From Dehalococcoidia bacterium (GTDB taxonomy: Bacteria; Chloroflexota; Dehalococcoidia; DSTF01; JACRBR01), in contig DASQHL010000156.1 in the NCBI GenBank assembly GCA_035632115.1, positions 694 to 64,693 of the forward strand: DNA of 64,000 nucleotides, written 5' to 3'. Numbering within the stretch: the first letter of the stretch is position 1; each line of letters starts with the position of its first letter. Shown here piece after piece: positions 1 to 64,000 of this stretch. The position numbers were made by a program, and so were the translations under genes. The notes under the pieces were generated by a model. It was given only the letters and a program-made list of their open reading frames with translations. It did not search any database and was not told the DNA's origin.

Positions 1-228
1 GAGGATGTGCTCCGCGGCAGCGCGCGCCTCGTCCGCGGATGAGGCGAACTTGATGCCGCCGGCCTTCATGCGGCCGCCTGTCAGCACCTGCGACTTCAGC
101 ACCAGCTCGCCGCCGACCTCGGCGGCGATACGCGCCGCCTCGTCGGCGGTCGTCGCCGTGCCACCCCTGGAGGCGGGGACGCCCGCCTTCGCCAGCAGCG
201 CCTTCGCCTCGAATTCGTAGAACCTCAT
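1..228 (-). CDS. Succinyl-CoA synthetase / malate-CoA ligase beta subunit-like (ATP-grasp N-terminus), 5' portion only; gene continues beyond the window start
   Basis: The minus-strand translation from the ATG at 226-228 reads MRFYEFEAKALLAKAGVPASRGGTATTADEAARIAAEVGGELVLKSQVLTGGRMKAGGIKFASSADEARAAAEHIL. This is a SucC/MtkA-like N-terminus (compare E. coli SucC MNLHEYQAKQLF...[21 protein letters not shown]). Its ATG overlaps the vapC TGA as ATGA. Confidence 0.6.
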   Translation of the reverse strand, partial: MRFYEFEAKALLAKAGVPASRGGTATTADEAARIAAEVGGELVLKSQVLTGGRMKAGGIKFASSADEARAAAEHIL

Positions 229-692
229 ACGTCGTCCTCTGGGTTGAGTACCACCAGCCCGAGCGTCACGGCCGCCTCGCGCAGCGCATGGTCCGCCACG
301 ATGAACGCGCCGGGCTGCATATTAGGCGCTCTGGGCGCTTCGAACCACACGACTGCTGTCGCAAGCTGTATCGCGTCGAGGCCCCGCAGACGCCCCGTGA
401 TGCGAGGCTCGCCAAGCATGAGGCGCACCGCCTCACGGCGCACGGTTTCCGAAAGCTCGACTACATCGAAACCGGCAACATCAGCGAGGAATCGCCGGTA
501 CAGGGCGCCGCTCTGATCGGGACTCAGATCCCCGATCACGGTGCGACGCCGGAGCGCAGAAGCAAACTCGACTGCCGTGATCGCCGAAACGCCGATATCG
601 TCGGACACGGCCAGACCGCGAGCCTGCTCCGAGCCGGCCTCCGCGACGTACAACTTGACCAGGGCGCTCGTGTCCCAGAAGTTCGCCGCCAC
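225..692 (-). CDS. vapC: PIN-domain ribonuclease, VapC-like toxin
   Basis: 155 aa. The N-terminal FWDTSALVKLYVAE places the first PIN acidic residue near position 7, as is typical of VapC. Further acidic residues lie downstream. It has a GTG start, and GC is somewhat lower than the neighbours. Confidence 0.7.
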   Translation of the reverse strand: MAANFWDTSALVKLYVAEAGSEQARGLAVSDDIGVSAITAVEFASALRRRTVIGDLSPDQSGALYRRFLADVAGFDVVELSETVRREAVRLMLGEPRITGRLRGLDAIQLATAVVWFEAPRAPNMQPGAFIVADHALREAAVTLGLVVLNPEDDV

Positions 693-695
693 CCG

Positions 696-1013
696 CTACT
701 CGTCCCGCTCGTCGCGAATTGTTTGCGAGAGAGGTGGGTTGAGCCGTGGCATCGATCGCCGCAGCGTGTCTCGATCAGGCATGTCAGGCGTGGGCCGCAG
801 GTGCTCGGGCCACTGACTGAGGTCAGGGGGCGGCGCCAGCATGTCGCCCAGCGCCTCACGGATGCGGCGGCGCTCCGCCTCCCGCGTGCTCTCCGGCGCC
901 ACAGGCACGCGCTTCTCCCGCCGGTGCAGCGCGTGCCGCAGCCCCGCCAGCAGCGACGCGGTTGAGAGCAGCGCCAGCGCGCCCGCCAGCACAAGTAGGA
1001 GTTGCTTCTTCAT
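696..1013 (-). CDS. Small hypothetical protein immediately upstream of vapC (possible antitoxin position); hydrophobic signal-peptide-like N-terminus, Arg/Glu-rich C-terminus
   Basis: Only the distal ~105 codons of the 696..1337 ORF are plausible. They run from MKKQLLLVLAGALALL to ...TIRDERDE. The stop at 696-698 lies 3 nt from the vapC start, which is the classic TA coupling geometry. No recognisable RHH, AbrB or Phd fold. Confidence 0.3.
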   Translation of the reverse strand: MKKQLLLVLAGALALLSTASLLAGLRHALHRREKRVPVAPESTREAERRRIREALGDMLAPPPDLSQWPEHLRPTPDMPDRDTLRRSMPRLNPPLSQTIRDERDE

Positions 1014-1039
1014 CACAGAGGTATCGTACCGGATCGGCT

Positions 1040-2068
1040 CTACGCCACCCGGCCCATCACTTCTAGGATGTCGTAGCCGGAGACTTCCTTCGACTTCGCA
1101 GCCATGTCGGCGAGCCATTGCGCGTCCAGCGTGCCGGCTTGCACTGCCTTCGCCAGGTCCATGAGCATGGCCTTCGTCGTCGCCTCGTCGTAGAACTCGC
1201 CGGTCTCCGGGTCGGCGATGGAGCCGCCGCCGAGGCGGTGGTACACCTCCAGGGAGCGCTTCGTTTTCGCGATCTGCTCCGCGTCCGGCGTGAACACCTC
1301 GTTCGCGATCTCCGCCTGCTGCGGGTGGATCACCCACGTGCCGTCCATGCCCAGGTCGCGCGAGCCGAGGTTCTTCTCGCGGAGCTGCTCCTTGATCGCG
1401 GCCGCCTCCTGGTCCGGCGTGCCGGGGCGGATCAGGCGCAAGAACGCGTTATCCACGGCGTGCAGCCCGGCCGCCTTCGCGGCGACGACGGTGGCCTGCT
1501 TCGCGTAGTGGAAGTTGCGGTTCTGGTGGTCGATCATCTCGCGCACGCCCATGGAGGCGCTGAAGTCGGCGATGCCGAAGATCAGCCCCGCCATGCGCGG
1601 CGATGCTGTCGCGATCTTGTACGCGTTCACGACGGCCAGCGGCGTCTCGATCAGGGCCTCGATCTGCACGTGCGTCGTCCAGCCGCCCTGCTCCTCCAGC
1701 GCGTCCAGCAGCCGCGAGAGGTGCACGATGTCTTCGGGCGTCTCGGTTTTAGGCAGGATGATGCCGTGGAACCGGTCCGGCGCGCCGAGCATGATCGCCT
1801 GGACGTCGCCGAGGAAGTACTTCGAGCGGATGTTGTTGGGGCGGATGGCGATGACCTTCGTGCCGAAGTCGATGGTGTTCAGCGCCTCCACGAGCGTGGT
1901 GCGGCTGGGCTCGCCCTTGAAGTCGTACGGGCAGGCGTCCTCGAAGTCGGGCATCACGTGGTCGACGGGCGCCTTCGCCGCGTTCTGGTTCATCTTCAGC
2001 GTGTGGCACGGGTACGTCAGCTCCGTCCGCGGGATGACGATCCGGCCCTGCTTCTGCATTACGTACAT
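1040..2068 (-). CDS. mcl: L-malyl-CoA / beta-methylmalyl-CoA lyase (CitE/HpcH aldolase family)
   Basis: 342 aa. Shows the motifs SPRMAGLIFGIADFSASMG and WVIHPQQAEIANEVFTPDAEQI. These closely match Rhodobacter Mcl1 (SPRLQAMSLGAADFAASMG, WAIHPKQVALANEVFTPSE). Confidence 0.8.
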   Translation of the reverse strand: MYVMQKQGRIVIPRTELTYPCHTLKMNQNAAKAPVDHVMPDFEDACPYDFKGEPSRTTLVEALNTIDFGTKVIAIRPNNIRSKYFLGDVQAIMLGAPDRFHGIILPKTETPEDIVHLSRLLDALEEQGGWTTHVQIEALIETPLAVVNAYKIATASPRMAGLIFGIADFSASMGVREMIDHQNRNFHYAKQATVVAAKAAGLHAVDNAFLRLIRPGTPDQEAAAIKEQLREKNLGSRDLGMDGTWVIHPQQAEIANEVFTPDAEQIAKTKRSLEVYHRLGGGSIADPETGEFYDEATTKAMLMDLAKAVQAGTLDAQWLADMAAKSKEVSGYDILEVMGRVA

Positions 2069-2111
2069 AGACTTGACTCCTGCGATACTTCCAGAGCGGT
2101 GAAGACGACAT

Positions 2112-2921
2112 TCAACCTTGCCCGAGCGGCGTTACCTTGAACGAGATCTCGTATTGCCAGAGTTCCAAACCAGGCACGGCAGAAGCCGCCATTGCCAGCG
2201 TGTCATTGCTCTCCGAAAGCACGAGCATGCCGCGAACTGACTGACCATCTCTGCATAGTTTAGTCTTCACCCATCCCATGTAGCTGAGTATTTGGCCGAT
2301 CGCCTTACGATCCGTCCCCCAGCGCTTCGTTTCGATCACGACGAAATTGCCATCGTCGTCTGTGCACAGGAAATCGATCTGCCCTACGCCCGGATCGGAG
2401 GTCAGGAACTCCCTGCCTCTTCCATTTTGATACACGCTGAGCCTCGGGAAACATGACTTCCAGTGTCGATGGAGGTAGTCCTGTAGATGAAGTTCCAGGA
2501 GCGCAACTCCGGGGACTTCTTCATCACCGGCAGACTCGGAGTCAACCCCGTCCGGCGCCGTGATCTCGCGACCACCGAACCACTCCATCAACGCGGGGTA
2601 ACTAAGGCTGTCGAGATCCTGCCTCGGATTTTGGAGGAACTGTTGCCGCTCACGTTCAGTAAGGAGTCGAAATCGTTTGCCGTGCATGGCGGGATCGTCG
2701 CAGACAAACAAAGGCCGCCTTAGGTATGGCAGGCTTGGGTCGTATTTCTTCGTTCGGTCGTTGATACAGTGGAACCTCAGTTGGTTGTTCAACGTTCCCA
2801 CGTTCGCGGTGGGTTCAGCGTCGAGCGCTTCATCGACGATCTCTCGCGCCGTGAACCACTCTCCTTCCTGACGGCCGGTCAGACGCATGGTGGAGGCACG
2901 GACTACTTCCCAATATGCCAT
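2112..2921 (-). CDS. Mrr-like restriction-type nuclease: N-terminal winged-helix-like domain plus C-terminal PD-(D/E)xK (NucS/DUF91-style) nuclease domain
   Basis: 269 aa. The C-terminal LELHLQDYL...GQIDFLCTDDDGNFVVIETKRWGTDRKAIGQILSYMGWV carries the D...E-x-K core plus a conserved Q. Local GC is visibly lower than the flanks. Confidence 0.6.
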   Translation of the reverse strand: MAYWEVVRASTMRLTGRQEGEWFTAREIVDEALDAEPTANVGTLNNQLRFHCINDRTKKYDPSLPYLRRPLFVCDDPAMHGKRFRLLTERERQQFLQNPRQDLDSLSYPALMEWFGGREITAPDGVDSESAGDEEVPGVALLELHLQDYLHRHWKSCFPRLSVYQNGRGREFLTSDPGVGQIDFLCTDDDGNFVVIETKRWGTDRKAIGQILSYMGWVKTKLCRDGQSVRGMLVLSESNDTLAMAASAVPGLELWQYEISFKVTPLGQG

Positions 2922-2982
2922 TGACCGCGCTCCCTCAACGCTCGACGTCTCCCAGGGTACAGTTCGCGGCAGGTGGAGTTCA

Positions 2983-4647
2983 TCAGCTCGCGCCCGACGT
3001 CAACGCCCGCGCGATCACTTTCAGCTCCAGCGTCGCTTTCACACCCTCGAAGATCGGCAGCACCTGCGCGTCCGCCACGTAGCGGCTGATCCGGTCCTCC
3101 TCCGCGTAGCCCCAGCCGCCGTGCAGCAGCTGCGCCTCCTGCGTCGCCCAGACCGCCACGTCGGAGGCGAAGAGCTTCGCCATCGCGGGGCCGAGGGGCG
3201 CGCGGGCTTTGGGGTCGGTGGTGCGCGCGACGTCGTAGGTGAGCTGCCGGGCGGCGGCGATGCGCGTGCCGATCAGGCCGATCTTGTACTGCGTGAGCTG
3301 GTACTCCGCAATGGGGCGCCCGAACTGCGAGCGTTGCGTCACGTACGCGCACGCCTTCTCGAGCCCGGCCTGGGCGACGCCAAGCGCCCGGCCGCCCGTC
3401 TGCAGGCGGCCGATCGCGAAGCCGCCGAGGGTCAGGTAGAAGCCGCGCCCCTGACCGCCTTCCTCGCCGACCAGGTTCTCCGCCGGCACGAAGAAATCCT
3501 CGAAGTTCAGTACGTACGAGTGCATGCCGCGATAGCCCGGCGTCGGGATCGCCTCGCCGGTGAGTACGCCGCCGCCCGGCTGGCGGTACGCGAACTTGTG
3601 GCCGTCGAAGGCGTCCTTCGGCACGATGAAGAGCGAGAGGCCGGCGTAACCCTTGCTCGCGTCGGGGTCGGTGCGGGCGAGAAGTGCCAGCACATTCGCG
3701 CGGCCGGCGAACGTACACCAGGCTTTGGCGCCGTTGATCAGCCAGCCCCGCTTGCCGCCGCGCTCGCCCGGCGACGCCTTGCACTGCACCGCCGCCACGT
3801 CCGACCCGACGTCTGGCTCTGTCACGGAGATGCCGACGAGCACCTCGCCCGAGGCGAGGCGAGGCAGCCACGCCTGCTTCTGCGCTTCTGTGCCACCCTC
3901 GAGCAGCGCGCGCGTCAGGATCTCGGAGCGCGTCAGGAGGCTGCCGGCGATCAGCGAAGCGGCGGACAACTCCTCGGTCAGCACGATCATCGTCAGGTAG
4001 CCCATCTCCGTGCCGCCGTACGCATCGGGCACGGAACTGCCGAAGAAGCCGAGCTCGGCGAACTGCTTGATCAGCGATTCCGGCACCAGCAGGTCGTCGC
4101 GGTGGATGCGGTCGGCGAGCGCAACGCCGTCCTCTTCGCGCAGCACCTCCTGCTTCGCGAACTGCCGCGCGAATGCCCGCGTCGATGCCGCGTCGTCGTT
4201 GTCGAGGTCGGTGCCGTTGACGCCGCGCGACGCGATCACGCGCTCGCCGATGCCGCGCAGCCGCGCGTCGTCGAGCCCGGCACGCACGAGCGCCGTCAGC
4301 TCTTCGTCCGGCTCCGGGACGTCAGCGAAGTCGCCGGGGTGCGCCTGTCGCAGGCCGAGGATGCGGTGCACGACCTCCGCCGCGTAGACGAAGGCCTCGT
4401 CCTCGCTCAGTGGGTCAGGGCGGCCGGCCGCCGCCAGCCGCTCCGCGTAGGCGGCCAGCGATCGCATCGCTCGCGCCTCGGTGGCAATGAGCGCCAGCCG
4501 CTCGCACAGGACCTGGTGGTCATCGATGCGGGCGCCGGCGTCCGTCAGCTCCGCGGCGCGGGCTACGGCGGCCTCGGCCAGCGCCTGCGCCTCGGCGGCG
4601 AGGCGGTGCGCCGCCAGCAGGGCCGTCGTGGTGGTCTGCGATGTCAT
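2983..4647 (-). CDS. mcd: Acyl-CoA dehydrogenase with ~170-aa N-terminal extension; putative (2S)-methylsuccinyl-CoA dehydrogenase
   Basis: 554 aa. The ACAD core starts at about residue 190 (GGTEMGYLTMIVLTEELS...). Size and N-terminal extension match Mcd of the ethylmalonyl-CoA pathway. It sits between mch and mcl. Confidence 0.65.
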   Translation of the reverse strand: MTSQTTTTALLAAHRLAAEAQALAEAAVARAAELTDAGARIDDHQVLCERLALIATEARAMRSLAAYAERLAAAGRPDPLSEDEAFVYAAEVVHRILGLRQAHPGDFADVPEPDEELTALVRAGLDDARLRGIGERVIASRGVNGTDLDNDDAASTRAFARQFAKQEVLREEDGVALADRIHRDDLLVPESLIKQFAELGFFGSSVPDAYGGTEMGYLTMIVLTEELSAASLIAGSLLTRSEILTRALLEGGTEAQKQAWLPRLASGEVLVGISVTEPDVGSDVAAVQCKASPGERGGKRGWLINGAKAWCTFAGRANVLALLARTDPDASKGYAGLSLFIVPKDAFDGHKFAYRQPGGGVLTGEAIPTPGYRGMHSYVLNFEDFFVPAENLVGEEGGQGRGFYLTLGGFAIGRLQTGGRALGVAQAGLEKACAYVTQRSQFGRPIAEYQLTQYKIGLIGTRIAAARQLTYDVARTTDPKARAPLGPAMAKLFASDVAVWATQEAQLLHGGWGYAEEDRISRYVADAQVLPIFEGVKATLELKVIARALTSGAS

Positions 4648-4747
4648 CTGAACCTTCCCCCGGAAGCGGAACCTGTCGGGCGCCCCATTCTACGGCGGCG
4701 GCGGCTTATGTTCATCCCGGTTGTGAAGCAGCAGCTCGGGGGCCGCG

Positions 4748-5812
4748 CTACCCCGCCACGGCCCGGCGCGGCAGCAGCGCCACGTAGTCCAGGTCCAGCA
4801 CGACGTCCGGGTGGTAGCGCTCGCGGCCGTCGTCGCCGGTCACGCGCAGCGCTACGTCCTCGCGCGATGGATCGACGTTCTTGACGGCGACGAGGCGGAG
4901 GCGCAGGGCGCCCACGTCCGGCCGGCCGAGGTCGATCCGTTCCAGCACGTCGGTCCAGGCGAAGAGCGTGTCGCCGGCGAACGTCGGATTGGTGTGGGAG
5001 CCGCCGTTCCAGGCGGCCATGGCCAGCAGGTTCTCCAGCCCATCGAACGACAGCGCGTGCGCCACCGAGATCACGTGGCCGCCGTAGACGATGCGCCGCC
5101 CGTGGCGCGACGCCTGCTGCTGGTACTGGTTGAAGTGGACGCGCGCGGTGTTCTGGTAGAGGCGCGTCGCCATCTGGTGCTCGGCCTCTTCCAGCGTCAT
5201 GCCCTGCGGATGCATGAGGCGCTCGCCGGGGTCGTAGTCCTCCCACACACGCGCGCCACCGGTCGCGACGCGATCGAACCGCGCGATCGCCGGGAAGACA
5301 ACGTGATCGAGCGACGCCTTCGCGGGCATCTCGGGCGCGTCGTCGGCGCGGGTCGGGACGTCCGGGTGGCGCTTGTTCACCATCACCCAGCGGTAGAACT
5401 GGAGTACGCCCTCATCGCGCTGGTTGAAGCCGACGGTGCGCACCCAGACGACGCCGGTGTCGCCCTTCGACGTCTCGCGCCAGCCGAGAGTCTCGGTCTC
5501 GGCGCGCAGCGTGTCGCCGGTGTACACCGGCCGGAGGAAGCGCACGTCGGCGTAGCCGAGGTTCCCCGGCGAGTTGAGCGAGATCTCGCCGACGGCGCGG
5601 CCGAAGACGATGTGGAAGACGAGCAGGTCGGCGACCGGCGCCCGCTCGAAGCCGAGCGCCCGCGCGTACTCGTCGGAGCAGAACAGCGGGTTGCGGTCAC
5701 CGGTGAGCGCGATGTAGAGGGCGACGTCGCCCTCGGTCAGCGTGCGCGGCACGGGGTTGCGCAGAAGCTGGCCGGGGCGCAGGTCTTCGAAGAAGTTGCC
5801 GCCGAGTTTCAA
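4748..5812 (-). CDS. mch: Mesaconyl-CoA hydratase (double hot-dog MaoC-like)
   Basis: 354 aa. Matches known Mch almost motif for motif. Examples are GNFFEDLRPGQ, PRTLTEGDVALY, ERAPVADLLVFHIVFG, TGVVWVRTVGFNQ, YRWVMVNKR, EEAEHQMATRLYQNTARVHFN, GRRIVYGGHVIS, NPTFAGDTLFAW and VLDLDYVALLPRR. It has a TTG start that overlaps the upstream gene's stop by 4 nt. Confidence 0.85.
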   Translation of the reverse strand: MKLGGNFFEDLRPGQLLRNPVPRTLTEGDVALYIALTGDRNPLFCSDEYARALGFERAPVADLLVFHIVFGRAVGEISLNSPGNLGYADVRFLRPVYTGDTLRAETETLGWRETSKGDTGVVWVRTVGFNQRDEGVLQFYRWVMVNKRHPDVPTRADDAPEMPAKASLDHVVFPAIARFDRVATGGARVWEDYDPGERLMHPQGMTLEEAEHQMATRLYQNTARVHFNQYQQQASRHGRRIVYGGHVISVAHALSFDGLENLLAMAAWNGGSHTNPTFAGDTLFAWTDVLERIDLGRPDVGALRLRLVAVKNVDPSREDVALRVTGDDGRERYHPDVVLDLDYVALLPRRAVAG

Positions 5813-7488
5813 GGCTGAATCATTTTGGTCAGGTTGAGCGGTTCGACGAGAACCTGTTGTCCCTGCGTCGACTTCCCTGTGGTGAAGATCTTGTTCCAGA
5901 AGTCGTAGTTCTGCTTCCCGCCGAAGATGGTCAGGGACAGGTTACGATTCACCCACAGAGGGAGCGTGGTCAGATTCCGCAGGTAGTTGGCGATATTCGC
6001 CCACAGTGCATCGGGGTGGCGTACCTGGAACAGAGTGGTTTCGGTGAACGGTATCCCTTGAAAGGCGTAAAAGGTCGACACGATTTGGCGAACGTACGAA
6101 AGCCAGTTATACAGGATCTCCTCCTTGGCCATACGGTACGCACGAAGGTGTGCCTCGGGTACGTCTTCACCCGCTTGCACCTTGTTCTCAATTCGGTACG
6201 TGTTCCTCTCTAAGTCGAATTGGCCCTCGAACACGATTTCAGACACCAGATTCATCAGGCGCACGATCTGAAGGCGCTCAAGTTCACGCGGGTTCTCTCC
6301 CACGTCCAACCCATATGAGAGGGGCGTGGAGAGCATATCCGTACCAATGAAGAACGAATAGAAGGTCCTATCGATCGTGCTGTAGGAGATCGGCTTGGCA
6401 TTCTTGCGGCCACCCAAGTCTATGTACTGGCGAAGGCGGTTCTCTGGATCGTGGGTAACACCGTCGCGAACCGCGTCGAGTATGTACCGTTTGATTTCCG
6501 ACGCCTCGCCGCTAAACAACTTGACCAGATCCTTCTCGGAGAATTCGAAGTCTTCAGCAGTCCGTGAAGTCTCTTGCTGGAAGCGCAGGACCCGATCGCG
6601 GTACAGCGCGCTCCCTAGGTGCCTCTGCACTGACTTGTCGAACGCAACTTGTCGAAGCTTCGTTCCAGCGTTCGTGTTCGCCTGGAGCAGCACGTCGAGG
6701 TCGGGATCTACGAAGACTCGAACTGGCAGCCAATCAACATCAAGGAGGATCTGGGCGGCGACCTTGTGTTGCCCATCAAATATTTGGACTTTCCCAGCGT
6801 CAGGCCCCTCGGTCGTTAACCAAGCCAGGGAGACGTGCAGTTGCGGCCTTCCGCGGAAGAACTCCTCCACGAGTCCTCGCAGACTTGCTCCAATGCCCCG
6901 TGGATTTATGCGTTCGTCGTGGAACAAATACGCCAGCGGTACCAGCGCGAAGAAGTAGTTCATCTTGCTCAGGCCGTCACTGTAAAGTGGCGACTCATGA
7001 ACTCGGGTGCCATCGACGCCTTTGAGCCTCGGGAAGCCGTACCGCACGCGCTCTCCATCGAACGTAGCTTGCAGCGGGAATTGCGTGTCTACTTTCGATC
7101 CAAGCACGCCGCCGAGGTTGGGTGCGTCGCGGCCGGCGTCCTGCACGGCGGACTGTAACTTAGCGAACCTAGCCATCACTCTGGCCACGCGCAGGTCGGC
7201 TGCCTGCTTGGATCGATTGCAATGAGAATGGGTCAGCCCGAAGTTGCTCGGATCGTCCCTTCCGTGGTCGGTTAATGGCTGGATATGATCCACGTCGAGC
7301 GAAGCACGTTGAATCGCGTAGTCGATCTCATCTTCGCAGATGAAGCATCGGTCCCGCTGGATAGACAACAGCTTGAGCTCGAGATCCTGACGCTCCTTGG
7401 CACTCAGCTCTGACAGGTATTTCGAGGACATAGGTTCACCACGCAAACACGGCACCTGTTGCCCAGATAGTACCAGCTTGCAGCCCAA
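5809..7488 (-). CDS. HNH endonuclease fused to a DGQHK (DndB / DUF262 ParB-like) domain protein; candidate modification-dependent restriction / defence nuclease
   Basis: 559 aa. Has a canonical N-terminal HNH motif (CFIC...DVDHIQP...DDPSNFGLTHSHCNRSK). The sequence KVQIFDGQHKVAAQ sits near residue 235, compare the DGQHR signature of DndB and DGQQR of DUF262. Local GC of ~50% is clearly lower than the flanks. Alternative start MSSKYL at 7431. Confidence 0.7.
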   Translation of the reverse strand: MGCKLVLSGQQVPCLRGEPMSSKYLSELSAKERQDLELKLLSIQRDRCFICEDEIDYAIQRASLDVDHIQPLTDHGRDDPSNFGLTHSHCNRSKQAADLRVARVMARFAKLQSAVQDAGRDAPNLGGVLGSKVDTQFPLQATFDGERVRYGFPRLKGVDGTRVHESPLYSDGLSKMNYFFALVPLAYLFHDERINPRGIGASLRGLVEEFFRGRPQLHVSLAWLTTEGPDAGKVQIFDGQHKVAAQILLDVDWLPVRVFVDPDLDVLLQANTNAGTKLRQVAFDKSVQRHLGSALYRDRVLRFQQETSRTAEDFEFSEKDLVKLFSGEASEIKRYILDAVRDGVTHDPENRLRQYIDLGGRKNAKPISYSTIDRTFYSFFIGTDMLSTPLSYGLDVGENPRELERLQIVRLMNLVSEIVFEGQFDLERNTYRIENKVQAGEDVPEAHLRAYRMAKEEILYNWLSYVRQIVSTFYAFQGIPFTETTLFQVRHPDALWANIANYLRNLTTLPLWVNRNLSLTIFGGKQNYDFWNKIFTTGKSTQGQQVLVEPLNLTKMIQP

Positions 7489-7608
7489 GTGACGCTTGCC
7501 GAAAGGACTCGTGCGACCTGTGCTGCGCGGTTCAGGTGTGACTGTCGATCCGCCAAGGGATCGCGTGACGAAATGGACGAGTTCCCCTATATTCGTCGCG
7601 CCAGAAGG

Positions 7609-9231
7609 TCACAGGGTCATCGTCTGGCGCTGTTCGCCCCAGACGGAGCGGAGGGAGCGGCAGATCTCGCCGAGGGTGACGTACTGTTCCACAGCCTCGA
7701 TGATCAGAGGGATCAGATTGTCGTCGCCGCGGGCGCCGTCCTCCAGCCGCCGCAGAGCCGCATCCACACGGCCGACATCGCGGCCGGCGCGCAGGCGCTG
7801 GAGCTGCGCTTTGCGGCGCGCGCCCACCGTCACGTCGTGCTGGTGCAGGCCGTCGGGCGGCGGCTCATCGTCGACGAACTCGTTGACGCCGACGACGATC
7901 TTGCGGTGGGCCTCGATGTCGCGCTGGATGCGGAAAGCGTTTTCGTGGATCTCCTGCGCCTGGAAGCCGCGCTCCACCGCCGCGAGGGCGCCACCCATTT
8001 CGTCGATGCGGCGCACGTAGTCGAGTGCGTCGCGCTCCACCTCGTCGGTGAGGTGCTCGATGTACCAGGAGCCGGCGACCGGGTCGATGGTGTCGCCGAC
8101 GCCGGTCTCGTAAGCGATGATCTGCTGCGTGCGCAGGGCCAGCTCGGCGGCGTGCTGGCTGGGAAGCGACAGCGCCTCGTCGTAGCTGTTGGTGTGGAGC
8201 GACTGCGTGCCGCCCAGCACGGCGGACATCGCCTGGAGGGCGGTGCGTACGAGGTTGTTGACGGGCTGCTGGGCGGTAAGCGTGGCGCCGCCGGTCTGCG
8301 TGTGAAAGCGCAGCATCATGGAGCGCGGGTCCTTCGCGCCGAAGCGCTCCTTCACCACGCGCGCCCAGATGCGGCGGGCGGCGCGGAACTTGGCGATCTC
8401 CTCGAGGAAGTTGCCGTGGCAGGCGAAGAAGAAGGCGAGCCGGGGTGCGAAGTCATCGATCTTGAGCCCGCGGTCGAGGGCCGCCTGCGTGTACTGGATG
8501 GCATCGGCGATGGTGAAGCCGACCTCCTGCGCAGCGGTGCAGCCGGCCTCGCGCATGTGGTAGCCGCTGATGCTGATGGTGTTCCACTGCGGCAGGTGCT
8601 CGTTGCACCAGGCGAAGACGTCGGTGATCAGGCGGAGGGAGGGGCGAGGCGGGAAGATGTAGGTGCCGCGGGCGATGTACTCCTTGAGGATGTCGTTCTG
8701 CGTCGTGCCGCCCACTTTGGCCAGGTCGGCGCCCTGCTTCTTCGCGACAGCGACGTACAGCGCCAGCAGCACCGCCGCGGTGGCGTTGATCGTCATCGAG
8801 GTGGTCACCGATTCCATGGGGATATCGCGGAAGAGCGTCTCCATGTCGTCGATGGAGCAGATGGAGACGCCGACCTTGCCGACTTCGCCCTCGGCCATCT
8901 CGTCGTCGGGGTCGTAGCCGATCTGCGTTGGAAGGTCGAAGGCAACGGAGATGCCGGTCTGGCCCTGGGAGAGCAAGTACTTGTAGCGGCGGTTGGACTC
9001 CTCGGCGTCGGAGAAGCCGGCGTACTGGCGCATGGTCCAGAAGCGGCCGCGGTACATCGTGGGCTGCACGCCGCGCGTGAACGGATACTCGCCGGGGAAT
9101 CCCAGTTGCTCCAGGTAGTCAAAGCCGTTGAGGTCGGCGGGAGTGTATGCCCGCTTGACGGGCTTGCCGGACGAGGTCTCGAACGGCACGTCGCGTTCGG
9201 GTGGCGGCTTGCGGTCGTTGGATTCGGCCAT
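7609..9231 (-). CDS. Methylmalonyl-CoA mutase family large (substrate-binding) subunit, no fused B12-binding domain; by context candidate ethylmalonyl-CoA mutase
   Basis: 540 aa. Shows typical MCM N-terminal domain motifs ([53 protein letters not shown]). It ends without the C-terminal cobalamin-binding domain. Confidence 0.85.
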
Positions 9232-9320
9232 GCGGGAAGTCTACGGAGCGCCCGGTGGCCGGGCAACGTAGCGGGTGGCACGATCGCGTCAAGGGGGAAG
9301 GCGGGAGGCGTGCGACCGGG

Positions 9321-9779
9321 CTACTTCACGGTGATCCGGGCGACCATGCTGGGGTGGACGACGCAGTAATACGTGTAGTCGCCCGGCTTGTCGAAGGTGA
9401 GCGTCTTGCTCTCGCCCTTGTTCAGGATGCCTGTGTCCCAGCTGCCGTCCTTCGCGGTCGCGGAGTGGGGGGCGTCGTCGTAGTTCGTCCACGTCACCTT
9501 CGCGCCGACAGGCACCTGCAGGTTCCCCGGGGCGAAGGCGAAGTTGCGGATCTCGACCTGCTGGCTGGCTGTGCCCGTCGCGAGCGGCGCACCGCTGGTG
9601 TTCGAGCCACCGCCCATCATCATGCCGTGGCTGCCCATGCCAAAGCCCATGCCCCGCCCGCCCCACATGGCGATGCTCAGCATCAGGAGCACTGACAGGA
9701 CGAGCATCACGGCCGCCGCGACGGCGACGACGATGATGGCCTGCGTCTGGGGCCGTTGGCGAGAGGTGGTGTCGTTCAT
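9321..9779 (-). CDS. Cupredoxin (type-1 blue copper protein, plastocyanin/amicyanin-like), membrane-anchored
   Basis: 152 aa. Has an N-terminal TM helix and a Gly/Met-rich linker. The cupredoxin domain carries ...DDAPHS... and YYCVVHPSMV, giving His, Cys, His and Met copper ligands. Confidence 0.8.
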   Translation of the reverse strand: MNDTTSRQRPQTQAIIVVAVAAAVMLVLSVLLMLSIAMWGGRGMGFGMGSHGMMMGGGSNTSGAPLATGTASQQVEIRNFAFAPGNLQVPVGAKVTWTNYDDAPHSATAKDGSWDTGILNKGESKTLTFDKPGDYTYYCVVHPSMVARITVK

Positions 9780-9928
9780 GCGATCAGGGTACCGGCCGGC
9801 GGGGGCGCAGCGCAGGAGACGATCGGCCCAATGCGGGGCGTCCGGACGGCCCGGCTGCAGCCAGGCGTCGCGGCTGCATCCGCTACCATCGTGGGCGACG
9901 GCGGGTGCGATGCGGCGGAGGACGAACC

Positions 9929-10609
9929 ATGGAGCTTGCGAAGCCGCACATCGACGCGGGCCTCTTCACGAACAACACGGCGGCGATGCTGGATTTCTGG
10001 CAGCACGAGGTGGGGCTGGCGTTCGAGGAGGTGTTGCCGATGGGCGGCGGCGTGCGCCAGCATCGGCACGCGATGAACGGCTCCGTGCTGAAGCTCAACT
10101 CCGTGCGCGATCCCATGGCGGAGCAGCCGCCCTGTGGTTATCGGGAGTTGCTGATCGCCGATAATCGCGTGGCCGCACCGAGGGCGCTGGTCGATCCGGA
10201 CGGCAACCGCGTGATGCTGGTGCCGCGCGGGCATGACGGCGTAACGGGGATCCTCGTGCGGCTCGCGGTGCGAGATGAGGAGGCGTTCCATCGCTTCTAC
10301 GGCGAGGCGCTGGAGCTGGAGCGGGCGGGCGAGCGCCGTTACCGATGCGGCGACTCGCTCCTCGAGTTCGGGGCGGACGCCGCAGCGGCCGAGACCGGGC
10401 GGATGCAGGCACGCGGCTATCGCTATCTCACGGTGCAGGTGCGCGACGTCGACGCGGAGCACGCGGGCATCGTGGCGCGCGGTGGCGCGGAGGGCCGGGC
10501 ACCGATCACGCTGGGCACGACGGCGCGCATCTCCTTCGTGCGCGACCCGGACGGCAATTGGATCGAGATCTCGCAGCGGGCATCGCTCACGGGGCCGCTG
10601 CCCGGCTGA
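9929..10609 (+). CDS. VOC / glyoxalase-bleomycin resistance family protein (two-domain)
   Basis: Starts at MELAKPHIDAGLFTNN. Shows VOC-like beta-alpha-beta-beta-beta repeats (VLKLNSV, RVMLVPRG, RYLTVQVRDVD, WIEISQ). Confidence 0.65.
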   Translation: MELAKPHIDAGLFTNNTAAMLDFWQHEVGLAFEEVLPMGGGVRQHRHAMNGSVLKLNSVRDPMAEQPPCGYRELLIADNRVAAPRALVDPDGNRVMLVPRGHDGVTGILVRLAVRDEEAFHRFYGEALELERAGERRYRCGDSLLEFGADAAAAETGRMQARGYRYLTVQVRDVDAEHAGIVARGGAEGRAPITLGTTARISFVRDPDGNWIEISQRASLTGPLPG

Positions 10610-11395
10610 TCAGGGACCGCCGTAGGGCACGACGACCGGCGCCGGCAGCCCAGGCGCATCCAGCACCAGCACCTTCGTGCCGTAGGCGCGGGCGATGTGC
10701 GCGGCCGTCAGCACGCCTGCGGGCGGGCCATCGGCGAGGATGGCGCCGCCGGCCATGAGGGCCACACGGTCGCAGTAGAGCGAGGCGAGCACCAGCTCGT
10801 GAATCGTCACCAGCACAGCGAGGCGCTCGTCCCGCGCGAGTTCACGCAGCAGCAGGAAGACGGAGATCTGGTGGCCAATATCGAGGTTTGCCACCGGCTC
10901 ATCGAGCAGGATCAGGGGCGCCTGCTGGGCGAGGGCGCGCGCGAGCACGACGCGCTGACGCTCGCCGCCGGACAACTCGTCGACGGGACGATCGGCAAGG
11001 GCGAGGGCATCGACGCGGGCGAGGGCGTCGCGGGCGATGCGGTAGTCGTCCGCGCCCTCCTGCTGGAGGAACGAGAGGCGCGGGGTGCGGCCCATGACGG
11101 CGATGTCGAGCGCGGTGTAGCCCGACGGCAGGGCGGGGGACTGCGGCACGACGGCGACGCGGCGAGCGAGATCGCGCCGTGACAGACGCTCGACCGGGGC
11201 GCCGCCGATCACGACACGGCCGGCGTGCCACGGGATCAGCCGGGTGACGGCGCGCAACAGCGTCGTCTTACCACATCCGTTCGGGCCGACGAGGCCGACC
11301 AGCTCGCCGGCCGCCACGGTGAGATCGACGCCGTGCAAGACTGTCCGCGCACCATACGCCACGCGCAGATCGGCGACCTGGAGCATCGTCTCCAT
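10610..11395 (-). CDS. ABC transporter ATP-binding protein, FecE/BtuD iron-siderophore/cobalamin family
   Basis: Walker A GPNGCGKTTLLR, signature LSGGERQRVVLARAL and Walker B LILLDEP. Likely start METMLQV. Confidence 0.85.
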   Translation of the reverse strand: METMLQVADLRVAYGARTVLHGVDLTVAAGELVGLVGPNGCGKTTLLRAVTRLIPWHAGRVVIGGAPVERLSRRDLARRVAVVPQSPALPSGYTALDIAVMGRTPRLSFLQQEGADDYRIARDALARVDALALADRPVDELSGGERQRVVLARALAQQAPLILLDEPVANLDIGHQISVFLLLRELARDERLAVLVTIHELVLASLYCDRVALMAGGAILADGPPAGVLTAAHIARAYGTKVLVLDAPGLPAPVVVPYGGP

Positions 11396-12477
11396 CAGAA
11401 GTATGCCTTCCGCTGGCGACGCAGGAGGTAGAGGAAGAACGGGGCGCCCATGCATGCCGTGACGACGCCGACCGGCAGCTCGCCGGGACTGATCGCGGTG
11501 CGGGCGCCGAGGTCGGCAAGGATCATGAAGCTCGCGCCCAGGAGCGCCGAGAGCGGCAGGAGGCGGCGATAGTCGGGTCCAACGGCCATGCGCACGAGGT
11601 GAGGGACGATGAGGCCGACGAAGCCAACAATCCCAGCGACCGAGACGGCCGCGGCGGCGGCGAGGGAGGCGGCAACCAGCACGACCAGGCGCGTGCGCTC
11701 GACGTTCACGCCGAGCTGCTCGGCCTGGTGTTCATCGAGCTGCATGACGTTGAGCACGCGGCCGTGGAGGAAGATGACGGCGGCCGCGGGGAGGGTATAC
11801 GGCACGATGAACCAGAGCTGGTGCCAGCCGCTGTTGTTGAAGCCGCCAAGCAGCCACGACAGGATGGCGATCGTGTCACGCTGGTGCGCGAGCAAGAGGT
11901 AGGACGTGGCCGATGTGGCGAGCGACGACACCGCGACGCCAGCGAGGATCAGCGTGGTCATTGGCGCTCTGCCGCCGGAGCGCGCGATTCCGTACGTGAG
12001 GAAGACTGCAGCGAGCGCGCCGCCGAATGACGCGATGGTGATGAGGCTCACGGGCCCCCACGACGCCGGCACGGGGCCGACGATGACAATCGTGGCCGCA
12101 AGGCCGGCACCTGCGGCCACGCCGAGGAGGAACGGATCGGCGAGGGGGTTACGGAACACGCCCTGGTAGGCGGCGCCGCTGTACGCCAGCGTACAGCCGA
12201 CGAGAGCGGCCATGATGACGCGGGGGAGGCGGATCTGCCAGACGATGGTATCGGCGAGCGCGGGAGCGCCGACATCGGCTCCGAGCAGGTGGTGCAGCAG
12301 CACGCGCACAACGTCCTGGGGCGCGATGCCGGCCGGTCCGACGATCACGCCGAGCAGGATGGACAGGATCAGGAGGGCGGCGGCCACAGGGTACGCGGCT
12401 ACGTTCGCAGATGGCATGGACCAGTGCGCCGGCGCGTCGGCCGGGCGATCGCCGGTCATGGCCTCCTTCACGGTCAT
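11395..12477 (-). CDS. ABC transporter permease, FecCD/BtuC family
   Basis: 360 aa polytopic membrane protein with the typical FecCD C-terminal GAPFFLYLLRRQRK. Overlaps the ATPase and cbiA stops. Confidence 0.85.
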   Translation of the reverse strand: MTVKEAMTGDRPADAPAHWSMPSANVAAYPVAAALLILSILLGVIVGPAGIAPQDVVRVLLHHLLGADVGAPALADTIVWQIRLPRVIMAALVGCTLAYSGAAYQGVFRNPLADPFLLGVAAGAGLAATIVIVGPVPASWGPVSLITIASFGGALAAVFLTYGIARSGGRAPMTTLILAGVAVSSLATSATSYLLLAHQRDTIAILSWLLGGFNNSGWHQLWFIVPYTLPAAAVIFLHGRVLNVMQLDEHQAEQLGVNVERTRLVVLVAASLAAAAAVSVAGIVGFVGLIVPHLVRMAVGPDYRRLLPLSALLGASFMILADLGARTAISPGELPVGVVTACMGAPFFLYLLRRQRKAYF

Positions 12478-13853
12478 CGCGACCTCCGCGCTACCGGCGC
12501 CCGCGCGTCACTATCGGCGGCCGTGCGCACGAAGCGGGGCGCCAGGCGCGCGTCGGAGCAGAGGTGGATGTGGACGTAGGATGCGAAGATGGCGCCGGCC
12601 GCGTAGCCCTCGTACCGATCGGGCGCGGCGAGACGATACGCGGCGGAGGCCTCGGGTGGCGGCTCGTCCAGGGTCGACCAGTGGAACTCGTGACCACGAA
12701 CCGCTTGGCCGGGCGGGAGGAAGGGGCTGGCGCGAAGCAGCGACGCCTCACGGTACCCGAGCGTTAATCCTCCATCCATGCGTGAGTCGAGTGGCACGAC
12801 CCCGGCCATCGCATGCACGCGACCCTCGAAGTCGAGCAGGCTGCGTCCGAGGTACATGAGGCCGCCGCACTCTCCGTAGATCGGCACGCCGGCACCCGCG
12901 GCGGCGAGCAGCGAGGCGCGCATCGCTTCATTTGCGCTCAACTCATCGGCGAAGAGCTCAGGGAAGCCGCCGCCGATCCAGACGGCGCCGGCACCGGCAG
13001 GTAACACCGGGTCAGCGAGCGGGCTGAACGGGACCACCTCGGCGCCCCAGGCGCTGAGCAGGTCGAGAGCGTCCTGATAGTAGAAGCTGAACGCCCGGTC
13101 GAGGGCGACGGCGATCCGCGCGCTTGCAGGCTCAGGCACCGGCGGGAACAGCACGGGTGGTGCATCGAACCGAACCGGCGCGGCGAGGCGCAGCAATACG
13201 TCGAGATCAAGCGAGTGCTCGACGACCGCCGCGAGCCGGGCGAAGTGATCGCCGGGGACAGTGCCCTCGGTGAACGGCACGAGGCCGAGATGGCGCTCGG
13301 GCAGGCGGATCTCGGGGTCGTCGCGCAGATAGCCAAGAACCGGCAAGCCGGTGGCCTGGCGCACGGGCGGTGCCGCCATTTCGTAATGGGCGCCACCGGC
13401 GATACGGTTGAGCACGACAGCCGCGATGCGGAGATCGGGGTCCAGACGCTGGTATCCGAGCGCGACTGCGGCTGCGCTGCGCGCCATCGCAGAGCCGTCG
13501 ATCACGAGGAGCACGGGCGCGCCAAGCATCTTCGCGAGCTGGGCCGTGCTGCCGTCGTCATCGACGCCGCGGCCGTCGAACAGGCCCATCACCCCCTCAA
13601 CGATGCCGATGTCGCAGGCAGATGACCGGCGCGCGACGAGCTCCCGGATGACGTCAGCCGTGAGGAGCCACGTATCGAGGTTTCGACATGGCGTGTCTGA
13701 TGCCGCCGCGAGGTACGACGGGTCGATGTAGTCCGGGCCGGCCTTGAAGGTCTGGACGCGCAGGCCACGCCGGCGCAGGGCGGCGGCGACGCCAGCCGTC
13801 ACGGTGGTCTTGCCGACACCGCTGTGCGTCCCCGCGATGACGATCAGTTTCAT
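12474..13853 (-). CDS. cbiA: Cobyrinic acid a,c-diamide synthase (CbiA/CobB)
   Basis: N-terminal P-loop IAGTHSGVGKTTVTAG and a C-terminal glutamine amidotransferase domain (GECGGLMYLG). Confidence 0.85.
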   Translation of the reverse strand: MKLIVIAGTHSGVGKTTVTAGVAAALRRRGLRVQTFKAGPDYIDPSYLAAASDTPCRNLDTWLLTADVIRELVARRSSACDIGIVEGVMGLFDGRGVDDDGSTAQLAKMLGAPVLLVIDGSAMARSAAAVALGYQRLDPDLRIAAVVLNRIAGGAHYEMAAPPVRQATGLPVLGYLRDDPEIRLPERHLGLVPFTEGTVPGDHFARLAAVVEHSLDLDVLLRLAAPVRFDAPPVLFPPVPEPASARIAVALDRAFSFYYQDALDLLSAWGAEVVPFSPLADPVLPAGAGAVWIGGGFPELFADELSANEAMRASLLAAAGAGVPIYGECGGLMYLGRSLLDFEGRVHAMAGVVPLDSRMDGGLTLGYREASLLRASPFLPPGQAVRGHEFHWSTLDEPPPEASAAYRLAAPDRYEGYAAGAIFASYVHIHLCSDARLAPRFVRTAADSDARAPVARRSR

Positions 13854-13920
13854 CGCCGAACCCCCGTACGGACGCCGCACGCGCGCCGCCGATCACCACG
13901 CGGTCGCAGCCACGCCGCAC

Positions 13921-14862
13921 TCATCGGTACGGGATCCATTGCGAGCGCCCGTGCGGGCCGGGCGCGATGACGGCCATCGCGCCCTCGGGTGCGGGCGATC
14001 GCCAGGCATCCGGGTGCAGCGCTCGCGCGAGGATGCGCGCGCCGTCCACGATGCGGGGACCGGGGCAGGCGAAGTAGGCGCTGTCCGCAACGAACACCCG
14101 GCGAGAACCGACGGCGTCCAGCTCGCGCCAGTCCGGCAGGGTCTCCAGCAGATCCACTTCACGGAGCGTGCGCGGGACGTCAAAGCTGCAAGGCGCGACG
14201 ATGATCACCTCGGGCGCGGCGTCCACCACGGCCTGCCATTCCACGGGCACGCCGTATTCGCCCGTGCGGCCGATCACTTCCTGGCCCCCGGCGACCGCGA
14301 TCAACTCCGGAACCCAGTGACCCTCACACATCAGCGGCTCGAGCCAGCCGATGTAGAAGGCGCGTGTGCGCGGCAGCGCACCGCACGCATTGGCGACTTC
14401 GGCGAGCTGCTCCTGCATCGACGAACGCAGGTGGCGCGCCTGATCCTCGCGACCGCAGTGGTGGCCGAGTTCCTCGACGCTATCGAGGATCCCGGCCAGG
14501 GAGCCGGCGGAGACGGACACTACGGGGGCGGCGCAGAGCGCGTCGTCGGCCGCCGCGCGGGCTTCGGCGGAGCTGACGGCGCACACTTCGCAGACATCCT
14601 GCGCGATGATCAGATCCGGATGCGCCGCACGGAGGAAGTCGCGGTCGATGTGATACACGCTGCCCGCGCGGTGCAGGTCACCAGCGGCCGCATCGATCTG
14701 CGCGCTCGTCAGGTCATCCGGCAGGCGACTCGTGGATGCCGTCGGCTTCGCGCGTGCCTCCGGCGGATACGTGCAGTCGTCTGACACGCCCGCGAGGTCG
14801 TCGCCGGCGCCCAGGGCGTAGAGGATCTCGGTAGCCGCAGGCAACAGCGAAATGATCCGCAT
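13921..14862 (-). CDS. BtuF-like cobalamin/iron-siderophore binding protein without obvious signal peptide
   Basis: MRIISLLPAATEILYALGAG resembles the BtuF N-terminus. Confidence 0.65.
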   Translation of the reverse strand: MRIISLLPAATEILYALGAGDDLAGVSDDCTYPPEARAKPTASTSRLPDDLTSAQIDAAAGDLHRAGSVYHIDRDFLRAAHPDLIIAQDVCEVCAVSSAEARAAADDALCAAPVVSVSAGSLAGILDSVEELGHHCGREDQARHLRSSMQEQLAEVANACGALPRTRAFYIGWLEPLMCEGHWVPELIAVAGGQEVIGRTGEYGVPVEWQAVVDAAPEVIIVAPCSFDVPRTLREVDLLETLPDWRELDAVGSRRVFVADSAYFACPGPRIVDGARILARALHPDAWRSPAPEGAMAVIAPGPHGRSQWIPYR

Positions 14863-14909
14863 GGATTAGCCTTTCACGCCGGCGCGTGACGCGCGGACCG
14901 TCCGCGCAC

Positions 14910-15878
14910 TCACTTGAAGCGATCGGGATAGATGCACTTCCCGAGCGTCTCCAGGGCGTCAGCGATCCGCGGCCCCGGCTCGCTGACCAGCGAGGAGTTG
15001 ATGACGCAGATGCGGTGGTTCTTCACCGCGGTGATGGCGGACCAGCCGGGGCGGGCCGCGACCGAGGCGGCGGTCACGCCTGCCTCCTCATCGGCCAGCA
15101 CGATCACGTCCGGATTGCGCTGCACGATCACCTCTGACGATAGCTGCGGGTAGGCGTCGGCCGCGCCGGCGGCGATGTTCTGTGCCTTCAGGATGGTGTA
15201 GAAGTCGCCGACGAAGCTGTTGGGCGCGGCGGAATAGTATGTCGAGTCCAGCTCGTGGTAGACCTTCGGCCCGAGGGTGACGTCGCTGACGATTTTCTTG
15301 ACGCCATCGATACGCTGCTGGAGGCCACTGGCCAGCGAGGCGGCTTCGCCGGCGTGGCCAGTGATATCGCCGAAGAGGCGGATCTGGTCAAGCGTGGCGG
15401 AGAGCGAGACCGGCAGCGCCAGATACAGGACGGGTGTGCCGGCGTTACGAAGCGCCGCGACGATGCTGGCGGTGTCGCTGGACACGTACACGAGGTCCGG
15501 GTGGTAGGCGACGATCGCCTCAACGTTCGGCTGGTAGGCGTCGAGGGTGGGCTTGGTCTGGCTACCGGACGGGCAGTTCGCGTACTTCTCGACGGCGACC
15601 AACTGCGCACCCGCGCCGATTGAGCATATGATGTCGGTCGCGTTCGCGGAGAGCGAGACGATGCGCTGGGGAGCGCTGGCCAGTGTGAGCTTCTGGCCAT
15701 CGGCCTCACTCAGGGTCAGGGGAAACGTCGCGTGGGGCGTCGGACTGCTGCCAGGGGCAGGCGTCGCGGTCGGGGCACCGCCTCCGCCGCTGCCGCAGGC
15801 CATGGCGAACGCGGCCGCAAGGGCGAGCAGGATCGCCGTGAGCTTCCATTTTCCGATCGTGAACACGCGCTCCTCCAA
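14910..15878 (-). CDS. Lipoprotein ABC substrate-binding protein (BtuF/FecB family)
   Basis: Lipobox AFAMAC|GSG and the same-family motif RIVSLSANATDIICSIGAG. The TTG at 15878 or a GTG 12 nt downstream could be the start. Confidence 0.75.
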   Translation of the reverse strand: MEERVFTIGKWKLTAILLALAAAFAMACGSGGGGAPTATPAPGSSPTPHATFPLTLSEADGQKLTLASAPQRIVSLSANATDIICSIGAGAQLVAVEKYANCPSGSQTKPTLDAYQPNVEAIVAYHPDLVYVSSDTASIVAALRNAGTPVLYLALPVSLSATLDQIRLFGDITGHAGEAASLASGLQQRIDGVKKIVSDVTLGPKVYHELDSTYYSAAPNSFVGDFYTILKAQNIAAGAADAYPQLSSEVIVQRNPDVIVLADEEAGVTAASVAARPGWSAITAVKNHRICVINSSLVSEPGPRIADALETLGKCIYPDRFK

Positions 15879-15916
15879 CTATCTATTCCGGCCAGCGGCG
15901 TCCGCGCGCCGCTCCG

Positions 15917-15960
15917 CCAGACAACAAAACACCCGGCTCCCTACACGAGGGACCGGGTGA
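15917..15960 (-). terminator. Intrinsic terminator / attenuator of the cobalamin riboswitch expression platform
   Basis: Minus-strand hairpin cacccggtccc-tcgtgta-gggagccgggtg followed by ttttgttgtc. Sits between the riboswitch aptamer and the SBP start. Confidence 0.5.
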
Positions 15961-15989
15961 ACATGCGCTGAACGCGGCGCGGCGTCGTG

Positions 15990-16175
15990 TCCGGCCCCTG
16001 CCTCGGGGGCAACTCTGAACGATGAGGCAGGGGCTGGCGGCCTGGCTCTCCGCGCGAGCGCGGACTACAGTTGCGGGACAGCGCCGGACTTCGACCGGCT
16101 TCGCATTACCTCCGGCCCTTGCGGGCTTCCGCTCGCCGCGGATGGAGGCACCCCTGCTCAAGACATCTTCAATTG
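15990..16175 (-). promoter_or_regulatory. Cobalamin (AdoCbl) riboswitch upstream of the B12 uptake / cbiA operon
   Basis: The minus-strand core reads gcgaaGCCGGTcGAAgTCCGGCGCTGTCCCGCAACTGTag. This matches the consensus ...GGTGNGAANTCCNGCRC.G.CCCGCNACTGT, so the B12 box is present. Upstream AAGGGccGGAgG elements and a downstream 10-bp hairpin (cccctgcctc/gaggcagggg) are present. Confidence 0.75.
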
Positions 16176-16221
16176 GTAACGACTCGGCGAGTATACGCCC
16201 GCTGGCGCGACCGGTCAATGC

Positions 16222-17976
16222 ATGCCGCCTGGAGGCGGCTGCACCAATGGCCGGGGCGGTCGCGATGTCGGCATAATGCATGGCTTGTCCGGAACAAGAT
16301 GGGAGGCACTACTGTCTGAGGACGGCGCCGCTGCGGCCCGGGGCTCCGCGCTCGACGCAGCACCACGCGCGCGCTCCCAGTTGCTGCCGCGGTTGCTCGA
16401 CGCGCAGGAGCGAGACGGGTTCGTCTCCGAGGCGTCACTGGCGGCGATCGCACGGGATCTCCACGTCCCGGAGAGCGAGGCGTTCGGCGTTGCGACGAGC
16501 TACAGCGAACTGCGCATGACGCCGCGCACGGCACCGCACGTCTCGATCTGCACGGGGTTGAGCTGCCTGCTCAACGGTGCGCGCGCACTGGCCGATGCGC
16601 TGCCATCAGCCTTACCGTCGGGATGGCAGGTGGAGGAAGAGCCGTGCCGCTTTCGCTGCGACGCGGCGCCGATCGCGATGGTGGGGCAGCGCTACGTCAG
16701 CCGGGCGACGGCGGACGGCGTCGCGGCGGCGGTAGCGGGCGCGGACGACGGAGGGCCGGACGAACGACCGACCGCGGAGGAGCGGCCGGGCGAGACGCGG
16801 CGGCTGCTCGGGCGGTGCGGCCGCATCGACCCGGACGAGATCGATGGCGCGCTGGCGCTGGGAGCGTACGACGGCTGGCAGCGGGCGCGATCGCTGGCGC
16901 CGACGGCGATCGTCGCGATCGTGGAGGCGTCCGGGCTGCGCGGGCGTGGTGGAGCGTACTTCCCGGCGGCGACGAAGTGGCGCGGGGTGCACGCGCATCC
17001 CGCGCCGCGCTACCTCGTCGTGAACGCGGAGGAGGGCGAGCCCGGCGTCTTCAAAGACCGCTACCTCATCGAGGGCGATCCCCATCTGGTCGTTGAGGGG
17101 ATCCTGATCGCCGCTCGCGCGGTGGAAGCGGCACGCGTTTATGTCTACGTCAACGGCGAGGCACGTCTCGCGGCGGAGCGACTCCGGGTGGCGATCGCGC
17201 GCGCGGACGCGCGTGGCCTTCTCACCGGCGCGCCACCGATCGAGGTGCGGCGCGGGGCGGGCGGCTACGTGTGCGGCGAGGAGTCGGTGATCCTGTCGAG
17301 CATCGAGGGCGAGCGGGCTGTGCCGCGGCTGCGGCCGCCGTTCCCGGTGGACGCGGGGCTCTTCGGGCGGCCGACGGTGATCAACAACGTGGAGACGCTC
17401 TGCAATCTGCCGCAGATCGTCATCGGGGGCGGCGAGGCGTTCCGTGCCACGGGCACGGCGGAGCATCCCGGCACGAAGCTGGTGTGTCTTTCGGGCGCCT
17501 TCGCCCGGCCAGGCGTGTACGAGGTGCCGTTCGGCACACCGCTGCGCCGCATCGTCGGGGAGATTGGCGGCGGAGCGGCGCCAGGCCGGACACTTCGGGC
17601 ATTGCTCTGCGGCGGGCCGTCCGGGTCTCTCCTGCCGCCTTCGTGCTGGGACGCGCCGCTGGTGCCAAACGGACTGGACGATGCCGGCGCGTCGCCGGGC
17701 GCGGGGGGCATCGTCGCGATCGACGAGATGATGTCGATCCGCGAGGTCGTGCGGCACCTGGCGGCGTACAACGCAGCGGAATCGTGCGGGAAATGCACGC
17801 CGTGCCGGGAGGGCACGGTCCGGATGGTGGCACTGCTCGATGAGCGGCCGGGAGATGCACGGGCGCGCATGGACGATCTGACGGAGGCGATGGGGGCGGC
17901 ATCGTTGTGCGGGCTGGGGCAGATGGCGCCGCTGCCGTACCTGAGCGCGCGGCGCCATTTCGGAAACGAGCTGTGA
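16222..17976 (+). CDS. fdsB: NAD-dependent formate dehydrogenase beta subunit: fused NuoE-like [2Fe-2S] thioredoxin-fold domain + NuoF-like FMN/NADH-binding domain
   Basis: NuoE-like region LLPRLLDAQERDGFVSEASL...ICTGLSCLLNGA. NuoF-like GGAYFPAATKW, YLVVNAEEGEPGVFKDRYL and RGAGGYVCGEESV plus a C-terminal Cys cluster. The true start may be an internal Met. Confidence 0.85.
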   Translation: MPPGGGCTNGRGGRDVGIMHGLSGTRWEALLSEDGAAAARGSALDAAPRARSQLLPRLLDAQERDGFVSEASLAAIARDLHVPESEAFGVATSYSELRMTPRTAPHVSICTGLSCLLNGARALADALPSALPSGWQVEEEPCRFRCDAAPIAMVGQRYVSRATADGVAAAVAGADDGGPDERPTAEERPGETRRLLGRCGRIDPDEIDGALALGAYDGWQRARSLAPTAIVAIVEASGLRGRGGAYFPAATKWRGVHAHPAPRYLVVNAEEGEPGVFKDRYLIEGDPHLVVEGILIAARAVEAARVYVYVNGEARLAAERLRVAIARADARGLLTGAPPIEVRRGAGGYVCGEESVILSSIEGERAVPRLRPPFPVDAGLFGRPTVINNVETLCNLPQIVIGGGEAFRATGTAEHPGTKLVCLSGAFARPGVYEVPFGTPLRRIVGEIGGGAAPGRTLRALLCGGPSGSLLPPSCWDAPLVPNGLDDAGASPGAGGIVAIDEMMSIREVVRHLAAYNAAESCGKCTPCREGTVRMVALLDERPGDARARMDDLTEAMGAASLCGLGQMAPLPYLSARRHFGNEL

Positions 17977-17983
17977 GGGCGGC

Positions 17984-20737
17984 GTGGTGATCTCGCTGAG
18001 CGTCGATGGCGTCGCGGTGGAGGTGCGGGATGGCGCCACGCTGCTCGATGCGGTGCTGGCTGCGGGGGCGCACGTCCCGCACCTGTGCAAGGATCCGGAC
18101 CAGCGGCCGATCGGCGCGTGTCGCACGTGCATGGTGGAGGTAGACGGGCAACGGGGGTTGCGCGCCAGCTGCCACACGCCGGCGTTTGAGGGGGCGGGGG
18201 TGCGGACCCGCGGCGACGCGCTGGATCGGGTGCGGCGGACGGTGCTGGAGCTCACGGCGGGGATGGTCGACGGGCACGTCGTCTCGGCCCGCGGGGGCGT
18301 TTCCGCAGAGCTGCGCGGTGCGCTGGCGCGTTACGGCATCGACGGCGCGCGTTATGCGGCGCTGCCGCGCCGGCACCTCGACGACAGCAATCCGTTCTAC
18401 CTGAGGGATCTCAGCGCGTGCATCCTCTGCGGGCGCTGCGTGACGGCGTGCCAGGACGTGCAGCACATCGGTGCGATCGCCATCGCGGGCCGTGGGCGCG
18501 AGGGGCGGATCGCGGCGGCGATGGACCGGCCGATCAGCGAGTCGATCTGCACGTCGTGCGGGCAGTGCGTCTCGGTCTGCCCCACGGGCGCGCTGACGCC
18601 GAAACCGGCGCCGCTGCCGGAGATCGTGCGCGAGGTCGAGAGCACCTGCCCGTACTGCGGCGTGGGGTGCGGGGTGCGGCTGCAGATCGACGCGGACGAG
18701 CACATCGCGGCGGTGGCGGATGAGCCGGCAAATCTTTCGAGCCAGGGCATGCTGTGCGTGAAGGGGCGATTCGGCACATCGTTCGTGCACCACCCGGATC
18801 GGCTGACGCAGCCGCTGATCCGCCGCGACGGTGAGCTACGGCCAGCAACCTGGGATGAGGCGCTGGACCTCGTCGCGGCAAAGGTCGTTGAGCATCGGAA
18901 GTCGTTCGCCGCGCTGGCGTCGGCGAAGTGCACAAACGAGGACAACTACGTGTTCCAGAAGTTCGTGCGGGCGGTGATGGGCACGAACAACATCGACCAC
19001 TGCTCGCGGCTGTGCCACGGGCCATCGGTGACGGCGATGATGCTGCAGATTGGCAGCGGCGCGACGAGCAACTCGTACCAGGACTACGAAGACGCCGGAT
19101 GCCTGATGGTGGTCGGGAGCGACACGAGCTCCAACCACCCGGTGATCGCGTCGCGGCTGCGGCGCGCGATCGACACACGCGGGACGAAGCTGGTCGTGGT
19201 GAACCCGATGCGCATCGACCTGTGCGATTACACGGACATGTGGCTACGGCCGCATCCGGGCACAGACGTGGCGCTCTTCAACAGCATGGCACGGGCAATC
19301 GTTGACGAGGGGCTGGAGGACGGGGCGTTCATCGAGGCACGCACCGACGGGTATGACGCGTGGCGGGCGAGCCTGGCAGCGTACGCCCCGGAGGAAGCCG
19401 AGCGCACAACGGGCGTGCCCGCGGAGCTGGTGCGGCGGGCGGCGCGGGCGTACGCGCGGCCGCCGTTCAGCGGCTCGTGCCTGCTCTGGGGGATGGGCGT
19501 GACGCAGCACACGTCCGGCACGGACAACGCGCACGCGCTGGTAAACCTGATGCTGGCGACGGGACAGGTGGGCCGGCGCGGGTCCGGCATCTCACCGCTC
19601 CGGGGGCAGAACAACGTTCAGGGTTGCGGCGACGCGGGCTGCCTGCCGAACACATTGCCGGGCATGCAGGGGCTGGAGCCGGAGGTGGTGCGGGCGTTCG
19701 AGGCAGCGTGGGGCGCGGAGCTGCCGGCGGCGGCAGGGCTGACGAGCACGGAGATGATCGAACTGGCGGCGGAGGGGAAGCTCGACGTGATGTACATCGT
19801 CGGCGAGAACCCGCTGCTGGGGGAGCCGTTTCTCGCGCACGCGGAGGAGGGGATCGAGCGGCTGAAGTTCCTCGCGGTGCAGGAGATCTTCATGACGGAG
19901 ACGGCGCAGAGGGCGCACGTTGTGCTGCCATCGGCGACGTTCGCGGAGAAGGAGGGGACGTTCACGAACAGCGAGCGGCGCGTGCAGCGGGTACGGCAGG
20001 CGGTGTCGCCACCGGGGCAGGCGCGCGCGGACTGGGCGATCGTCTGCGAGGTGGCGAACCGCGTCGCACGATTGTTGGGTCGCGAGCAGGCAGGATTCAG
20101 CTTCGATAATCCGGCGGCGATTTTCGACGAGATGGCGTCGGTATGGCCGGCCGTGGCGGGCATTTCGCACGCGCGGCTGGACCGCGAAGGCGGCATCCAG
20201 TGGCCGTGTCCAACGGCGGACCATCCGGGCACGGGGCAGCTGTTCGGGGACACGTTCCCGAGCGGATGCGGGCGTTTCGTAGCGGTGACGCAGGGACCGC
20301 CTGCCGCCGAACTGCCGAGCCGCCGCTTTCCGTTCATCCTGAGCACGGGCCGTGTGCTCTACCACTGGCACGGTGGCACGATGACGCGACGCGTCAAGGG
20401 GCTGCTCGCGCGCTCGCCGGTGGTGCGCGTGGCGATCCACCCGGAGGACGCGGCGGAGCAAGACGTGGCGAACGGCGAACGCGTGGTGGTGTCGTCGCGG
20501 CGGGGGGAGCTGCCGTGCGAGGCACTGGTGACGGAGGCGGTGCCGAGGGGCGAGCTGTTCGTGCCGTTCGTCAAGCTCGCCGAATCGGCCGCAAACTTCC
20601 TGACGAACGCGGTCTACGACCCGAAGTCGAAGATCCCCGAGTACAAGGTGTGCGCGGTGCGCATCGACAAACCCGGGGCGGTGCGGCGGGGCCGGGGCGA
20701 GCGGGTGCGGACGCCGTTCAAGACAAGACCTCGATAA
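17984..20737 (+). CDS. fdsA: Formate dehydrogenase alpha subunit (NuoG-like Fe-S N-terminus + molybdopterin oxidoreductase), cysteine-type
   Basis: 917 aa. Has N-terminal 2Fe-2S and 4Fe-4S motifs (CRTCMVEVDG, CILCGRCV, CTSCGQCVSVCPTGAL, CPYCGVGCGV). The catalytic region NNIDHCSRLCHGPSV has Cys where FdhF has Sec. Confidence 0.9.
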   Translation: MVISLSVDGVAVEVRDGATLLDAVLAAGAHVPHLCKDPDQRPIGACRTCMVEVDGQRGLRASCHTPAFEGAGVRTRGDALDRVRRTVLELTAGMVDGHVVSARGGVSAELRGALARYGIDGARYAALPRRHLDDSNPFYLRDLSACILCGRCVTACQDVQHIGAIAIAGRGREGRIAAAMDRPISESICTSCGQCVSVCPTGALTPKPAPLPEIVREVESTCPYCGVGCGVRLQIDADEHIAAVADEPANLSSQGMLCVKGRFGTSFVHHPDRLTQPLIRRDGELRPATWDEALDLVAAKVVEHRKSFAALASAKCTNEDNYVFQKFVRAVMGTNNIDHCSRLCHGPSVTAMMLQIGSGATSNSYQDYEDAGCLMVVGSDTSSNHPVIASRLRRAIDTRGTKLVVVNPMRIDLCDYTDMWLRPHPGTDVALFNSMARAIVDEGLEDGAFIEARTDGYDAWRASLAAYAPEEAERTTGVPAELVRRAARAYARPPFSGSCLLWGMGVTQHTSGTDNAHALVNLMLATGQVGRRGSGISPLRGQNNVQGCGDAGCLPNTLPGMQGLEPEVVRAFEAAWGAELPAAAGLTSTEMIELAAEGKLDVMYIVGENPLLGEPFLAHAEEGIERLKFLAVQEIFMTETAQRAHVVLPSATFAEKEGTFTNSERRVQRVRQAVSPPGQARADWAIVCEVANRVARLLGREQAGFSFDNPAAIFDEMASVWPAVAGISHARLDREGGIQWPCPTADHPGTGQLFGDTFPSGCGRFVAVTQGPPAAELPSRRFPFILSTGRVLYHWHGGTMTRRVKGLLARSPVVRVAIHPEDAAEQDVANGERVVVSSRRGELPCEALVTEAVPRGELFVPFVKLAESAANFLTNAVYDPKSKIPEYKVCAVRIDKPGAVRRGRGERVRTPFKTRPR

Positions 20738-21473
20738 CGGGCGGGTCTTCGCGCGCCCGGGCGAGGACGACCAGGGGGACGCCGGCGGCGCGGAGCAGGG
20801 TGGCGACGCGGCGCGCGTCGTCGAGCCGGCCGCCGTCGCACTGATTGAGGAGCACGGCGAACCGGCATCCTCTGGGCACGTCCTTGCGGCCGCCGCGCAC
20901 GTTGGCGAGGACGGCGGCGATCATCTCGGCGGTCACCGGGCCACCCTCCGCCGCGCCGATCAGCCCGGCCACGCCCTCCGGGCGATGCACGTGCTCGGCA
21001 TCGAGCGGCTGGCCGACTACGGTCATACCGGCGACGGCAACGACGAGGGTGGCGGCTGGCGGCACGACGGGCTCGTGATCGCCTGGCGCCTTGAAGGCGC
21101 GGCCGCGCGATCCGTCCGCTTCTGCGATCACGCGGGTGACGGACGGGAGGACGGCGAGCGTCGCGAGGGCATCCGGTGCGATGGGAAGCAGACGCCCCTT
21201 GTTGCCATGGCCTGCGGAGGCGATGACCCATGATCCGGGGCCGGCTGCGCCCGCCACGGCCGCGACCAGCGCGTCGCGATCGTCCTCGATGATCACCCGG
21301 GGCCGCTCGTGCACGGGGGGCGGCGTGAAGAGCGTCGTGCCGGTCGCGACGGCGAAGGCACCGCCGGCGGCGGTCTCACGGGCGAGGCGATACATCACGG
21401 TGGTCTTGCCGCCACCGCCGACGATGGCGATCACCTCGCGCTCCCGCAAGTCGAGCGCGTCGCTCAGCCTCAT
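20718..21473 (-). CDS. yqeC: YqeC-like P-loop accessory protein (selenium-dependent molybdenum hydroxylase accessory family)
   Basis: IAIVGGGGKTTVMYRLA P-loop at the N-terminus and ~250 aa length. Sits convergently next to fdsA and divergently from mobA. Confidence 0.6.
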   Translation of the reverse strand: MRLSDALDLREREVIAIVGGGGKTTVMYRLARETAAGGAFAVATGTTLFTPPPVHERPRVIIEDDRDALVAAVAGAAGPGSWVIASAGHGNKGRLLPIAPDALATLAVLPSVTRVIAEADGSRGRAFKAPGDHEPVVPPAATLVVAVAGMTVVGQPLDAEHVHRPEGVAGLIGAAEGGPVTAEMIAAVLANVRGGRKDVPRGCRFAVLLNQCDGGRLDDARRVATLLRAAGVPLVVLARAREDPPVIEVLS

Positions 21474-21508
21474 GCGGAACGCCTCCGGGCTGATAGGATA
21501 GCGCAGCG

Positions 21509-22126
21509 ATGGAGCACGAGAGCAGCGTCGGAGCAATCGTTCTTGCGGGCGGGCGCAGCACGCGGCTGGGGCGCGACAAGGCGTCGGAGTTGCTGCTGGG
21601 CCGACCGCTGCTGCAACACGTCGTCGATCGCGTGGGCGAGGTGGCCAGCGAGATCGTCGTCGTGGCCGCGCCGGGGCAGATGCTACCGGCGGTGGAAGCG
21701 GCGGTGCCGATGACGGTAGCGATCGATGCGTATCCCGAGAGCGGGCCGCTGGGTGGCATCTACACCGGGCTGGTAGCGGCGCGCGCGGCGTTCAGCATTG
21801 CGGTGGCGTGCGACATGCCGCTCCTGTCGCCGACGCTACTCGCGGCGCTTGTGGCGCGGGCGACTGGGGTGGACGTCGTGATGCCGGTGCTGACGTACCC
21901 GGAGCCGCTGCACGCGGTGTACGGGCGGGGTTGCATCGAGCCGATCCGCGAGCGGCTGGAGTCGGGCCAGCTAAAGATCACGAACTTCCTCGGCGCGGTG
22001 CGCGTGCGCTACGTGCGCGAGGACGAGTGCCGCGCGGTCGACAGGGAGTTGCGGTCGTTCTTGAACGTGAACACCGAGGAGGACCTCGCACACGTACGGA
22101 CGATCCTCGAACACGAGCGGGGGTGA
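21509..22126 (+). CDS. mobA: Molybdenum cofactor guanylyltransferase
   Basis: GAIVLAGGRSTRLGRDKA and LAVACDMPLL motifs. Confidence 0.85.
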   Translation: MEHESSVGAIVLAGGRSTRLGRDKASELLLGRPLLQHVVDRVGEVASEIVVVAAPGQMLPAVEAAVPMTVAIDAYPESGPLGGIYTGLVAARAAFSIAVACDMPLLSPTLLAALVARATGVDVVMPVLTYPEPLHAVYGRGCIEPIRERLESGQLKITNFLGAVRVRYVREDECRAVDRELRSFLNVNTEEDLAHVRTILEHERG

Positions 22127-22145
22127 CGCGAACCCTCGCAGAGCT

Positions 22146-22991
22146 TCAGGGGAGCCCAGCGTGGGGGACATCGACGCGGACGTGCTCAATCCATCCCGTC
22201 GACATGCCGCGCGCGAGCTCGGGGCCGCTGGTCTTCGCGACGCAGAGGTAAAGGGTACGTCCGTCGTGTCCGCCCAGCATGCAGGCGTACACACCCTTGC
22301 CCGGCACCGTGACCTTGTCCGTGATTTCACCGCCGGCGCGCACGCGGAGGCACTCGCCGGTGACGGGTGCGGCGACCCAGACGGCCCCCTTGGCGTCGAG
22401 GCAGATGCCGTCCGGGAACGTGGGCAGCTCCGCCCAGATTCGGCGGTTGGTCAGCGAGGCGTCGGGCGCAATATCGAACGCCGTAAGGCGCCGTCCCACG
22501 GTCTCGGCAACGATCAGCGTGCGGCCGTCCGGCGTGATCACCATGCCGTTCGGAAACTGCATGTCGGCGGCGGCCACGCGGGCGCTGCCATCGGGCTCGA
22601 CGACGTACACGCTCGCGGGCTCGAATGGGTCGCCGCGGTTGATGTCGAACCCGAAGCCGCCGAGGTAGGCGCGACCGCGCGCGTCGACCACCATGTCATT
22701 GATCTGCACGCGTTCCGACGCAGTCAGATCAGCGACAATGCGCTCGCCATCGACGCCGCGCCGGACGAGCGTGCGCTCGACCATGCGGACGTAGAGGAGC
22801 GCCCCATCGGGCGCCCAGCCGAGGCCGGCGGGCTGACGTGCATCGAGCACCACGCGCTCGGTCGAGCCATCTTCCCGCACGCGCGCGATCGCGTGCGCGT
22901 GCACGTCGGCGAACCAGAGCGCGCCATCGTGCCAGCGGGGACACTCCGGGAACACGAGGCCGTCCACGAGCGTTGCGGCGGTGAGGATCAC
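22146..22991 (-). CDS. SMP-30/gluconolactonase/LRE-like (SGL) beta-propeller protein
   Basis: Repeated DxxG motifs (FPNGMVITPDGRTL, PDGICLDAKGAVWV) and overall SGL-like composition. Confidence 0.7.
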   Translation of the reverse strand: MILTAATLVDGLVFPECPRWHDGALWFADVHAHAIARVREDGSTERVVLDARQPAGLGWAPDGALLYVRMVERTLVRRGVDGERIVADLTASERVQINDMVVDARGRAYLGGFGFDINRGDPFEPASVYVVEPDGSARVAAADMQFPNGMVITPDGRTLIVAETVGRRLTAFDIAPDASLTNRRIWAELPTFPDGICLDAKGAVWVAAPVTGECLRVRAGGEITDKVTVPGKGVYACMLGGHDGRTLYLCVAKTSGPELARGMSTGWIEHVRVDVPHAGLP

Positions 22992-23124
22992 GCTTGATCC
23001 TACGCGCGAGCGGGCTCACGCGAAACGATGGGGCACGGCGGCCCGAAACATTGAACACCGCCAACGTGAGGCGGCGCTCATCCGCTCTCGCCACGGCGGG
23101 GGCGCGCGGATGTAGACTCCGAGC

Positions 23125-23838
23125 ATGAGACTCGCCGCGGACCCGCCGCCGCACGATCCGGACGGCCTGCTGGCGCAGGCGGCGGAGACGGTCGCCGCCC
23201 GGACGCCTACGCGGCTGGACCGGGCGCTCCTGCAGGCGGCAGGGTGGCTCGCCGAGCACACGATCATCCGCGTCTTCCTCGTCGGCGGCATCCTGCTGGG
23301 GGCCCTGATCCCGGGCGTCGTGCTCCTGGCCGTGCCGGGGATCACCGACCATCTGTCCGGGTTGGGCTACCTGGGCGTGTTCGTGACCAACCTGCTCAGC
23401 ACATCGACGGTCGTCGTCCCTGTGCCCGGGCTCACCGCGACGGCGCAGGCTCTGATCATCCGGGAGGGTGAGCGGAGCAGCGTGCCGTGGCTCGTCGGCG
23501 TGCTGGGCGGGATCGGGATGGGTCTGGGCGAAGTGACGTTGTATTACGCAGGGTACCTGGGAGCGGAGCTGGCGCGCGGGCGCGAGCTGCCGGGGCCGGC
23601 GTGGGCGCGACGCTCACTGCACCGGATCGCATCAGGGATCAACTGGCTGATGGCGCGCTGGGGCATGGCGACGCTGTTCGTGCTATCGGCGGTACCGAAC
23701 CCGTTCTTCGAGGTCGCGGGGCTGACGGCGGGATCGGTACGGATGTCGTTCCGGCGCTTCTTCGTCGCAGCGGTGGCCGGCAAAGTTCTGCGCGGCATCC
23801 TGCTGGCATACCTGGGACACGAGCTGCGCATCATCTGA
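23125..23838 (+). CDS. DedA/VTT-family-like integral membrane protein
   Basis: Multi-TM protein. The DedA/VTT assignment rests on TM topology and general resemblance only. Confidence 0.5.
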   Translation: MRLAADPPPHDPDGLLAQAAETVAARTPTRLDRALLQAAGWLAEHTIIRVFLVGGILLGALIPGVVLLAVPGITDHLSGLGYLGVFVTNLLSTSTVVVPVPGLTATAQALIIREGERSSVPWLVGVLGGIGMGLGEVTLYYAGYLGAELARGRELPGPAWARRSLHRIASGINWLMARWGMATLFVLSAVPNPFFEVAGLTAGSVRMSFRRFFVAAVAGKVLRGILLAYLGHELRII

Positions 23839-23857
23839 CCCGCGGTCGGACGGCTCG

Positions 23858-24640
23858 TCAGCTGCTGTCCCCGGGAGGCGGGTGCCGCAGCATCGCGCCA
23901 CCCTCGACGAGCCGGGCAAGCACGACGCCGAGCGCATAGAGCCCGAAGATCGGGATGCCGACGATGATCGGTGTCAGCGGGTTCCACGACGGCGCCATGA
24001 ACGACGCGACGATCACCGAGAGGACGACGGCGTAGCGCCACACCTTCAGCAGGCGGCGCGAGGTGACGACGCCAACCTTGGCGAGCGCCATGATGAAGAG
24101 CGGCGTCTCGAAGACGAGCCCGCTCATGAGGATGATGCGCGTTACGGTATCGACGTAGGCAGTGACGCTGATCGTCGGCTGGACGTCAGCGGTGCCAGGC
24201 TTGAGGAGAAAATCGAGCATACGGGGGAGTGCGACGAAGTAGGCGAACGCCATGCCGAGCAAGAACATGGCGGAGCCGCCGCCGATGAACGAGTAGAGCC
24301 AGCGCCGCTCCGTCCGCGTCAGGCCGGGAGCAATGAATGCGAGTACCTGGTAGATGATGACCGGCATGGCGATCGCCACGCCCAGCATGAGGGAGACGCG
24401 GAAGTAGGTGCTCCAGTAGTCGAGGAGCTGGAACTGGTGGAGCTTGAAGCCGGGGACCTGCTGCTCGGCCGGGCGGACGAGCTGGTGGAAGACGTACTTC
24501 GTGAGCGGCCAGATGGAGACGAGCACACCGAGGACGACGGCGATCACGCTGATCATAACGCGGTGCCGCAGCTCACGGAGGTGCTCGATGAGGGTGAGCA
24601 CCTTTTCGCCGCTAGCGATGGGAGGCGCTTGGGCGGTCAC
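23858..24640 (-). CDS. tatC: Twin-arginine translocase subunit TatC
   Basis: LTLIEHLRELRHRVM N-terminal motif, six TM helices and a conserved FxxPGL region. A GTG start at 24640 is proposed; the ORF track extends it to 24826. Confidence 0.85.
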   Translation of the reverse strand: MTAQAPPIASGEKVLTLIEHLRELRHRVMISVIAVVLGVLVSIWPLTKYVFHQLVRPAEQQVPGFKLHQFQLLDYWSTYFRVSLMLGVAIAMPVIIYQVLAFIAPGLTRTERRWLYSFIGGGSAMFLLGMAFAYFVALPRMLDFLLKPGTADVQPTISVTAYVDTVTRIILMSGLVFETPLFIMALAKVGVVTSRRLLKVWRYAVVLSVIVASFMAPSWNPLTPIIVGIPIFGLYALGVVLARLVEGGAMLRHPPPGDSS

Positions 24641-24850
24641 GGTATGGACGGTATCAGGAATGGCCGGGCTGCGGATTCGAACGCGCCAACACGACCACGC
24701 GGGCCGCGACCCGGGCGCCGGGCGGAGGGGGCGGTGCGCGAATGGCACTCCCATCGCCGGTGTAACGAATCTCAGCGGCGAGGCGTTGTAGGTTGGTCGG
24801 CTGGACGGCCAGCCGCCGTTATTCACGACGTTTCGTCGGAAGGGGAGCAG

Positions 24851-25060
24851 ATGTTCGGGAATCTTGCACTTCGCATCATGGCGGGGCTGCGATCGCTCGA
24901 GGCGCGCAGTCAGGACGAAGAGGGCCAGACGCTGGCCGAGTACGGTCTGATCATGGCCGTGATCGCGGTGGCGGTGGTGATCATCGCGGTGGTGGCGTTC
25001 CGCAGCGCGATCGTGTCGGCCTTCAACGGCGCGACCAAGTGCCTCAGCGGGTCCTGCTAG
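24851..25060 (+). CDS. flp: Flp/Fap family type IVb pilin
   Basis: 69 aa. Flp motif EEGQTLAEYGLIMAVIAVAVVIIAVVAF. A strong SD (ggaaggggagcag) lies upstream. C-terminal CLSGSC. Confidence 0.8.
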   Translation: MFGNLALRIMAGLRSLEARSQDEEGQTLAEYGLIMAVIAVAVVIIAVVAFRSAIVSAFNGATKCLSGSC

Positions 25061-25085
25061 CAGGCGGCCCGCTCAACGCGTAGAG

Positions 25086-25111
25086 AACGGGGCGCCGGGC
25101 GGCGCCCCGTT
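25086..25111 (+). terminator. GC-rich hairpin after flp (aacggggcgcc-gggc-ggcgccccgtt)
   Basis: Perfect 11-bp stem 25 nt after the stop. No U-tract follows. Confidence 0.4.
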
Positions 25112-25217
25112 CCCCCTGTCCGCAGGCTGGCGCAACTGTTGCGAATTCGGCAGCGGCGTCCGCCCGCCGCCGGCGTGCATCCATCGGTAGAATGGCGGGC
25201 AACGCAGGAGATCTCCG

Positions 25218-26201
25218 ATGCCCGCCATCGCCGCCGAGGGCCTGGTCAAGCACTTCAGCGCCGAAATCCGCGCCGTCGACGGGATCGATCTGGAGATCCC
25301 GGAGGGGATGATCTTCGGCTTCCTTGGCGCCAATGGCTCCGGCAAGACAACAACGGTGCGGATGCTGACGACGCTGCTGCGGCCGACGGCAGGGCGCGCG
25401 CGAGTGGCCGGCTTCGACGTAACAGCGTCGCCGGGCGAGGTGCGCGAGAGCATCGGCGTGGCGCTACAGGAGGCGGGGCTGGACGACCTGCAGACGGGGC
25501 GTGAGCTGCTGCGGCTGCAGGCGCGGCTCTACCGCGTGCCGCCGCGGGAGGTCGAGGCGCGGGTGGCACACCTGCTGCGGGTGGTGGACCTGGAGGACGC
25601 GGCGGACCGGCGGGTGAAGACGTATTCAGGCGGGATGCAGCGGCGGCTGGACCTGGCGGCCGCGCTGGTGCACCGACCGAGCGTCGTGTTTCTGGACGAG
25701 CCGACGACAGGGCTCGACCCGATCAGCCGCGAGGCGATCTGGCGGTACGTGGTGGAGCTGAACCGGAGCGAGGGCGTGACGTTCTTCCTCACGACGCAGT
25801 ACCTGGAGGAGGCGGACCGGCTGGCTGTGGACGTGGCGATCATGGACCGGGGGCGGATCGTCGCGCAGGGGTCACCGGCGGCACTGAAGTCGAGCATCAG
25901 CACGGACGTGGTGACGCTGCAGATCGCGGGCGGGGCGGATGAACTGGCGCGGGCCGAGCAGGCCGTGCGCCGGCTGGAGGGCGCGGAGGACGTGCGCGTG
26001 GTGGACGACGCGGTGATCGTGTACACGCGGGAGGGGAGCGCCGCAATCATGCGGCTGGTCCTGCTGCTGAACGACGTGGGGGTGCGGGCACACGCGGTGA
26101 CGCTGGCGCAGCCGACGCTGGACGACGTGTTCCTTCGCAAGACGGGGCACCACATCGAGCCGGCGGAAGCCGCGGGCGCGGCGGCGGGAGGACGCGATTG
26201 A
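25218..26201 (+). CDS. ABC transporter ATP-binding protein (DrrA-like, ABC-2 exporter family)
   Basis: Walker A GANGSGKTTTVRML, signature YSGGMQRRLDLAAAL and Walker B VVFLDEPTTGLD. Confidence 0.85.
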   Translation: MPAIAAEGLVKHFSAEIRAVDGIDLEIPEGMIFGFLGANGSGKTTTVRMLTTLLRPTAGRARVAGFDVTASPGEVRESIGVALQEAGLDDLQTGRELLRLQARLYRVPPREVEARVAHLLRVVDLEDAADRRVKTYSGGMQRRLDLAAALVHRPSVVFLDEPTTGLDPISREAIWRYVVELNRSEGVTFFLTTQYLEEADRLAVDVAIMDRGRIVAQGSPAALKSSISTDVVTLQIAGGADELARAEQAVRRLEGAEDVRVVDDAVIVYTREGSAAIMRLVLLLNDVGVRAHAVTLAQPTLDDVFLRKTGHHIEPAEAAGAAAGGRD

Positions 26202-26956
26202 TGCGGCCGCTCTTCGAGACGTATCACCTGGTGCTACGCTCGCTGCGGGAGTCCTCGCGGCAGCCGGCGGTGGAGATCGGCAACATCTTCATCCCGATGT
26301 TCTTCTTCGCGGTGACGGTGGGTGCGATCGGGCAGGTGGCGGGGCGGGCGTTCGGCGTGACGAACTACCTGGGGTTCCAGATGCCGGTGGCGATCCTGCA
26401 GGCGGTGGGGGCGGGCAGCGCGGGGCTGGGGATGGTGACGGACATCGAACGGGGGTACTTCGACAAGCTGCTGCTGACACCGGCTTCGCGCGTGTCGCTG
26501 GTGGCGAGCCGGCTGATCGCGGATGGCATCCGGATCATGGTGCTGGCGCTGCTGATCACGTGCGTCGGGCTGATCTTCGGGACGGGGATGGCGTCGGGGC
26601 CGGCCGGGGTGGTGGTGCTGATGCTGATGGGCGGGCTGTTCGGGCTGGTGTACTCGGGCATCGGCATGGCGATCGCATTGAAGACGGGGAGCGCGCAGGC
26701 GGCGCAACTGGGGTTCCTGATCTTCTTCCCGCTGCTGTTCCTCTCACCGGCGTTCGCGCCGAAGGCTGTGTTCAGCCCGTGGCTGGAGACGGTGGCCACG
26801 GTCAACCCGGTGACGTACATCCTGGAGGGGATGCGGGGGCTGGTGCTGAGCGGCTGGGACGGGCAGGCGTTGGTCGAGGCGTTCGGGGCGATCGCGGCGC
26901 TCGGGGTATTCACGATGAGCCTGGCGTTCGCGGCGCTGCGGAGCCGGACGGCGTGA
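26198..26956 (+). CDS. ABC-2 family transporter permease
   Basis: 6-TM protein whose start overlaps the ATPase stop. Confidence 0.8.
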   Translation: MMRPLFETYHLVLRSLRESSRQPAVEIGNIFIPMFFFAVTVGAIGQVAGRAFGVTNYLGFQMPVAILQAVGAGSAGLGMVTDIERGYFDKLLLTPASRVSLVASRLIADGIRIMVLALLITCVGLIFGTGMASGPAGVVVLMLMGGLFGLVYSGIGMAIALKTGSAQAAQLGFLIFFPLLFLSPAFAPKAVFSPWLETVATVNPVTYILEGMRGLVLSGWDGQALVEAFGAIAALGVFTMSLAFAALRSRTA

Positions 26957-27072
26957 GGCGCGGCGAGGACCGAGAACCTAGAACCTAGCACTTCGGAGCC
27001 AAGCCGACACGCGGCGCCGCTACGCCCGGCACGTGGGGCGGCCAACACAGGCGCTTGCTACCCTGCAACGCG

Positions 27073-28908
27073 ATGGACCCATCGCGGATTCGCAACTTCT
27101 GCATCATCGCCCACATCGACCACGGCAAATCGACGCTCGCCGACCGCTTTCTGGAGCAGACGGGGACCATCGCCAAGCGCGACATGGCGGCGCAGGTGCT
27201 GGACGCGATGGACCTGGAGCGCGAGAAGGGCGTGACGATCAAGGCGAAGGCCGTGCGCATGGCGTTCACGGCGCGGGACGGCCACGCCTATGAGCTGAAC
27301 CTGATCGACACGCCGGGGCACGTTGACTTCGGGTACGAGGTGTCGCGGGCGCTGGCGGCGTGCGAGGGGGCGCTGCTGGTCGTCGACGCGGCGCAGGGCA
27401 TCCAGGCGCAGACGCTGGCAAACGTGTACCTGGCGATGGAGGCCGACCTGAAGCTGATCCCGGTGATCAACAAGATCGACCTGCCGAGCGCCGAGCCGGA
27501 GCGTGTGGCGCAGGAGCTGGTGGACACGCTGGGGTTCTCGGCGGAGGAGATCCTGTTCGCATCGGCGAAGGAGGGGACAGGGACGCACGCGATCCTGGAG
27601 GCGGTGGTGGACCGCGTGCCGGCACCGGCGGCGAACGGCGCGAAGCCGCTGCGGGCGCTGATCTTCGACAGCAAGTACGACGCGTACAAGGGCGTCATCG
27701 CCTACGTGCGGATCGTCGACGGCAGCGTGTCGCCGCGGCGCAAGCTGCGGCTGATGGCGAATGGCCTGGGCGTCGAGGTGCTGGAGGTGGGCGTGTTTCG
27801 GCCCGGGCTGGAGGCGGCCGACCACCTCGATGTCGGCGAGGTGGGCTACGTGGCGACGGGCCTCAAGAACGTGAAGGAGTGCCGCGTTGGCGACACCTTC
27901 ACCGACGACGGCAAGCCGGCGGCCGAGCCGCTGCCCGGCTACCGGCCAGCGAAGCCGATGGTGTTCGCGGGGCTGTACCCGTCGCTGGCCAACGAGTACC
28001 CGCTGCTGCGGGACGCGCTGGACAAGCTGCAGCTCAACGACGCGTCGCTGGTGTACGAGCCGGAGTCGTCGGGGGCGCTGGGGTTCGGGTTCCGGTGCGG
28101 GTTTTTAGGGCTGCTACACATGGAGATCGTGCAGGAGCGGCTGGAGCGGGAGTACGACCTGACGCTGCTCGCGACGGCGCCGAGCGTCGAGTACCAGGTG
28201 ACGAAAACGAACGGGCAGGAGGTGGTGGTCGACAACCCGGCCGCCCTGCCGCCGCCGCAGGAGATCGAGCAGGTGCGGGAGCCGTGGATGGATATCAGCG
28301 TGGTGTGCCCGGACCGATACATCGGCGCGGTGATGGAGCTGGTGACGGGCAACCGGGGCGAGTTCAAGCGGATGGAGTACCTGCAGCACTCGATCATCCA
28401 GGCGGACGGATCGAAGAAGGGCGAGGGTCGGGTGATCCTGGACTACCGGATCCCGCTGTCGCAGATCCTGGTGGACTTCTACGACCAGTTGAAGTCGCGC
28501 ACGCAGGGGTACGCGAGCCTGGACTACTCGTTCAGCGAGTATCGGGCGGCGCCGCTGGTGAAGCTGGACATCCTGGTGAACGGGGAGCCGGTGGACGCGC
28601 TGTCGCTGATCACGCACCGGGAGAACGCGGCGACGCAGGGGCGGCAGCTCGTCGAGAAGCTGCGGTCGCTGATCCCGCGGCAGATGTTCGACGTGCCGGT
28701 GCAGGCGGCGATCGGCGGGCGGATCGTGGCGCGGGAGACGATCCGGGCGATGCGGAAGAACGTGCTGGCGAAGTGCTACGGGGGCGACGTGTCGCGGAAG
28801 CGGAAGCTGCTGGAGAAGCAGGCTGAAGGGAAGAAGCGGATGAAGCGCGTGGGGAACGTGGAGATCCCGCAGGAGGCGTTCATGGCGGTGCTGCGGCTGG
28901 ATAAGTAG
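27073..28908 (+). CDS. lepA: Elongation factor 4 (LepA)
   Basis: [28 protein letters not shown] and NKIDLP G-domain motifs plus the LepA C-terminal domain. Confidence 0.95.
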
Positions 28909-29136
28909 GCGGGCACTGGCGGCGTCGGATGACCTGTGTGGTTCTCTCGACCCACGCCGCATTGGTGAGATCCGCCGTGCCCTCGCGCAAGCGCGCGTCA
29001 TATCGACCGTCTTCACGATCGAGCCATCTTCAAGCGCGCGGGTTCTTGCCGAGTGGGTCCTGCCGGAATGGTTCATATCGGCACGAACAAGAACACCGTG
29101 ACCTGATTGCCCAAGGGGAGCCGCCCCAAGGGGAAG

Positions 29137-31125
29137 TCAGCGGCGCCGGAGTGCGCGCCGGCCCACGACCTGCCACGAGGCGCCGGCCACGGCTACGGCG
29201 CCTATCACGGCCATCGCGGCGATGGCGAAGGGGCTGCCCAGGGGCCAGTGCCAGATGCTCGTTGCTGCGGGAGGGGCGCTCTGCGCGGGCGCGACGGTCA
29301 GTTCGTACTGCTGGGTGATGTCGTCCTGGCCCTGGACGCGGAGGTTGGCGGTGACGCGCCACTTGCCCGGCAGGCTTAAGTTGGCGCCGCTGCCCTTGTA
29401 GAGCACCTGCGCGGCCGAGATGCTGGCGTTGGTCAGTTGCAGGCGCGATTGGCCGGTCGTCGATGAGTCCAGGTGGTCGAACTGGAGACGCGCCTGGAGG
29501 ACCTGGGGCGGGTTACCGAACTCGGCGCCGAGGCCGAGGGTGAAGTCGTTCTGGCCGACGCGCGCCGGGGAGACATCAAAGAACATCTGCATGACGCCGA
29601 CCTCGCGGGTCTGCGTGAAGTCTTTCGTCGCGGCGGCGCCCTGGGCCGAGGAGCCGTAGGCGGCGGCGAGCGAGGCGTCGCGCGGCGACTGGAGCTGGAT
29701 GAGGGCGGCGGCGGCGGCGAGCACGACCGCGCCGAGGGTTGCCTCGAGGCGGACCATGTTCAGCAGGCGCCGCTGCAATGCGTGGAGGGCAGCGCTTGCT
29801 CCCATGCCGGGCTTTCGTACGACCCGGGGCGGGCTGTGCTCTTGCAGCACCGCATCGACGACGCGCGGGCGCAGCAGGTAGGCGTTCAGGGCGCCGACGG
29901 CGAGGAGCAGCAGCGTGAGCCCGAGCTTCACGTCGAGCGCGCGGCCCCAGTTCGTATCGACGAGCGCACGCCAGGACGGCGCCTGCAGCGACGCGCTGAG
30001 GACGCCGCTCGCCAGCAGGAGGCCGACGGCCAGCGTGGCCATGCCGCTGAACCGGCGGAAGACGTAGGCGACGAAGACGGTGCGGGAGCCGGCGCGCAGC
30101 AGCTCCAGCCAGCGGGGCAGCGTAAAGATGATGTGGAAGATCGAGCCGAGCCAGATGCTCGCGGCGAGCAAGTGGAGGAAGTCGATGGCGACGCCGGTGA
30201 CGGCGCCGTCGCCGGAGGCGGCGTGGCTGACCAGCGCGTGCGTAAGGAGCAGCCCGATCGAGGCGACGAAGACGCCCCAGAGCGCGGCGAACCCGGCGCG
30301 CGGCGATGGCGCGCGGGCGGCGAGGCCGACCAGGGCCAGCGCGACGGCGGTGAGCCCGAGGCGGGCGAGGAGGTAGTTGCCGAGACGGGTGTGCAGGACG
30401 ATGGTGCCGGCGGCGTGGAGGCCGCCAAAGTCCTGCGCTTTGAGCGCGATCTGGAGCAGCGTGCCCTCCGCGACGAGGAGGCACGCCGTCGCGCTGGACA
30501 CCAGCAGCACGATGCGAGACGCCGCCCACGTGCGGCGCGCGTCGCCGGCGGACAGGTATCTCAGGCAGGGGCGGATGACGCCGAGCGAGAAGAGCATGCC
30601 GCCGACGAGGACGCTGACGGCGACGAGGACAGACCAGCGCGCTGTGGTATCGAGGGTTGAGGGCGTATTGGACGGGCCGCCGCCCGCCTGGCTGATGAGC
30701 GCGGGCGCGCCGGCCGGCACTTCGCCGTTGGGACCGAGCACGGTGAAGGGGAACGAGCCCGGCCAGGTGTGGCCGTCGACTTTGGAGAGATTCCGCCAGA
30801 TCGCCGTATAGATGCCGGGGGGCAGTGTCACGGGCACGTCGACGGCCATGCGCTTCGGGTCGTCGGGGAAGAAGCGCGGCTTTGGCAGGTCGACCTGCTT
30901 GCCCTGCTGGTCCCAGAGCTGGATGGTGCTGACGGAGGGCTCGATAGGCTCGCTGAACTCAACGACTATCTGCGAGGGCGAGGCCTTGAGCTTGCTGTTT
31001 GGCGCGGGGTCGGAGCTGACGGCGAGCGCGTGGGCTTCGGCCTGGCGGGCCGGGACGAGGGTGGCGGCGGCGAGGGCCGCGACGATCGCGACGGCGAGCA
31101 GCGTGGCGGGCAATCGGCGTCGCAT
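29137..31125 (-). CDS. CopC-CopD fusion copper resistance/uptake protein (YcnJ-like) with extra C-terminal extracellular domain
   Basis: Signal peptide, then a CopC-like domain (HALAVSSDPAPNSKL). An 8-TM CopD-like domain follows, then a ~200-aa C-terminal domain and a final TM segment. Confidence 0.8.
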   Translation of the reverse strand: MRRRLPATLLAVAIVAALAAATLVPARQAEAHALAVSSDPAPNSKLKASPSQIVVEFSEPIEPSVSTIQLWDQQGKQVDLPKPRFFPDDPKRMAVDVPVTLPPGIYTAIWRNLSKVDGHTWPGSFPFTVLGPNGEVPAGAPALISQAGGGPSNTPSTLDTTARWSVLVAVSVLVGGMLFSLGVIRPCLRYLSAGDARRTWAASRIVLLVSSATACLLVAEGTLLQIALKAQDFGGLHAAGTIVLHTRLGNYLLARLGLTAVALALVGLAARAPSPRAGFAALWGVFVASIGLLLTHALVSHAASGDGAVTGVAIDFLHLLAASIWLGSIFHIIFTLPRWLELLRAGSRTVFVAYVFRRFSGMATLAVGLLLASGVLSASLQAPSWRALVDTNWGRALDVKLGLTLLLLAVGALNAYLLRPRVVDAVLQEHSPPRVVRKPGMGASAALHALQRRLLNMVRLEATLGAVVLAAAAALIQLQSPRDASLAAAYGSSAQGAAATKDFTQTREVGVMQMFFDVSPARVGQNDFTLGLGAEFGNPPQVLQARLQFDHLDSSTTGQSRLQLTNASISAAQVLYKGSGANLSLPGKWRVTANLRVQGQDDITQQYELTVAPAQSAPPAATSIWHWPLGSPFAIAAMAVIGAVAVAGASWQVVGRRALRRR

Positions 31126-31257
31126 CGTGGCGCAATTCTAGCCCGGAGCGCGCGGCGGGCGCACGCAGACGCGGCGTGGAAGATGTTACGGAGTGGGCGC
31201 GGGCTTTGACATCGCGGACGCCGGCGGCGGATACTGAGCGCAATTCAGGAGGCACCA

Positions 31258-32255
31258 TGTCGCGCAGCCACATCGTCCTTGCAACGCTGAGCGCCGCCAC
31301 GCTCGCCCTCATCGCGACGGTGCTGGTGAGCGTCGTCAGCGGGAGTCAGGTGGTGCAGGTGGCTGCAGCGGCGGGACTCGCCGTGAGCGTGCTCGGCAGC
31401 GCCGTGCTGCTGGGGACGGGAGACGGATGGAACCGCCGCTACCGGGGATTCCCGCTGGCGATCGGCGGGGCAGCACTGGTGGCGGTGGGCGCAGTGGCGC
31501 TCGGGGCGATCACGCTGTTCAGCGCGAACACGGGCACGACATCCGGATCGCCCGCGCTCGTGACGACGGAGGGGGCTGCGCTGGCCTCGGCGCCCGTATC
31601 AAACAACGATGCGGTCCAGGGTGCGCATGACGTCGGCAAGCACCCGACGCTCAACGAGTTCCTGGCCTGGAGCGACGCGAAGATCCTTGCGAATTCGCCG
31701 GCCGGTTCGCTGACGCCAGCCGAGGTACCGGTGTTGCGGGAGCAGCTGAAGCAGGCGCGCGCGACAGCGGAGAAGTTCAACACGATCGAGAAGGCGGAGG
31801 CAGCGGGGTACAAGATCAGCACGAACGACGTGCCGTTCATGGGCGCGCACCTGATCAACCAGGACTACCTGATGGACGGCGTGTTCGACCCGGGCAAGCC
31901 GGAGGGGCTGCTCTTCAGCAAGCTGGGCGGCACGACGTGGAAGCTCGTGGGCGTGTGGTATCTGATCCTGCCGGGGGTCAACCACGGCGTGACGGCGACG
32001 ACGCCGCCGGCCGGGTTCGCCGGGAACCTTGACCTGTGGCACCAGCACTACGGGCTGTGCACGCGCAATGGGATCATCTCCGAGAACAACACAAAGGCCA
32101 GCTGCGACGCGGATCACGGCCAGTGGACAGGCGACCTGCGGTGGATGATGCACGCGTGGGTCGTGCCGGAGACGGCTGACAATCCGGATGGCGTCTTCGC
32201 GTATCTCAACAACAACCTGTTCAAGATGCAGTCCACGGTGACGGTCAAGCCCTGA
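31258..32255 (+). CDS. Hypothetical membrane-anchored extracytoplasmic protein, divergent from copCD
   Basis: Starts MSRSHIVLATLSAATLALIATVL. Has two N-terminal TM segments, then a ~230-aa His/Trp-rich domain of unknown function. Confidence 0.5.
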
Positions 32256-32341
32256 CGGTCACAACGGGCACTGGCACCCGCCCGCACGTCCGGTAGAATC
32301 GCGGAACCGGATTCCTCCGGTGGCGCGGCAGGACGGGACGG

Positions 32342-33805
32342 ATGTCGAGATCACTGGCGGACCAAGACGGCAGGTCGTTCGACCTCGTGGTGATCGGGCT
32401 GGGGCCAGCAGGCGAGAAAGGGGCGGCCCAGGCCGCCTACTTCGGGAAACGCGTCGCCGGCATCGAAGCGGGCGCGGTGGGCGGCGCGGTGGTGAACACC
32501 GGCACGCTGCCGAGCAAAACGCTGCGCGAGACGGCGCTGTACCTGTCCGGACTCCGGAGCCGCAACCTCTACGGGATCGAGTACACCTTCGGGCGACCGA
32601 TCTCGGCCGAGGACCTGTTTTACCGCCAGAAGCTGGTCGAGCGCAGCCACCTAGACCAGGTGGAGGAGAACCTGGCGCGCCATGACGTCGCGGTGCTGCA
32701 CGGGCGCGCTTCGTTCGAAGACGGCCATACGCTTGCGGTGCGCGACGCGGTGGGCGGGTGCGCGCGCGTACGTGGCGACTACGTGCTCATCGCGACGGGA
32801 TCGCGGCCGGTGCGCCCGCCGGAGGTCCCGTTCGACGATGAGCGGGTGTTCGATACGGACAGCATCCTGCGACTGCGAAGGATCCCGGATGAGCTGGTGA
32901 TCATCGGCGCCGGCGTGATTGGCAGCGAGTACGCGACACTCTTCGCCGCGCTCGGGAGCCGCGTGACGCTGGTGGACGGCGGCGCGCGACTGCTGCCGTT
33001 TCTGGACGGCGAGATGGCGACGATCCTGGCCGAGCAGATGCGGGAGGTAGGCGTGCGGCTGCTGTTCGCGCAGCACGTCGGGTCGATCTCGTGCGACGAC
33101 GCCGGCCGGGTTGGCGTGGCGTTGGCGGACAGCAGGGTGCTTGATGCTGACGCGGTGCTGTACTGCGGGGGGCGGCGCGGAGGCACGGACGGCCTGGCGC
33201 TGGACCGCGCCGGCGTGGTCGCTGACGCGCGTGGGCGCATCGCCGTGGACGAGCACTTCGCGACGGCGGCACCGGGAGTGTACGCGGCAGGCGACGTCAT
33301 CGGCTTCCCGGCGCTGGCGTCGACATCGATGGAGCAAGCGCGCGTGGCGGTGTGCCATGCGTTCGGATTCGCGTACAAGCGGCAGGTATCGGCGCTGATC
33401 CCGTACGGGCTCTACACCATCCCGGAAGTGTCGATGGTTGGCGCATCGGAAGACGCGCTGCGGGCGAGCGGGACGCCGTACCTTGTGGGCCGGTGCGCAT
33501 TCGGGCGGAACGCGCGGGCACAGATCGCCGGGGACACCACGGGGCTGATCAAGCTGCTGTTCGACCCGGATAGCCGGCGCGTGCTGGGCGTTCACATCAT
33601 CGGCGAGCGGGCGTCCGAGCTGGTGCACGTGGGCCAGATGTGCATGCAGTTCGGCGGCACGATCGACGTCTTCATCGAGAACGTGTTCAACTTCCCGACG
33701 ATCGCCGACGCGTACAAGTATGCAGCGTACGACGGGCTGCAGGCACTCGCACGCCGGGCCAATGGTGCAGCGGCTGACGGAGCCGCCGGCGCCGGCGGGG
33801 CTTAG
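32342..33805 (+). CDS. FAD-dependent pyridine nucleotide-disulfide oxidoreductase family protein (SthA/Lpd-like) lacking the redox-active CxxxxC
   Basis: FAD-binding FDLVVIGLGPAG and NAD-binding VIIGAGVIGSEYA. The dimerisation domain carries HPT-like FNFPTIADAYKYAA. The active-site stretch reads GGAVVNTGTLPSKTL, with no Cys. Confidence 0.8.
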   Translation: MSRSLADQDGRSFDLVVIGLGPAGEKGAAQAAYFGKRVAGIEAGAVGGAVVNTGTLPSKTLRETALYLSGLRSRNLYGIEYTFGRPISAEDLFYRQKLVERSHLDQVEENLARHDVAVLHGRASFEDGHTLAVRDAVGGCARVRGDYVLIATGSRPVRPPEVPFDDERVFDTDSILRLRRIPDELVIIGAGVIGSEYATLFAALGSRVTLVDGGARLLPFLDGEMATILAEQMREVGVRLLFAQHVGSISCDDAGRVGVALADSRVLDADAVLYCGGRRGGTDGLALDRAGVVADARGRIAVDEHFATAAPGVYAAGDVIGFPALASTSMEQARVAVCHAFGFAYKRQVSALIPYGLYTIPEVSMVGASEDALRASGTPYLVGRCAFGRNARAQIAGDTTGLIKLLFDPDSRRVLGVHIIGERASELVHVGQMCMQFGGTIDVFIENVFNFPTIADAYKYAAYDGLQALARRANGAAADGAAGAGGA

Positions 33806-34245
33806 TGGCAGTCGCCCGGCCCGTTGCGCCCAGCGGCGATCACGAAGGTAGACAGTCGCGTCCGCATCTCGCGCAAGGTGCGCTGGAACGCGGCGAGCCG
33901 TTCGGCGTCGCTGCCCGTCACGGCCGCCGGGTCGGCGAAGTTCCAGTGGATGCGGACAGGTGCGCCAGGAAAGACGGGGCACTCTTCGGCAGCCTGGTCG
34001 CAGACGGTGATCACGTAGTCGAAGGTCTGCCCGTCGAACTCAGCGACGCTCTTCGAGCGCTCACCGGTGACGTCGATAGCGAGCGGCGCGAGCACGCGCG
34101 CCGTATAGGCGTTGATGCCCTTCGGGTGCGTCCCGGCGCTGAAGACGTCGAAGCGGTCGCCAGCCATCTGGCGGAGGAGGGCGGCTCCGATGATGCTGCG
34201 CGCAGAGTTGCCGGTGCAGAGGAAGAGGACGCGCGGATGCCTCAT
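33802..34245 (-). CDS. arsC: Arsenate reductase (LMW-PTP / thioredoxin-coupled ArsC)
   Basis: LFLCTGNSARS P-loop, ~147 aa. Confidence 0.85.
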   Translation of the reverse strand: MRHPRVLFLCTGNSARSIIGAALLRQMAGDRFDVFSAGTHPKGINAYTARVLAPLAIDVTGERSKSVAEFDGQTFDYVITVCDQAAEECPVFPGAPVRIHWNFADPAAVTGSDAERLAAFQRTLREMRTRLSTFVIAAGRNGPGDCH

Positions 34246-34907
34246 GCGTCACCTCGGATCGACTGGTAGGCGAGCGCGCCCAGGATCGCACCGACGGGCG
34301 GCGCGACCAGGTAGACCCAGAGCGCGTGAAACTCGCCCGCGACGATCGCCGGGCCAAGTGAGCGCGCAGTGTTCATCGACGCGCCTGAGACGGGCCCGCC
34401 GAACATCGCCTCCAAGCCGACCGTACCGCCTATGGCGATGGCGGCGGCCTGGCCGACCGCGCGTGTATCCGTGGCAACGGACACGATCACGAACATAAGC
34501 CCGAACGTCAGGATCAGCTCCATCGAGAACGCTTGCGCCGCGGACCCGGCGGGGAGTGTCGACCCAAGGTGAGCGACGTTGCCGAACATGAGTCGGAGCA
34601 CGAGCGCGGCGGCCAGCGCAGCAAGGACCTGAGCCGCCCAGTACGGCACCACGTGTCGCAGCGGGAAGTGGCGCACGGCCGCGAACGCGAGCGTCACGCC
34701 CGGGTTGAAGTGACCACCCGAGATGTGCCCGACCGCGTAGATCATCACCATGATCACCAGGCCGAACGTAGCTGCGATGCCGACGTGGCTGATGGCGCCG
34801 TGCTGCCGGGCGTCAATGACGACGGCGCCGGCACCAGCGAAGACCAGCGCGAAGGTACCGACGAATTCGGCCCCGAGGCGTTGGCGCAGTGTCACCGGGC
34901 GCGTCAT
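34242..34907 (-). CDS. MIP-family aquaglyceroporin (arsenite channel AqpS-like) with variant NPA boxes
   Basis: 6 TM. First box SGGHFNPGVT (NPG) and second box GASMNTARSLGP (NTA). Sits between arsR and arsC. Confidence 0.75.
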   Translation of the reverse strand: MTRPVTLRQRLGAEFVGTFALVFAGAGAVVIDARQHGAISHVGIAATFGLVIMVMIYAVGHISGGHFNPGVTLAFAAVRHFPLRHVVPYWAAQVLAALAAALVLRLMFGNVAHLGSTLPAGSAAQAFSMELILTFGLMFVIVSVATDTRAVGQAAAIAIGGTVGLEAMFGGPVSGASMNTARSLGPAIVAGEFHALWVYLVAPPVGAILGALAYQSIRGDA

Positions 34908-35185
34908 AGCGCGACGATGCTCTGCTTGAGCCAGAGCAATGCATCGCGGCGAAGGCAATAGGCGGAGCGGGGGCCGGGGCCGCACTGCTCGATCAATCCG
35001 GCGTCCTTGAGGACGCGCAGATGCTCGGACACGGTGGACTGGGCGAGGGATACGTGTCGGGTGAGATCCATGCAGTTCGCGTCACCGGCGGCCGCCAGGG
35101 TGCGGATGATCTCGATTCGAACGGGGTGGCCCAACGCGCGGAGCATCGTCGGAAGGCTATCGTCGCGTGGCTCATCTACCATCAT
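34904..35185 (-). CDS. arsR: ArsR/SmtB family metalloregulator
   Basis: HTH motif LAQSTVSEHLRVLKDAGLI and a Cys in ANCMDL. Confidence 0.8.
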   Translation of the reverse strand: MMVDEPRDDSLPTMLRALGHPVRIEIIRTLAAAGDANCMDLTRHVSLAQSTVSEHLRVLKDAGLIEQCGPGPRSAYCLRRDALLWLKQSIVAL

Positions 35186-35412
35186 TTCATCGCCATTGTA
35201 CGATGGCTGTGGGCGTGCGGCAAGGCGGACGACGCGAGGAGGCGGACGGCGGCCCGGTCCCTGGTCGGCCCGGTGCGGCGGGCATGGATCGGCCTAGCAG
35301 GACGAGATGCAAAAAAAGTGCAAACAAAGTGCGGGGAAACCCTTAAGGATGGCCGCGAAGCGTCGAGTCTTAGAACGAGACAACGCAGGTATCCCGGAAA
35401 GGGGAGCAGAAG

Positions 35413-35622
35413 ATGCTGAAGGACCTCGCGCTGCGCGTACTGGTCGCGCTGCAAGCCATCGAGACGAAGTTCCAGGACGATGAGGGCCAGACGCTCGCGG
35501 AGTACGGCCTGATCATGGCGGTGATCGCGATCGCGGTCGTCATCGCGGCGGTGGTGGCGTTCCGGGGCGCGATCGTGTCCGCCTTCAACGGCGCCACGAA
35601 GTGCCTGAGCGGGTCTTGCTAG
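35413..35622 (+). CDS. flp: Flp/Fap family pilin (paralog 2)
   Basis: MLKDLALRVLVALQAIETKFQDDEGQTLAEYGLIMAVIAIAVVIAAVVAF...CLSGSC. Has an SD (aaaggggagcagaag). Confidence 0.8.
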   Translation: MLKDLALRVLVALQAIETKFQDDEGQTLAEYGLIMAVIAIAVVIAAVVAFRGAIVSAFNGATKCLSGSC

Positions 35623-35819
35623 GAGCACCCGGGCCTGACCGGATCGAAGAGGGGGCGTTTCGGCGCCCCTTCTCCGCGTCGGTCAGGTCCGGTCGGCGCG
35701 CCACCGATATTGGAGACGGTACATGAACTATCCGGCGAAACCCTTAAGTCCGTTGCCAGAACGCCGAGTCTAAGAGCAAGAGAGCGCAACAAGACAGGAC
35801 TCAGAAAGGGGAGCAGACG

Positions 35820-36029
35820 ATGTTCAGGGATCTGGCGCTGCGCGTACTGGTCGCGCTGCAATCCATCGAGACGAAGTTCCAGGATGAGGAGGGCCAGACG
35901 CTCGCGGAGTACGGGCTGATCATGGCGGTGATCGCGATCGCGGTCGTCATCGCCGCTGTCGTCGCATTCCGCGGTGCGATCGTGTCAGCCTTCAACGGCG
36001 CGACGCAGTGCTTGAGCGGCTCCTGCTAG
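35820..36029 (+). CDS. flp: Flp/Fap family pilin (paralog 3, tandem duplicate)
   Basis: About 90% identical to paralog 2. The duplicated 5' leader elements are gaaacccttaag, cgagtctaaga and gaaaggggagcaga. Confidence 0.8.
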   Translation: MFRDLALRVLVALQSIETKFQDEEGQTLAEYGLIMAVIAIAVVIAAVVAFRGAIVSAFNGATQCLSGSC

Positions 36030-36057
36030 GAGCTGACGGGAGCTGATCGGCACAGGG

Positions 36058-36081
36058 AAGGGGCGCGGGTGCGCCCCTTCT
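36058..36081 (+). terminator. Perfect 10-bp GC hairpin after flp paralog 3 (gaaggggcgc-gggt-gcgccccttc)
   Basis: A similar hairpin sits after paralog 2 at about 35650-35676. Confidence 0.45.
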
Positions 36082-36491
36082 TCGCCGTTCGTGCCGGGAC
36101 CTAGCCGCGCCGGAAGAAAAAGGAAAGAGCGGATGGACTCGCTTCAGGCCCCGCCTCCGTCCACGAGTCCACCCCGCCAAAGCTCCCCATAACGGGGCGC
36201 CCGGGCATTGTCACTGCCGCAACGGCAGCCCGTCAAGGCAGCCGACGCGCCGAACCGAGGAAAACGGAATCAAGCCGTCAAGGAACACAGATCCGCGACG
36301 ACGGCAACGTGACAGGGGAGACCCGGCAGCTCTCCGCGCGCGGCGACCAACGTCGGTCGCTTACAAGTCTCCAATCGTGCGCCGATCTTATGCCTCGCCC
36401 GCATGATGCCGCGTCGCCCGCACCCGGTGTTAACTCTTTCTCAACATCCCTCCGGCGGTGCGGCGGAATACTGGGCGTTGGAGGAGGCTGT

Positions 36492-37409
36492 GTGACCGCA
36501 ACAAATGAAATCCTGCGGACTGAAGGGCTCTGGAAGCGGTACGGCGACATCACGGCAGTCGCGGACATGAACCTGCGGGTGTACCCCGGCGAGGTGTTCA
36601 GCTTCCTGGGTCCAAACGGCGCGGGAAAGAGCACGACCGTCGGGATGATCCTCGGGCTGGTGCGGCCGACGAAGGGCCGCGCGTTGGCGTTCGGCGTGGA
36701 CATCGCACTGCATCCGTGGCCGGTCCTGAAACGGATCGGAGCCGTGATAGAGACGCCGGCGTTCTACCCCTACCTCTCGGGGCGGGACAACCTGGAGACG
36801 CTGGCGATCACGCTGGGCGATATCCCCAAGGGTCGCGTGGACGAGATGTTGGAGCTGGTGGGTTTGCGGGAGCGTGGCGGCGACCCGTACAAGAACTACT
36901 CGCTGGGGATGAAGCAGCGGCTCGGGATTGCTTCCACGCTGCTCCGAAACCCGGACCTGATCATCCTGGATGAACCGACAAACGGCCTGGACCCGGCAGG
37001 CACGCGGGAGATCCGAGAGCTGATCCCGCGCCTGGCGCGGCAGGGGCATGCGGTATTCCTCTGCAGCCACCTGCTCCACGAGGTGCAAGCCGTCAGCGAT
37101 CGGGTGGCGATCGTAAAGCGCGGGCGGCTGGTCCAGGAGGGCACAGTGGACGAGCTGCTGTCACGCGGGGAGCACCTGCGGCTTCGCGCGGAGGACGACG
37201 GTGCCCTGACGCGTGCGCTCGGCGGCATCCCGTGGGTGACCGGCGTGGAGCGTCAGGACGGCTGCATTCGCGCGGCCGCGCCGGTGGCACGGTCGGCCGA
37301 ATTGACGCGCGTGCTGGCGGCGCAGGGTGTGTACCTGGCTGAGATCACGCCGTGGGAGACGGAGCTTGAGGATGTATTCCTGGAGCTGACCGGCGAGGAG
37401 GCAAGCTGA
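36492..37409 (+). CDS. ABC transporter ATP-binding protein (ABC-2/DrrA-like)
   Basis: GTG start with a ggaggagg SD. Walker A GPNGAGKSTTVGM and signature YSLGMKQRLGIASTL. Confidence 0.85.
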   Translation: MTATNEILRTEGLWKRYGDITAVADMNLRVYPGEVFSFLGPNGAGKSTTVGMILGLVRPTKGRALAFGVDIALHPWPVLKRIGAVIETPAFYPYLSGRDNLETLAITLGDIPKGRVDEMLELVGLRERGGDPYKNYSLGMKQRLGIASTLLRNPDLIILDEPTNGLDPAGTREIRELIPRLARQGHAVFLCSHLLHEVQAVSDRVAIVKRGRLVQEGTVDELLSRGEHLRLRAEDDGALTRALGGIPWVTGVERQDGCIRAAAPVARSAELTRVLAAQGVYLAEITPWETELEDVFLELTGEEAS

Positions 37410-38275
37410 TGGACCGGCTGATCGCCGCGGAGTTCTTCAAGCTCCGGAAGAGGATGATGACCTGGGTCGTCCTGCTGATCGCCGTGGGGCTGGTGGTGCT
37501 GTTGTATACGGTGCTCTGGAGCACCAGCGTGCGGGTGGCACATTTTGGCGAGGGGAACCAGTACACAGGCATCGACCTCCGGCGGGCGCTGTTTCTCCCG
37601 GGCGCCGTGCCGTACGGGTTGCAGGTAGTCGGCACGTTCGGCGCGATCCTGGCGATGATCCTGGCGGCTGGATCGATCGGCAGTGAGTACGCGTGGGGGA
37701 CGGTGCGGCTGATGGCGACGGCGGCGAGTGGCCGCGTGCGGCTTCTCTCCGCCAAGCTCCTGGTTGTCTGTGGCTTGACGGCGGTAGGAACGCTCATCGT
37801 CGTCCTCGCGGCGCTAGCTTACAGCCTTGTTATCGCCCTGTACTACGGCGGCGCGAGCACAAGTTTTCTCAGCGCGACGTTCGTCCGTGATCAACTCGAG
37901 GCGTACGGGCGCACGCTGCTCGTGCTGGCGCCGTACGTGACGCTGGCATTCTCCGTAGCGGTCATCGGGCGATCGACGCTCGCGGGGGTCGGCACTGGCA
38001 TGGGCGTGGCGTTCGCGGAGCCATTGATCGACGGGTTGTTGCGGACGGCCGGCAGCCCGTGGAAGAACGTCCCAAACTACCTGCTGAATGCCAACAGGCA
38101 GATCGTCCTCCTGCAAAACAAGGTGCCGGCCGTATTGCCGCGGCTGGGCGGCCGGGGAGATGTGACATCGCTCTCGCCACCGATGGCGGGACTGTTGCTG
38201 GCCGGCTACGCGGTGGCGTTCATCGCGCTGGCACTGATCGTGTTCCGGCGCCGGGATATCGGCTCGGGGCAATAG
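37409..38275 (+). CDS. ABC-2 family permease
   Basis: 6-TM protein translationally coupled to the ATPase. Confidence 0.75.
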   Translation: MDRLIAAEFFKLRKRMMTWVVLLIAVGLVVLLYTVLWSTSVRVAHFGEGNQYTGIDLRRALFLPGAVPYGLQVVGTFGAILAMILAAGSIGSEYAWGTVRLMATAASGRVRLLSAKLLVVCGLTAVGTLIVVLAALAYSLVIALYYGGASTSFLSATFVRDQLEAYGRTLLVLAPYVTLAFSVAVIGRSTLAGVGTGMGVAFAEPLIDGLLRTAGSPWKNVPNYLLNANRQIVLLQNKVPAVLPRLGGRGDVTSLSPPMAGLLLAGYAVAFIALALIVFRRRDIGSGQ

Positions 38276-38305
38276 GGCACCGAGCCCAAGGCAGGGGGAG
38301 CCTGA

Positions 38306-38821
38306 TTGCCGACGACGATCTTCGGACTGCCGAGCCATCCGCTCGTGGTGCACGTGGCAGTGGTGCTGGTGCCACTGGCAGCCCTGTCACTGATCGGGGT
38401 TGGCTGGAACGCGAGATGGCGACGGCGGTTCTACCTGCCGATCATGCTCGTCTCGCTCGGCGGCGCGGCAGGCAGCTTTCTGGCGAAGCAGTCCGGGAGC
38501 GCACTGCGCCGCGCGTTGCGAGACGCAGGCAAACAGGTCGGCAGCCACCCGCAGCAAGGGAACATCGCGCTCGTGGCGTCCGGTCTGCTGGCGATGGCGT
38601 GCGTCGCCCTCTATGTGTACGAGGAGCACGGGGAACGTCTGCGGGCGCAGTTCGGAATCACTGACCGATTCCGGCTGCCATTTGACGAGAACATGACCCT
38701 GTACGCGCTGGCCATACCGGTGGCGTTGCTGGCGCTGGTGACGATGGTGCTCGCGGGACATTCAGGGGCGACGCTGGTGTGGAAGACAGCCGGCAGCATC
38801 ACGCCGACGCCGACACCGTAG
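38306..38821 (+). CDS. Hypothetical 4-TM membrane protein
   Basis: Hydrophobic segments with a sustained ORF. No family recognised. Confidence 0.45.
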   Translation: MPTTIFGLPSHPLVVHVAVVLVPLAALSLIGVGWNARWRRRFYLPIMLVSLGGAAGSFLAKQSGSALRRALRDAGKQVGSHPQQGNIALVASGLLAMACVALYVYEEHGERLRAQFGITDRFRLPFDENMTLYALAIPVALLALVTMVLAGHSGATLVWKTAGSITPTPTP

Positions 38822-38948
38822 CTCGACCGGCCCCGATGTGGCGGCGGGCAGTCTCATGCGGCGGGAGGCTGCAGGCATCGAAATACCTGCCCCACGGCGG
38901 AGCACTACTGTGCGCGAGGGAACTTGACAAATCATGATTCATTGGTAC

Positions 38949-38977
38949 TTGACAATATGCGGCTCCGGAGTACGATA
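38949..38977 (+). promoter_or_regulatory. Sigma70-like promoter candidate (TTGACA-16nt-TACGAT) in a low-GC intergenic patch; a second TTGACA lies 25 nt upstream
   Basis: An E. coli-type consensus match only. It lies about 430 nt upstream of the next gene. Confidence 0.3.
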
Positions 38978-39405
38978 TCTGTGTCTCGCGAACCCAGGTT
39001 CCTGGCCAACCGGGTGATGCCAGCCTGATCTTCTCCACGGCAGCGAACGGCTGCATCGCCCATTGTCATCGGTTTCATCGGAGCTCCGCTGCGGCATGGG
39101 TCGGTGCGGCGGCGCGCCTTGGCGCGTCGTTGCCATGGCGGCATGGGCTCGGTGAACAGCACGCCGGAACGAGTGTGAGAACAGAAAGGAGACGGCCTAT
39201 TCAACATATGACAAGTGAGACGTGAGCCCTGACGGAGGTGACCCGTCAGGGCCCAGAAGACGAAGGCTGGCCGAAGCCCAACCTACGCCGCACGTTCATT
39301 TTGCCACGGTTGGACAGCCTCGGCCAGCGATTGGCGAGCGTCTTGACGCCTACCGGCGTCGAGGCAGGCACCCTTCGGTCAGACGAAGGGACGAGGAGAC
39401 CAACC

Positions 39406-40749
39406 GTGCAACGACAAACGCATCGCAGCCTGATGGCATTGGGCGTACTCGCCGCGATCGCCCTGGTGGCGGTACTGAGCACGCGCAGCGCCCGGGCGGA
39501 CACCGTACCCACCAACGGTGTCATCAGCACCAGTGGGACCGGCCCGGTGATTGAGTGCAAGTGGGAGCTCCCCGACATGAATTCGTCGGTAGTGGGCATC
39601 CAGTACACCAAGGCTCCGGGACACCTGCATGACGACGACATGGCGACGGTGCCCGACGCGGATCCGGTGGCGCCCGGCATCCAGGTACCGTGTCACGGTC
39701 CCGGCGACACGCCGGCGACCAAGCCGACGCAGTCCAACAATGTCCACAGGATGATCCAGGTTGCGCCGAACTTCGAGAACCTGCCTGAGCAGCGCCAAAT
39801 CCAGAACTGGATCGCGGTGGACAACCCGGGCACCGTCAGCAGCGTCTTCTGGGAGGTGTTCGAGCCGTGCGCGGTGACGACACCCCCGACGGTGCCGGCC
39901 TGCGACCCGACGACGCTCCGCAAGTTCAAGCTGCAGGTGCACGGCACCAAGCTCACGGTCGCGGAGTGCAACGCGCTGATCGGTACGAGCACAACCGACG
40001 GCACAATGACCGAGGCGGCAATCCACACGGGGCAGGTGACGAAGGACTCGTTCGACGACGTGAACAAGGGGATGATCGCGCTCTGTAACCAGAGCGTGAA
40101 GGGTCTCTACCACGCCGAGTGGCCGCTCAGTAAGGATCAGCCCTGCGGAGAGTACGAGATCCGCGCGACCGCGGTCTCGATTGGCGGGGCGACGACGACG
40201 CTCACGAACTACATCGACATCCTCTGCACGTTCATGCTGAAGATCGACTTTGCCGGCGATCCACTGGGGACACCGCCCTGCGCCGGCGGCATCAACTTCC
40301 CGCCGCTGGTGCCGGGCAGCTCCAGCACGGTCGGCGGTGACTTGCTCTTCGCACCGCCATGCGACAGCCATCCGACGGTGAAGAACGTCGGCAACGACGG
40401 CATGGGGCTGAAGCTCAGCTTCAGCGACATGGTGGGCACGCTGTTCGGGAAGCACATCTACGAGTTCGACGCCTGCTACGGGCGCGCGCCGGACGCGACG
40501 TTGAAGTGCTTCCCCTCGATCATCAACCAGCCGGCGCAGACAACGCCGACGTCGCCCGTTATCTCGACGGAGGTGGACTTCGGAACGCTGCCGATGCAGG
40601 TGCTGTGTGCCAATGAGGTCGGCAAGCTCGACCCATCGGTGCATCCACAGGTCGGCCTCCCGGCCGACACGTACACCGGCACGGCGACGCTCGTCGGCTA
40701 CGCGGTATCGACGCCGCGCGAGTGTTACGGATCGGTGCACAAGCCGTAG
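39406..40749 (+). CDS. Secreted cysteine-rich protein (about 15 Cys), unknown function
   Basis: GTG start with SD gaggaga, ATG alternative at 39433. Signal peptide MALGVLAAIALVAVLSTRSARA|DT. No family recognised. Confidence 0.55.
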   Translation: MQRQTHRSLMALGVLAAIALVAVLSTRSARADTVPTNGVISTSGTGPVIECKWELPDMNSSVVGIQYTKAPGHLHDDDMATVPDADPVAPGIQVPCHGPGDTPATKPTQSNNVHRMIQVAPNFENLPEQRQIQNWIAVDNPGTVSSVFWEVFEPCAVTTPPTVPACDPTTLRKFKLQVHGTKLTVAECNALIGTSTTDGTMTEAAIHTGQVTKDSFDDVNKGMIALCNQSVKGLYHAEWPLSKDQPCGEYEIRATAVSIGGATTTLTNYIDILCTFMLKIDFAGDPLGTPPCAGGINFPPLVPGSSSTVGGDLLFAPPCDSHPTVKNVGNDGMGLKLSFSDMVGTLFGKHIYEFDACYGRAPDATLKCFPSIINQPAQTTPTSPVISTEVDFGTLPMQVLCANEVGKLDPSVHPQVGLPADTYTGTATLVGYAVSTPRECYGSVHKP

Positions 40750-40851
40750 CGATCGGGAGCCCGGCCGCAGCACCGGGCGAGGAATGACGCCGGGGGGCGG
40801 GAGGCCGTGCCTCCCGCCCCCGGCGCGGACACGGCGATCCGGGAGGCGACG

Positions 40852-42243
40852 ATGCAGATGACAACGGCGATTCGGCGACGGATGCGGCGGGGCCGCACGG
40901 TCACACGTGCAGCGATCGTCGCTTCGGTGATGCTAGGCACCATCGCGTGCAGCGGCGGTGCGAGGCGCGCACCACTGGCGCCGACACCCTCGAGCGCACC
41001 GACTGTCGCGGCGACGAGCACGCCGGTATACGGCAGCCCAATCGCACCACCTCCCTCGCCGCTCCCAGTCGAGCGCGGCACGGCCGACGCGTCGGACGGC
41101 ATTGGCATCTATCCGACGCTGCTGAGCTTCCCGGACACGCTCCGCGGGCGTGACTACTACGGTACGGTGGGCGTCATCAACGGGGGCCCGCACGACCGCA
41201 CCTATCGATTCGAGACGGAGGGAGATGCGGCGGCATGGCTCAGCTTCGTGACGACCAGCGACCGTGGCGCCACGTTACGGGAGATCAGCGTCCCGGCGCA
41301 CGGCAGCGTGCAGGTCATGGTACGAGCCGACGTCCCGGCAACGGTGCCCAACGGACAGTACACGGGGCTGGTCCGCGTGATCACGACGGGCGCAACGAAC
41401 GCGGGTAGCTCCACCCGGCCGGGAGTAGGCGTCAATCTCGGTGGAGAGGTGAGCGTCGCGCTAGCAGTCACGGGCACAGAGCGGGTCGAGGGCCAGTTCA
41501 TCAGCGCGAGCGCCTCGGACGTCGAATCTGGCTACCCGCTGCGTATCCAGTCGTCCCTGGTCAACACGGGCAACGTGCAGGTCAATCCGACCTTCGACAT
41601 CGCGTTCAACGGGTTCTACGGCAACCCCGTGGACCACCTGGTCACCTCGGATCAAACACTGACGCCGAACGAGCACAAGCAGCTGATCATCGAGTGGCCC
41701 ACGAGCGGCAAGCCGCTGGGGTTGCTGGTCGCGCGGATACGGGTGGCGTACGGGTCGCTTGACCTTGGGACGAAGGAGGTGCGCTTCAACATCGTCCCTC
41801 CCGGGACGTTCACGCGGAGGGCGGAGCTCGCGAGTGTGCGGCTGGTGAACCGGCCGCAGCCGGGCGAACTGGCGAAGATCACCGCGTTGTTCAAGAACAC
41901 GGGGCAGATCCAGACGACCGGCAAGTTTATCGGTGAACTGTACGTGGGAGACCGGCTGATCGAGTCGCTGCAGAGTCCGGAGCAGCTGCTGTTGCCCGGA
42001 GGATCAGGTGACCTGGAGGTCCTGGCGCACGTAGTGGACAAGGGTACGTACACCGTCAAAGGCAAGATCAATTACGAGGGGCGGGAGACCGACGTGCAAC
42101 AAGTCTCGTTCAAGGTCGGCTCGGGCGGTGGGATACCGGGGTGGATCGTGTTCGTCGCCTCCGGCGTAACCGCGGCGGTCATCGCGGGTGGCGGCCTGTG
42201 GTTTGCGAGGCGGAGGTTTCGACCGCGGCGTAGCGCGTGGTGA
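40852..42243 (+). CDS. Lipoprotein with repeated beta-rich extracellular domains and C-terminal TM anchor
   Basis: Lipobox MLGTIAC|SGG. C-terminal IPGWIVFVASGVTAAVIAGGGLWFARRRFRPRR. Confidence 0.55.
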   Translation: MQMTTAIRRRMRRGRTVTRAAIVASVMLGTIACSGGARRAPLAPTPSSAPTVAATSTPVYGSPIAPPPSPLPVERGTADASDGIGIYPTLLSFPDTLRGRDYYGTVGVINGGPHDRTYRFETEGDAAAWLSFVTTSDRGATLREISVPAHGSVQVMVRADVPATVPNGQYTGLVRVITTGATNAGSSTRPGVGVNLGGEVSVALAVTGTERVEGQFISASASDVESGYPLRIQSSLVNTGNVQVNPTFDIAFNGFYGNPVDHLVTSDQTLTPNEHKQLIIEWPTSGKPLGLLVARIRVAYGSLDLGTKEVRFNIVPPGTFTRRAELASVRLVNRPQPGELAKITALFKNTGQIQTTGKFIGELYVGDRLIESLQSPEQLLLPGGSGDLEVLAHVVDKGTYTVKGKINYEGRETDVQQVSFKVGSGGGIPGWIVFVASGVTAAVIAGGGLWFARRRFRPRRSAW

Positions 42244-42372
42244 GCCATCGCCGGCAGGGGGCGTTGTCTCCAGCGCGGCTACGGTGAGCCGGGCCGGGTA
42301 GCGGGTCCGTGGTACGATCGCGGCACCGGCTGCCTACGACGGCGGCCACGGGGTCATATCGGAGACCGCGCC

Positions 42373-43152
42373 GTGACTGCCGCATTCGACCTGAGCCGCT
42401 TCCACGCATTGCTCGAGACACGGACGTTCGGCCGCAATCTCATCTTCGAGCCGTCCGTAGGATCCACAATGGACGTCGCCCGAGACTCCGCGCGCCGGGG
42501 CGCTCCGGCGGGCACGCTGGTGGTTGCCGATGAGCAGACTGCGGGGCGCGGCCGACTGGGGCGGTCGTGGGTGACGCCACCCGGCAGCAATCTCGCATCC
42601 ACGCTCGTCCTCCGGCCCCGAGCTTCGCTGCTCCGCGAGGTTGCGATGATGGCGCCGCTGGCGATCTGCCACGCGGTGCAAGACATGGCGGGAATCAGGC
42701 CGGCGATCAAGTGGCCGAACGACGTGATCATCGGCGAGAAGAAGGTCGCGGGCGTGCTGATCGAATCCGATCTGGATGGCCCGGAGGCGCCGTGGGTGTT
42801 GGTCGGGGCGGGGATCAACGTGAATTTCGACCCGCGGGAATACGAGGAGATCCGGGAGATCGCGACGAGCCTGCGCGTCGAGACGGGGCATGAAGGTGAC
42901 CGCGAGGCGCTGCTCGCGTCGTACGTGCACGACTTTGAGCGGTTGTACCGCGCGGCGGAGGAGGGAGAATCGCCGTTCGAGAACTGGCGCGAGCGCCTGG
43001 CGACCGTGGGGCGGCACGTGCGTGCCCAATGGGGCGGCGGTGCCGCGGAGGGTGTGGCGGAGGACGTGACGGAGGACGGGGCGCTCGTGGTGCGGACGGC
43101 GGACGGCGAGGCGATCATTGTGGAAGCGGGCGACGTGACGCTCCGGGCCTGA
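42373..43152 (+). CDS. birA: Biotin--[acetyl-CoA-carboxylase] ligase (catalytic domain only, no HTH)
   Basis: GRGRLGRSW and KWPNDV motifs. Confidence 0.85.
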   Translation: MTAAFDLSRFHALLETRTFGRNLIFEPSVGSTMDVARDSARRGAPAGTLVVADEQTAGRGRLGRSWVTPPGSNLASTLVLRPRASLLREVAMMAPLAICHAVQDMAGIRPAIKWPNDVIIGEKKVAGVLIESDLDGPEAPWVLVGAGINVNFDPREYEEIREIATSLRVETGHEGDREALLASYVHDFERLYRAAEEGESPFENWRERLATVGRHVRAQWGGGAAEGVAEDVTEDGALVVRTADGEAIIVEAGDVTLRA

Positions 43153-43354
43153 TGGGGCGGCACCGTTTGCGACGCACGGCGAGGGTCTGCTACCTTCGAA
43201 ACGCGGGGCCAGATCGGACGTCCGGGACCGCATCGGCGCGCTCAATGGCGCATCGGCTCAGGCCGACGGAGATACCGAGTGCCGCAGCAGGATACGCATC
43301 ACCACCGGGTGTTGGCCTCGGGGTGGGATCGGACCGAGGAAGGAGCGGGCGGCG

Positions 43355-43570
43355 ATGGCAAAGGGGCAGATTCAGCGCTTAGTGCGCGACCGCGGATTTG
43401 GCTTCATCCGGCCAGAGGGCGCTTCAGATGACATCTTCTTCCACACATCGGCGCTCCAGGGCGTGATCTTCGATCAACTCAACGAGGGGCAGACGGTCGA
43501 GTTCGACCGCGAGGCCGACCCGCGCGACCCGAAGCGGAGCCGGGCGGTGAACATCCGCATCGTCGCCTGA
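43355..43570 (+). CDS. csp: Cold-shock protein (CspA family)
   Basis: RNP1-like GFGFI and RNP2-like FFH motifs. Long 5' UTR. Confidence 0.9.
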   Translation: MAKGQIQRLVRDRGFGFIRPEGASDDIFFHTSALQGVIFDQLNEGQTVEFDREADPRDPKRSRAVNIRIVA

Positions 43571-43598
43571 CGACGGGGCGGGCAGATCCGACAGCGCG

Positions 43599-44870
43599 TC
43601 AGATCTGGCGCAGGCGCCGGCTCGTGATGCCGATGATCAGCACGATGATCGCCGCGAGGCCGGTGAAGCACGCGACGGTGATCTGCGGGCCGAAGACATC
43701 GATCAGCGCGCCCATCGCCAGCGCGCTGAACGGTGTGACGCCGCCGACCATGACGTAGAGCGACATCACACGGCCGCGGTAGTTGTTATCGACGATGAGC
43801 TGGATCATCACCTGGTTGAACATCAAGTAGGTGGAGTTGGCGATGCCGGCGATCACGAGGAAGGCGAAGGACAGGGCGTAGACGTTCGACACGGCGAACG
43901 CGGTGACAAGCGCCATGTAGATGAAGGTGGTCCAGACGAGGATCTGGCCGCGCTTCTTCAAGCCGGTGAGATTCGCGGCAAGCAATGCCCCGATGATCGA
44001 ACCGTAGCCGACGGCGGAGGCGAGAAAGCCGAAGCCGACGGAGCCGACATGCAGTACGTCCTTCGCGAAGACGGGGACGAACTGCACGTACGGATAGACG
44101 AGGAGGCTGGGCAAGCCGGCCATGAGGATCAACAGGCGCACGTCGGGGTGCGAGCGGGCGTAGGCGACACCGTCCGCCGTGCTCCGGAACACGGAGACGG
44201 CCTGGCGGTGCGTGGGCGTGCCGGCGGCGCGGATGCGCGACGTGGCGAGGACGGAGGCGACATAGGCGGCGGCCTGCACGAGGAAGGCCGCCTGCACACC
44301 GAAGACGCCGATCAGTCCGCCGCCTATGGCAGGGCCAGCGATGCGCATCGTGTTGCCGCCAAGCGAACTGACGGCGATGGCGTTCGGGAGGTCTTCGGCG
44401 CCGACGACGTCGTAGATCATGACCTGGCGCGCGGGCTGGTTGATGCTCTCGGCGAACCCGTCGAGCGTGGCGGTGAGGTAGAGCACCCAGACGCTGATGG
44501 TGCCCGTCATGATGAGGACGGCGAGCGTGACGGCCGTCGTCGCGCCCAGACTCGTCATCACCATCAGCACACGACGGCGGCTGAAGCGGTCGCTGATGGT
44601 CCCCGCGAACGGCGACACGACGATCGAGGTGACGCCGCGAGTGAAGCCGACCGCGCCAACCTGAAAGGGAGAATTGGTGAGGTTGAAAATCAGCCAGCCC
44701 TGGGCGACGAACTGAACCCACTGGCCGAGCATGGTGCCGACGGTGCCGGCCCAGAGCGCGCGGAAATCGGGGTACCTGGCGAGCGAGTAGAAGGTACGGG
44801 AGCCAACGCCGAGCAGGCCGCGCGGGGGATTCGGCGCGGTGGCGGGCGGACCCGGGATGGGTGTCGACAC
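43599..44870 (-). CDS. MFS transporter
   Basis: 12 TM with MFS loop motifs (GTISDRFSRRRVLM). Confidence 0.8.
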   Translation of the reverse strand: MSTPIPGPPATAPNPPRGLLGVGSRTFYSLARYPDFRALWAGTVGTMLGQWVQFVAQGWLIFNLTNSPFQVGAVGFTRGVTSIVVSPFAGTISDRFSRRRVLMVMTSLGATTAVTLAVLIMTGTISVWVLYLTATLDGFAESINQPARQVMIYDVVGAEDLPNAIAVSSLGGNTMRIAGPAIGGGLIGVFGVQAAFLVQAAAYVASVLATSRIRAAGTPTHRQAVSVFRSTADGVAYARSHPDVRLLILMAGLPSLLVYPYVQFVPVFAKDVLHVGSVGFGFLASAVGYGSIIGALLAANLTGLKKRGQILVWTTFIYMALVTAFAVSNVYALSFAFLVIAGIANSTYLMFNQVMIQLIVDNNYRGRVMSLYVMVGGVTPFSALAMGALIDVFGPQITVACFTGLAAIIVLIIGITSRRLRQI

Positions 44871-44979
44871 GTTGAGCCTATCGGTGCTGCGGACTGGGGA
44901 TGCGACATCGTAGCGAACGCTCCCGCGTGAGTGAAGGCGTGCGCCGGGTCATTGTTGCGTCGGATCAGCACGCGGCGTC

Positions 44980-45840
44980 TCACTCCCCGTGGGGGCGCGG
45001 GCGTTCGCCGTAATCGCCGAACGGCGCGTCGCGGCGACGGACGGCTTCGCGGAAGCCTTCGCGCATGGCGAGGTCGCGCCATGCGACGCCCTCGGGCGTG
45101 TGGCGGGCGATACCGTCGAACACGGTGCCGAGGATCTGCGTCGTACGGAGGCCCATGTTCTCGTACGCCTGGTTGACGAGCAGCTTGCTCATGACGAGTT
45201 GATTGAGCGGGATGGTGGCGAGCTTGCGCGCCACCGCGTCCACCTCCGCGGCGAGCCCGTCCGCGGGCACCGCGCGCGAGGCCAGGCCGAGGCGCTCGGC
45301 CTCGACGCCGCTCAGCGACTCGCCCGTGAGCATGAGGCGCTTCGCGTGTTCGAGCCCGAGGCGGTAGACCCACATCATCGTCGTCGGCTCGCCCCAGACG
45401 CGCGCTGGCGGGTAGCCGATGGAGGCGTCTTCGGCCATGAAGATGAGGTCGCTGCAGAGCGCCAGGTCGGTGCCGCCGCCGACGCACCAGCCATGTACCT
45501 GGGCGATAACGGGCTTGGGGCTCTCCCAGAGCGCCATGTAGGCGCTGACGTTGCGGGACATGCCGATGTAGTCGCGCACGGGGTCCCACTGGCCGGCCAT
45601 GGCACGCTGGGCAGCGTCCTCTGCCTTCGTGCCCCAGTCGAGGTCGTAGCCGGCGCAGAAGGCCCTGCCGGCGCCACTGAGCACGATCACACGGACGGAG
45701 TCGTCCTCGTTGGAGGCGGCGATGGCAGCGCGAAGGTCGACAACGAGCTGACGATTGATGGCATTGAGGCGGGCCGGCCGATTGAGCACGATGCGGGCGA
45801 TGGGACCGTCAGTTCGGTAGTCGATGGTGTCGAATTGCAA
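44980..45840 (-). CDS. Enoyl-CoA hydratase/isomerase (crotonase family)
   Basis: RPARLNAIN and AFCAGYDL motifs. Confidence 0.85.
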   Translation of the reverse strand: MQFDTIDYRTDGPIARIVLNRPARLNAINRQLVVDLRAAIAASNEDDSVRVIVLSGAGRAFCAGYDLDWGTKAEDAAQRAMAGQWDPVRDYIGMSRNVSAYMALWESPKPVIAQVHGWCVGGGTDLALCSDLIFMAEDASIGYPPARVWGEPTTMMWVYRLGLEHAKRLMLTGESLSGVEAERLGLASRAVPADGLAAEVDAVARKLATIPLNQLVMSKLLVNQAYENMGLRTTQILGTVFDGIARHTPEGVAWRDLAMREGFREAVRRRDAPFGDYGERPRPHGE

Positions 45841-46071
45841 GGTGAGCCCTCTTATGGCAAGTCAGTCGGAACAGGTTCGCGAGGGCGTACGGCGGCGGGC
45901 CGGCGAATCCGCGCGGGTTCCCCGATTTGCCAGGGGGGACTCTCGCGCCGTACACTCTTTACATAGAGACACAGATCTTCAGTACACGTCCGCTGCGATT
46001 GCACCCCCTTCACACGGTTCTGACATTCGCACTGGTCGTCGAGAAGAGTTCTTCTGACGAAAGGTACCCGT

Positions 46072-47286
46072 TTGTCATCGTTCCGTGAACTCCCGCTTCG
46101 GCCTTCCAGTATGAAGGCGCTCGAAGCAATGAAGATAGAGACGCCGACCGAGATCCAGGCGGCGTCGATCCCCCACCTGCTGGCCGGACGCGACGTGATC
46201 GGCCAGGCGTACACCGGCTCCGGCAAGACCCTGGCGTTCAGCCTGCCGCTGATGGAGCAGATCGCACCCCAGAACAAGTGGCTCCAGGCGCTCATCCTGG
46301 TGCCAACGCGGGAGCTGGCCCAGCAAGTCGGCGGCGTCATCGAGAAGCTGACGAAGGGCGCGGGCATCCGCTCGACGCTGATCTTCGGCGGCCGCTCGTT
46401 CGCGCCGCAGCAAGAGGCGATCTACGCCGGTGCGCAGATCGTCGTTGGCACGCCGGGGCGTGTGCTAGACCACCTCACCCGCGGCACGATGCGGCTCGAC
46501 GGCGTCACCTACCTCGTGCTCGACGAGGCCGACGAGATGCTCGACCGCGGATTTGCGCCGGACGTCGAGCGGATCCTCTCGCAGACAAACGCGGAGCGCC
46601 AGACGGCGCTCTTCTCTGCGACGACGCCGGAGTGGGTGCATAAGGTCTCGCAGAAGTACCTGAAGGACCCCATCGTGATCGAGACGTCGCGCGGCGAAGA
46701 GGAGCCCGGGCCGGACATCGACCACGTCGTGTACGAGGTGTGGCGCGAGGACAAGTTCAGCGTGCTGGCGAAGCTGCTGGACGAGCCGACCGAGGGCGCG
46801 ACATTGGTCTTCGGGCGGACGAAGCACGGCGTCCGGAGCCTGGGCATCAAGCTGGAACGCATGGGCTATGCCGTGGATGTGCTGCAGGGGAACCTCAGCC
46901 AGGGGCAGCGCGACCGAGTCATCGAGAAGTTCCGCGCGGGCAAGACGCCGATCCTCCTGGCGACGAACGTCGCCGCGCGGGGGCTGGACGTGCTCCATGT
47001 GACGCGCGTGATCAACTACGAACTGCCGGAGACACACGAGCTGTTTACGCACCGCGTCGGACGCACCGGACGCATGGGGCGCTCCGGCCGGGCGATCACC
47101 ATCCTCGGCCCAGCGGACCTGCCGAAGTGGCGGGAGATCGAGCGCGGGTTGGGCAAGCAGCTGCCGCGCATCTCGCCGGACGGGCAGGAGATCAAGGTCG
47201 TCGCACCGAAGCCAGCGGCCGGGCCGCGACGCCGGACGACGGCCGGGTTCGGGCAGCGGCGGCGACCGGCGTTCGCGCGGCGGTAG
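46072..47286 (+). CDS. DEAD-box ATP-dependent RNA helicase
   Basis: Q-motif TEIQ, AYTGSGKT, PTRELA, DEAD (LVLDEADEM), SAT and HRVGRTGR. Confidence 0.9.
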   Translation: MSSFRELPLRPSSMKALEAMKIETPTEIQAASIPHLLAGRDVIGQAYTGSGKTLAFSLPLMEQIAPQNKWLQALILVPTRELAQQVGGVIEKLTKGAGIRSTLIFGGRSFAPQQEAIYAGAQIVVGTPGRVLDHLTRGTMRLDGVTYLVLDEADEMLDRGFAPDVERILSQTNAERQTALFSATTPEWVHKVSQKYLKDPIVIETSRGEEEPGPDIDHVVYEVWREDKFSVLAKLLDEPTEGATLVFGRTKHGVRSLGIKLERMGYAVDVLQGNLSQGQRDRVIEKFRAGKTPILLATNVAARGLDVLHVTRVINYELPETHELFTHRVGRTGRMGRSGRAITILGPADLPKWREIERGLGKQLPRISPDGQEIKVVAPKPAAGPRRRTTAGFGQRRRPAFARR

Positions 47287-47353
47287 TCCGCGTTCCCGCA
47301 CCGTCGCTCCGTATCCAGACAGCCGCTCGCGTCGAGCGGCTGTTTCGTCGCGC

Positions 47354-48127
47354 TCAGTAGCCGTCACGAACGAAGGTGCGGTAGCCGGCTACGACCTGGA
47401 AACCCATGCGCGCGTAGATCGGCTGACCCATCTCTGACGCCTGGAGGTTCGCCGTGGTGCAGCCGATTTCGGCGCCGCGGCGCACGGCGTGCCACGTCAG
47501 CGCTTCGCCGAGGCCGCGCTTGCGGTGGGAGGGCCGGCAGCCAACGTTCCAGACGCCGGCGGTGCGGTCGCTGGCGATGAGCGCGGATGAGGCGACGGGC
47601 TCGCCATCGACGTAGCCGACGTAGAACTCCGCATCGAGCATCTCGAGCGAGCGGGTTACGAGAAGCTGCCGCACGAGGTCCATGGGCATGCCGAACGACT
47701 CCGCGAGGACGGCGCGATGGGCGTCGAGGGTTGCCTCGTCGCGCGCGGAGCGGATCTCGAGCGACGGCGGTGGCACGGGGATCTCCGGAATGGAGGCCAT
47801 CGCCATGCCGGGGACAGTGTCGCGGTAAGGCAGACCGCAGGTGGCGGCGGCCCGCTCGGCGGCGTCGTCGATGCCGGCGCGGATGCGCACGACGAACGGG
47901 AGGCCATGCGCGTCGAAATAGGCGGACGCACGGGCGACCGCGCCGGGCGGATCGGCGAGGGGACGCGTGACGAAGGCGATGTTGAACATCGCGACGGGGA
48001 GTCCGGTCCGGATCACGAGCATGCCGTCGCTCTCGACGACCTCACCGCCATCGAGAGCGGCGGCGAGGCGACGGAAGGCGGCGTAGTAGTTGTCGTCGGC
48101 GCGGGCGACCAGCTCGTCGCGGTGCAT
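47354..48127 (-). CDS. GNAT family N-acetyltransferase (two-domain)
   Basis: The C-terminal RPSHRKRGLGEAL acetyl-CoA motif. The ORF was trimmed to MHRDELV because the longer track ORF runs through the tRNA. Confidence 0.65.
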   Translation of the reverse strand: MHRDELVARADDNYYAAFRRLAAALDGGEVVESDGMLVIRTGLPVAMFNIAFVTRPLADPPGAVARASAYFDAHGLPFVVRIRAGIDDAAERAAATCGLPYRDTVPGMAMASIPEIPVPPPSLEIRSARDEATLDAHRAVLAESFGMPMDLVRQLLVTRSLEMLDAEFYVGYVDGEPVASSALIASDRTAGVWNVGCRPSHRKRGLGEALTWHAVRRGAEIGCTTANLQASEMGQPIYARMGFQVVAGYRTFVRDGY

Positions 48128-48152
48128 GTTGGTCCTCGTGCGCGGGTAGTGG

Positions 48153-48228
48153 TGGAGCGGGGGACGGGACTCGAACCCGCAACTTCCAGCTTGGAAGGCT
48201 AGCACTCTACCAATTGAGTTACCCCCGC
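48153..48228 (-). tRNA. tRNA-Gly (anticodon UCC), CCA encoded
   Basis: Sequence gcgggggtaACTCaattggtaGAGTgCTAGCcttccaaGCTGGaagttGCGGGttcgagtCCCGTcccccgctcca. It folds as a cloverleaf with a 7-bp acceptor stem, D, anticodon and T arms. Anticodon loop ct-TCC-aa. Confidence 0.9.
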
Positions 48229-48393
48229 TCGTGGGGACGCCAGCGGTGGATTATAGCGAACGGCAATCTGCGCCCGGCTCGTGGAGTCTGGAGGGTTGCA
48301 TGCCTACGCCGGCCGCCCGGACGGCACATGCGAAGCCCGTTGCGAGTGCGGGCGCGGCGAGCGGTTGTCGCCTCCCCGGTCGTCGGCGTGCCG

Positions 48394-49119
48394 CTAGCGT
48401 TTGGGGGTGGGCGTGGCGGCGGGGGCCGTCGTTGTGACGGGCGTGGGCGGGTTGAGGGCCTGGGCAATGGCGTCGGGGAGGCGGAGCCAGGTGCCGGCGG
48501 CCCAGCCGTTGAAGCCAGTGCCGGAGAGATCGCCGGCGATCTTCCACCAGGTGAACGTCTCCGCGGTCGTTGGCCCTTCCTGAATGATGGCCTTCGTACC
48601 ATCAGGCACGCAGTTGAGCTGCTTCCCCTTCTGCGTGGGCTGGTCGCGGACGCGGAGGCAATCGCCGGGGCCGAGCCCGATGACGACGACCTGGTCGCCT
48701 ACCTGGAGCGGCCAGGCGATGCCGGGGACGCTCGGCTGGCTGGGGTCGTTATTGGTCACGGAGAGGACGGTCCAACCGGCCGTGCCCTGCTCGACGAGGG
48801 CGAGGGCGGTAGGGTCGGAGAACGTCGGGCCGAGGTTGTAGGCCTGGCGGGTGCCGCGCGTGCCCACAAGGGACACGCACAGCTTGCCGAGGTCGACGCC
48901 CTGCTTGGCGTTGGAGCAAAGACCGACGAAGCCGACATTACGGTTCTGCTGGACCCAGGCGGCGATAGCATCGATTGGGCCGGGGACGTTCGGGGTGGGG
49001 GTCGCCTTCGGTGTGCTGGACCCCGATCCGCCAAAGCAGGCGGAGGCGACTATGGCAGTGAACAGGACGACCGAAAGGGCGGCGGCAGACGTACGAGACG
49101 AGCGGAAGCGGACCGCCAT
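48394..49119 (-). CDS. Lipoprotein with SH3b-like C-terminal domain
   Basis: Lipobox IVASAC|FGG. C-terminal GDCLRVRDQPT...WWKIAG...GWAAGTWLRL resembles bacterial SH3. Confidence 0.45.
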   Translation of the reverse strand: MAVRFRSSRTSAAALSVVLFTAIVASACFGGSGSSTPKATPTPNVPGPIDAIAAWVQQNRNVGFVGLCSNAKQGVDLGKLCVSLVGTRGTRQAYNLGPTFSDPTALALVEQGTAGWTVLSVTNNDPSQPSVPGIAWPLQVGDQVVVIGLGPGDCLRVRDQPTQKGKQLNCVPDGTKAIIQEGPTTAETFTWWKIAGDLSGTGFNGWAAGTWLRLPDAIAQALNPPTPVTTTAPAATPTPKR

Positions 49120-49127
49120 GGAGTGAT

Positions 49128-49961
49128 TCACCCCCCTGGAACTCCCCCGCCCTGCGCGGCAGCATACCGCGCCATGAAGTCGTCGTGCACCCGGCGGCCA
49201 CCGGCCGCAAACGTGGCGCTGGTGACGCGCATGGGGCCTCCGGAACGGTCGGAGGCGGCACCGCCGGCCTCGCGAACGAGGAGGATGCCAGCGGCGACAT
49301 CCCATGGCGAAACGTTCATGTGTGTATAGAGATCGATGCGACCGCAAGCGGCGTAGGCCATGCCGAGCGCGGCGCTGCCTGTGATGCGGATCCCCTGCAC
49401 GTTGGGAAAGATGCGGCGCATCAGGTCAAGCTGGCGGGCGCCCATGGCATCGTCGTAGCCAAGGTCGATGCCGATGACGGCCGCGGCGACGTCTGGCTTC
49501 GCGGAGACGGCGATTGGCCGATCGTTACAGAACGCGCCAGCGCCAGAGGCGGCCCAGAAGCCCTCTGCGTGGACCGCGTCGTAAGTGAGGCCGACCACGG
49601 GCTCGCCATCGAGGCAGAGGGCGACGTTGGTACACCAGAACGGGATGCCGCAGGCGTAGTTCTTGGTGCCATCGATGGGGTCGACTACCCAGACCCAGCC
49701 GCGGCGGGCGTCGGTGCCGGAGGCCGTCTCCTCGGAGAGGATGGCGTGCGAAGGGAATTCCCCGGCGAGCAGGTCCTTGACCAGCAGCTCGGCTTCGACA
49801 TCGGTGGCGGTGACGATGTTGCGGTTGCCCTTGATATCGATGGTCTGGGCACCGCGGAAGCGGGAGAGGGCGTGCTCGCCGGCGGCGCGGGCGCAGCGCC
49901 ACGCGACGTCAAGTGCGGAGGCGCCAGAGGCGGCCACGGGGAGGTCGAGGGGAGTCGTCAC
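49128..49961 (-). CDS. Inositol monophosphatase family protein (SuhB/ImpA-like)
   Basis: Motifs EEx, WVVDPIDGTKNY and WDVAAG. Confidence 0.8.
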   Translation of the reverse strand: MTTPLDLPVAASGASALDVAWRCARAAGEHALSRFRGAQTIDIKGNRNIVTATDVEAELLVKDLLAGEFPSHAILSEETASGTDARRGWVWVVDPIDGTKNYACGIPFWCTNVALCLDGEPVVGLTYDAVHAEGFWAASGAGAFCNDRPIAVSAKPDVAAAVIGIDLGYDDAMGARQLDLMRRIFPNVQGIRITGSAALGMAYAACGRIDLYTHMNVSPWDVAAGILLVREAGGAASDRSGGPMRVTSATFAAGGRRVHDDFMARYAAAQGGGVPGG

Positions 49962-50034
49962 GTTCGCAGCGTACCGGACGCTGATTGGCGGGCACAGACG
50001 GCGTGGGGGCGGCCGGGGTGGCACCGACCGGCGG

Positions 50035-50739
50035 TCAGTTCACGCCGAATGCTGGCGTGCGACCGACGGTCTCGGGGAGCCACGCGGCGAGCAGTTCTTC
50101 GAGATCGGCTGCGGCCTGATCGAGCGAGTGGTCGGCTTCGGCGTAAAGCACGAGGCGCTTCGGCTCGACGGCACGGGCGTGGATGTCCTCGCTGGCGGCG
50201 TGGTCGAGGACGCTGTCGCGCATGCCGTGGACGAGGAGCAGCGGCCGCGCAAGGCGCTCGACGGTGCGGGTGCCGTAGATCTGAGGCGACAGCGCGGCGA
50301 CACCGGCAACGGCAGGCGAGAGTTCGCCCGCCTTGATCACGACGGCGCCGCCGAAGGAGTGACCGACGAGCGCGATGCCGCCCGTGGCGCCGAAGCCTCG
50401 TAGCAGCGAGACGCCGGCGAGCACGTCCAGCACGCACTCCTGGAACTCGCCCGGGTGACGGTAGTGGATGCGGAGGCCGCTGAGGCGGGGGCGGAGGCGG
50501 TCGGCGAGGCGGCCGTAGATGTCGTTCGCCGGGCCTTCGAAGCCGCCCATCGCGCCGCCGACGTAGATGGCGGCAGCGGGCGCGGTGGCGCAGGGGTGGA
50601 GGATGGCGCGGATCTCGCCGCGGGAGGTCGCGATGAGGACGCGGAGGTTGCCGTCCGGCTCCGGGTGCGCGGCGACATTCTCTATCGCGAGCTCGAGCTC
50701 GCGATTGTCGTTGTCTGGCGGCTCGTCGGTGAAGTCCAC
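50035..50739 (-). CDS. Alpha/beta hydrolase (dienelactone hydrolase-like)
   Basis: GHSFGG nucleophile elbow. The start is approximate (a GTG). Confidence 0.6.
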   Translation of the reverse strand: MDFTDEPPDNDNRELELAIENVAAHPEPDGNLRVLIATSRGEIRAILHPCATAPAAAIYVGGAMGGFEGPANDIYGRLADRLRPRLSGLRIHYRHPGEFQECVLDVLAGVSLLRGFGATGGIALVGHSFGGAVVIKAGELSPAVAGVAALSPQIYGTRTVERLARPLLLVHGMRDSVLDHAASEDIHARAVEPKRLVLYAEADHSLDQAAADLEELLAAWLPETVGRTPAFGVN

Positions 50740-50800
50740 GGCGGCCTCCCGGCGCTCCGTGGATCTTAGCGCCGCACCGCGGGACCGGCCACGAGCGCCG

Positions 50801-51388
50801 TCACGGCGTCGGCGTGGCGACGGGCGGCGGGCCCGAGAACGCGCCCGGATTGTCGAGCAGGCGGTCGATGTTGGCCGCGAACGTGGTCTCGGCCTGGGTG
50901 GCCTGGGCCTGCGTGATCGTGCCGGCAGTGACGGCCTGGTTGAGGCGCTGGGTGGTCGCATCGATCAGCGCCTGGCGGAAGGCGGCGCGCTGCTGGCCGT
51001 GGGCGGCGGCGACGCTGGCGAGGGTGGCGCCGGGGACCTGCAGCTCGGTGCGCAGTTGCGTCTCGCTGATCGACAGGATGCCGGCGACGAGGGTCAGCGC
51101 CTGGCCGATCCCGCCAAATCCGCCGCGCCCGGCCGGACGGGTACCTTCCGCGATCGCGGTCTGTTCGGCGGGCGAGGGCGTGCGATTGCGGAAGGCGAAT
51201 GGGGTACCCTCGGCGATCGACGTTTGGATCGCCGGGTTGGGCGTGCGGTTGCCCCGGCCGAACCTCGCGGGAGCGGTGCCCGTGGCGGCGGCAGTGGGGC
51301 TGGACGTGGAGGACGCGGAGGTGGAGCCGGAGCCGCAGGCGGCGGCAACGGCGGCGGCCGCCATCAGGCCGATGGCGGCGACACACAT
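50801..51388 (-). CDS. Lipoprotein with internal tandem repeat (RGNRTPNPAIQTSIAEGTP / FRNRTPSPAEQTAIAEGTR)
   Basis: Lipobox AAAC|GSG. Confidence 0.45.
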   Translation of the reverse strand: MCVAAIGLMAAAAVAAACGSGSTSASSTSSPTAAATGTAPARFGRGNRTPNPAIQTSIAEGTPFAFRNRTPSPAEQTAIAEGTRPAGRGGFGGIGQALTLVAGILSISETQLRTELQVPGATLASVAAAHGQQRAAFRQALIDATTQRLNQAVTAGTITQAQATQAETTFAANIDRLLDNPGAFSGPPPVATPTP

Positions 51389-51618
51389 GCGGGACGGGAA
51401 GATCGACGGGAACCGTGTCACTGGCGCTCTCACTCCGCTCTTGTACCTGGACAATGCTGCACTCAGCTTACGGGCGCGATCGGCGGGATGTATTGCCAGA
51501 CCGTAACGATCGAGAAGGGACGGCGAGACGCGCGCCGATGCAGACGCCCGGCGGTTGGGGAGTTCTCACGAAGTTGCCCGAGCGAGCGATTGCTCCGCGA
51601 GACAGGCGTGACGCGCCG

Positions 51619-52803
51619 CTACGCCACGACGCCGCGCTCGCGCAGGGAGGCGATGCGCGCCGGATCCACGCCGAGCGACGCAAGCACGTCGTCGGTGTGC
51701 TGGCCGGCGAGGGGCGCGGTGGAGCGCACGCGGCCCGGTGTATCGGACAGCTTGGTGCCGATGCCGAGGTGGCGGATCTTGCCGAGCGTCGGGTGGTCGA
51801 CCTCGACCACCATGTCGCGGGCGAGGTTGTGGGGATCGCGCAGGGCCTCGTCGAGGGAGTAGACGGGGCCGGCGCAGATATCGCTCTGCTTGAGGACCTC
51901 GAACCATTCGTCGCGGGTGCGGGTGGCGAATTGCGCGCGGAAGTGGGCGGCGATCTCCTCGCGCTTCGCGGCGTCGTACTGGTGCGGGATGAAGTCTTCG
52001 CGGCCCATCACCTTGCAGAGGTTGACGAAGAAGTGGGGCTCCAGGCTGCCGATGCTGATCCAGCCGCCGTCCTTGCACTCGTAGACGTTGTAGTGCGGGA
52101 CGGAGCCGTTGAGTAGCGTGCCGCCGCGGGTGGGCGACTGCCCTCCCATGAGGACGTTGCCCACCAGGCTGGCGAGCAGGTAGAGCACGCCGTCAGACAT
52201 GGCGATATCGACATACTGGCCGCGGCCGGTGCGCTCGCGCGCCATGAGAGCGGCGAGGATGCCGAAGGCGGCGTGCATGCCGCCGCCCGCGAAGTCGGCG
52301 ATGATGTTCATGGGGATGGCCGGGGGCGTGCCCGGCCATCCGATCATGCCGAGCGCGCCACCAATGCTGATGTAGTTGATGTCGTGGCCGACGAGCTGGC
52401 TGTAGGGCCCGGTCTGCCCGAATCCGGACAAGGAGCAGTAGACGAGGCGGGGGTTGCGATCCTTGAGGGTGTCGTAATCGACCCCGAGGCGCTTGACGAC
52501 GCCGGGGCGGAAGCCTTCGAGGACGACGTCGGCGGTCTCAGCGAGCTGGTAGAAGACGGCACGGGCGTCTGGCTCGCGCAGGTTGAGGACGATGCTGCGC
52601 TTGTTGCGGCTCATGATGTTGTAGGCGGCCATCTTCTCGAGATCCTGGGAGCGAGCGCCGGCGAAGGCGGGGGCGAGCTTGCCGTCGGCGGGCGCCTCGA
52701 TGAGGAGGACATCGGCACCGAGGTCGCCCAGCATCATCGAGCAGAAGGGGCCGGGGGCGAGGCGGGAGAGGTCGAGGATCTTGATCCCTTCGAGGGGGAG
52801 CAT
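51619..52803 (-). CDS. CoA-transferase family III (CaiB/BaiF; alpha-methylacyl-CoA racemase-like)
   Basis: LEGIKILDLSRLAPGPFCSMMLGDLGADV and FRPGVVKRLG motifs. Confidence 0.85.
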   Translation of the reverse strand: MLPLEGIKILDLSRLAPGPFCSMMLGDLGADVLLIEAPADGKLAPAFAGARSQDLEKMAAYNIMSRNKRSIVLNLREPDARAVFYQLAETADVVLEGFRPGVVKRLGVDYDTLKDRNPRLVYCSLSGFGQTGPYSQLVGHDINYISIGGALGMIGWPGTPPAIPMNIIADFAGGGMHAAFGILAALMARERTGRGQYVDIAMSDGVLYLLASLVGNVLMGGQSPTRGGTLLNGSVPHYNVYECKDGGWISIGSLEPHFFVNLCKVMGREDFIPHQYDAAKREEIAAHFRAQFATRTRDEWFEVLKQSDICAGPVYSLDEALRDPHNLARDMVVEVDHPTLGKIRHLGIGTKLSDTPGRVRSTAPLAGQHTDDVLASLGVDPARIASLRERGVVA

Positions 52804-52881
52804 GCGCGTTCCTTTCGTGCGTGACTACAGGGTTGCAGGGTGTCGTCTGGCGGCGCTTCGATCAAGCGCGGGCGGCGGGAG

Positions 52882-54129
52882 TCAGCCGAAGGGTGTGGCG
52901 AGCGAGAGGACGAGCAGGATGAGGGAGAGCGTGATGACGACGCCGGCGGTCAGGAACCCGATCGCATTGAAGAGCGGCGTGTTGACGCGGGCGCCCATCA
53001 GCTCACGGTCGTTGGTGAGGCGGAGGAGGCTGAACAGCACGACGGGCAGCGCGACAGCATCGAGCACCTGGATGAGGAGGAGCGTCGTGGTGAATGGGAT
53101 TCCCGGCAGCAGGGCGAGAGCCATGGAGATGGCGATCATGCCGGTGAACAGACCCATGAAGACGGGCGCACGCCGGAAGTCCTGAGAGATGCCCTTCTCG
53201 ACGCCGAGGGCCTCAGTGACGCTGTACGCGCTGGTAAGGGCGAGGACGGGGGCGGCGAGGAGGCAGGCGCCGAGCAATCCGACGGCGAAGAGCGTGCGGG
53301 CAAGGGAGCCGGCGACGGGCTCGAGCGCGCGGGCGGCATCGGAAGCACTTTGCACCTCCACGCCCCTGGCAAAGAGCGTGGCGGCGGTGGCTACCATGAT
53401 CGCGAGCGCGACGAAGTTGCTGAAGAGCGAGCCGGCAACGACATCGATCTGTTCGTAGACGTAGTCTTCGGGACGGACCGCCTTCTCGGCGACGGAGGAC
53501 TGGAGGAAGAGCTGCATGTAGGGCGTGATGGTCGTGCCGATGAGGGCCACGATGAGGGTGACGCCGGCGGTTGAGCGGGGCACGGAGGGCACGACGAGGC
53601 CGCGTCCGATGCCGCCCCAGTCCGGGTGGGCGAGGACGGCGGCAACGGGGTACGCGATGAAGACGAGCGCCATGAGGAGAAACGCGCGTTCGACGAGCTT
53701 GTAGGAGCCGAACACGACGAGGACCCAGAGCACGACGGCGGCGGCAGGCACCGCGACGAAGCGAGGCACGTGGAGGAGTTCGGCGGCGGCGCCGATCCCG
53801 ACGAACTCCGAGAAGGTGGTGCCGAGATTGGCGACAAGGAGTGCGATGACGATGAACGCGGTGACGCGGACGCCGAAGTGTTCGCGTACCAGGTCTGTGA
53901 AGCCCATGCCGGTGGCAGAGCCGAGGCGGGCGCACATCTCCTGGACGACGATGAGGGCCACAGTGATGACGATGAGGACCCAGAGGAGCTGGTAGCCGTA
54001 GCGGGCGCCGGCAGCGGAGTACGTTGCGATGCCGCCGGCGTCGTTGCCCGCGTTGGCAGCGATCAGACCAGGGCCAAGGATGCCCGCAAGGAGGAACGCA
54101 CGTGGGAAGCGGCGCGCGAGGGTGCGTGA
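52882..54129 (-). CDS. Nramp-related transporter lacking canonical DPGN/MPH metal-site motifs (NRMT-like, candidate Mg2+ transporter); start codon unresolved
   Basis: The track ORF begins at a GTG inside TM1. Extending the frame upstream gives ...LLAGILGPGLIAANAGNDAGGIATYSAAGARYGYQLLWVL.... This is an Nramp TM1 with NAGND in place of DPGN. TM6 has TITPYMQ in place of MPHN. There is no in-frame ATG, GTG or TTG between the upstream stop (54205-54207) and this motif. Confidence 0.65.
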   Translation of the reverse strand, partial: SRTLARRFPRAFLLAGILGPGLIAANAGNDAGGIATYSAAGARYGYQLLWVLIVITVALIVVQEMCARLGSATGMGFTDLVREHFGVRVTAFIVIALLVANLGTTFSEFVGIGAAAELLHVPRFVAVPAAAVVLWVLVVFGSYKLVERAFLLMALVFIAYPVAAVLAHPDWGGIGRGLVVPSVPRSTAGVTLIVALIGTTITPYMQLFLQSSVAEKAVRPEDYVYEQIDVVAGSLFSNFVALAIMVATAATLFARGVEVQSASDAARALEPVAGSLARTLFAVGLLGACLLAAPVLALTSAYSVTEALGVEKGISQDFRRAPVFMGLFTGMIAISMALALLPGIPFTTTLLLIQVLDAVALPVVLFSLLRLTNDRELMGARVNTPLFNAIGFLTAGVVITLSLILLVLSLATPFG

Positions 54130-54215
54130 CCTCGTCCCCGGAGGACGCGGGTCAACACGATCCGACCCTTGCGGCGCCTGTACGTCCGGAATGACAATCG
54201 CCCATCACTTCAGTG

Positions 54216-55490
54216 TCAGCCGCCAAACCCCCGGCTGCGACCCCGTCTCCACGATCCCTTGAGCACCACGTCCAGTACGTCATCGACGGTGATGGCGCCC
54301 AGGAATCGGCGCTCTTCATCGACGACGGGGATGGCAAGGAGATTATATTCGGCGATCTTCTCAGCGACACGCTGGGGCTCCTCATCCGACGTAACGGTCT
54401 CCAGCTCTCGCGTCATGACATCACGCACGAGCGCGCCGGGGGCGGCGATAAGGACCTGGCGCATGCTGAGGACGCCGACGAGCTGACTCTGCTCGTCGAG
54501 GACGAAGAAGTAGTAGGCGAAGTCGGGCGCATCCTCACGCGTCTGGTAGACGCGGAGGGCCTCGCTCACCGGGCGGCCGGGGGCAATCGTGAGGACATTG
54601 GTGGTCATGACGCCGCCAGCCGTATCGGGCGCGTACTCGAGGAGGCGGCGCACGGCCTGCGACTCGGGCTCCTCCATCTCGTGAAGCAGCTCTTCGGCGC
54701 GGGGAGCGGGGACTTTCGCGAGTACGTCGGCGGCCTCGTCGGGTTCCATCTCCTCAATGAGGTCGGCGGCCTGTTCAACGGGCATGGCACTCAAGAGCTG
54801 GGCCTGCTGCTCGGTCGAAAGCTCCTCCAAGGTGTCCGCAGCGTGCTCCTCGTCGAGGGAGGACAGGACTTCGGCGCCCTCCTGTTTACTCAGTTCCGAG
54901 ACGATCCGCGCGAGCTGCTGCGGGCGGAGCTTGCGGAGTTGGAGGTGGCCGACCTTTAGCCGCACGGCGGGGGTGTCGGTGGTCAGGTACTCGACCTCGC
55001 GCCAGTCGGTGAGCATGCGCCCGGGGAAACGGCCACGCATGCCGCCGGGGACGAGGCGGCGGAGGATGGCGCGGCCGCCGGTATCGAGTGCGACGACGCG
55101 GTAGCCGTCATAGCTGCGGGACAGGTAGAGGTCGTTGACCCGCACGACGCGCGTGCCCCGCACGTCGATCACCTGGCGATCGAGCACGTCACTGACGAGC
55201 ATGAGCTCGCCGTCGCGGCGATGGAAGCGTCCGACGTCGACGGCGGCCGTGTTGAGTCGGACGGCGCCGGGGCGAATCTCGGCGATGTGGTCGATGGGGA
55301 CGAAGAAATCGCGGCCACCGGCCCGGCTGACCAGGCCCGTGACGAGCGGGTAGCCTCCCTCCCGCACCCGGGCGACCACGTCCTTGACCCGTGCGATCCG
55401 CTCGCCCTGCCGTTCGACAACGGGGGAGGCGACGATCTCCGAGAGGGCGATCAGGTCCGCATCGATCGCGGTTGCCGGAACGTGTGCCAC
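54216..55490 (-). CDS. MgtE-like cytoplasmic regulatory module only (N-domain + CBS pair), no transmembrane domain
   Basis: 424 aa. Has an acidic MgtE_N helical region (EELSTEQQAQLLSAMPVEQAADLIEEMEPDEAADVLAKVP) and two CBS motifs. It ends (...ITVDDVLDVVLKGSW...) where the MgtE pore domain would begin. Its stop lies 8 nt upstream of the Nramp-like reading frame. Confidence 0.75.
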   Translation of the reverse strand: MAHVPATAIDADLIALSEIVASPVVERQGERIARVKDVVARVREGGYPLVTGLVSRAGGRDFFVPIDHIAEIRPGAVRLNTAAVDVGRFHRRDGELMLVSDVLDRQVIDVRGTRVVRVNDLYLSRSYDGYRVVALDTGGRAILRRLVPGGMRGRFPGRMLTDWREVEYLTTDTPAVRLKVGHLQLRKLRPQQLARIVSELSKQEGAEVLSSLDEEHAADTLEELSTEQQAQLLSAMPVEQAADLIEEMEPDEAADVLAKVPAPRAEELLHEMEEPESQAVRRLLEYAPDTAGGVMTTNVLTIAPGRPVSEALRVYQTREDAPDFAYYFFVLDEQSQLVGVLSMRQVLIAAPGALVRDVMTRELETVTSDEEPQRVAEKIAEYNLLAIPVVDEERRFLGAITVDDVLDVVLKGSWRRGRSRGFGG

Positions 55491-55569
55491 TGTGCTCCCT
55501 CCGTGCGGAGCGTAAACCCGCCGGACTCACGCGGCAACCCCACGACAAGGTTGGAAAGGGTGCGGAGGG

Positions 55570-56355
55570 CTAAGGAGACGCCAGGAAGCCGGCGATCCGA
55601 GCCGAGAGCGCGGCAGCGTGCGGGCCGGCAAAGAGGTCGGTGCCGTGCGCATTACCGTCGTAGAGCTGCTCCTGTGCATCGCTGCCGGCAGCCGTGATGA
55701 GGCGCTCGAGGCCGCGGCGGGCGGGGACATCGCCGGTGCTGGCGATGAACAAGCGGGGCGCGGCGATGCGTGGCACCGCGGCGGCGGCGTCCAACCCTTC
55801 GAACTGATCCAGCGCGGAGATGGCGACCACTCCCGCAACAGACACGCGAGCCGCAACGATGAGCATAGCTGTTGCGCCGACGCTTGCACCGACGAGGAAG
55901 ACGCGCGATCGGTGCAGCGTGTCGCGCATGTAGGCGTAAGCAGCGGCGACGTCAGTCTCCGCGCTCTCGAAGTCCTTCTCGCCCGTCGAAGCACCGTAGC
56001 CGCGGAAATCGAAGGTCATCACGGTGTACTGGCCCGAGGCGGCAAGCTGGAGGGCCATGGGATACCACGCGACCTGGTCGACGGGGCGCATGTGGACGAG
56101 GATGACGCCAGCGGGGCCGGAGCCGAAGACACGGGCGTCGAGTGCTATCGGCGTCAAGGCGGCCGCCTCGCCCGACTCCGGCGTTTCGCTGGCGACCGCG
56201 ACGATGCGGACGTCCCGTGAGAGTGCTTCGGCCGTGCCGACGACGGGGGTCGGGGGGCGATCGGGGGCCTCCTCTGCGCACGCGCCGAGGAACAGCGCGA
56301 CGACGAGCGCCGCGATCGGACACAGAGACGCACCGGCGCGACCAACGGCCGTCAT
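55570..56355 (-). CDS. Alpha/beta hydrolase lipoprotein
   Basis: Lipobox LFLGAC|AEE and a GASVGA nucleophile elbow. Confidence 0.6.
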   Translation of the reverse strand: MTAVGRAGASLCPIAALVVALFLGACAEEAPDRPPTPVVGTAEALSRDVRIVAVASETPESGEAAALTPIALDARVFGSGPAGVILVHMRPVDQVAWYPMALQLAASGQYTVMTFDFRGYGASTGEKDFESAETDVAAAYAYMRDTLHRSRVFLVGASVGATAMLIVAARVSVAGVVAISALDQFEGLDAAAAVPRIAAPRLFIASTGDVPARRGLERLITAAGSDAQEQLYDGNAHGTDLFAGPHAAALSARIAGFLASP

Positions 56356-56356
56356 G

Positions 56357-57613
<1,257 letters not shown>

Positions 57614-57690
57614 AGGGCACCTCATGCGCACACGGATTGTTGCGGGACGTGCATGCTTTGTACGGGAAAGGGCGTGGGGGTGCAAACGTG

Positions 57691-58974
57691 CTAGGGATCG
57701 AGCGGGTTCATGACGAGGCCGGTGGGCAGCTTGGGGTAGAAGTAGGTGGACTTCTGGGGCATGCGACCTCCCGCGTCGGCGACTGCGAGGACCTGTTCGA
57801 CCGGCGTGGCGTTGAGGAGAAAGGCGGCGTGCGCGTCGCCGAGGGCGACGGCCGCGACGGCCGCCGCAGCGTCCTGTGTGTACGTGACAACGCCACCGTC
57901 CGCGAGCGCGGCGTCATCGATGCCGAAGAGGGGAGCAAGGACGCCGTACTGCAGCACGCTGACATCGAGCCGTTTCCATGCGTCCGGCTGAGCCGCCGGC
58001 ATCGCGGCCTGTGCGACGGCGGCGGCGCGCACTGTAAGGAGGTAGGCGCCGTCCCTCGTGAGCAGGCCAAACGCCGTGGCGTGGCGGCCAGCTTCGGCGA
58101 CGCGCGTCAGCAGGTCTTCGACGGTCGCGCGAGGGCGCCGCGCGACCTCAAACGACGCGGTAAGCGCATCCAGGCGCGACGGATCCAGAGGGCGGTGGAC
58201 GACGCGGTGGGTGGGCAGCACGAGCAGGCCAGGATCGCGGACGTCGGTCAACGCCATGAGCACGAAGTTCTCCGTCTCGTCGCCGGTCCAGGACGGGGCA
58301 CGCGCGCGTGCCTCGTCGCGATAGGCGAGCGCAGTTTCGTATCGGTGGTGCCCATCGGCGATGTAGACATCGGAGCGAGCGATGAGATCGCGAAACGACG
58401 CAACGCCCGCCAGATCCGAGACTGATGTGAGTGTGTGGCGCTGTCCGTCCGATTCGATGTCGTATAACGGCTGGCCGTGGAGGTCGAGCGAGTGGGCGCG
58501 GGCAGCTGCGCGATAGAGGCCGTAGACAGGGCTGATCTGCGTACGCGTGGCGCGCAGCAGCTCCAGGCGATCGGCTTTGGGGCCGGAGAGCGTGTGCTCA
58601 TGCGGCTTGATGACGCCCTTCTCCCACTCCTCCAGGCGCACGGCCGCGAAGACAGCGTTTCGTGCGAACGAGCTCCCTTCCCACGTGTACTCCTGGCGGT
58701 AGGCGTACAGCGCGGGGTGAGCATCGCGCGTAAGGGCGCCGTCCCGGCGCCACTCGGCGAGGTCGCGGGCGGCGCGGGTGTAGCGGTTGTCGACCGGCGT
58801 GTCGTGCGAGGCCGCTTCGCCGTATTCGAGGCGTACGACGTTCCGGGGATGGCGGCGGTACAGTTCGGCCTGTTGCGAGGGCGAGATCACGTCGTACGGT
58901 GGCGCGACGGTGAGCGCGGGATCGATGCGAGCCGCGTCGTAACGCAGCGCGCGGAACGGACGGACATCGGCCAT
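57691..58974 (-). CDS. DUF1015 family protein
   Basis: Starts MADVRPFRALRY. DGHHRYETALAY motif. Confidence 0.7.
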   Translation of the reverse strand: MADVRPFRALRYDAARIDPALTVAPPYDVISPSQQAELYRRHPRNVVRLEYGEAASHDTPVDNRYTRAARDLAEWRRDGALTRDAHPALYAYRQEYTWEGSSFARNAVFAAVRLEEWEKGVIKPHEHTLSGPKADRLELLRATRTQISPVYGLYRAAARAHSLDLHGQPLYDIESDGQRHTLTSVSDLAGVASFRDLIARSDVYIADGHHRYETALAYRDEARARAPSWTGDETENFVLMALTDVRDPGLLVLPTHRVVHRPLDPSRLDALTASFEVARRPRATVEDLLTRVAEAGRHATAFGLLTRDGAYLLTVRAAAVAQAAMPAAQPDAWKRLDVSVLQYGVLAPLFGIDDAALADGGVVTYTQDAAAAVAAVALGDAHAAFLLNATPVEQVLAVADAGGRMPQKSTYFYPKLPTGLVMNPLDP

Positions 58975-59058
58975 GCGGGAGTATAGGCGGCGCGATCCGC
59001 CTGGTGGTAGCGGCGTCGCGCTGGGGTGTCCCACGAGGCGCGAGTATAGTGTCGGGCG

Positions 59059-59388
59059 ATGTCGTTCTACTGCGTGTTCTGTGAGATCATCGCGCACCAA
59101 GAACCGGCCCAGATCGTCCACGAAGACGACGACGTGGTGGTCTTTCGTAACCGGCTGAACTGGGTGCCTGTGATGCTGCTGGCGGTGCCGCGCCGGCACA
59201 TGTCGCAGGGCGAACTGTGGACGTCGGATGAGATGGTCCGAGTCGCGAAGGTGGCGGCAGAGACGGGGGCTGCGCACTGCCCGAACGGCTTCCGGCTGCT
59301 CAGCAACTTCGGTTCCGACGCGATGCAGAGCCAGGCGCACGGCCACGTGCACATCATCGGTGGGACGTACCTGGGTGAGTACGCCTAG
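59059..59388 (+). CDS. HIT family hydrolase
   Basis: CxxC N-terminus and a HGHVHIIGG histidine triad. Confidence 0.85.
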   Translation: MSFYCVFCEIIAHQEPAQIVHEDDDVVVFRNRLNWVPVMLLAVPRRHMSQGELWTSDEMVRVAKVAAETGAAHCPNGFRLLSNFGSDAMQSQAHGHVHIIGGTYLGEYA

Positions 59389-59423
59389 CGGCGGCGAGAG
59401 AACGGCGGGCACGCGCCACGGTT

Positions 59424-60173
59424 CTACATCTCGATGCCGAGGCTGGCGATCGCGGCGTGTTGGGCCTCATTGAGCTGGCGGACGCCGGCGGCGCCGAGAT
59501 CGACGATGCGATCCATCATGGCGCGGTCGAAGGCCTCGCCCTCGGCGGTGCCCTGCAGCTCTACGAAGCGGCCATCGTCGGTCATGACGACGTTGAAGTC
59601 GACCTGGGCCGACGAGTCCTCGACGTAGTCCAGATCGAGGAGGGGCTGACCCTCGACGATGCCGACGCTGACGGCGCCGACGAGGCCGGTGAGCGGGAGC
59701 GATCCGACCACGCCGGACTTGACGAGGCGTTGGAACGCCTGCGCAAGCGCGACGCAGGCACCCGTGATCGACGCGGTGCGCGTGCCGCCGTCAGCGCGGA
59801 TCACATCGCAATCGACGATGAAGTTGCGCTCGCCGATGAGATCGAGGTTCGCGACGCTGCGAAGGGCGCGGCCGATGAGGCGCTGGATCTCCTGGGAGCG
59901 TCCGCTCTGGCGGCCGCGCGCGGCCTCGCGCTCGGTGCGGGTATTGGTGGAGCGAGGCAGCATGCCGTATTCGGCGGTGACCCAGCCGCCGCCGGTGCCG
60001 CGCAGGAACTGTGGCACGCGATCTTCCATGCTCACCGTACAGAGCACCCAGGTGTTGCCGAAGCGGACCATGGCTGATCCTTCGGCGTGGTCGAGGAAGT
60101 TGGGTTCGATCGTCACCGGGCGCAACTGATCCGGCGAGCGTCCATCGTGTCGGGCCAAGGTGTGCTCCTTCAA
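59424..60173 (-). CDS. rph: Ribonuclease PH
   Basis: RPDGR...LRPV start, then [28 protein letters not shown] and [19 protein letters not shown]. Confidence 0.9.
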
Positions 60174-60237
60174 GTCAGGGCGCCGGATGCCGCTAGAGCC
60201 TAGCGCGACGGCCGCGGCGTGACCAGCGACGCCGATG

Positions 60238-62634
60238 CTAGTGCGATGGCGCTACCCAGAGCCGTTGCCCGTCCGTCTCGAAGCGCACGCTGCCAGCGGA
60301 TGCGGTGTTGTAGACGGTGGCGTAGCGCTGGAGGCGGGCGACGACCTCGGCGGCCGGGTGTCCGAACTGGTTGTCTTTGCCAGACGACACGACAGCGACG
60401 GCCGGCCGGACGGCGGCCAGGAACTCCGCGGTGCTCGACGTGTTGCTGCCGTGGTGCGCGACCTTCAGGACGTTGGCCCCCACATCGACGGCGGCATTGA
60501 GGAGCGCCCTTTCGGCCTTCGCTTCGATGTCCGCGGCGAACAGGAAGCTGACGCCCCCATACGACAGGCGCACGACGGAGCCGGTGTTGTTCACCTGCGG
60601 GTCGGCCGCCATCGCGTCGTCAGGGCCGATCACGTCGAGGCGCGCGCCGCCGCCCAGATCGAGGGTCGTGCCGCGCCGCGCCGGCTCCACGTTGAGATGC
60701 TCAGCACCGACGGCGGCGAGCCATGCGCGATCGCCGGCGGACGGTTGCACCCCGGGACCGGCGAGCACGCGCCCGACGTCGTAACGCGCGAGCACATCGA
60801 CAAGACCGTACATGTGGTCGGCCTGGGGGTGCGTCAAGAGGACGAGATCGATGGAGCGATCGTACCAGGGCAGTTCGTCGCCGAGGGCCCGCAGCACCGC
60901 GGCGCCGGGGCCGCCATCGATCAGCACCTGACGGCCGGAAGGCGACTGGATGAGGATCGCGTCACCCTGGCCGACATCGAGCACGGTAACGCGAAGACGG
61001 GCCGGGGGCGACGGGCGAGACCACCAGCCGACCGCCACGGCGAGCAGCAGCGCTGGCATCGCGACGGCCAGCAGGCCCGGCAGGCGCGGCGACCATTGCG
61101 CGATGGACGGCGCTTCCGGCGGGCGGAGAGAGAGAAGTGCCGCCGCCGCGAGGGCAAGCGCGGCGTAGGCCGCCAACGCCCACCAGCCCGTGAAGGCGCC
61201 GACTTCAAGCGCGGCGTGCGGAAGCGCCGCAAACCAGCGGGTGGTTTCGATCCAGAACGAGAGGAGATAGTACGCGGGCGCCGCGAAGATCAGCCGGCCG
61301 GCGGGGAGCAGTCCTCCCACCGCGGCGACCAGCGAGGACCCGAGAATCAGCGGGAACGCCGGAACGACGAGGAGGTTCGCCGGGACAGCGACCAGCGACA
61401 GGCGTCCGAAGTTAAGCGCCAGGAGGGGCGCGGTGGCGGCGATCGCCGCGAGCGTGACGGCGAGCGGTTCGACGACGAGGGTGGGCAGCCAGCCGGGGAC
61501 GGCGTCGCGGCGGAGGGCGCGCGCCGCGAGCGCGATGATCCAACGCCGGAGTGGCGACGCGAGGTAGAGGATGCCCGCCGTGGCTGCGAAGCTGAGCTGG
61601 AACGACACGTCGCGGATGGCAGACGGGTCGAGCCCGAGCATGAGGGCGGCGGCAAATGCGAGCGCCGTGATGGAGCTGGCGCGTCGGCCGGAGACGGTCG
61701 CGATCACCATCAGCACGCCCATGATCAGCGCGCGGAGGACGGGCGGCGAGAAGCCGATGAGGGCGGCGTAGGCGGCGATCGCGGCGATTGAGAGCAAGAG
61801 CGCGCGGCGGCGGCCAACGGCCCACATCACGAACATCGTAGCGAACGCGGAGACGAGGACGACGTTTGAGCCGGAGACGACGACGAGATGCGAGGTGTTC
61901 GTAGTATTCAGATCCGCGGCGAGATCCGGCGGCAGCGCAGAGCGGCGGCCGAGCAGGACGCTGCGAGCCAGCGAGGACTGCGGCTCGGGCAGGGCGAGGT
62001 CGATGCCGCGGGACAGACGCCGCCGAAGCGAGAGCACGGTCGCGCGCACGATGCTGTCGTCCTCGTGGCCGACGAGGTGCGCCGCGGGGAACGCCATGGT
62101 GCTGGCGATGCCGCGGCGCGACAGGTACTCGGCGTAGTCGAACCCGGGGACTGCGGCGGGAGACTGAAGCTGGCCCTCAAGCTCCAGCACGTCGCCGGAG
62201 CGGTAGCGTGGGAAGAGGCCGGTGGTGACGAGCACGCCGCCAGACGCGGGCTGCCATTCGCCGCGGAGCTGGACGGCGCGCACCGTGACGGCGAAGCGCT
62301 GCGATGCATCACCCAGATCGGGGTCATCGCGGAGGACGGCGCGGATGCGCATGGCGACGCTGTCGTTGAAGCGCGCAGCGGCGTCGGGCGAGAGGTGCGG
62401 ACGCGATGTCTCGTAGCGGGCGGCGCTTGCCAAGAACAGTAGCGGCAAGGCGAGAGCGAGGAGGAGCGTGCGGCGGTCGCGGCGGACGGCAGCGACTGCG
62501 GTTGCGGCGAGGGCGACGGCGAATGCCAGTTCCCAGGCGCCGCGCCCGAGCGTCGCCGCGGCGACCGTGCCGGCGATCCATGCGGCGGCGAGCCATGCGA
62601 GGGTCATGCGTCCGTCCCTGGGTGCGCGTCCCAC
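60238..62634 (-). CDS. comEC: DNA internalization competence protein ComEC/Rec2
   Basis: Polytopic competence domain. C-terminal metallo-beta-lactamase motif [13 protein letters not shown]. Confidence 0.85.
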
Positions 62635-62802
62635 GAGAGGCGATCGTACTACAGCGGGTCAAGGGGGTGTTGACATGCGTCAGCGTGCTCTGTGAATGAG
62701 CAGCACGGCCCATTGGGGCCGTGGCGGCCCCGGAATGCGTCTCTACCGGGTAGCGGCGGCGTCACGTAGCATGAGTGCGCTCCGGGGCGAATTCATTGGG
62801 GG

Positions 62803-63501
62803 ATGGGCATGACCGCAACGGGAATCATCGAGGATGCGCGCAAAGCGGGCCGGACGCTGCTGACGGAGATCGAAGCCAAGCAGGTGCTGGAGGCGGCCGG
62901 CGTGCCGGTGTCACCAGCGCGGCTGGCACGGACGCGCGACGAGGCGGTGAAGATGGCGGCCGAGCTGGGTTACCCCATCGTGCTGAAGATCGTGTCACTG
63001 GAGATTACGCACAAGTCGGACGTGGGCGGCGTGGCGCTGGGGCTCGCTTCGGCGGAGGCGGTCGGCACCGCGTTCGACGAGGTGGTGGCATCGGCGAAGC
63101 GACACGTGCCGGACGCGACCATCGAGGGCGTGGCGGTGCAGCGGATGGAGCCGCCGGGCATCGAGGTGATCGTCGGCATGACGAAGGATCCGCAGTTCGG
63201 GCCAGTGTTGATGTTCGGGCTGGGCGGCGTGCTGGTCGAGGTGCTGAAGGACGTGGCGTTCCGTGTGGTACCGATCAACGAACGTGACGCGCGCCAGATG
63301 GTGCACGAGATCAAGGGGTACCCGCTGCTGGAGGGGTACCGCGGCCACGAGCCAGCCGATGTTGCGCAGCTGGAGCAGCTGTTGCTGACGGTGTCGCGCT
63401 TCATCGAGGAGCACCCGGAGGTAGCGGAGCTGGATCTGAACCCGGTGTTCGCCTACAAGGACGGCGCGCTGGCGGTGGATGCGCGGATCGTGCTGGGGTG
63501 A
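62803..63501 (+). CDS. ADP-forming acyl-CoA synthetase ATP-grasp (beta) subunit
   Basis: Motifs LTEIEAKQVLEAAGVPV, YPIVLKIVSLEITHKSDVGGV and DLNPVFA. Confidence 0.7.
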   Translation: MGMTATGIIEDARKAGRTLLTEIEAKQVLEAAGVPVSPARLARTRDEAVKMAAELGYPIVLKIVSLEITHKSDVGGVALGLASAEAVGTAFDEVVASAKRHVPDATIEGVAVQRMEPPGIEVIVGMTKDPQFGPVLMFGLGGVLVEVLKDVAFRVVPINERDARQMVHEIKGYPLLEGYRGHEPADVAQLEQLLLTVSRFIEEHPEVAELDLNPVFAYKDGALAVDARIVLG

Positions 63502-63609
63502 TGCTCCGCATCAGCAACAGAGAGCAGAGAGCAGAGAGCAGACGGCCGGACGAAGATCGTGCGGTTTGTTCTCCGTTCGCTGTCCTCCCGCGTGGCGAAG
63601 CGAGCGCGC

Positions 63610-64000
63610 TATGACCATCTCCCTAGAGCACCTGCGGCGCGTGCTCAACCCCCGCACGGTCGTGGTCGTGGGGTCGAAGAAGGCCGACGGGTACATGTGG
63701 CTGCGGAACTACAGCACGTTCAGGGACGGGCCGCTGTACTCCGTGCAGATCGACCCGAACGAGATCCCGGGGATCGAGGCGATGGGCGTGCGGAACTTCA
63801 CGTCGCTGATGGACGTGCCGGGCGAGATCGACTACGCGATGCTGGCGGTGCCGCGGCCGGTGGCGCCACGCGTGTTGGCCGACTGCGCGAAGAAGGGCGT
63901 GGCGGGCGTCGCGCTGTTCACGTCGGGGTTCGCCGAGACGGGCGAGGAGGACGGCATCCGGCTGCAGGAGCAGGTGCTGGAGATCGCGCGGGCGGGGGGC
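63610..64000 (+). CDS. ADP-forming acyl-CoA synthetase CoA-binding (alpha) subunit, 3' end beyond the window
   Basis: The CoA-binding Rossmann fold starts at RTVVVVGSKKADGYM. Confidence 0.55.

Follow-up and report, generated by a model that had tools for sequence, protein, structure and literature searches.

Why do nuclease- and toxin-type genes lie between the genes of a carbon-metabolism cluster in this Dehalococcoidia bacterium? The cluster occupies the first 9,231 nt of the window, the whole 64,000-nt stretch of DNA analysed here. The explanation that we consider reasonably probable is that the junctions of a conserved carbon-metabolism cluster act as insertion sites for accessory genes and have received two stand-alone nuclease genes recently and one toxin-type cassette long ago. 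Gene and domain calls return the minus-strand order proposed in the initial annotation, from the mutase large subunit to the sucC-like gene; listed by coordinate, the features are:

1–228, minus strand: sucC/mtkA-like ATP-grasp ligase beta subunit, 5′ part, running past the window start
225–692, minus strand: PIN-domain (VapC-like) protein, 155 aa (Pfam PIN)
696–1013, minus strand: small ORF, 105 aa, conserved in 7 relatives alongside the PIN gene
1021–1035, minus strand: promoter-like box GATCCGGTACGATAC, a conserved motif with a putative promoter function
1040–2068, minus strand: HpcH/CitE-type acyl-CoA lyase (Mcl-like), 342 aa (Pfam HpcH_HpaI)
2112–2921, minus strand: inserted stand-alone nuclease, NucS_C/PD-(D/E)xK, 269 aa (Pfam NucS_C)
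2983–4647, minus strand: (2S)-methylsuccinyl-CoA dehydrogenase-like ACAD (Mcd), 554 aa (three ACAD Pfam domains)
4748–5812, minus strand: mesaconyl-CoA hydratase (Mch), 354 aa (Pfam MaoC and MC_hydratase)
5809–5812, minus strand: TTGA overlap, the HNH TGA stop within the mch TTG-A start
5809–7431 (7488 with an upstream TTG), minus strand: HNH protein, 540 aa, inserted stand-alone nuclease
7432–7608, minus strand: spacer between mutase stop and HNH start, 177 nt
7598–7630, minus strand: hairpin with 15-nt arms across the mutase stop codon (inverted repeat I3), without a T-run
7609–9231, minus strand: B12-dependent acyl-CoA mutase, large (substrate-binding) subunit, 540 aa (Pfam MM_CoA_mutase)

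The spacers along the cluster measure 177 (120 if HNH uses the upstream TTG), 100, 61, 43, 26 and 3 nt, the last separating the small ORF from the PIN gene downstream of it. Both reported overlaps, ATGA at 225–228 and TGA/TTG at 5809–5812, are present. Every metabolic junction had been described as occupied by an unrelated gene; this applies to three of the four, the 100-nt mch-mcd junction being empty. Spacing and the absence of consensus terminators, in scans that are weak in this phylum, suggest co-transcription across the cluster, and the hairpin at 7598–7630 could serve as a terminator or attenuator.

The metabolic genes define the setting for these insertions. From its sequence, the mutase (Pfam MM_CoA_mutase 734 bits; TIGR00641 761 bits) is MCM-type and consists of the large subunit only: aligned to 1req, 2xij and 4r3u, it carries Tyr instead of Ile or Phe (RQYAGF), Arg instead of Gln (YIARGTY) and Ala instead of Asp (SVAFD). 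Its earlier assignment as an ethylmalonyl-CoA mutase is putative. Mch is a double hot-dog protein that matches PDB 4e3e (368 bits) and the beta-methylmalyl-CoA dehydratase 8hgn (330 bits), and its homologs carry the name 2-methylfumaryl-CoA hydratase. Mcd is extended by about 150 residues at its N-terminus; among solved structures it is closest to the (2S)-methylsuccinyl-CoA dehydrogenase 8ciw (403 bits) and to 6es9 (residues 19–549, 273 bits). The Mcl-like lyase (Pfam HpcH_HpaI 96 bits) is closest among solved structures to the malyl-CoA/beta-methylmalyl-CoA lyases 5ugr (114 bits), 4l9y and 4l7z, and its orthologs in relatives are 83–98% identical. The N-terminus of the sucC-like product scores 72 bits against Pfam ATP-grasp_2, and 74 bits against NCBIfam SucC versus 56 bits against MtkA. 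Its orthologs in relatives come after mcl or the PIN cassette and are followed by sucD.

Taken together, the cluster conserved in this uncultured Dehalococcoidia lineage comprises an MCM-type mutase, then mch-mcd-(mcl-like lyase)-sucCD-like ligase. It may process the CoA esters methylsuccinyl-CoA, mesaconyl-CoA and beta-methylmalyl-CoA, in the manner of an EMC-type route or a branched C5-dicarboxylate one. An EMC role is putative for both the mutase and "mcl", and no ccr gene was found within the 64-kb window. Elsewhere in the window, a cobalamin riboswitch accompanies a B12-uptake/cobB operon at 10.6–16.2 kb.

Base composition separates the two nuclease genes from this setting. Against 35 background genes (GC 0.687 ± 0.020, GC3 0.866 ± 0.037), the PD-(D/E)xK gene has a GC of 0.563 (z −6.3), a GC3 of 0.648 and a CAI z of −5.5; the HNH gene has a GC of 0.560 (z −6.4), a GC3 of 0.697 and a CAI z of −4.6. 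Across the whole 64 kb there is no other strong low-GC islet, in agreement with the claim that two of the insertions lie in such islets. The GC and codon check singles out these two genes (z about −5 to −6), but the PIN (vapC) gene is only mildly atypical (GC3 0.756, z −2.9). The Mcl-like lyase gene is native (GC3 0.956, high CAI), and CAI in the window peaks in the operon genes.

Because the contig comes from a metagenome-assembled genome and the composition of both genes departs sharply from that of their flanks, low-GC genes might have been stitched in from another organism during assembly or binning. This is extremely unlikely. Two Logan contigs from run SRR6788488 span the insertions: L001 (3292 nt) matches window 4821–8112 at 99.9% and covers mutase-HNH-mch, and L175 (999 nt) matches 2030–3028 at 100% and covers the mcd-PD-(D/E)xK-mcl junctions. 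These independent contigs reproduce both insertions with their junctions, which makes a chimeric assembly unlikely, and neither the reading frames nor the 4-nt overlap is disrupted.

Related loci were compared by tblastn and ORF calls on 80 loci, and gaps were compared in 13 related genomes. The loci share the order mutase-[gap]-mch-mcd-mcl-(small ORF-PIN)-sucC at 77–98% identity. In the closest relative, L030 (Mcl 98% and mutase 94% identical), the HNH, PD-(D/E)xK and PIN inserts are all missing. Together with their outlying composition, this supports the earlier view that the HNH and PD-(D/E)xK genes are foreign and inserted in the orientation of a cluster that is otherwise conserved and high in both GC and CAI.

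The two junctions behave differently on the synteny check that had been proposed. Here, mcd and mcl are near-contiguous in all 13 genomes, 27–286 nt apart; the mutase adjoins mch in no relative, and the gap between them measures 0.9–5 kb and differs in nearly each genome. Directly upstream of mch, this gap holds low-GC3 cargo: PifA in L033 (253 bits), AbiGi in L012, a GmrSD_N/NsnA-like gene with a partner in L024, and DUF6941 with a PDC-M32A-like gene in L084. Further cargo includes glyoxalase/bleomycin-resistance-like, aspartyl protease, Crp and CAP genes. The variety of PifA, AbiGi, GmrSD_N/NsnA-like and PDC-M32A-like cargo marks the mutase-mch gap as a hotspot for defence and accessory genes. 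Other junctions are also used in relatives, mch-mcd by GNAT or by TetR with an adenylyltransferase, and mcl-sucC by RidA. The locus would then record three insertion events of different ages at cluster junctions.

The first, recent event would have brought the low-GC HNH gene into the mutase/mch junction. Its product is predicted to combine an N-terminal zinc-type HNH domain (about 7204–7347), a central ParB/Srx fold and a C-terminal helical domain, and so resembles a domain-swapped GmrSD. The DGQHK motif noticed earlier is present as FDGQHK (6763–6780) in the ParB/Srx fold and is invariant across the family. DNA similarity to relatives halts at the mutase stop and resumes at base 2 of the mch start codon; the 177-nt mutase-HNH spacer shows no similarity to relatives. 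On the minus strand of this spacer, scans that are weak in this phylum found no consensus promoter or terminator.

The insertion is unusually intrusive. A TATAAC −10-like box lies 6–8 nt upstream of the mch start in about 10 of 21 related loci; here the region that holds it is removed, and mch is left with a TTG start. Among the loci compared, a TTG start is confined to the window and L001, which is the same organism; the 21 related loci have ATG (17/21) or GTG (3/21), with one misregistered (L027, 1/21). Since the mutase never adjoins mch and many relatives carry TATAAC upstream of mch, the HNH gene lies in a hotspot between units and not in an ancestral operon.

The closest HNH homolog (79% identical, L002) raises a different possibility, namely a free-standing homing-type endonuclease: the HNH-ParB/Srx gene would target the mutase 3′ flank and copy itself beside the mutase. 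These two closest family members both adjoin the 3′ end of orthologous mutases (88%), their other flanks are wholly different, and the mobile unit is essentially the HNH ORF alone, a gene that is solitary in most loci. However, the homolog stands in the opposite orientation to the mutase, which recombination-based homing would not yield. Other homologs lie amid housekeeping genes, beside PEPCK, TPP enzymes, URO-D and restriction-like genes, and among 86 surveyed loci no neighbour recurs apart from a methyltransferase in 9 and ResIII in 6. The protein's size and its strong conservation across phyla also set it apart from typical homing endonucleases, and it is paired with a methyltransferase and helicase in about 10% of loci. 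Homing is accordingly very unlikely; the hotspot reading, for its part, explains the recurrence beside the mutase only loosely. In the same survey, HNH genes average 5.4 GC points below their flanks.

The second, recent event would have placed a low-GC gene for a winged helix joined to a NucS-like PD-(D/E)xK nuclease in the mcd/mcl junction, where it is absent from 13 of the 13 relatives compared. Its C-terminal domain (about 2214–2387; Pfam NucS_C 29.4 bits, cut-off 24) contains the catalytic residues D183 and E197-x-K199. In the AlphaFold model (pLDDT 89), Foldseek relates the C-terminal 116–120 residues to NucS/EndoMS 2vld and 5gke (E 1e-5), and the N-terminus to Fur-type winged helices; Pfam places DUF7669 there at a score under its cut-off. 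Homologs lie directly after serS (the serS end and gene start share one coordinate) or amid metabolic genes.

The PIN cassette has a different history. The PIN protein (Pfam PIN 40.8 bits) retains the acidic residues D7, E42, D106 and D134 in all 8 orthologs. The small ORF product has an N-terminal hydrophobic helix and a conserved C-terminal motif, PPLSQTI(R/I)(D/E)ERDE, with no match in Pfam, NCBIfam or PADLOC; it is a putative partner or antitoxin. The initial annotation counted the PIN gene among the selfish or defence-type genes interleaved with the operon, and took a shared interleaved order with uniform GC in relatives as a sign of ancestral linkage that would refute its reading. For the PIN gene, relatives do share that order, which counts against a recent insertion: the same junction holds the cassette in seven other genomes (L009, L012, L014, L017, L024, L033 and L084), and the cassette is old and long-resident. 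L084 retains, upstream of the cassette, a remnant of the 5′ end of sucC, which marks the cassette as an insertion. The third event would have placed a small membrane-anchored protein and a PIN RNase, with their own −10-like box, at the very start of sucC, and the cassette would afterwards have been retained, lost or replaced across relatives. The box GATCCGGTACGATAC holds TACGAT at 1023–1028, 7–9 nt upstream of the small-ORF ATG; the motif (GAT)TCGGTACGATA(C/T) recurs in L009, L012, L024, L033 and L084, with variants in L014 and L017. As judged from the ATGA overlap of the PIN stop with the sucC ATG, found in 8/8 genomes with the cassette, the PIN gene is translationally coupled to sucC.

This conserved position and coupling could mean that the pair is not a toxin-antitoxin system but a set of domesticated operon components, for example an RNase that tunes or processes the mcl-sucCD transcript. 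The partner, with a membrane helix and no DNA-binding domain, is atypical for VapB. Yet the pair is only 37–62% identical among genomes versus 83–98% for the flanking enzymes, falls into two sequence types, is patchy on the Mcl+Mch tree and absent from the closest relatives, and has atypical codon usage in every genome that carries it. With the L084 relic also pointing to an insertion, domestication is improbable.

The intimacy of the HNH and PIN junctions could also reflect operon capture, in which selfish genes persist because a highly expressed operon that the cell needs has come to depend on them. In this reading, the HNH gene would have replaced the promoter-proximal region and the mch ATG, so that mch-mcd-mcl is transcribed through it and coupled to its translation; the PIN cassette would provide a promoter and translational coupling for sucCD. 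If so, deletion of HNH or PIN would cripple carbon assimilation. The HNH stop overlap with the mch TTG, found in this genome only with the TATAAC box gone, fits such a dependence, as do the cassette's invariable sucC overlap and conserved −10-like box, the shared orientation of all inserts and the top CAI of the operon genes. Against it, none of the three inserts occurs in the closest relative and the cassette has a patchy distribution, so loss is evidently tolerated; this patchy presence argues that the inserts are dispensable. Hotspot cargo in other genomes can face either way, and the mch promoter region is undisturbed there. Co-orientation and tight spacing may instead reflect survivorship, where only non-polar insertions in a needed operon persist, which accounts for them without addiction. 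Capture is therefore unlikely, if worth keeping in mind.

Under the favoured explanation of junctions as accessory-gene insertion sites, there is probably no functional link between the pathway and the inserted genes. Neither nuclease gene has a tRNA, an integrase, a target-site duplication or terminal repeats beside it, and the two families are near-absent from 2.9 million viral contigs (1 and 0 matches); they may have arrived by recombination in the conserved flanking genes or by illegitimate recombination, with no dedicated mobile element involved. Their expression could then come from read-through of this highly expressed operon. Their catalytic motifs are intact, and domain architecture and hotspot company make a defence-type identity plausible. 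PADLOC returns a partial PDC-S02 match (C-terminal part of the PD-(D/E)xK protein, 60.6 bits) and only generic HNH matches. Because neither has a cognate methyltransferase here, the two nucleases may be modification-dependent (type IV-like) restriction or defence enzymes. The locus looks like a new example of a known defence-gene hotspot pattern rather than a new kind of system. Both low-GC genes of the 64-kb window lie within one 9-kb cluster; if all junctions were equally likely targets, chance would produce this about 1 time in 100, which weighs against a neutral hotspot.

ORF calling and family searches reproduce the minus-strand gene list that the initial annotation had given for positions 1-9231 of the window, which belongs to a metagenome-assembled Dehalococcoidia genome; in this list, metabolic genes are interleaved with three inserts: an HNH gene, a PD-(D/E)xK gene, and a PIN cassette made up of a small ORF and a PIN gene.

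1-228, minus strand: N-terminus of a sucC-like gene (ORF and family match)
225-692, minus strand: PIN protein (ORF and family match)
696-1013, minus strand: small ORF (ORF)
1040-2068, minus strand: HpcH/CitE-type lyase, Mcl-like (ORF and family match)
2112-2921, minus strand: NucS_C-type PD-(D/E)xK protein (ORF and family match)
2983-4647, minus strand: acyl-CoA dehydrogenase, Mcd (ORF and family match)
4748-5812, minus strand: MaoC/mesaconyl-CoA hydratase, Mch (ORF and family match)
5809-7431, minus strand: HNH protein (ORF and family match)
7609-9231, minus strand: MM_CoA_mutase large subunit (ORF and family match)

The two gene overlaps described earlier are likewise real, ATGA at 225-228 and TTGA at 5809-5812. 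On the database record, the HNH product is 540 aa long and begins from the ATG at 7431. Exact-product look-ups returned one short Logan contig each for this 540-aa product and for the PD-(D/E)xK protein, and no match for Mch, Mcd, or the 559-aa HNH ORF.

Horizontal acquisition of two low-GC inserts into a high-GC operon had been proposed from the sequence, and this proposal is upheld by composition. Measured against the 35 other genes of the window (GC 0.687 +/- 0.020; GC3 0.866 +/- 0.037), the HNH and PD-(D/E)xK genes are strong outliers in GC, GC3, and codon adaptation.

Composition of the inserted genes
PD-(D/E)xK gene: GC 0.563 (z -6.3); GC3 0.648; CAI z -5.5
HNH gene: GC 0.560 (z -6.4); GC3 0.697; CAI z -4.6
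PIN gene: GC 0.658 (z -1.5); GC3 0.756 (z -2.9); CAI z -2.6

Apart from the two nuclease genes, the 64 kb contain no strong low-GC islet, and the metabolic genes have the top codon adaptation (CAI z +1.8 to +3). An assembly chimera is disfavoured as the origin of this pattern. Two independent Logan contigs (run SRR6788488), L001 (same organism; window 4821-8112) and L175 (window 2030-3028), recover both nuclease insertions together with their junctions, which speaks against such an artefact. The arrangement is genuine, with the two nuclease genes as recent insertions of foreign origin. L175 stops ~40 nt inside each gene flanking the PD-(D/E)xK gene, resembling an assembly-graph bubble path, and the PD-(D/E)xK insertion may be polymorphic in the sampled population. 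Neither nuclease insertion in the window is accompanied by an integrase, transposase, tRNA target, or repeats, and where target-site duplications or terminal inverted repeats were sought at the two sites, short chance matches alone turned up. A viral origin of the nuclease genes was considered and rejected, with 1 match for the HNH family and 0 for PD-(D/E)xK homologs among 2.9 million viral contigs.

The setting of these insertions was read by tblastn and ORF calling on 80 loci from species-representative genomes, fetched through alignment of Mch homologs and nearly all from Dehalococcoidia or Chloroflexota MAGs. The closer relatives keep the order mutase-[gap]-mch-mcd-mcl-(small ORF-PIN)-sucC-sucD. 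The earlier picture of contiguous metabolic genes broken up by later arrivals fits the mcd-mcl spacer, which is gene-free and 27-286 nt long in 13 of 13 relatives. It does not fit the mutase-mch gap, which is never short (0.9-5 kb) and holds different cargo in nearly every one of the 13 genomes. The mutase and mch flanks are 77-94% identical among relatives, and similarity to the window breaks off precisely at the stop codon of the mutase and, on the other side, at base 2 of the mch start codon. The cargo lying directly upstream of mch is often of low GC3 and of defence type, as in four related loci:

L033, upstream of mch: PifA (253 bits)
L012, upstream of mch: AbiGi
L024, upstream of mch: GmrSD_N/NsnA-like gene and a partner
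L084, upstream of mch: DUF6941 and a PDC-M32A-like gene

Recognised defence-type genes, the HNH-ParB/Srx gene included, fill the mutase-mch gap in 5 of 14 genomes, a plain count with no background rate. Other cargo in this gap comprises a glyoxalase/bleomycin-resistance-like gene, an aspartyl protease, Crp, and a CAP protein. Relatives also carry GNAT, TetR, and adenylyltransferase genes between mch and mcd, and RidA between mcl and sucC. The closest relative (locus L030; Mcl 98% and mutase 94% identical) has none of the three inserts: its mutase-mch gap holds a Crp-like gene, its mcd-mcl spacer is ~30 nt, and mcl abuts sucC. Taken together, the conserved mutase and mch flanks and the changing, often defence-type cargo between them identify the mutase/mch junction as a hotspot for defence and accessory genes.

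Defence hotspots between core genes have been described in P. aeruginosa (cDHS; PMC10250203) and in E. coli (PMC10121019), and the mutase/mch junction is of this kind. The likeness lies in the conserved mutase and mch genes flanking a genome-variable segment and in the repeated appearance of defence cargo (PifA, AbiGi, GmrSD_N/NsnA-like, PDC-M32A-like, and HNH-ParB/Srx). In E. coli, hotspot cargo is usually carried on mobile elements (PMC10121019); compared with that, the cargo here is very small, often one gene, and lacks an integrase, transposase, tRNA, and repeats. The present case further differs from the known core hotspots in that the cargo abuts the downstream core gene and overlaps its start codon by 4 nt, in that a second insertion lies inside the operon proper, and in its host lineage, uncultured Dehalococcoidia. 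As a separate observation, the mcd-mcl spacers of three relatives contain REP-like hairpin arrays (L012:5775-5837, L033:14365-14436, and L084:15723-15803), composed of AGAACC(T/C)AGAACC... and inverted GGTTCTNGGTTCT repeats.

Among 21 related loci, the mch start codon is ATG in 17 and GTG in 3, with the remaining locus, L027, misregistered. In ~10 related genomes, the mch ATG is preceded at 6-8 nt by a TATAAC/TATACC box resembling a -10 element; across the loci bearing it (L008-L033 and L082), it falls ~6-18 nt ahead of the mch start codon (e.g., L033:9975-9995). In other relatives, a GGAGG leader precedes mch instead. The position of the box suggests a promoter that leaves a very short leader or none, giving a leaderless or near-leaderless transcript, and from it the mutase and mch of these relatives are predicted to occupy separate transcription units. 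In both the window (5813-5840) and L001, the end of the HNH gene takes the place of the region with the box, and mch starts with a TTG located within the HNH stop. With this geometry, mch in the window is probably read through from the HNH gene and would be translated by coupling. A scan for consensus promoters and terminators at the junctions found nothing above shuffled expectation.

The HNH protein belongs to a strongly conserved family of >2661 database clusters (~537 aa; 52-79% identical) from Chloroflexota, Thermodesulfobacteriota, and others; at 50% identity, 91 representatives match with E <= 1e-30, ~20 of them full length. The nuclease domain is an N-terminal PF01844 with a CxxC...HxxC zinc site, and the invariant residues of the family are CxxC, DH, N, and HxxCN within the first 76 residues and FDGQHK at 218-223. 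The AlphaFold model (pLDDT 87) has three parts: the HNH domain, whose N-terminal location coincides with matches to Cas9 HNH domains; a central domain matching ParB N-domains, PadC, and sulfiredoxin; and a helical C-terminal domain (about a third of the protein to 300 residues). A search for a full-length solved relative found none, and matches in Pfam, NCBIfam, and PADLOC are to the HNH part alone.

The closest known architecture is that of GmrSD type IV enzymes (DUF262 ParB/Srx NTPase plus DUF1524; including BrxU and SspE), which combine a ParB/Srx domain bearing DGQ(H/Q)R with a His-Me nuclease (PMC4619093). In both cases one polypeptide joins a ParB/Srx domain with a DGQ(H/Q)(R/K) motif to a His-Me/HNH nuclease, and both are stand-alone, horizontally mobile, and without a cognate methyltransferase. 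In contrast to GmrSD, the domain order of the HNH protein is reversed, with the nuclease first and the ParB/Srx domain, bearing its DGQQR-type motif (FDGQHK), central; the nuclease is a canonical zinc HNH (PF01844) rather than a C-terminal DUF1524; a helical C-terminal domain is added; and GmrSD_N/DUF262 (PF03235), DndB, and TIGR03187 give no match at E <= 0.01. ParB-fold/HNH fusions have been listed as novel and uncharacterised (PMC12704722). The combination of HNH, ParB/Srx, and helical domains defines a compact, widespread, and uncharacterised family, a candidate stand-alone defence enzyme and the most useful lead from this analysis.

HNH homologs are mostly solitary among housekeeping genes, and across 86 HNH loci the gene averages 5.4 GC points below its flanks. 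A conserved partner was sought and rejected: none is present in ~90% of the 86 loci, with a homologous N6_N4 methyltransferase nearby in 9 and a ResIII helicase in 6. One related locus (L005:116-11626; also L006 and L007) places a 65% identical HNH-ParB/Srx homolog last in a co-oriented set with an N6_N4 methyltransferase, a ResIII helicase, and a TnsA-like endonuclease N-domain, in an island with a phage-type integrase. The closest homolog (79%; locus L002:10001-13307) sits at the 3' end of an orthologous mutase (88%), in convergent orientation. The hotspot explains this second occurrence beside the mutase only loosely, so that a homing-type nuclease acting at the mutase 3' end was kept as a reading, at low probability. 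In L002, mch lies on a separate contig (L019), and neither outer flank resembles that of the window; comparison of the HNH flanks with other HNH loci shows DNA similarity over the ORF only.

Among the relatives compared at synteny level, the PD-(D/E)xK gene is found in this genome only. Its model (pLDDT 89) begins with a winged helix (DUF7669; Fur-type matches) and continues into a C-terminal domain that resembles NucS/EndoMS in sequence and fold (NucS_C PF01939, 29.4 bits against a cut-off of 24; Foldseek 2vld, E 9e-6, and 5gke, E 1.5e-5). D183 and E197-x-K199 are conserved. Assignment to the NucS/EndoMS mismatch endonuclease proper is rejected, since the DUF7669 winged helix stands where NucS has its N-terminal DNA-binding/dimerisation domain and the protein reaches 37.6 bits with the full-length NucS equivalog NF003270, whose cut-off is 216. 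PADLOC matches only the C-terminal part of the defence candidate PDC-S02. The layout of an N-terminal winged helix and a C-terminal PD-(D/E)xK domain may resemble that of Mrr-like type IV enzymes. Homologs are solitary; in three contigs, one directly follows serS, with the end of serS and the start of the gene at one coordinate, and another lies among metabolic genes. The most economical reading is that the protein is a stand-alone nuclease, predicted to be modification-dependent.

The third insert has a different history. The PIN protein (PF01850, 40.8 bits) carries four acidic residues (D7, E42, D106, and D134) that are invariant in 8 orthologs. The small ORF, which ends 3 nt before the PIN gene, encodes an N-terminal hydrophobic helix and a conserved C-terminal PPLSQTI(R/I)(D/E)ERDE; it has no Pfam or NCBIfam match and no DNA-binding domain of the RHH, AbrB, HTH, or Phd type. 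The conserved acidic C-terminal tail of this putative partner of the PIN protein (window 696-1013) reads PPLSQTIRDERDE. As in VapBC type II toxin-antitoxin systems, a PIN protein with four conserved acidic residues follows a small, tightly linked gene, and the pair is fast-evolving and patchy among relatives. It differs from VapBC in that the partner carries a membrane helix at its N-terminus instead of a DNA-binding domain, and in that the pair lies within an operon, where it is coupled in translation to sucC, with the PIN stop overlapping the sucC ATG in 8 of 8 genomes. A PIN module with a membrane-anchored partner merits flagging in its own right.

The initial annotation had named an interleaved order shared with relatives as a sign of ancestral linkage, and for the PIN cassette this partly applies: the pair lies between mcl and sucC in 7 other genomes as well. 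It exists as two sequence types that are ~40% identical, while the flanking enzymes are 83-98% identical, and the types are patchy on the Mcl+Mch tree, interleaved with genomes that have RidA or nothing at this position. In one relative, L084, the 120-nt spacer that separates mcl from the small ORF (between 16831 and 16955) preserves, ahead of the PIN cassette, a 36-nt relic of the sucC 5' end (ATGAGATTCTACGAGTTCGAGGCG..., MRFYEFEATAVM*); this is the footprint of an insertion at the very start of sucC. The PIN cassette entered this junction long ago, not recently, and shows turnover. The small-ORF ATG is preceded at 7-9 nt by a conserved box, (GAT)TCGGTACGATA(C/T) (window 1021-1035, minus strand), which recurs at the same position in five related loci (L009, L012, L024, L033, and L084), common to both cassette types. 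This box is probably the cassette's own promoter, a putative assignment from its conservation and position.

The unusually tight fusion of the HNH gene to mch (ATG to TTG, with loss of the promoter-proximal box) and that of the PIN gene to sucC leave room for operon capture, in which small selfish nuclease or toxin genes, promoter-bearing or promoter-less, would be kept by seizing the expression signals of a highly expressed core operon. If so, the inserted genes would displace the promoter and start codon, as at mch with its stop/start overlap, or supply them, as the PIN cassette would for sucCD. Loss of the selfish gene would cost the host its carbon-assimilation pathway, an addiction mechanism with no need of toxin activity. 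Relatives carry the inserts only patchily, which argues that the host can do without them, and this capture, joined with the proposal that the HNH-ParB/Srx-helical family is a new stand-alone immune nuclease, is considered improbable. The best explanation is ordinary accessory-gene and defence-hotspot dynamics on a conserved cluster, in which only co-oriented, non-polar insertions survive; the analysis uncovers neither a new kind of system nor a functional tie of the pathway to the inserts. Under hotspot dynamics, the locus exemplifies, in an uncultured and poorly studied lineage, how single defence-type genes enter core metabolic operon junctions without a visible mobile element, and how tightly inserted genes can fuse to host expression signals.

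The metabolic genes had been assigned to an ethylmalonyl-CoA (EMC) pathway operon. This stands for two of the enzymes. The top solved relative of Mcd is the (2S)-methylsuccinyl-CoA dehydrogenase 8ciw (403 bits); a second such enzyme, 6es9, aligns over residues 19-549, and the N-terminal extension of the solved enzymes is also present. Mch matches PF19315 MC_hydratase (68.6 bits), and its nearest structures are Chloroflexus 4e3e (368 bits) and the beta-methylmalyl-CoA dehydratase 8hgn (330 bits). A ccr gene was found neither among the ORFs called in the 64-kb window nor in the ORF subset scanned against Pfam. The Mcl-like lyase has an HpcH_HpaI fold and matches characterised Mcl and malyl-CoA lyases weakly (99-114 bits), far under NCBIfam equivalog cut-offs. 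For the mutase, only a large subunit is encoded, with HcmA and MCM as its closest structures; when aligned to 1req, 2xij, and 4r3u, it shows RQYAGF with Tyr, YIARGTY with Arg, and SVAFD with Ala. This residue signature is that of a methylmalonyl-CoA-mutase-type, predicted carboxylate-binding enzyme and not that of HCM or ICM.

The adjacency of Mcd, Mch, and an Mcl-like lyase is shared with the EMC clusters of Alphaproteobacteria (ecm, mcd, mch, and mcl1) and with mcl/mch of the Chloroflexus 3-hydroxypropionate bi-cycle. The mutase of the window is a split, MCM-type large subunit, whereas characterised Ecm enzymes are fused; the cluster further departs from EMC clusters in the absence of ccr from the 64 kb searched, in the weak match of its lyase, and in the presence of a sucCD-like ligase. 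The cluster fits an EMC-type segment and a branched C5-dicarboxylate route equally well.

In eight distant relatives (L039, L040, L041, L055, L058, L061, L070, and L078), a second weak (23%) MaoC-like match precedes mch by ~400 nt, and the gene order has changed to mch ... sucC (minus strand), two divergent mcl-like genes, and the mutase. An intein or insertion in the Mch of distant relatives was rejected, as the longer matches stem from this second weak hit. Upstream of the mutase, a B12-uptake/cobB operon (10610-15878, minus strand) encodes a lipoprotein, a periplasmic binding protein, a cobyrinic acid a,c-diamide synthase-like CobB/CobQ, a permease, and an ABC ATPase. It is preceded by a cobalamin riboswitch (16015-16170, minus strand) and separated from the B12-dependent mutase by a cupredoxin gene (9321-9779); Rfam identified no RNA family in the cluster spacers. 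Further CoA-ester genes in the window are a family III CoA-transferase, an enoyl-CoA hydratase, and part of an ATP-grasp_5 acyl-CoA synthetase, and there is a formate-dehydrogenase-like pair of NuoF-like and molybdopterin oxidoreductase genes; jointly, these occupy 51619-52803 (minus strand), 44980-45840 (minus strand), 62803-63501 (plus strand), and 16222-20737 (plus strand).

Follow-up and report, generated by a model that had tools for sequence, protein, structure and literature searches.

An operon for a soluble MgtE-like protein and an Nramp-type transporter

The window analyzed here is a 64,000-nucleotide stretch of DNA from a Dehalococcoidia bacterium, and the locus under study consists of two adjacent genes on its minus strand (Table 1). 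The first, gene A, encodes a soluble MgtE-like protein that is identical to an NCBI entry named "CBS domain-containing protein" (HYM16541.1), and the second is a reading frame for a transporter of the Nramp family. Both genes are real, and the pair is an ordinary member of the mgtE-like/nrmT operon type known since 2014, with a single odd feature, the lack of a normal start codon for the transporter in this clade. A homolog of gene A was found upstream and on the same strand at 63 of 80 genomic loci of Nramp-related Mg2+ transporters (NRMT), and the loci with such a partner span Chloroflexota, Acidobacteriota, Desulfuromonadales, Firmicutes and Nitrospirota, among others.

Table 1. Features of the gene A-transporter locus (positions are those of the window)
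Feature	Position	Strand	Basis
Shine-Dalgarno of gene A, GGAGGGAG, 4 nt before the GTG start	55495..55502	-	read from sequence
Gene A, encoding 424 aa, soluble and MgtE-like; starts at GTG, stops at TGA	54216..55490	-	ORF, Pfam
PRC-barrel region at the N-terminus of gene A, with two beta domains in residues 13-170	54981..55454	-	Pfam and AF2
MgtE N-domain (gene A residues 188-289)	54624..54929	-	PF03448
CBS pair (gene A residues 295-410)	54261..54608	-	PF00571, two stretches
Basic C-terminal tail of gene A, LKGSWRRGRSRGFGG, conserved	54219..54260	-	homolog alignment and model
sORF, GTG-ATG (54208/54205), 17 codons, MGDCHSGRTGAARVGSC, TGA at 54154..54152	54152..54208	-	-1 frame relative to transporter
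Transporter reading frame, NRMT-type Nramp, open from 54204, stop at 52882..52884	52882..54204	-	PF01566
ATT, codon 5 of the open frame of the transporter, NCBI start of HYM16540.1 (436 aa)	54190..54192	-	
TM1 metal-site motif D55-A-G-G58 (DxxG)	54031..54042	-	aligned to EleNRMT D55/G58
TM6 metal-site motif T224-T-I-T227 (TxxT)	53524..53535	-	aligned to EleNRMT T224/A227

Operons of mgtE and nramp, together with the idea of feedback from the cytoplasm, were already described by Shin et al. 2014 (PMC4072509), and since both the pairing and the regulatory idea were published there, the locus does not represent a new chimeric system. In both Clostridium acetobutylicum (Ca_c0685 region) and Acidobacterium capsulatum (Acp2976/Acp2977), gene order and strand are as seen here, with a homolog of the MgtE cytoplasmic domain, itself soluble, immediately upstream of a transporter of the outgroup/NRMT clade. 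The present locus differs from those of PMC4072509 in three respects. No M-box riboswitch or other known RNA was matched in positions 52500..56500 by an Rfam search at E values up to 1, which rules out a riboswitch of known type at the locus, and Mg2+ specificity is thus not indicated by context. The partner, called small in that work, has about 410-430 aa with two PRC barrels here and in relatives, and the frameshifted, start-less 5' end of the transporter gene with its conserved overlapping sORF is undescribed there.

The initial annotation had raised the possibility that the two genes are a single fused polypeptide split by a frameshift, a reading that the data do not support. The transporter frame carries its own stop 3' of the gene A stop, which prevents any single indel from joining the two genes, and the frame of gene A relative to the transporter is 0, 1 or 2 among relatives, so that the split-fusion reading fails. 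The junction sequence was the same in an independent Logan assembly, and distant relatives have spacers of 75-136 nt together with a separate Shine-Dalgarno and an ATG or GTG for the transporter. Fusions of MgtE_N-CBS with Nramp were not found among the best 120 homologs of either gene: the gene A homologs (269-463 aa) had no Nramp domain, and all of the listed transporter homologs carried PF01566 alone.

Gene A joins two PRC barrels to the cytoplasmic sensor of MgtE

Domain searches with the gene A product returned MgtE_N (PF03448, E 2.8e-24, residues 188-289) and a CBS pair (PF00571, E 1.1e-20). The match to the mgtE model TIGR00400 was confined to profile positions 27-252 of 450, with a score of 154.7 against a cut-off of 232.75; gene A therefore ends where the MgtE pore would begin, as the initial annotation had proposed, and no membrane pore domain was matched by Pfam past the CBS pair. 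By sequence, the cytosolic domain of Thermus thermophilus MgtE (2yvy) was matched at E 4e-35, and MgtE cytoplasmic domains were also the top Foldseek matches for the gene A model (E 2e-19). An N-terminal PRC-barrel region had been overlooked earlier. Here Pfam places a PRC barrel (PF05239) at residues 13-77; in the AF2 model, 13-79 and 95-136 are all-beta, and a second beta domain occupies about 95-170. Within this region, the motif RRDGE..L..DVLD.Q..D..G.R..RVND is invariant across phyla in gene A homologs.

In an alignment with T. thermophilus MgtE (PDB 2YVX/2YVY), the N domain and CBS pair correspond to gene A residues 185-409. The cytosolic Mg2+ ligands of MgtE listed in PMC5882242 are E59, D91, D95, D226, D247 and D250, and five of these six positions are acidic in gene A: acidic residues are kept at E59, D91 and D95, and D404 and D407 align with D247 and D250. 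The ligands of Mg4, Mg6 and Mg7 and half of those of Mg5 are retained. The position of D226 is N, and the plug-helix ligands E258/D259 are missing, with a basic tail, SWRRGRSRGFGG, in their place; both substitutions count against the feedback model discussed below. Compared with T. thermophilus MgtE, gene A lacks the transmembrane domain, the acidic plug helix (Mg2, Mg3) and the pore site Mg1, adds the two N-terminal PRC barrels, and is a separate polypeptide beside a transporter of unrelated fold. The tail stands where MgtE has its acidic plug helix. In the tail, W414 and R415 do not vary, and F422 hardly does, among 14 homologs drawn from several phyla; the model has a helix at 402-417 and disorder beyond it.

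The transporter belongs to the NRMT clade

The transporter frame matched the Nramp domain PF01566 over profile positions 1-356 of 357 (E 1.2e-91), in agreement with the initial report of an Nramp gene directly downstream. Its best solved relative was EleNRMT of Eggerthella lenta (PDB 7QIA, E 9.8e-105; Ramanadane et al. 2022, PMC8806188), compared with 4.9e-35 for the best MntH structure, which bears out the earlier likening to Nramp-related Mg2+ transporters. Residues 35-434 align with EleNRMT with an ungapped core, and residue numbering is identical in the two proteins. The NRMT signature consists of DxxG in place of DPGN in TM1 and TxxA/T in place of AxxM in TM6 (PMC8806188), and both motifs are found here (Table 1). 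That the canonical metal-site motifs are replaced had been recognized previously; the register given then was incorrect, as the equivalent of DPGN is D55-A-G-G58 rather than NAGND, and AxxMPH corresponds to T224-T-I-T227-P-Y229. Position 227 is T here and A in EleNRMT, still within the TxxA/T signature.

Proton-coupled Nramps carry two histidines in alpha-6b where this transporter has Y229, preceded by P, and L234 (W229 and N234 in EleNRMT), so that both NRMT proteins have non-protonatable residues at these positions; E133 and Q379 are also retained. A canonical Nramp/MntH Mn2+/Fe2+:H+ symporter was rejected on these motifs (DAGG and TTITPY, not DPGN and AxxMPH) and on the curated MntH models, which missed their cut-offs (NF001923, 167.3 versus 430; TIGR01197, 82.5 versus 272.5). 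Judged from its sequence, the transporter is an NRMT-clade Nramp. Given the EleNRMT-like metal site and alpha-6b residues, uncoupled transport of Mg2+ and Mn2+ would be expected. EleNRMT was studied alone, and a partner protein is undiscussed in PMC8806188.

The transporter frame has no canonical start before TM1

The initial annotation had placed the start of the transporter 8 nt after the gene A stop. The GTG-ATG at that position is out of frame and instead opens the sORF of Table 1. The transporter frame is intact over 440 codons, is closed upstream by the TGA at 54207..54205, and has its first ATG, GTG or TTG only at 53961, already past TM1. For TM1, pN/pS in the transporter frame was 0.13, which indicates that TM1 is translated in this frame. 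The NCBI entry HYM16540.1 begins at the ATT with the N-terminus MPDVQAP. This is an atypical codon for the genome, in which isoleucine is encoded by ATC 79 times, ATT 4 times and ATA 0 times. No Shine-Dalgarno was seen before the sORF ATG or before the ATT (for the latter, in the 5-10 nt upstream), while that of gene A is strong. The gene downstream of the transporter, for a CoA-transferase, has a clear Shine-Dalgarno.

The start region was compared across 25 related Dehalococcoidia/Chloroflexota loci. A canonical in-frame start (ATG, GTG or TTG) before TM1 is absent from 16 of the 25. In every locus an out-of-frame ATG opens an sORF of 16-22 codons, and every one of these sORFs stops at TGA. 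The A of the sORF ATG and the T of its TGA are conserved though they are third positions of the transporter frame or lie outside it. An ATH codon is likewise present in all 25 loci and is never ATG (24 counted by script, with ATT 14, ATC 7 and ATA 3, and one ATA, in locus L166, read by eye); it is the sole start-like codon common to all relatives. The clade pattern can be written as ATG GGC GAT, a spacer of 10, 13, 16 or 19 nt, and ATH CCG. In the outgroups, ATG GCC GAT, 18 nt and ATC CCG stand in one frame behind a GGAG Shine-Dalgarno, and by this comparison the anomaly is an old frameshift just past the ancestral start.

Several other accounts of the start region were tried and set aside. 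An NTG after the SD-like AAGGG belongs to the third frame. That frame terminates within TM1, has early stops in loci L009 and L010 and lacks a -1 slippery heptamer. A start at an [AG]TG farther upstream, overlapping the end of gene A, followed by read-through at TGA 54207, was rejected because the frame of that codon is not the transporter frame in L002, L007, L010, L084 and L165. Selenocysteine at the same TGA was also rejected, since relatives without the TGA carry T or R there, not Cys. As for a conserved frameshift-stimulating structure, RNAalifold gave just a 4-bp AUGG/UCAU stem, and a hairpin around the sORF stop was without covariation support, column 54 being mostly G opposite G. Choosing the translated frame of the overlap by pN/pS or by per-column variability gave an ambiguous outcome: the values were 0.60-0.66 versus 0.68-0.84, and both frames fit about equally. 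Evolutionary patterns do not separate initiation at the ATT from an early +1 shift.

Discussion

The reading that we favor, at a probability of roughly 0.6, is that the locus is a member of the known mgtE-like/nrmT operon type in which the gene A protein docks on NRMT and exerts feedback on it, and in which NRMT is made at a low level from the ATT. In this model, NRMT would represent a branch of the Nramp family that moves Mg2+ and Mn2+ down their gradients without proton coupling. The gene A protein, comprising two PRC barrels and a complete MgtE cytoplasmic sensor with a basic tail replacing the plug helix and pore, would dock on the cytoplasmic face of NRMT and cut uptake when cytosolic divalent cation is sufficient; ATP may also be sensed. 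Gene A would thereby supply an otherwise ungated uniporter with the feedback that is built into MgtE. Domain identities, motifs, synteny and the pattern of conservation at the junction are direct observations; the physical interaction, the direction of regulation, the metal carried and the start at the ATT are inferences. The earlier suggestion that the gene A module acts on the transporter is a reasonable idea, and it is the proposal of Shin et al. 2014 (PMC4072509). In the only such test, co-expression of the A. capsulatum pair left rescue of a Mg2+ transport defect unchanged, and the NRMT of that organism behaved mainly as a Mn2+ transporter (PMC4072509). No later test of a role of this kind for NRMT, after 2014, was found in the literature searched.

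Synthesis of the transporter is probably low in the Dehalococcoidia/Chloroflexota clade. Since the old frameshift, the ancestral ATG would open a decoy sORF that captures ribosomes leaving gene A, and the transporter would start at the weak ATT 13 nt 3' of that ATG, keeping the sensor in excess over the pore. Weak initiation at the ATT under a decoy sORF is the likeliest mechanism, with use of the ATT suggested by its conservation pattern. Speaking against a start at the ATT are the missing Shine-Dalgarno and the ATG 13 nt upstream, which should outcompete it. The infC gene, which encodes IF3, has a conserved non-AUG AUH start that is AUU and never AUG and gives deliberately weak initiation. 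The clade studied here resembles infC in its conserved AUH at the start position, never AUG, and differs in having no Shine-Dalgarno and in the strong AUG 13 nt upstream.

Alternatively, the conserved ATG may be the true start: M-G-D would be begun in the sORF frame, and a fraction of ribosomes would shift +1 at the sORF TGA or earlier, between codon 3 and the Ile codon, while the rest terminate at the TGA. The yield of full-length NRMT would then be low and possibly sensitive to Mg2+ or RF2. We consider such a shift somewhat unlikely, even though the ATG is invariant in all 25 loci and always stands precisely a single base behind the transporter frame. Loci L084 and L165 have further in-frame ATGs, which extend the start of the sORF so that it overlaps or abuts the gene A stop. 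Each of the two halves, ATG GGC GAT and ATH CCG GAC, has its counterpart in the single-frame N-terminus of the outgroups, M-A-D-P-T-R-I-P-D, as expected if they still join in one protein. The sORF stop is uniformly TGA, whereas gene A stops vary among TGA, TAA and TAG, and the T of that stop, a synonymous position in the transporter frame, is kept even though GC3 is 0.88. The prfB gene for RF2 provides a model: its short zero-frame ORF is conserved and terminates at UGA, and its main ORF is in the +1 frame. Features of this type (conserved zero-frame start and short ORF with its stop, main ORF in +1) are present at 25 of 25 loci. What prfB has and these loci lack are the CUU-U slippery codon and an SD-like element spaced by 3 nt: the last sORF codon varies (TGT, TGC, CAC, CCG, CGG, GGC or GAC) and does not provide a slippery P-site codon able to re-pair in +1, and the SD-like AAGGG lies 8 nt before it. 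A conserved RNA structure was not found in the comparison (weak alifold energy; window fold z-score, +1.05), and bacteria only very rarely use programmed +1 shifts. Ordinary in-frame starts (TTG at -42, ATG at -34 or -48) have also been gained in several lineages, which argues that the M-G-D part is dispensable. It is unlikely that the clade produces NRMT through conserved, programmed +1 frameshifting that begins at the ancestral ATG, with the sORF and its UGA serving as a recoding cassette; if true, the cassette would set or tune the ratio of transporter to sensor, for instance through the availability of Mg2+ or RF2.

The role of gene A itself may also be other than that of a transporter gate. 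The protein could be a metal chaperone or buffer, a regulator of another target or a nucleotide sensor, co-transcribed with the transporter only because both genes serve cation homeostasis. The lack of an effect in the sole published co-expression assay fits this view, and chaperone activity was raised there as an alternative (PMC4072509). CBS pairs commonly bind adenine nucleotides. ATP is bound by the CBS domain of MgtE (PMC5529423), and in Acidobacteriaceae a 349-aa gene lies between the two genes. Such roles appear quite improbable given the strict gene order on the same strand across distant phyla, the translational coupling in the clade, where the genes are 6-10 nt apart in most loci and down to a 1-nt overlap, the retention in gene A of MgtE ligands whose mutation blocks channel closure, and the invariant WR...F tail at the exact sensor-pore junction of MgtE. 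The missing canonical start, with gene callers cutting the protein to 359-365 aa in dozens of relatives, might instead suggest a decaying pseudogene or an assembly error. This is scarcely credible and already contradicted by the identical junction in the Logan assembly, the same start arrangement in 25 independent loci, the intact frame with its low TM1 pN/pS, and the retention of all metal-site residues.

The pairing itself adds nothing new, and it recalls the 2014 question of what the widespread soluble MgtE-like protein does for NRMT. Handles on that role are now at hand in the full PRC-PRC-MgtE_N-CBS protein of about 420 aa, its complement of most MgtE ligands and its invariant WR...F tail. 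On the practical side, dozens of database entries from this clade lack TM1 or have inconsistent starts as a result of gene calling. In biological terms, the locus presents a long-maintained 5' frameshift with a conserved overlapping sORF in a cation-transport operon, which would imply either deliberate weak non-AUG initiation or recoding.

A pore-less MgtE-type protein encoded upstream of an NRMT-type transporter

The initial annotation had described the upstream gene (gene A) as carrying the N-domain and CBS pair of MgtE and ending before the pore, and both Pfam and TIGR00400 agree: the latter, the curated mgtE model, matches gene A at profile positions 27-252 of 450 only, with a score under the cut-off. 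The alignment of the protein with 2yvy, a crystal structure of the T. thermophilus MgtE cytosolic domain (E 4e-35), extends to VDDVLDVV, and only 15 residues follow before the C-terminus. AlphaFold modeling (mean pLDDT 78.7) predicted a beta-rich first 170 residues followed by a helical domain, the CBS pair, and a terminal helix, and the closest structural matches of the model were MgtE cytoplasmic domains (E about 1e-19). An identical protein is deposited at NCBI as HYM16541.1, a "CBS domain-containing protein" from a Dehalococcoidia MAG.

The Mg2+ ligands listed for MgtE by Maruyama et al. 2018 (PMC5882242), namely, Mg4 (D91/D247), Mg5 (D226/D250), Mg6 (D95), and Mg7 (E59), as well as Mg2 (E258) and Mg3 (D259) in the plug helix, were compared with gene A through the 2yvy alignment. 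Like MgtE, gene A is acidic at the positions of E59, D91, D95, D247 (D404), and D250 (D407); unlike MgtE, it has N at the D226 position and lacks the acidic plug-helix pair. Where MgtE has its acidic plug helix, gene A has a basic tail with the motif ..SWRRxxxRxF.., in which homologs from several phyla show no variation at W414 and R415 and almost none at F422. Because it is located where MgtE joins sensor to pore, this tail is a candidate docking peptide and would be the best candidate for touching the transporter.

The nearest solved relative of the transporter is EleNRMT, a Mg2+ transporter (E 9.8e-105, compared to about 1e-35 for MntH structures). In this alignment, residue numbering is identical, D55-A-G-G58 falls in TM1, T224-T-I-T227 falls in TM6, and Y229 and L234 occupy the positions of histidines in proton-coupled Nramps. 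The DAGG and TTIT motifs therefore match the signature of Nramp-related Mg2+ transporters (NRMTs), DxxG / TxxA/T (Ramanadane et al., PMC8806188), and the earlier assignment to this type holds. The NAGND previously read as replacing DPGN, however, was two residues out of register, DAGG being the equivalent.

Features of the gene A/transporter locus
Feature	Position	Strand	Description
Gene A ORF	54216..55490	-	424 aa
Gene A PRC barrel	residues 13-77	-	Pfam
Gene A MgtE_N	residues 188-289	-	Pfam, E 2.8e-24
Gene A CBS domains, two	ending residue 410	-	Pfam
Gene A basic C-terminal tail	residues 411-424, 54219..54260	-	SWRRGRSRGFGG; occupies plug-helix place of MgtE
Small ORF (sORF)	54152..54208	-	encodes MGDCHSGRTGAARVGSC, then stop
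Transporter reading frame	open from 54204, stop at 52882	-	Nramp domain, E 1.2e-91

The gene pair is a published arrangement of separate proteins

This pairing was already published in 2014. Shin et al. 2014 (PMC4072509) reported that, within the NrmT branch, most members adjoin a gene for a homolog of the MgtE cytoplasmic domain, named these "mgtE-nramp operons," and offered feedback regulation or chaperone activity as speculation. In the same study, A. capsulatum NrmT acted as a Mn2+ importer, and co-expression of the A. capsulatum pair left the rescue of a Mg2+ transport defect unchanged. The EleNRMT paper of 2022 (PMC8806188) does not discuss an MgtE-like partner, and no work on it later than Shin et al. 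2014 was found in the literature searched. In our survey, a gene A homolog lay upstream on the same strand at 63 of the 80 genomic loci encoding transporter relatives, across many phyla. No M-box or other Rfam match was detected in 52500..56500. The proposed gating of the transporter by the gene A protein is plausible.

Some loci differ in gene content. Acidobacteriaceae have an ORF of 349 aa between the MgtE-like and NRMT genes, with its stop overlapping the NRMT ATG (e.g., L036 3012..4061, Terriglobus roseus DSM 18391), and similar gaps of roughly 1 kb occur at many loci of this family. In the window, a 261-aa alpha/beta-hydrolase ORF (55570..56355, minus strand), which may be a local insertion, separates argG from gene A; in the relative L165, gene A directly follows argG.

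The alternative that the two genes represent one polypeptide split by a frameshift is refuted. One indel cannot join them because a transporter-frame TGA (54207..54205) follows the TGA of gene A (54218..54216). The frame of gene A relative to the transporter also varies among relatives, being 2 at most loci, 0 at L002, L084, L165, and L007, and 1 at L010, and in more distant relatives the two genes are 75-136 nt apart and the transporter has its own GGAG Shine-Dalgarno (SD) sequence with ATG or GTG. No MgtE_N-CBS-Nramp fusion was present among the best 120 homologs of each gene: those of gene A share a PRC + MgtE_N + CBS architecture (269-463 aa, mostly 410-428) devoid of an Nramp domain, and those of the transporter have the Nramp domain alone. 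At the junction, an independent Logan assembly is identical to the window.

A conserved frameshifted 5' end overlaps a small ORF

The transporter had been taken to begin eight nucleotides after gene A, but that ATG is out of its frame: the GTG-ATG found 7-10 nt past the gene A stop lags the transporter frame by one base and opens the sORF. In the transporter frame, the window contains no ATG, GTG, or TTG before 53961, a point past TM1 and the metal-binding Asp. TM1 is nonetheless translated, since its pN/pS in this frame is 0.13.

We compared 25 loci of one clade, which share 70-80% identity and the gene order argG - A - NRMT - CoA-transferase. A canonical in-frame start before TM1 is missing at 16 of them, and the out-of-frame ATG is kept at all 25. 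The sORF, 16-22 codons long, ends in TGA at every locus; gene A ends in TGA, TAA, or TAG. The A of the sORF ATG is invariant, though it is a third position of the transporter frame or lies outside that frame. The T of the sORF TGA, a synonymous site of varied transporter codons (GCT, GTT, ACT, CGT, GGT) in a genome with a GC3 of 0.88, is kept in 20/23 unique sequences; in the other three, TGA occurs four codons later. At the junction 54150..54204, both overlapping frames contain codons that are rare in the genome: one has ATT, GTA, CAA, and GTT, and the second has CAT and AGG. Against a GC3 of 0.84-0.92 in the neighboring genes, this suggests selection on the nucleotide sequence, e.g., for an unstructured initiation region. 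As far as the literature searched shows, the conserved frameshifted 5' end of this Chloroflexota clade, with its overlapping sORF, is previously undescribed.

Outgroup transporters (~57% identity) have the N-terminus M/V-A-[DE]-P-x-R-[IT]-P, encoded by ATG GCC GAT CCG ACC CGG ATC CCG GGC behind a GGAG SD. Clade DNA reads ATG GGC GAT and later ATH CCG GAC (ATH, ATT/ATC/ATA), with an ATG-to-ATH offset of 10, 13, 16, or 19 nt (each leaving a remainder of 1 on division by 3), compared to 18 in outgroups. Since the two correspond at both ends, the ancestral start and first codons are retained in the clade, and this comparison indicates that a net frameshift lies downstream of codon 3 and upstream of the former Ile-7 codon and has been kept through the whole clade radiation.

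Expression of the transporter

We favor a reading in which the retained sORF ATG would capture ribosomes leaving a well-translated gene A and the transporter would initiate weakly at ATT 54192. The Ile codon at this position is the sole start-like codon of the transporter frame common to 25/25 clade loci and is never ATG; scripted counts gave ATT 14, ATC 7, and ATA 3 at 24 loci, and L166, read by eye, has ATA. Ile codons elsewhere in the genome numbered ATC 79, ATT 4, and ATA 0. A conserved AUH start is found in infC, which the clade transporters resemble in having a conserved AUH at the putative start. Gene A is preceded by the SD GGAGGGAG; neither the sORF ATG nor the ATT has one.

A programmed +1 frameshift from the sORF ATG could also yield the transporter, and would account for the conservation of both the M-G-D and the I-P-D codons and for the stop being UGA every time. 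However, a slippery codon and an SD-like stimulator at proper spacing are absent, and no conserved RNA structure was found; we regard this route as the less likely one. It predicts the same sequence constraints as ATT initiation; substitution patterns across the overlap suit both frames about equally (pN/pS 0.60-0.66 versus 0.68-0.84), and the value for the third frame exceeds 1.3.

Among database entries for clade transporters (P0026-P0074, P0001, P0018, P0021, and P0245), many are shortened by gene callers to 359-365 aa, without TM1 and the metal-binding Asp, and NCBI starts are inconsistent: ATT in the window, CTG in L165, and an ATC inside TM1 for L002. The conserved start anomaly is a source of systematic misannotation and a modest but real curiosity. 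Under either ATT initiation or frameshifting, the amount of transporter is probably much below that of the sensor, which would be reasonable if a uniporter that lacks gating does harm.
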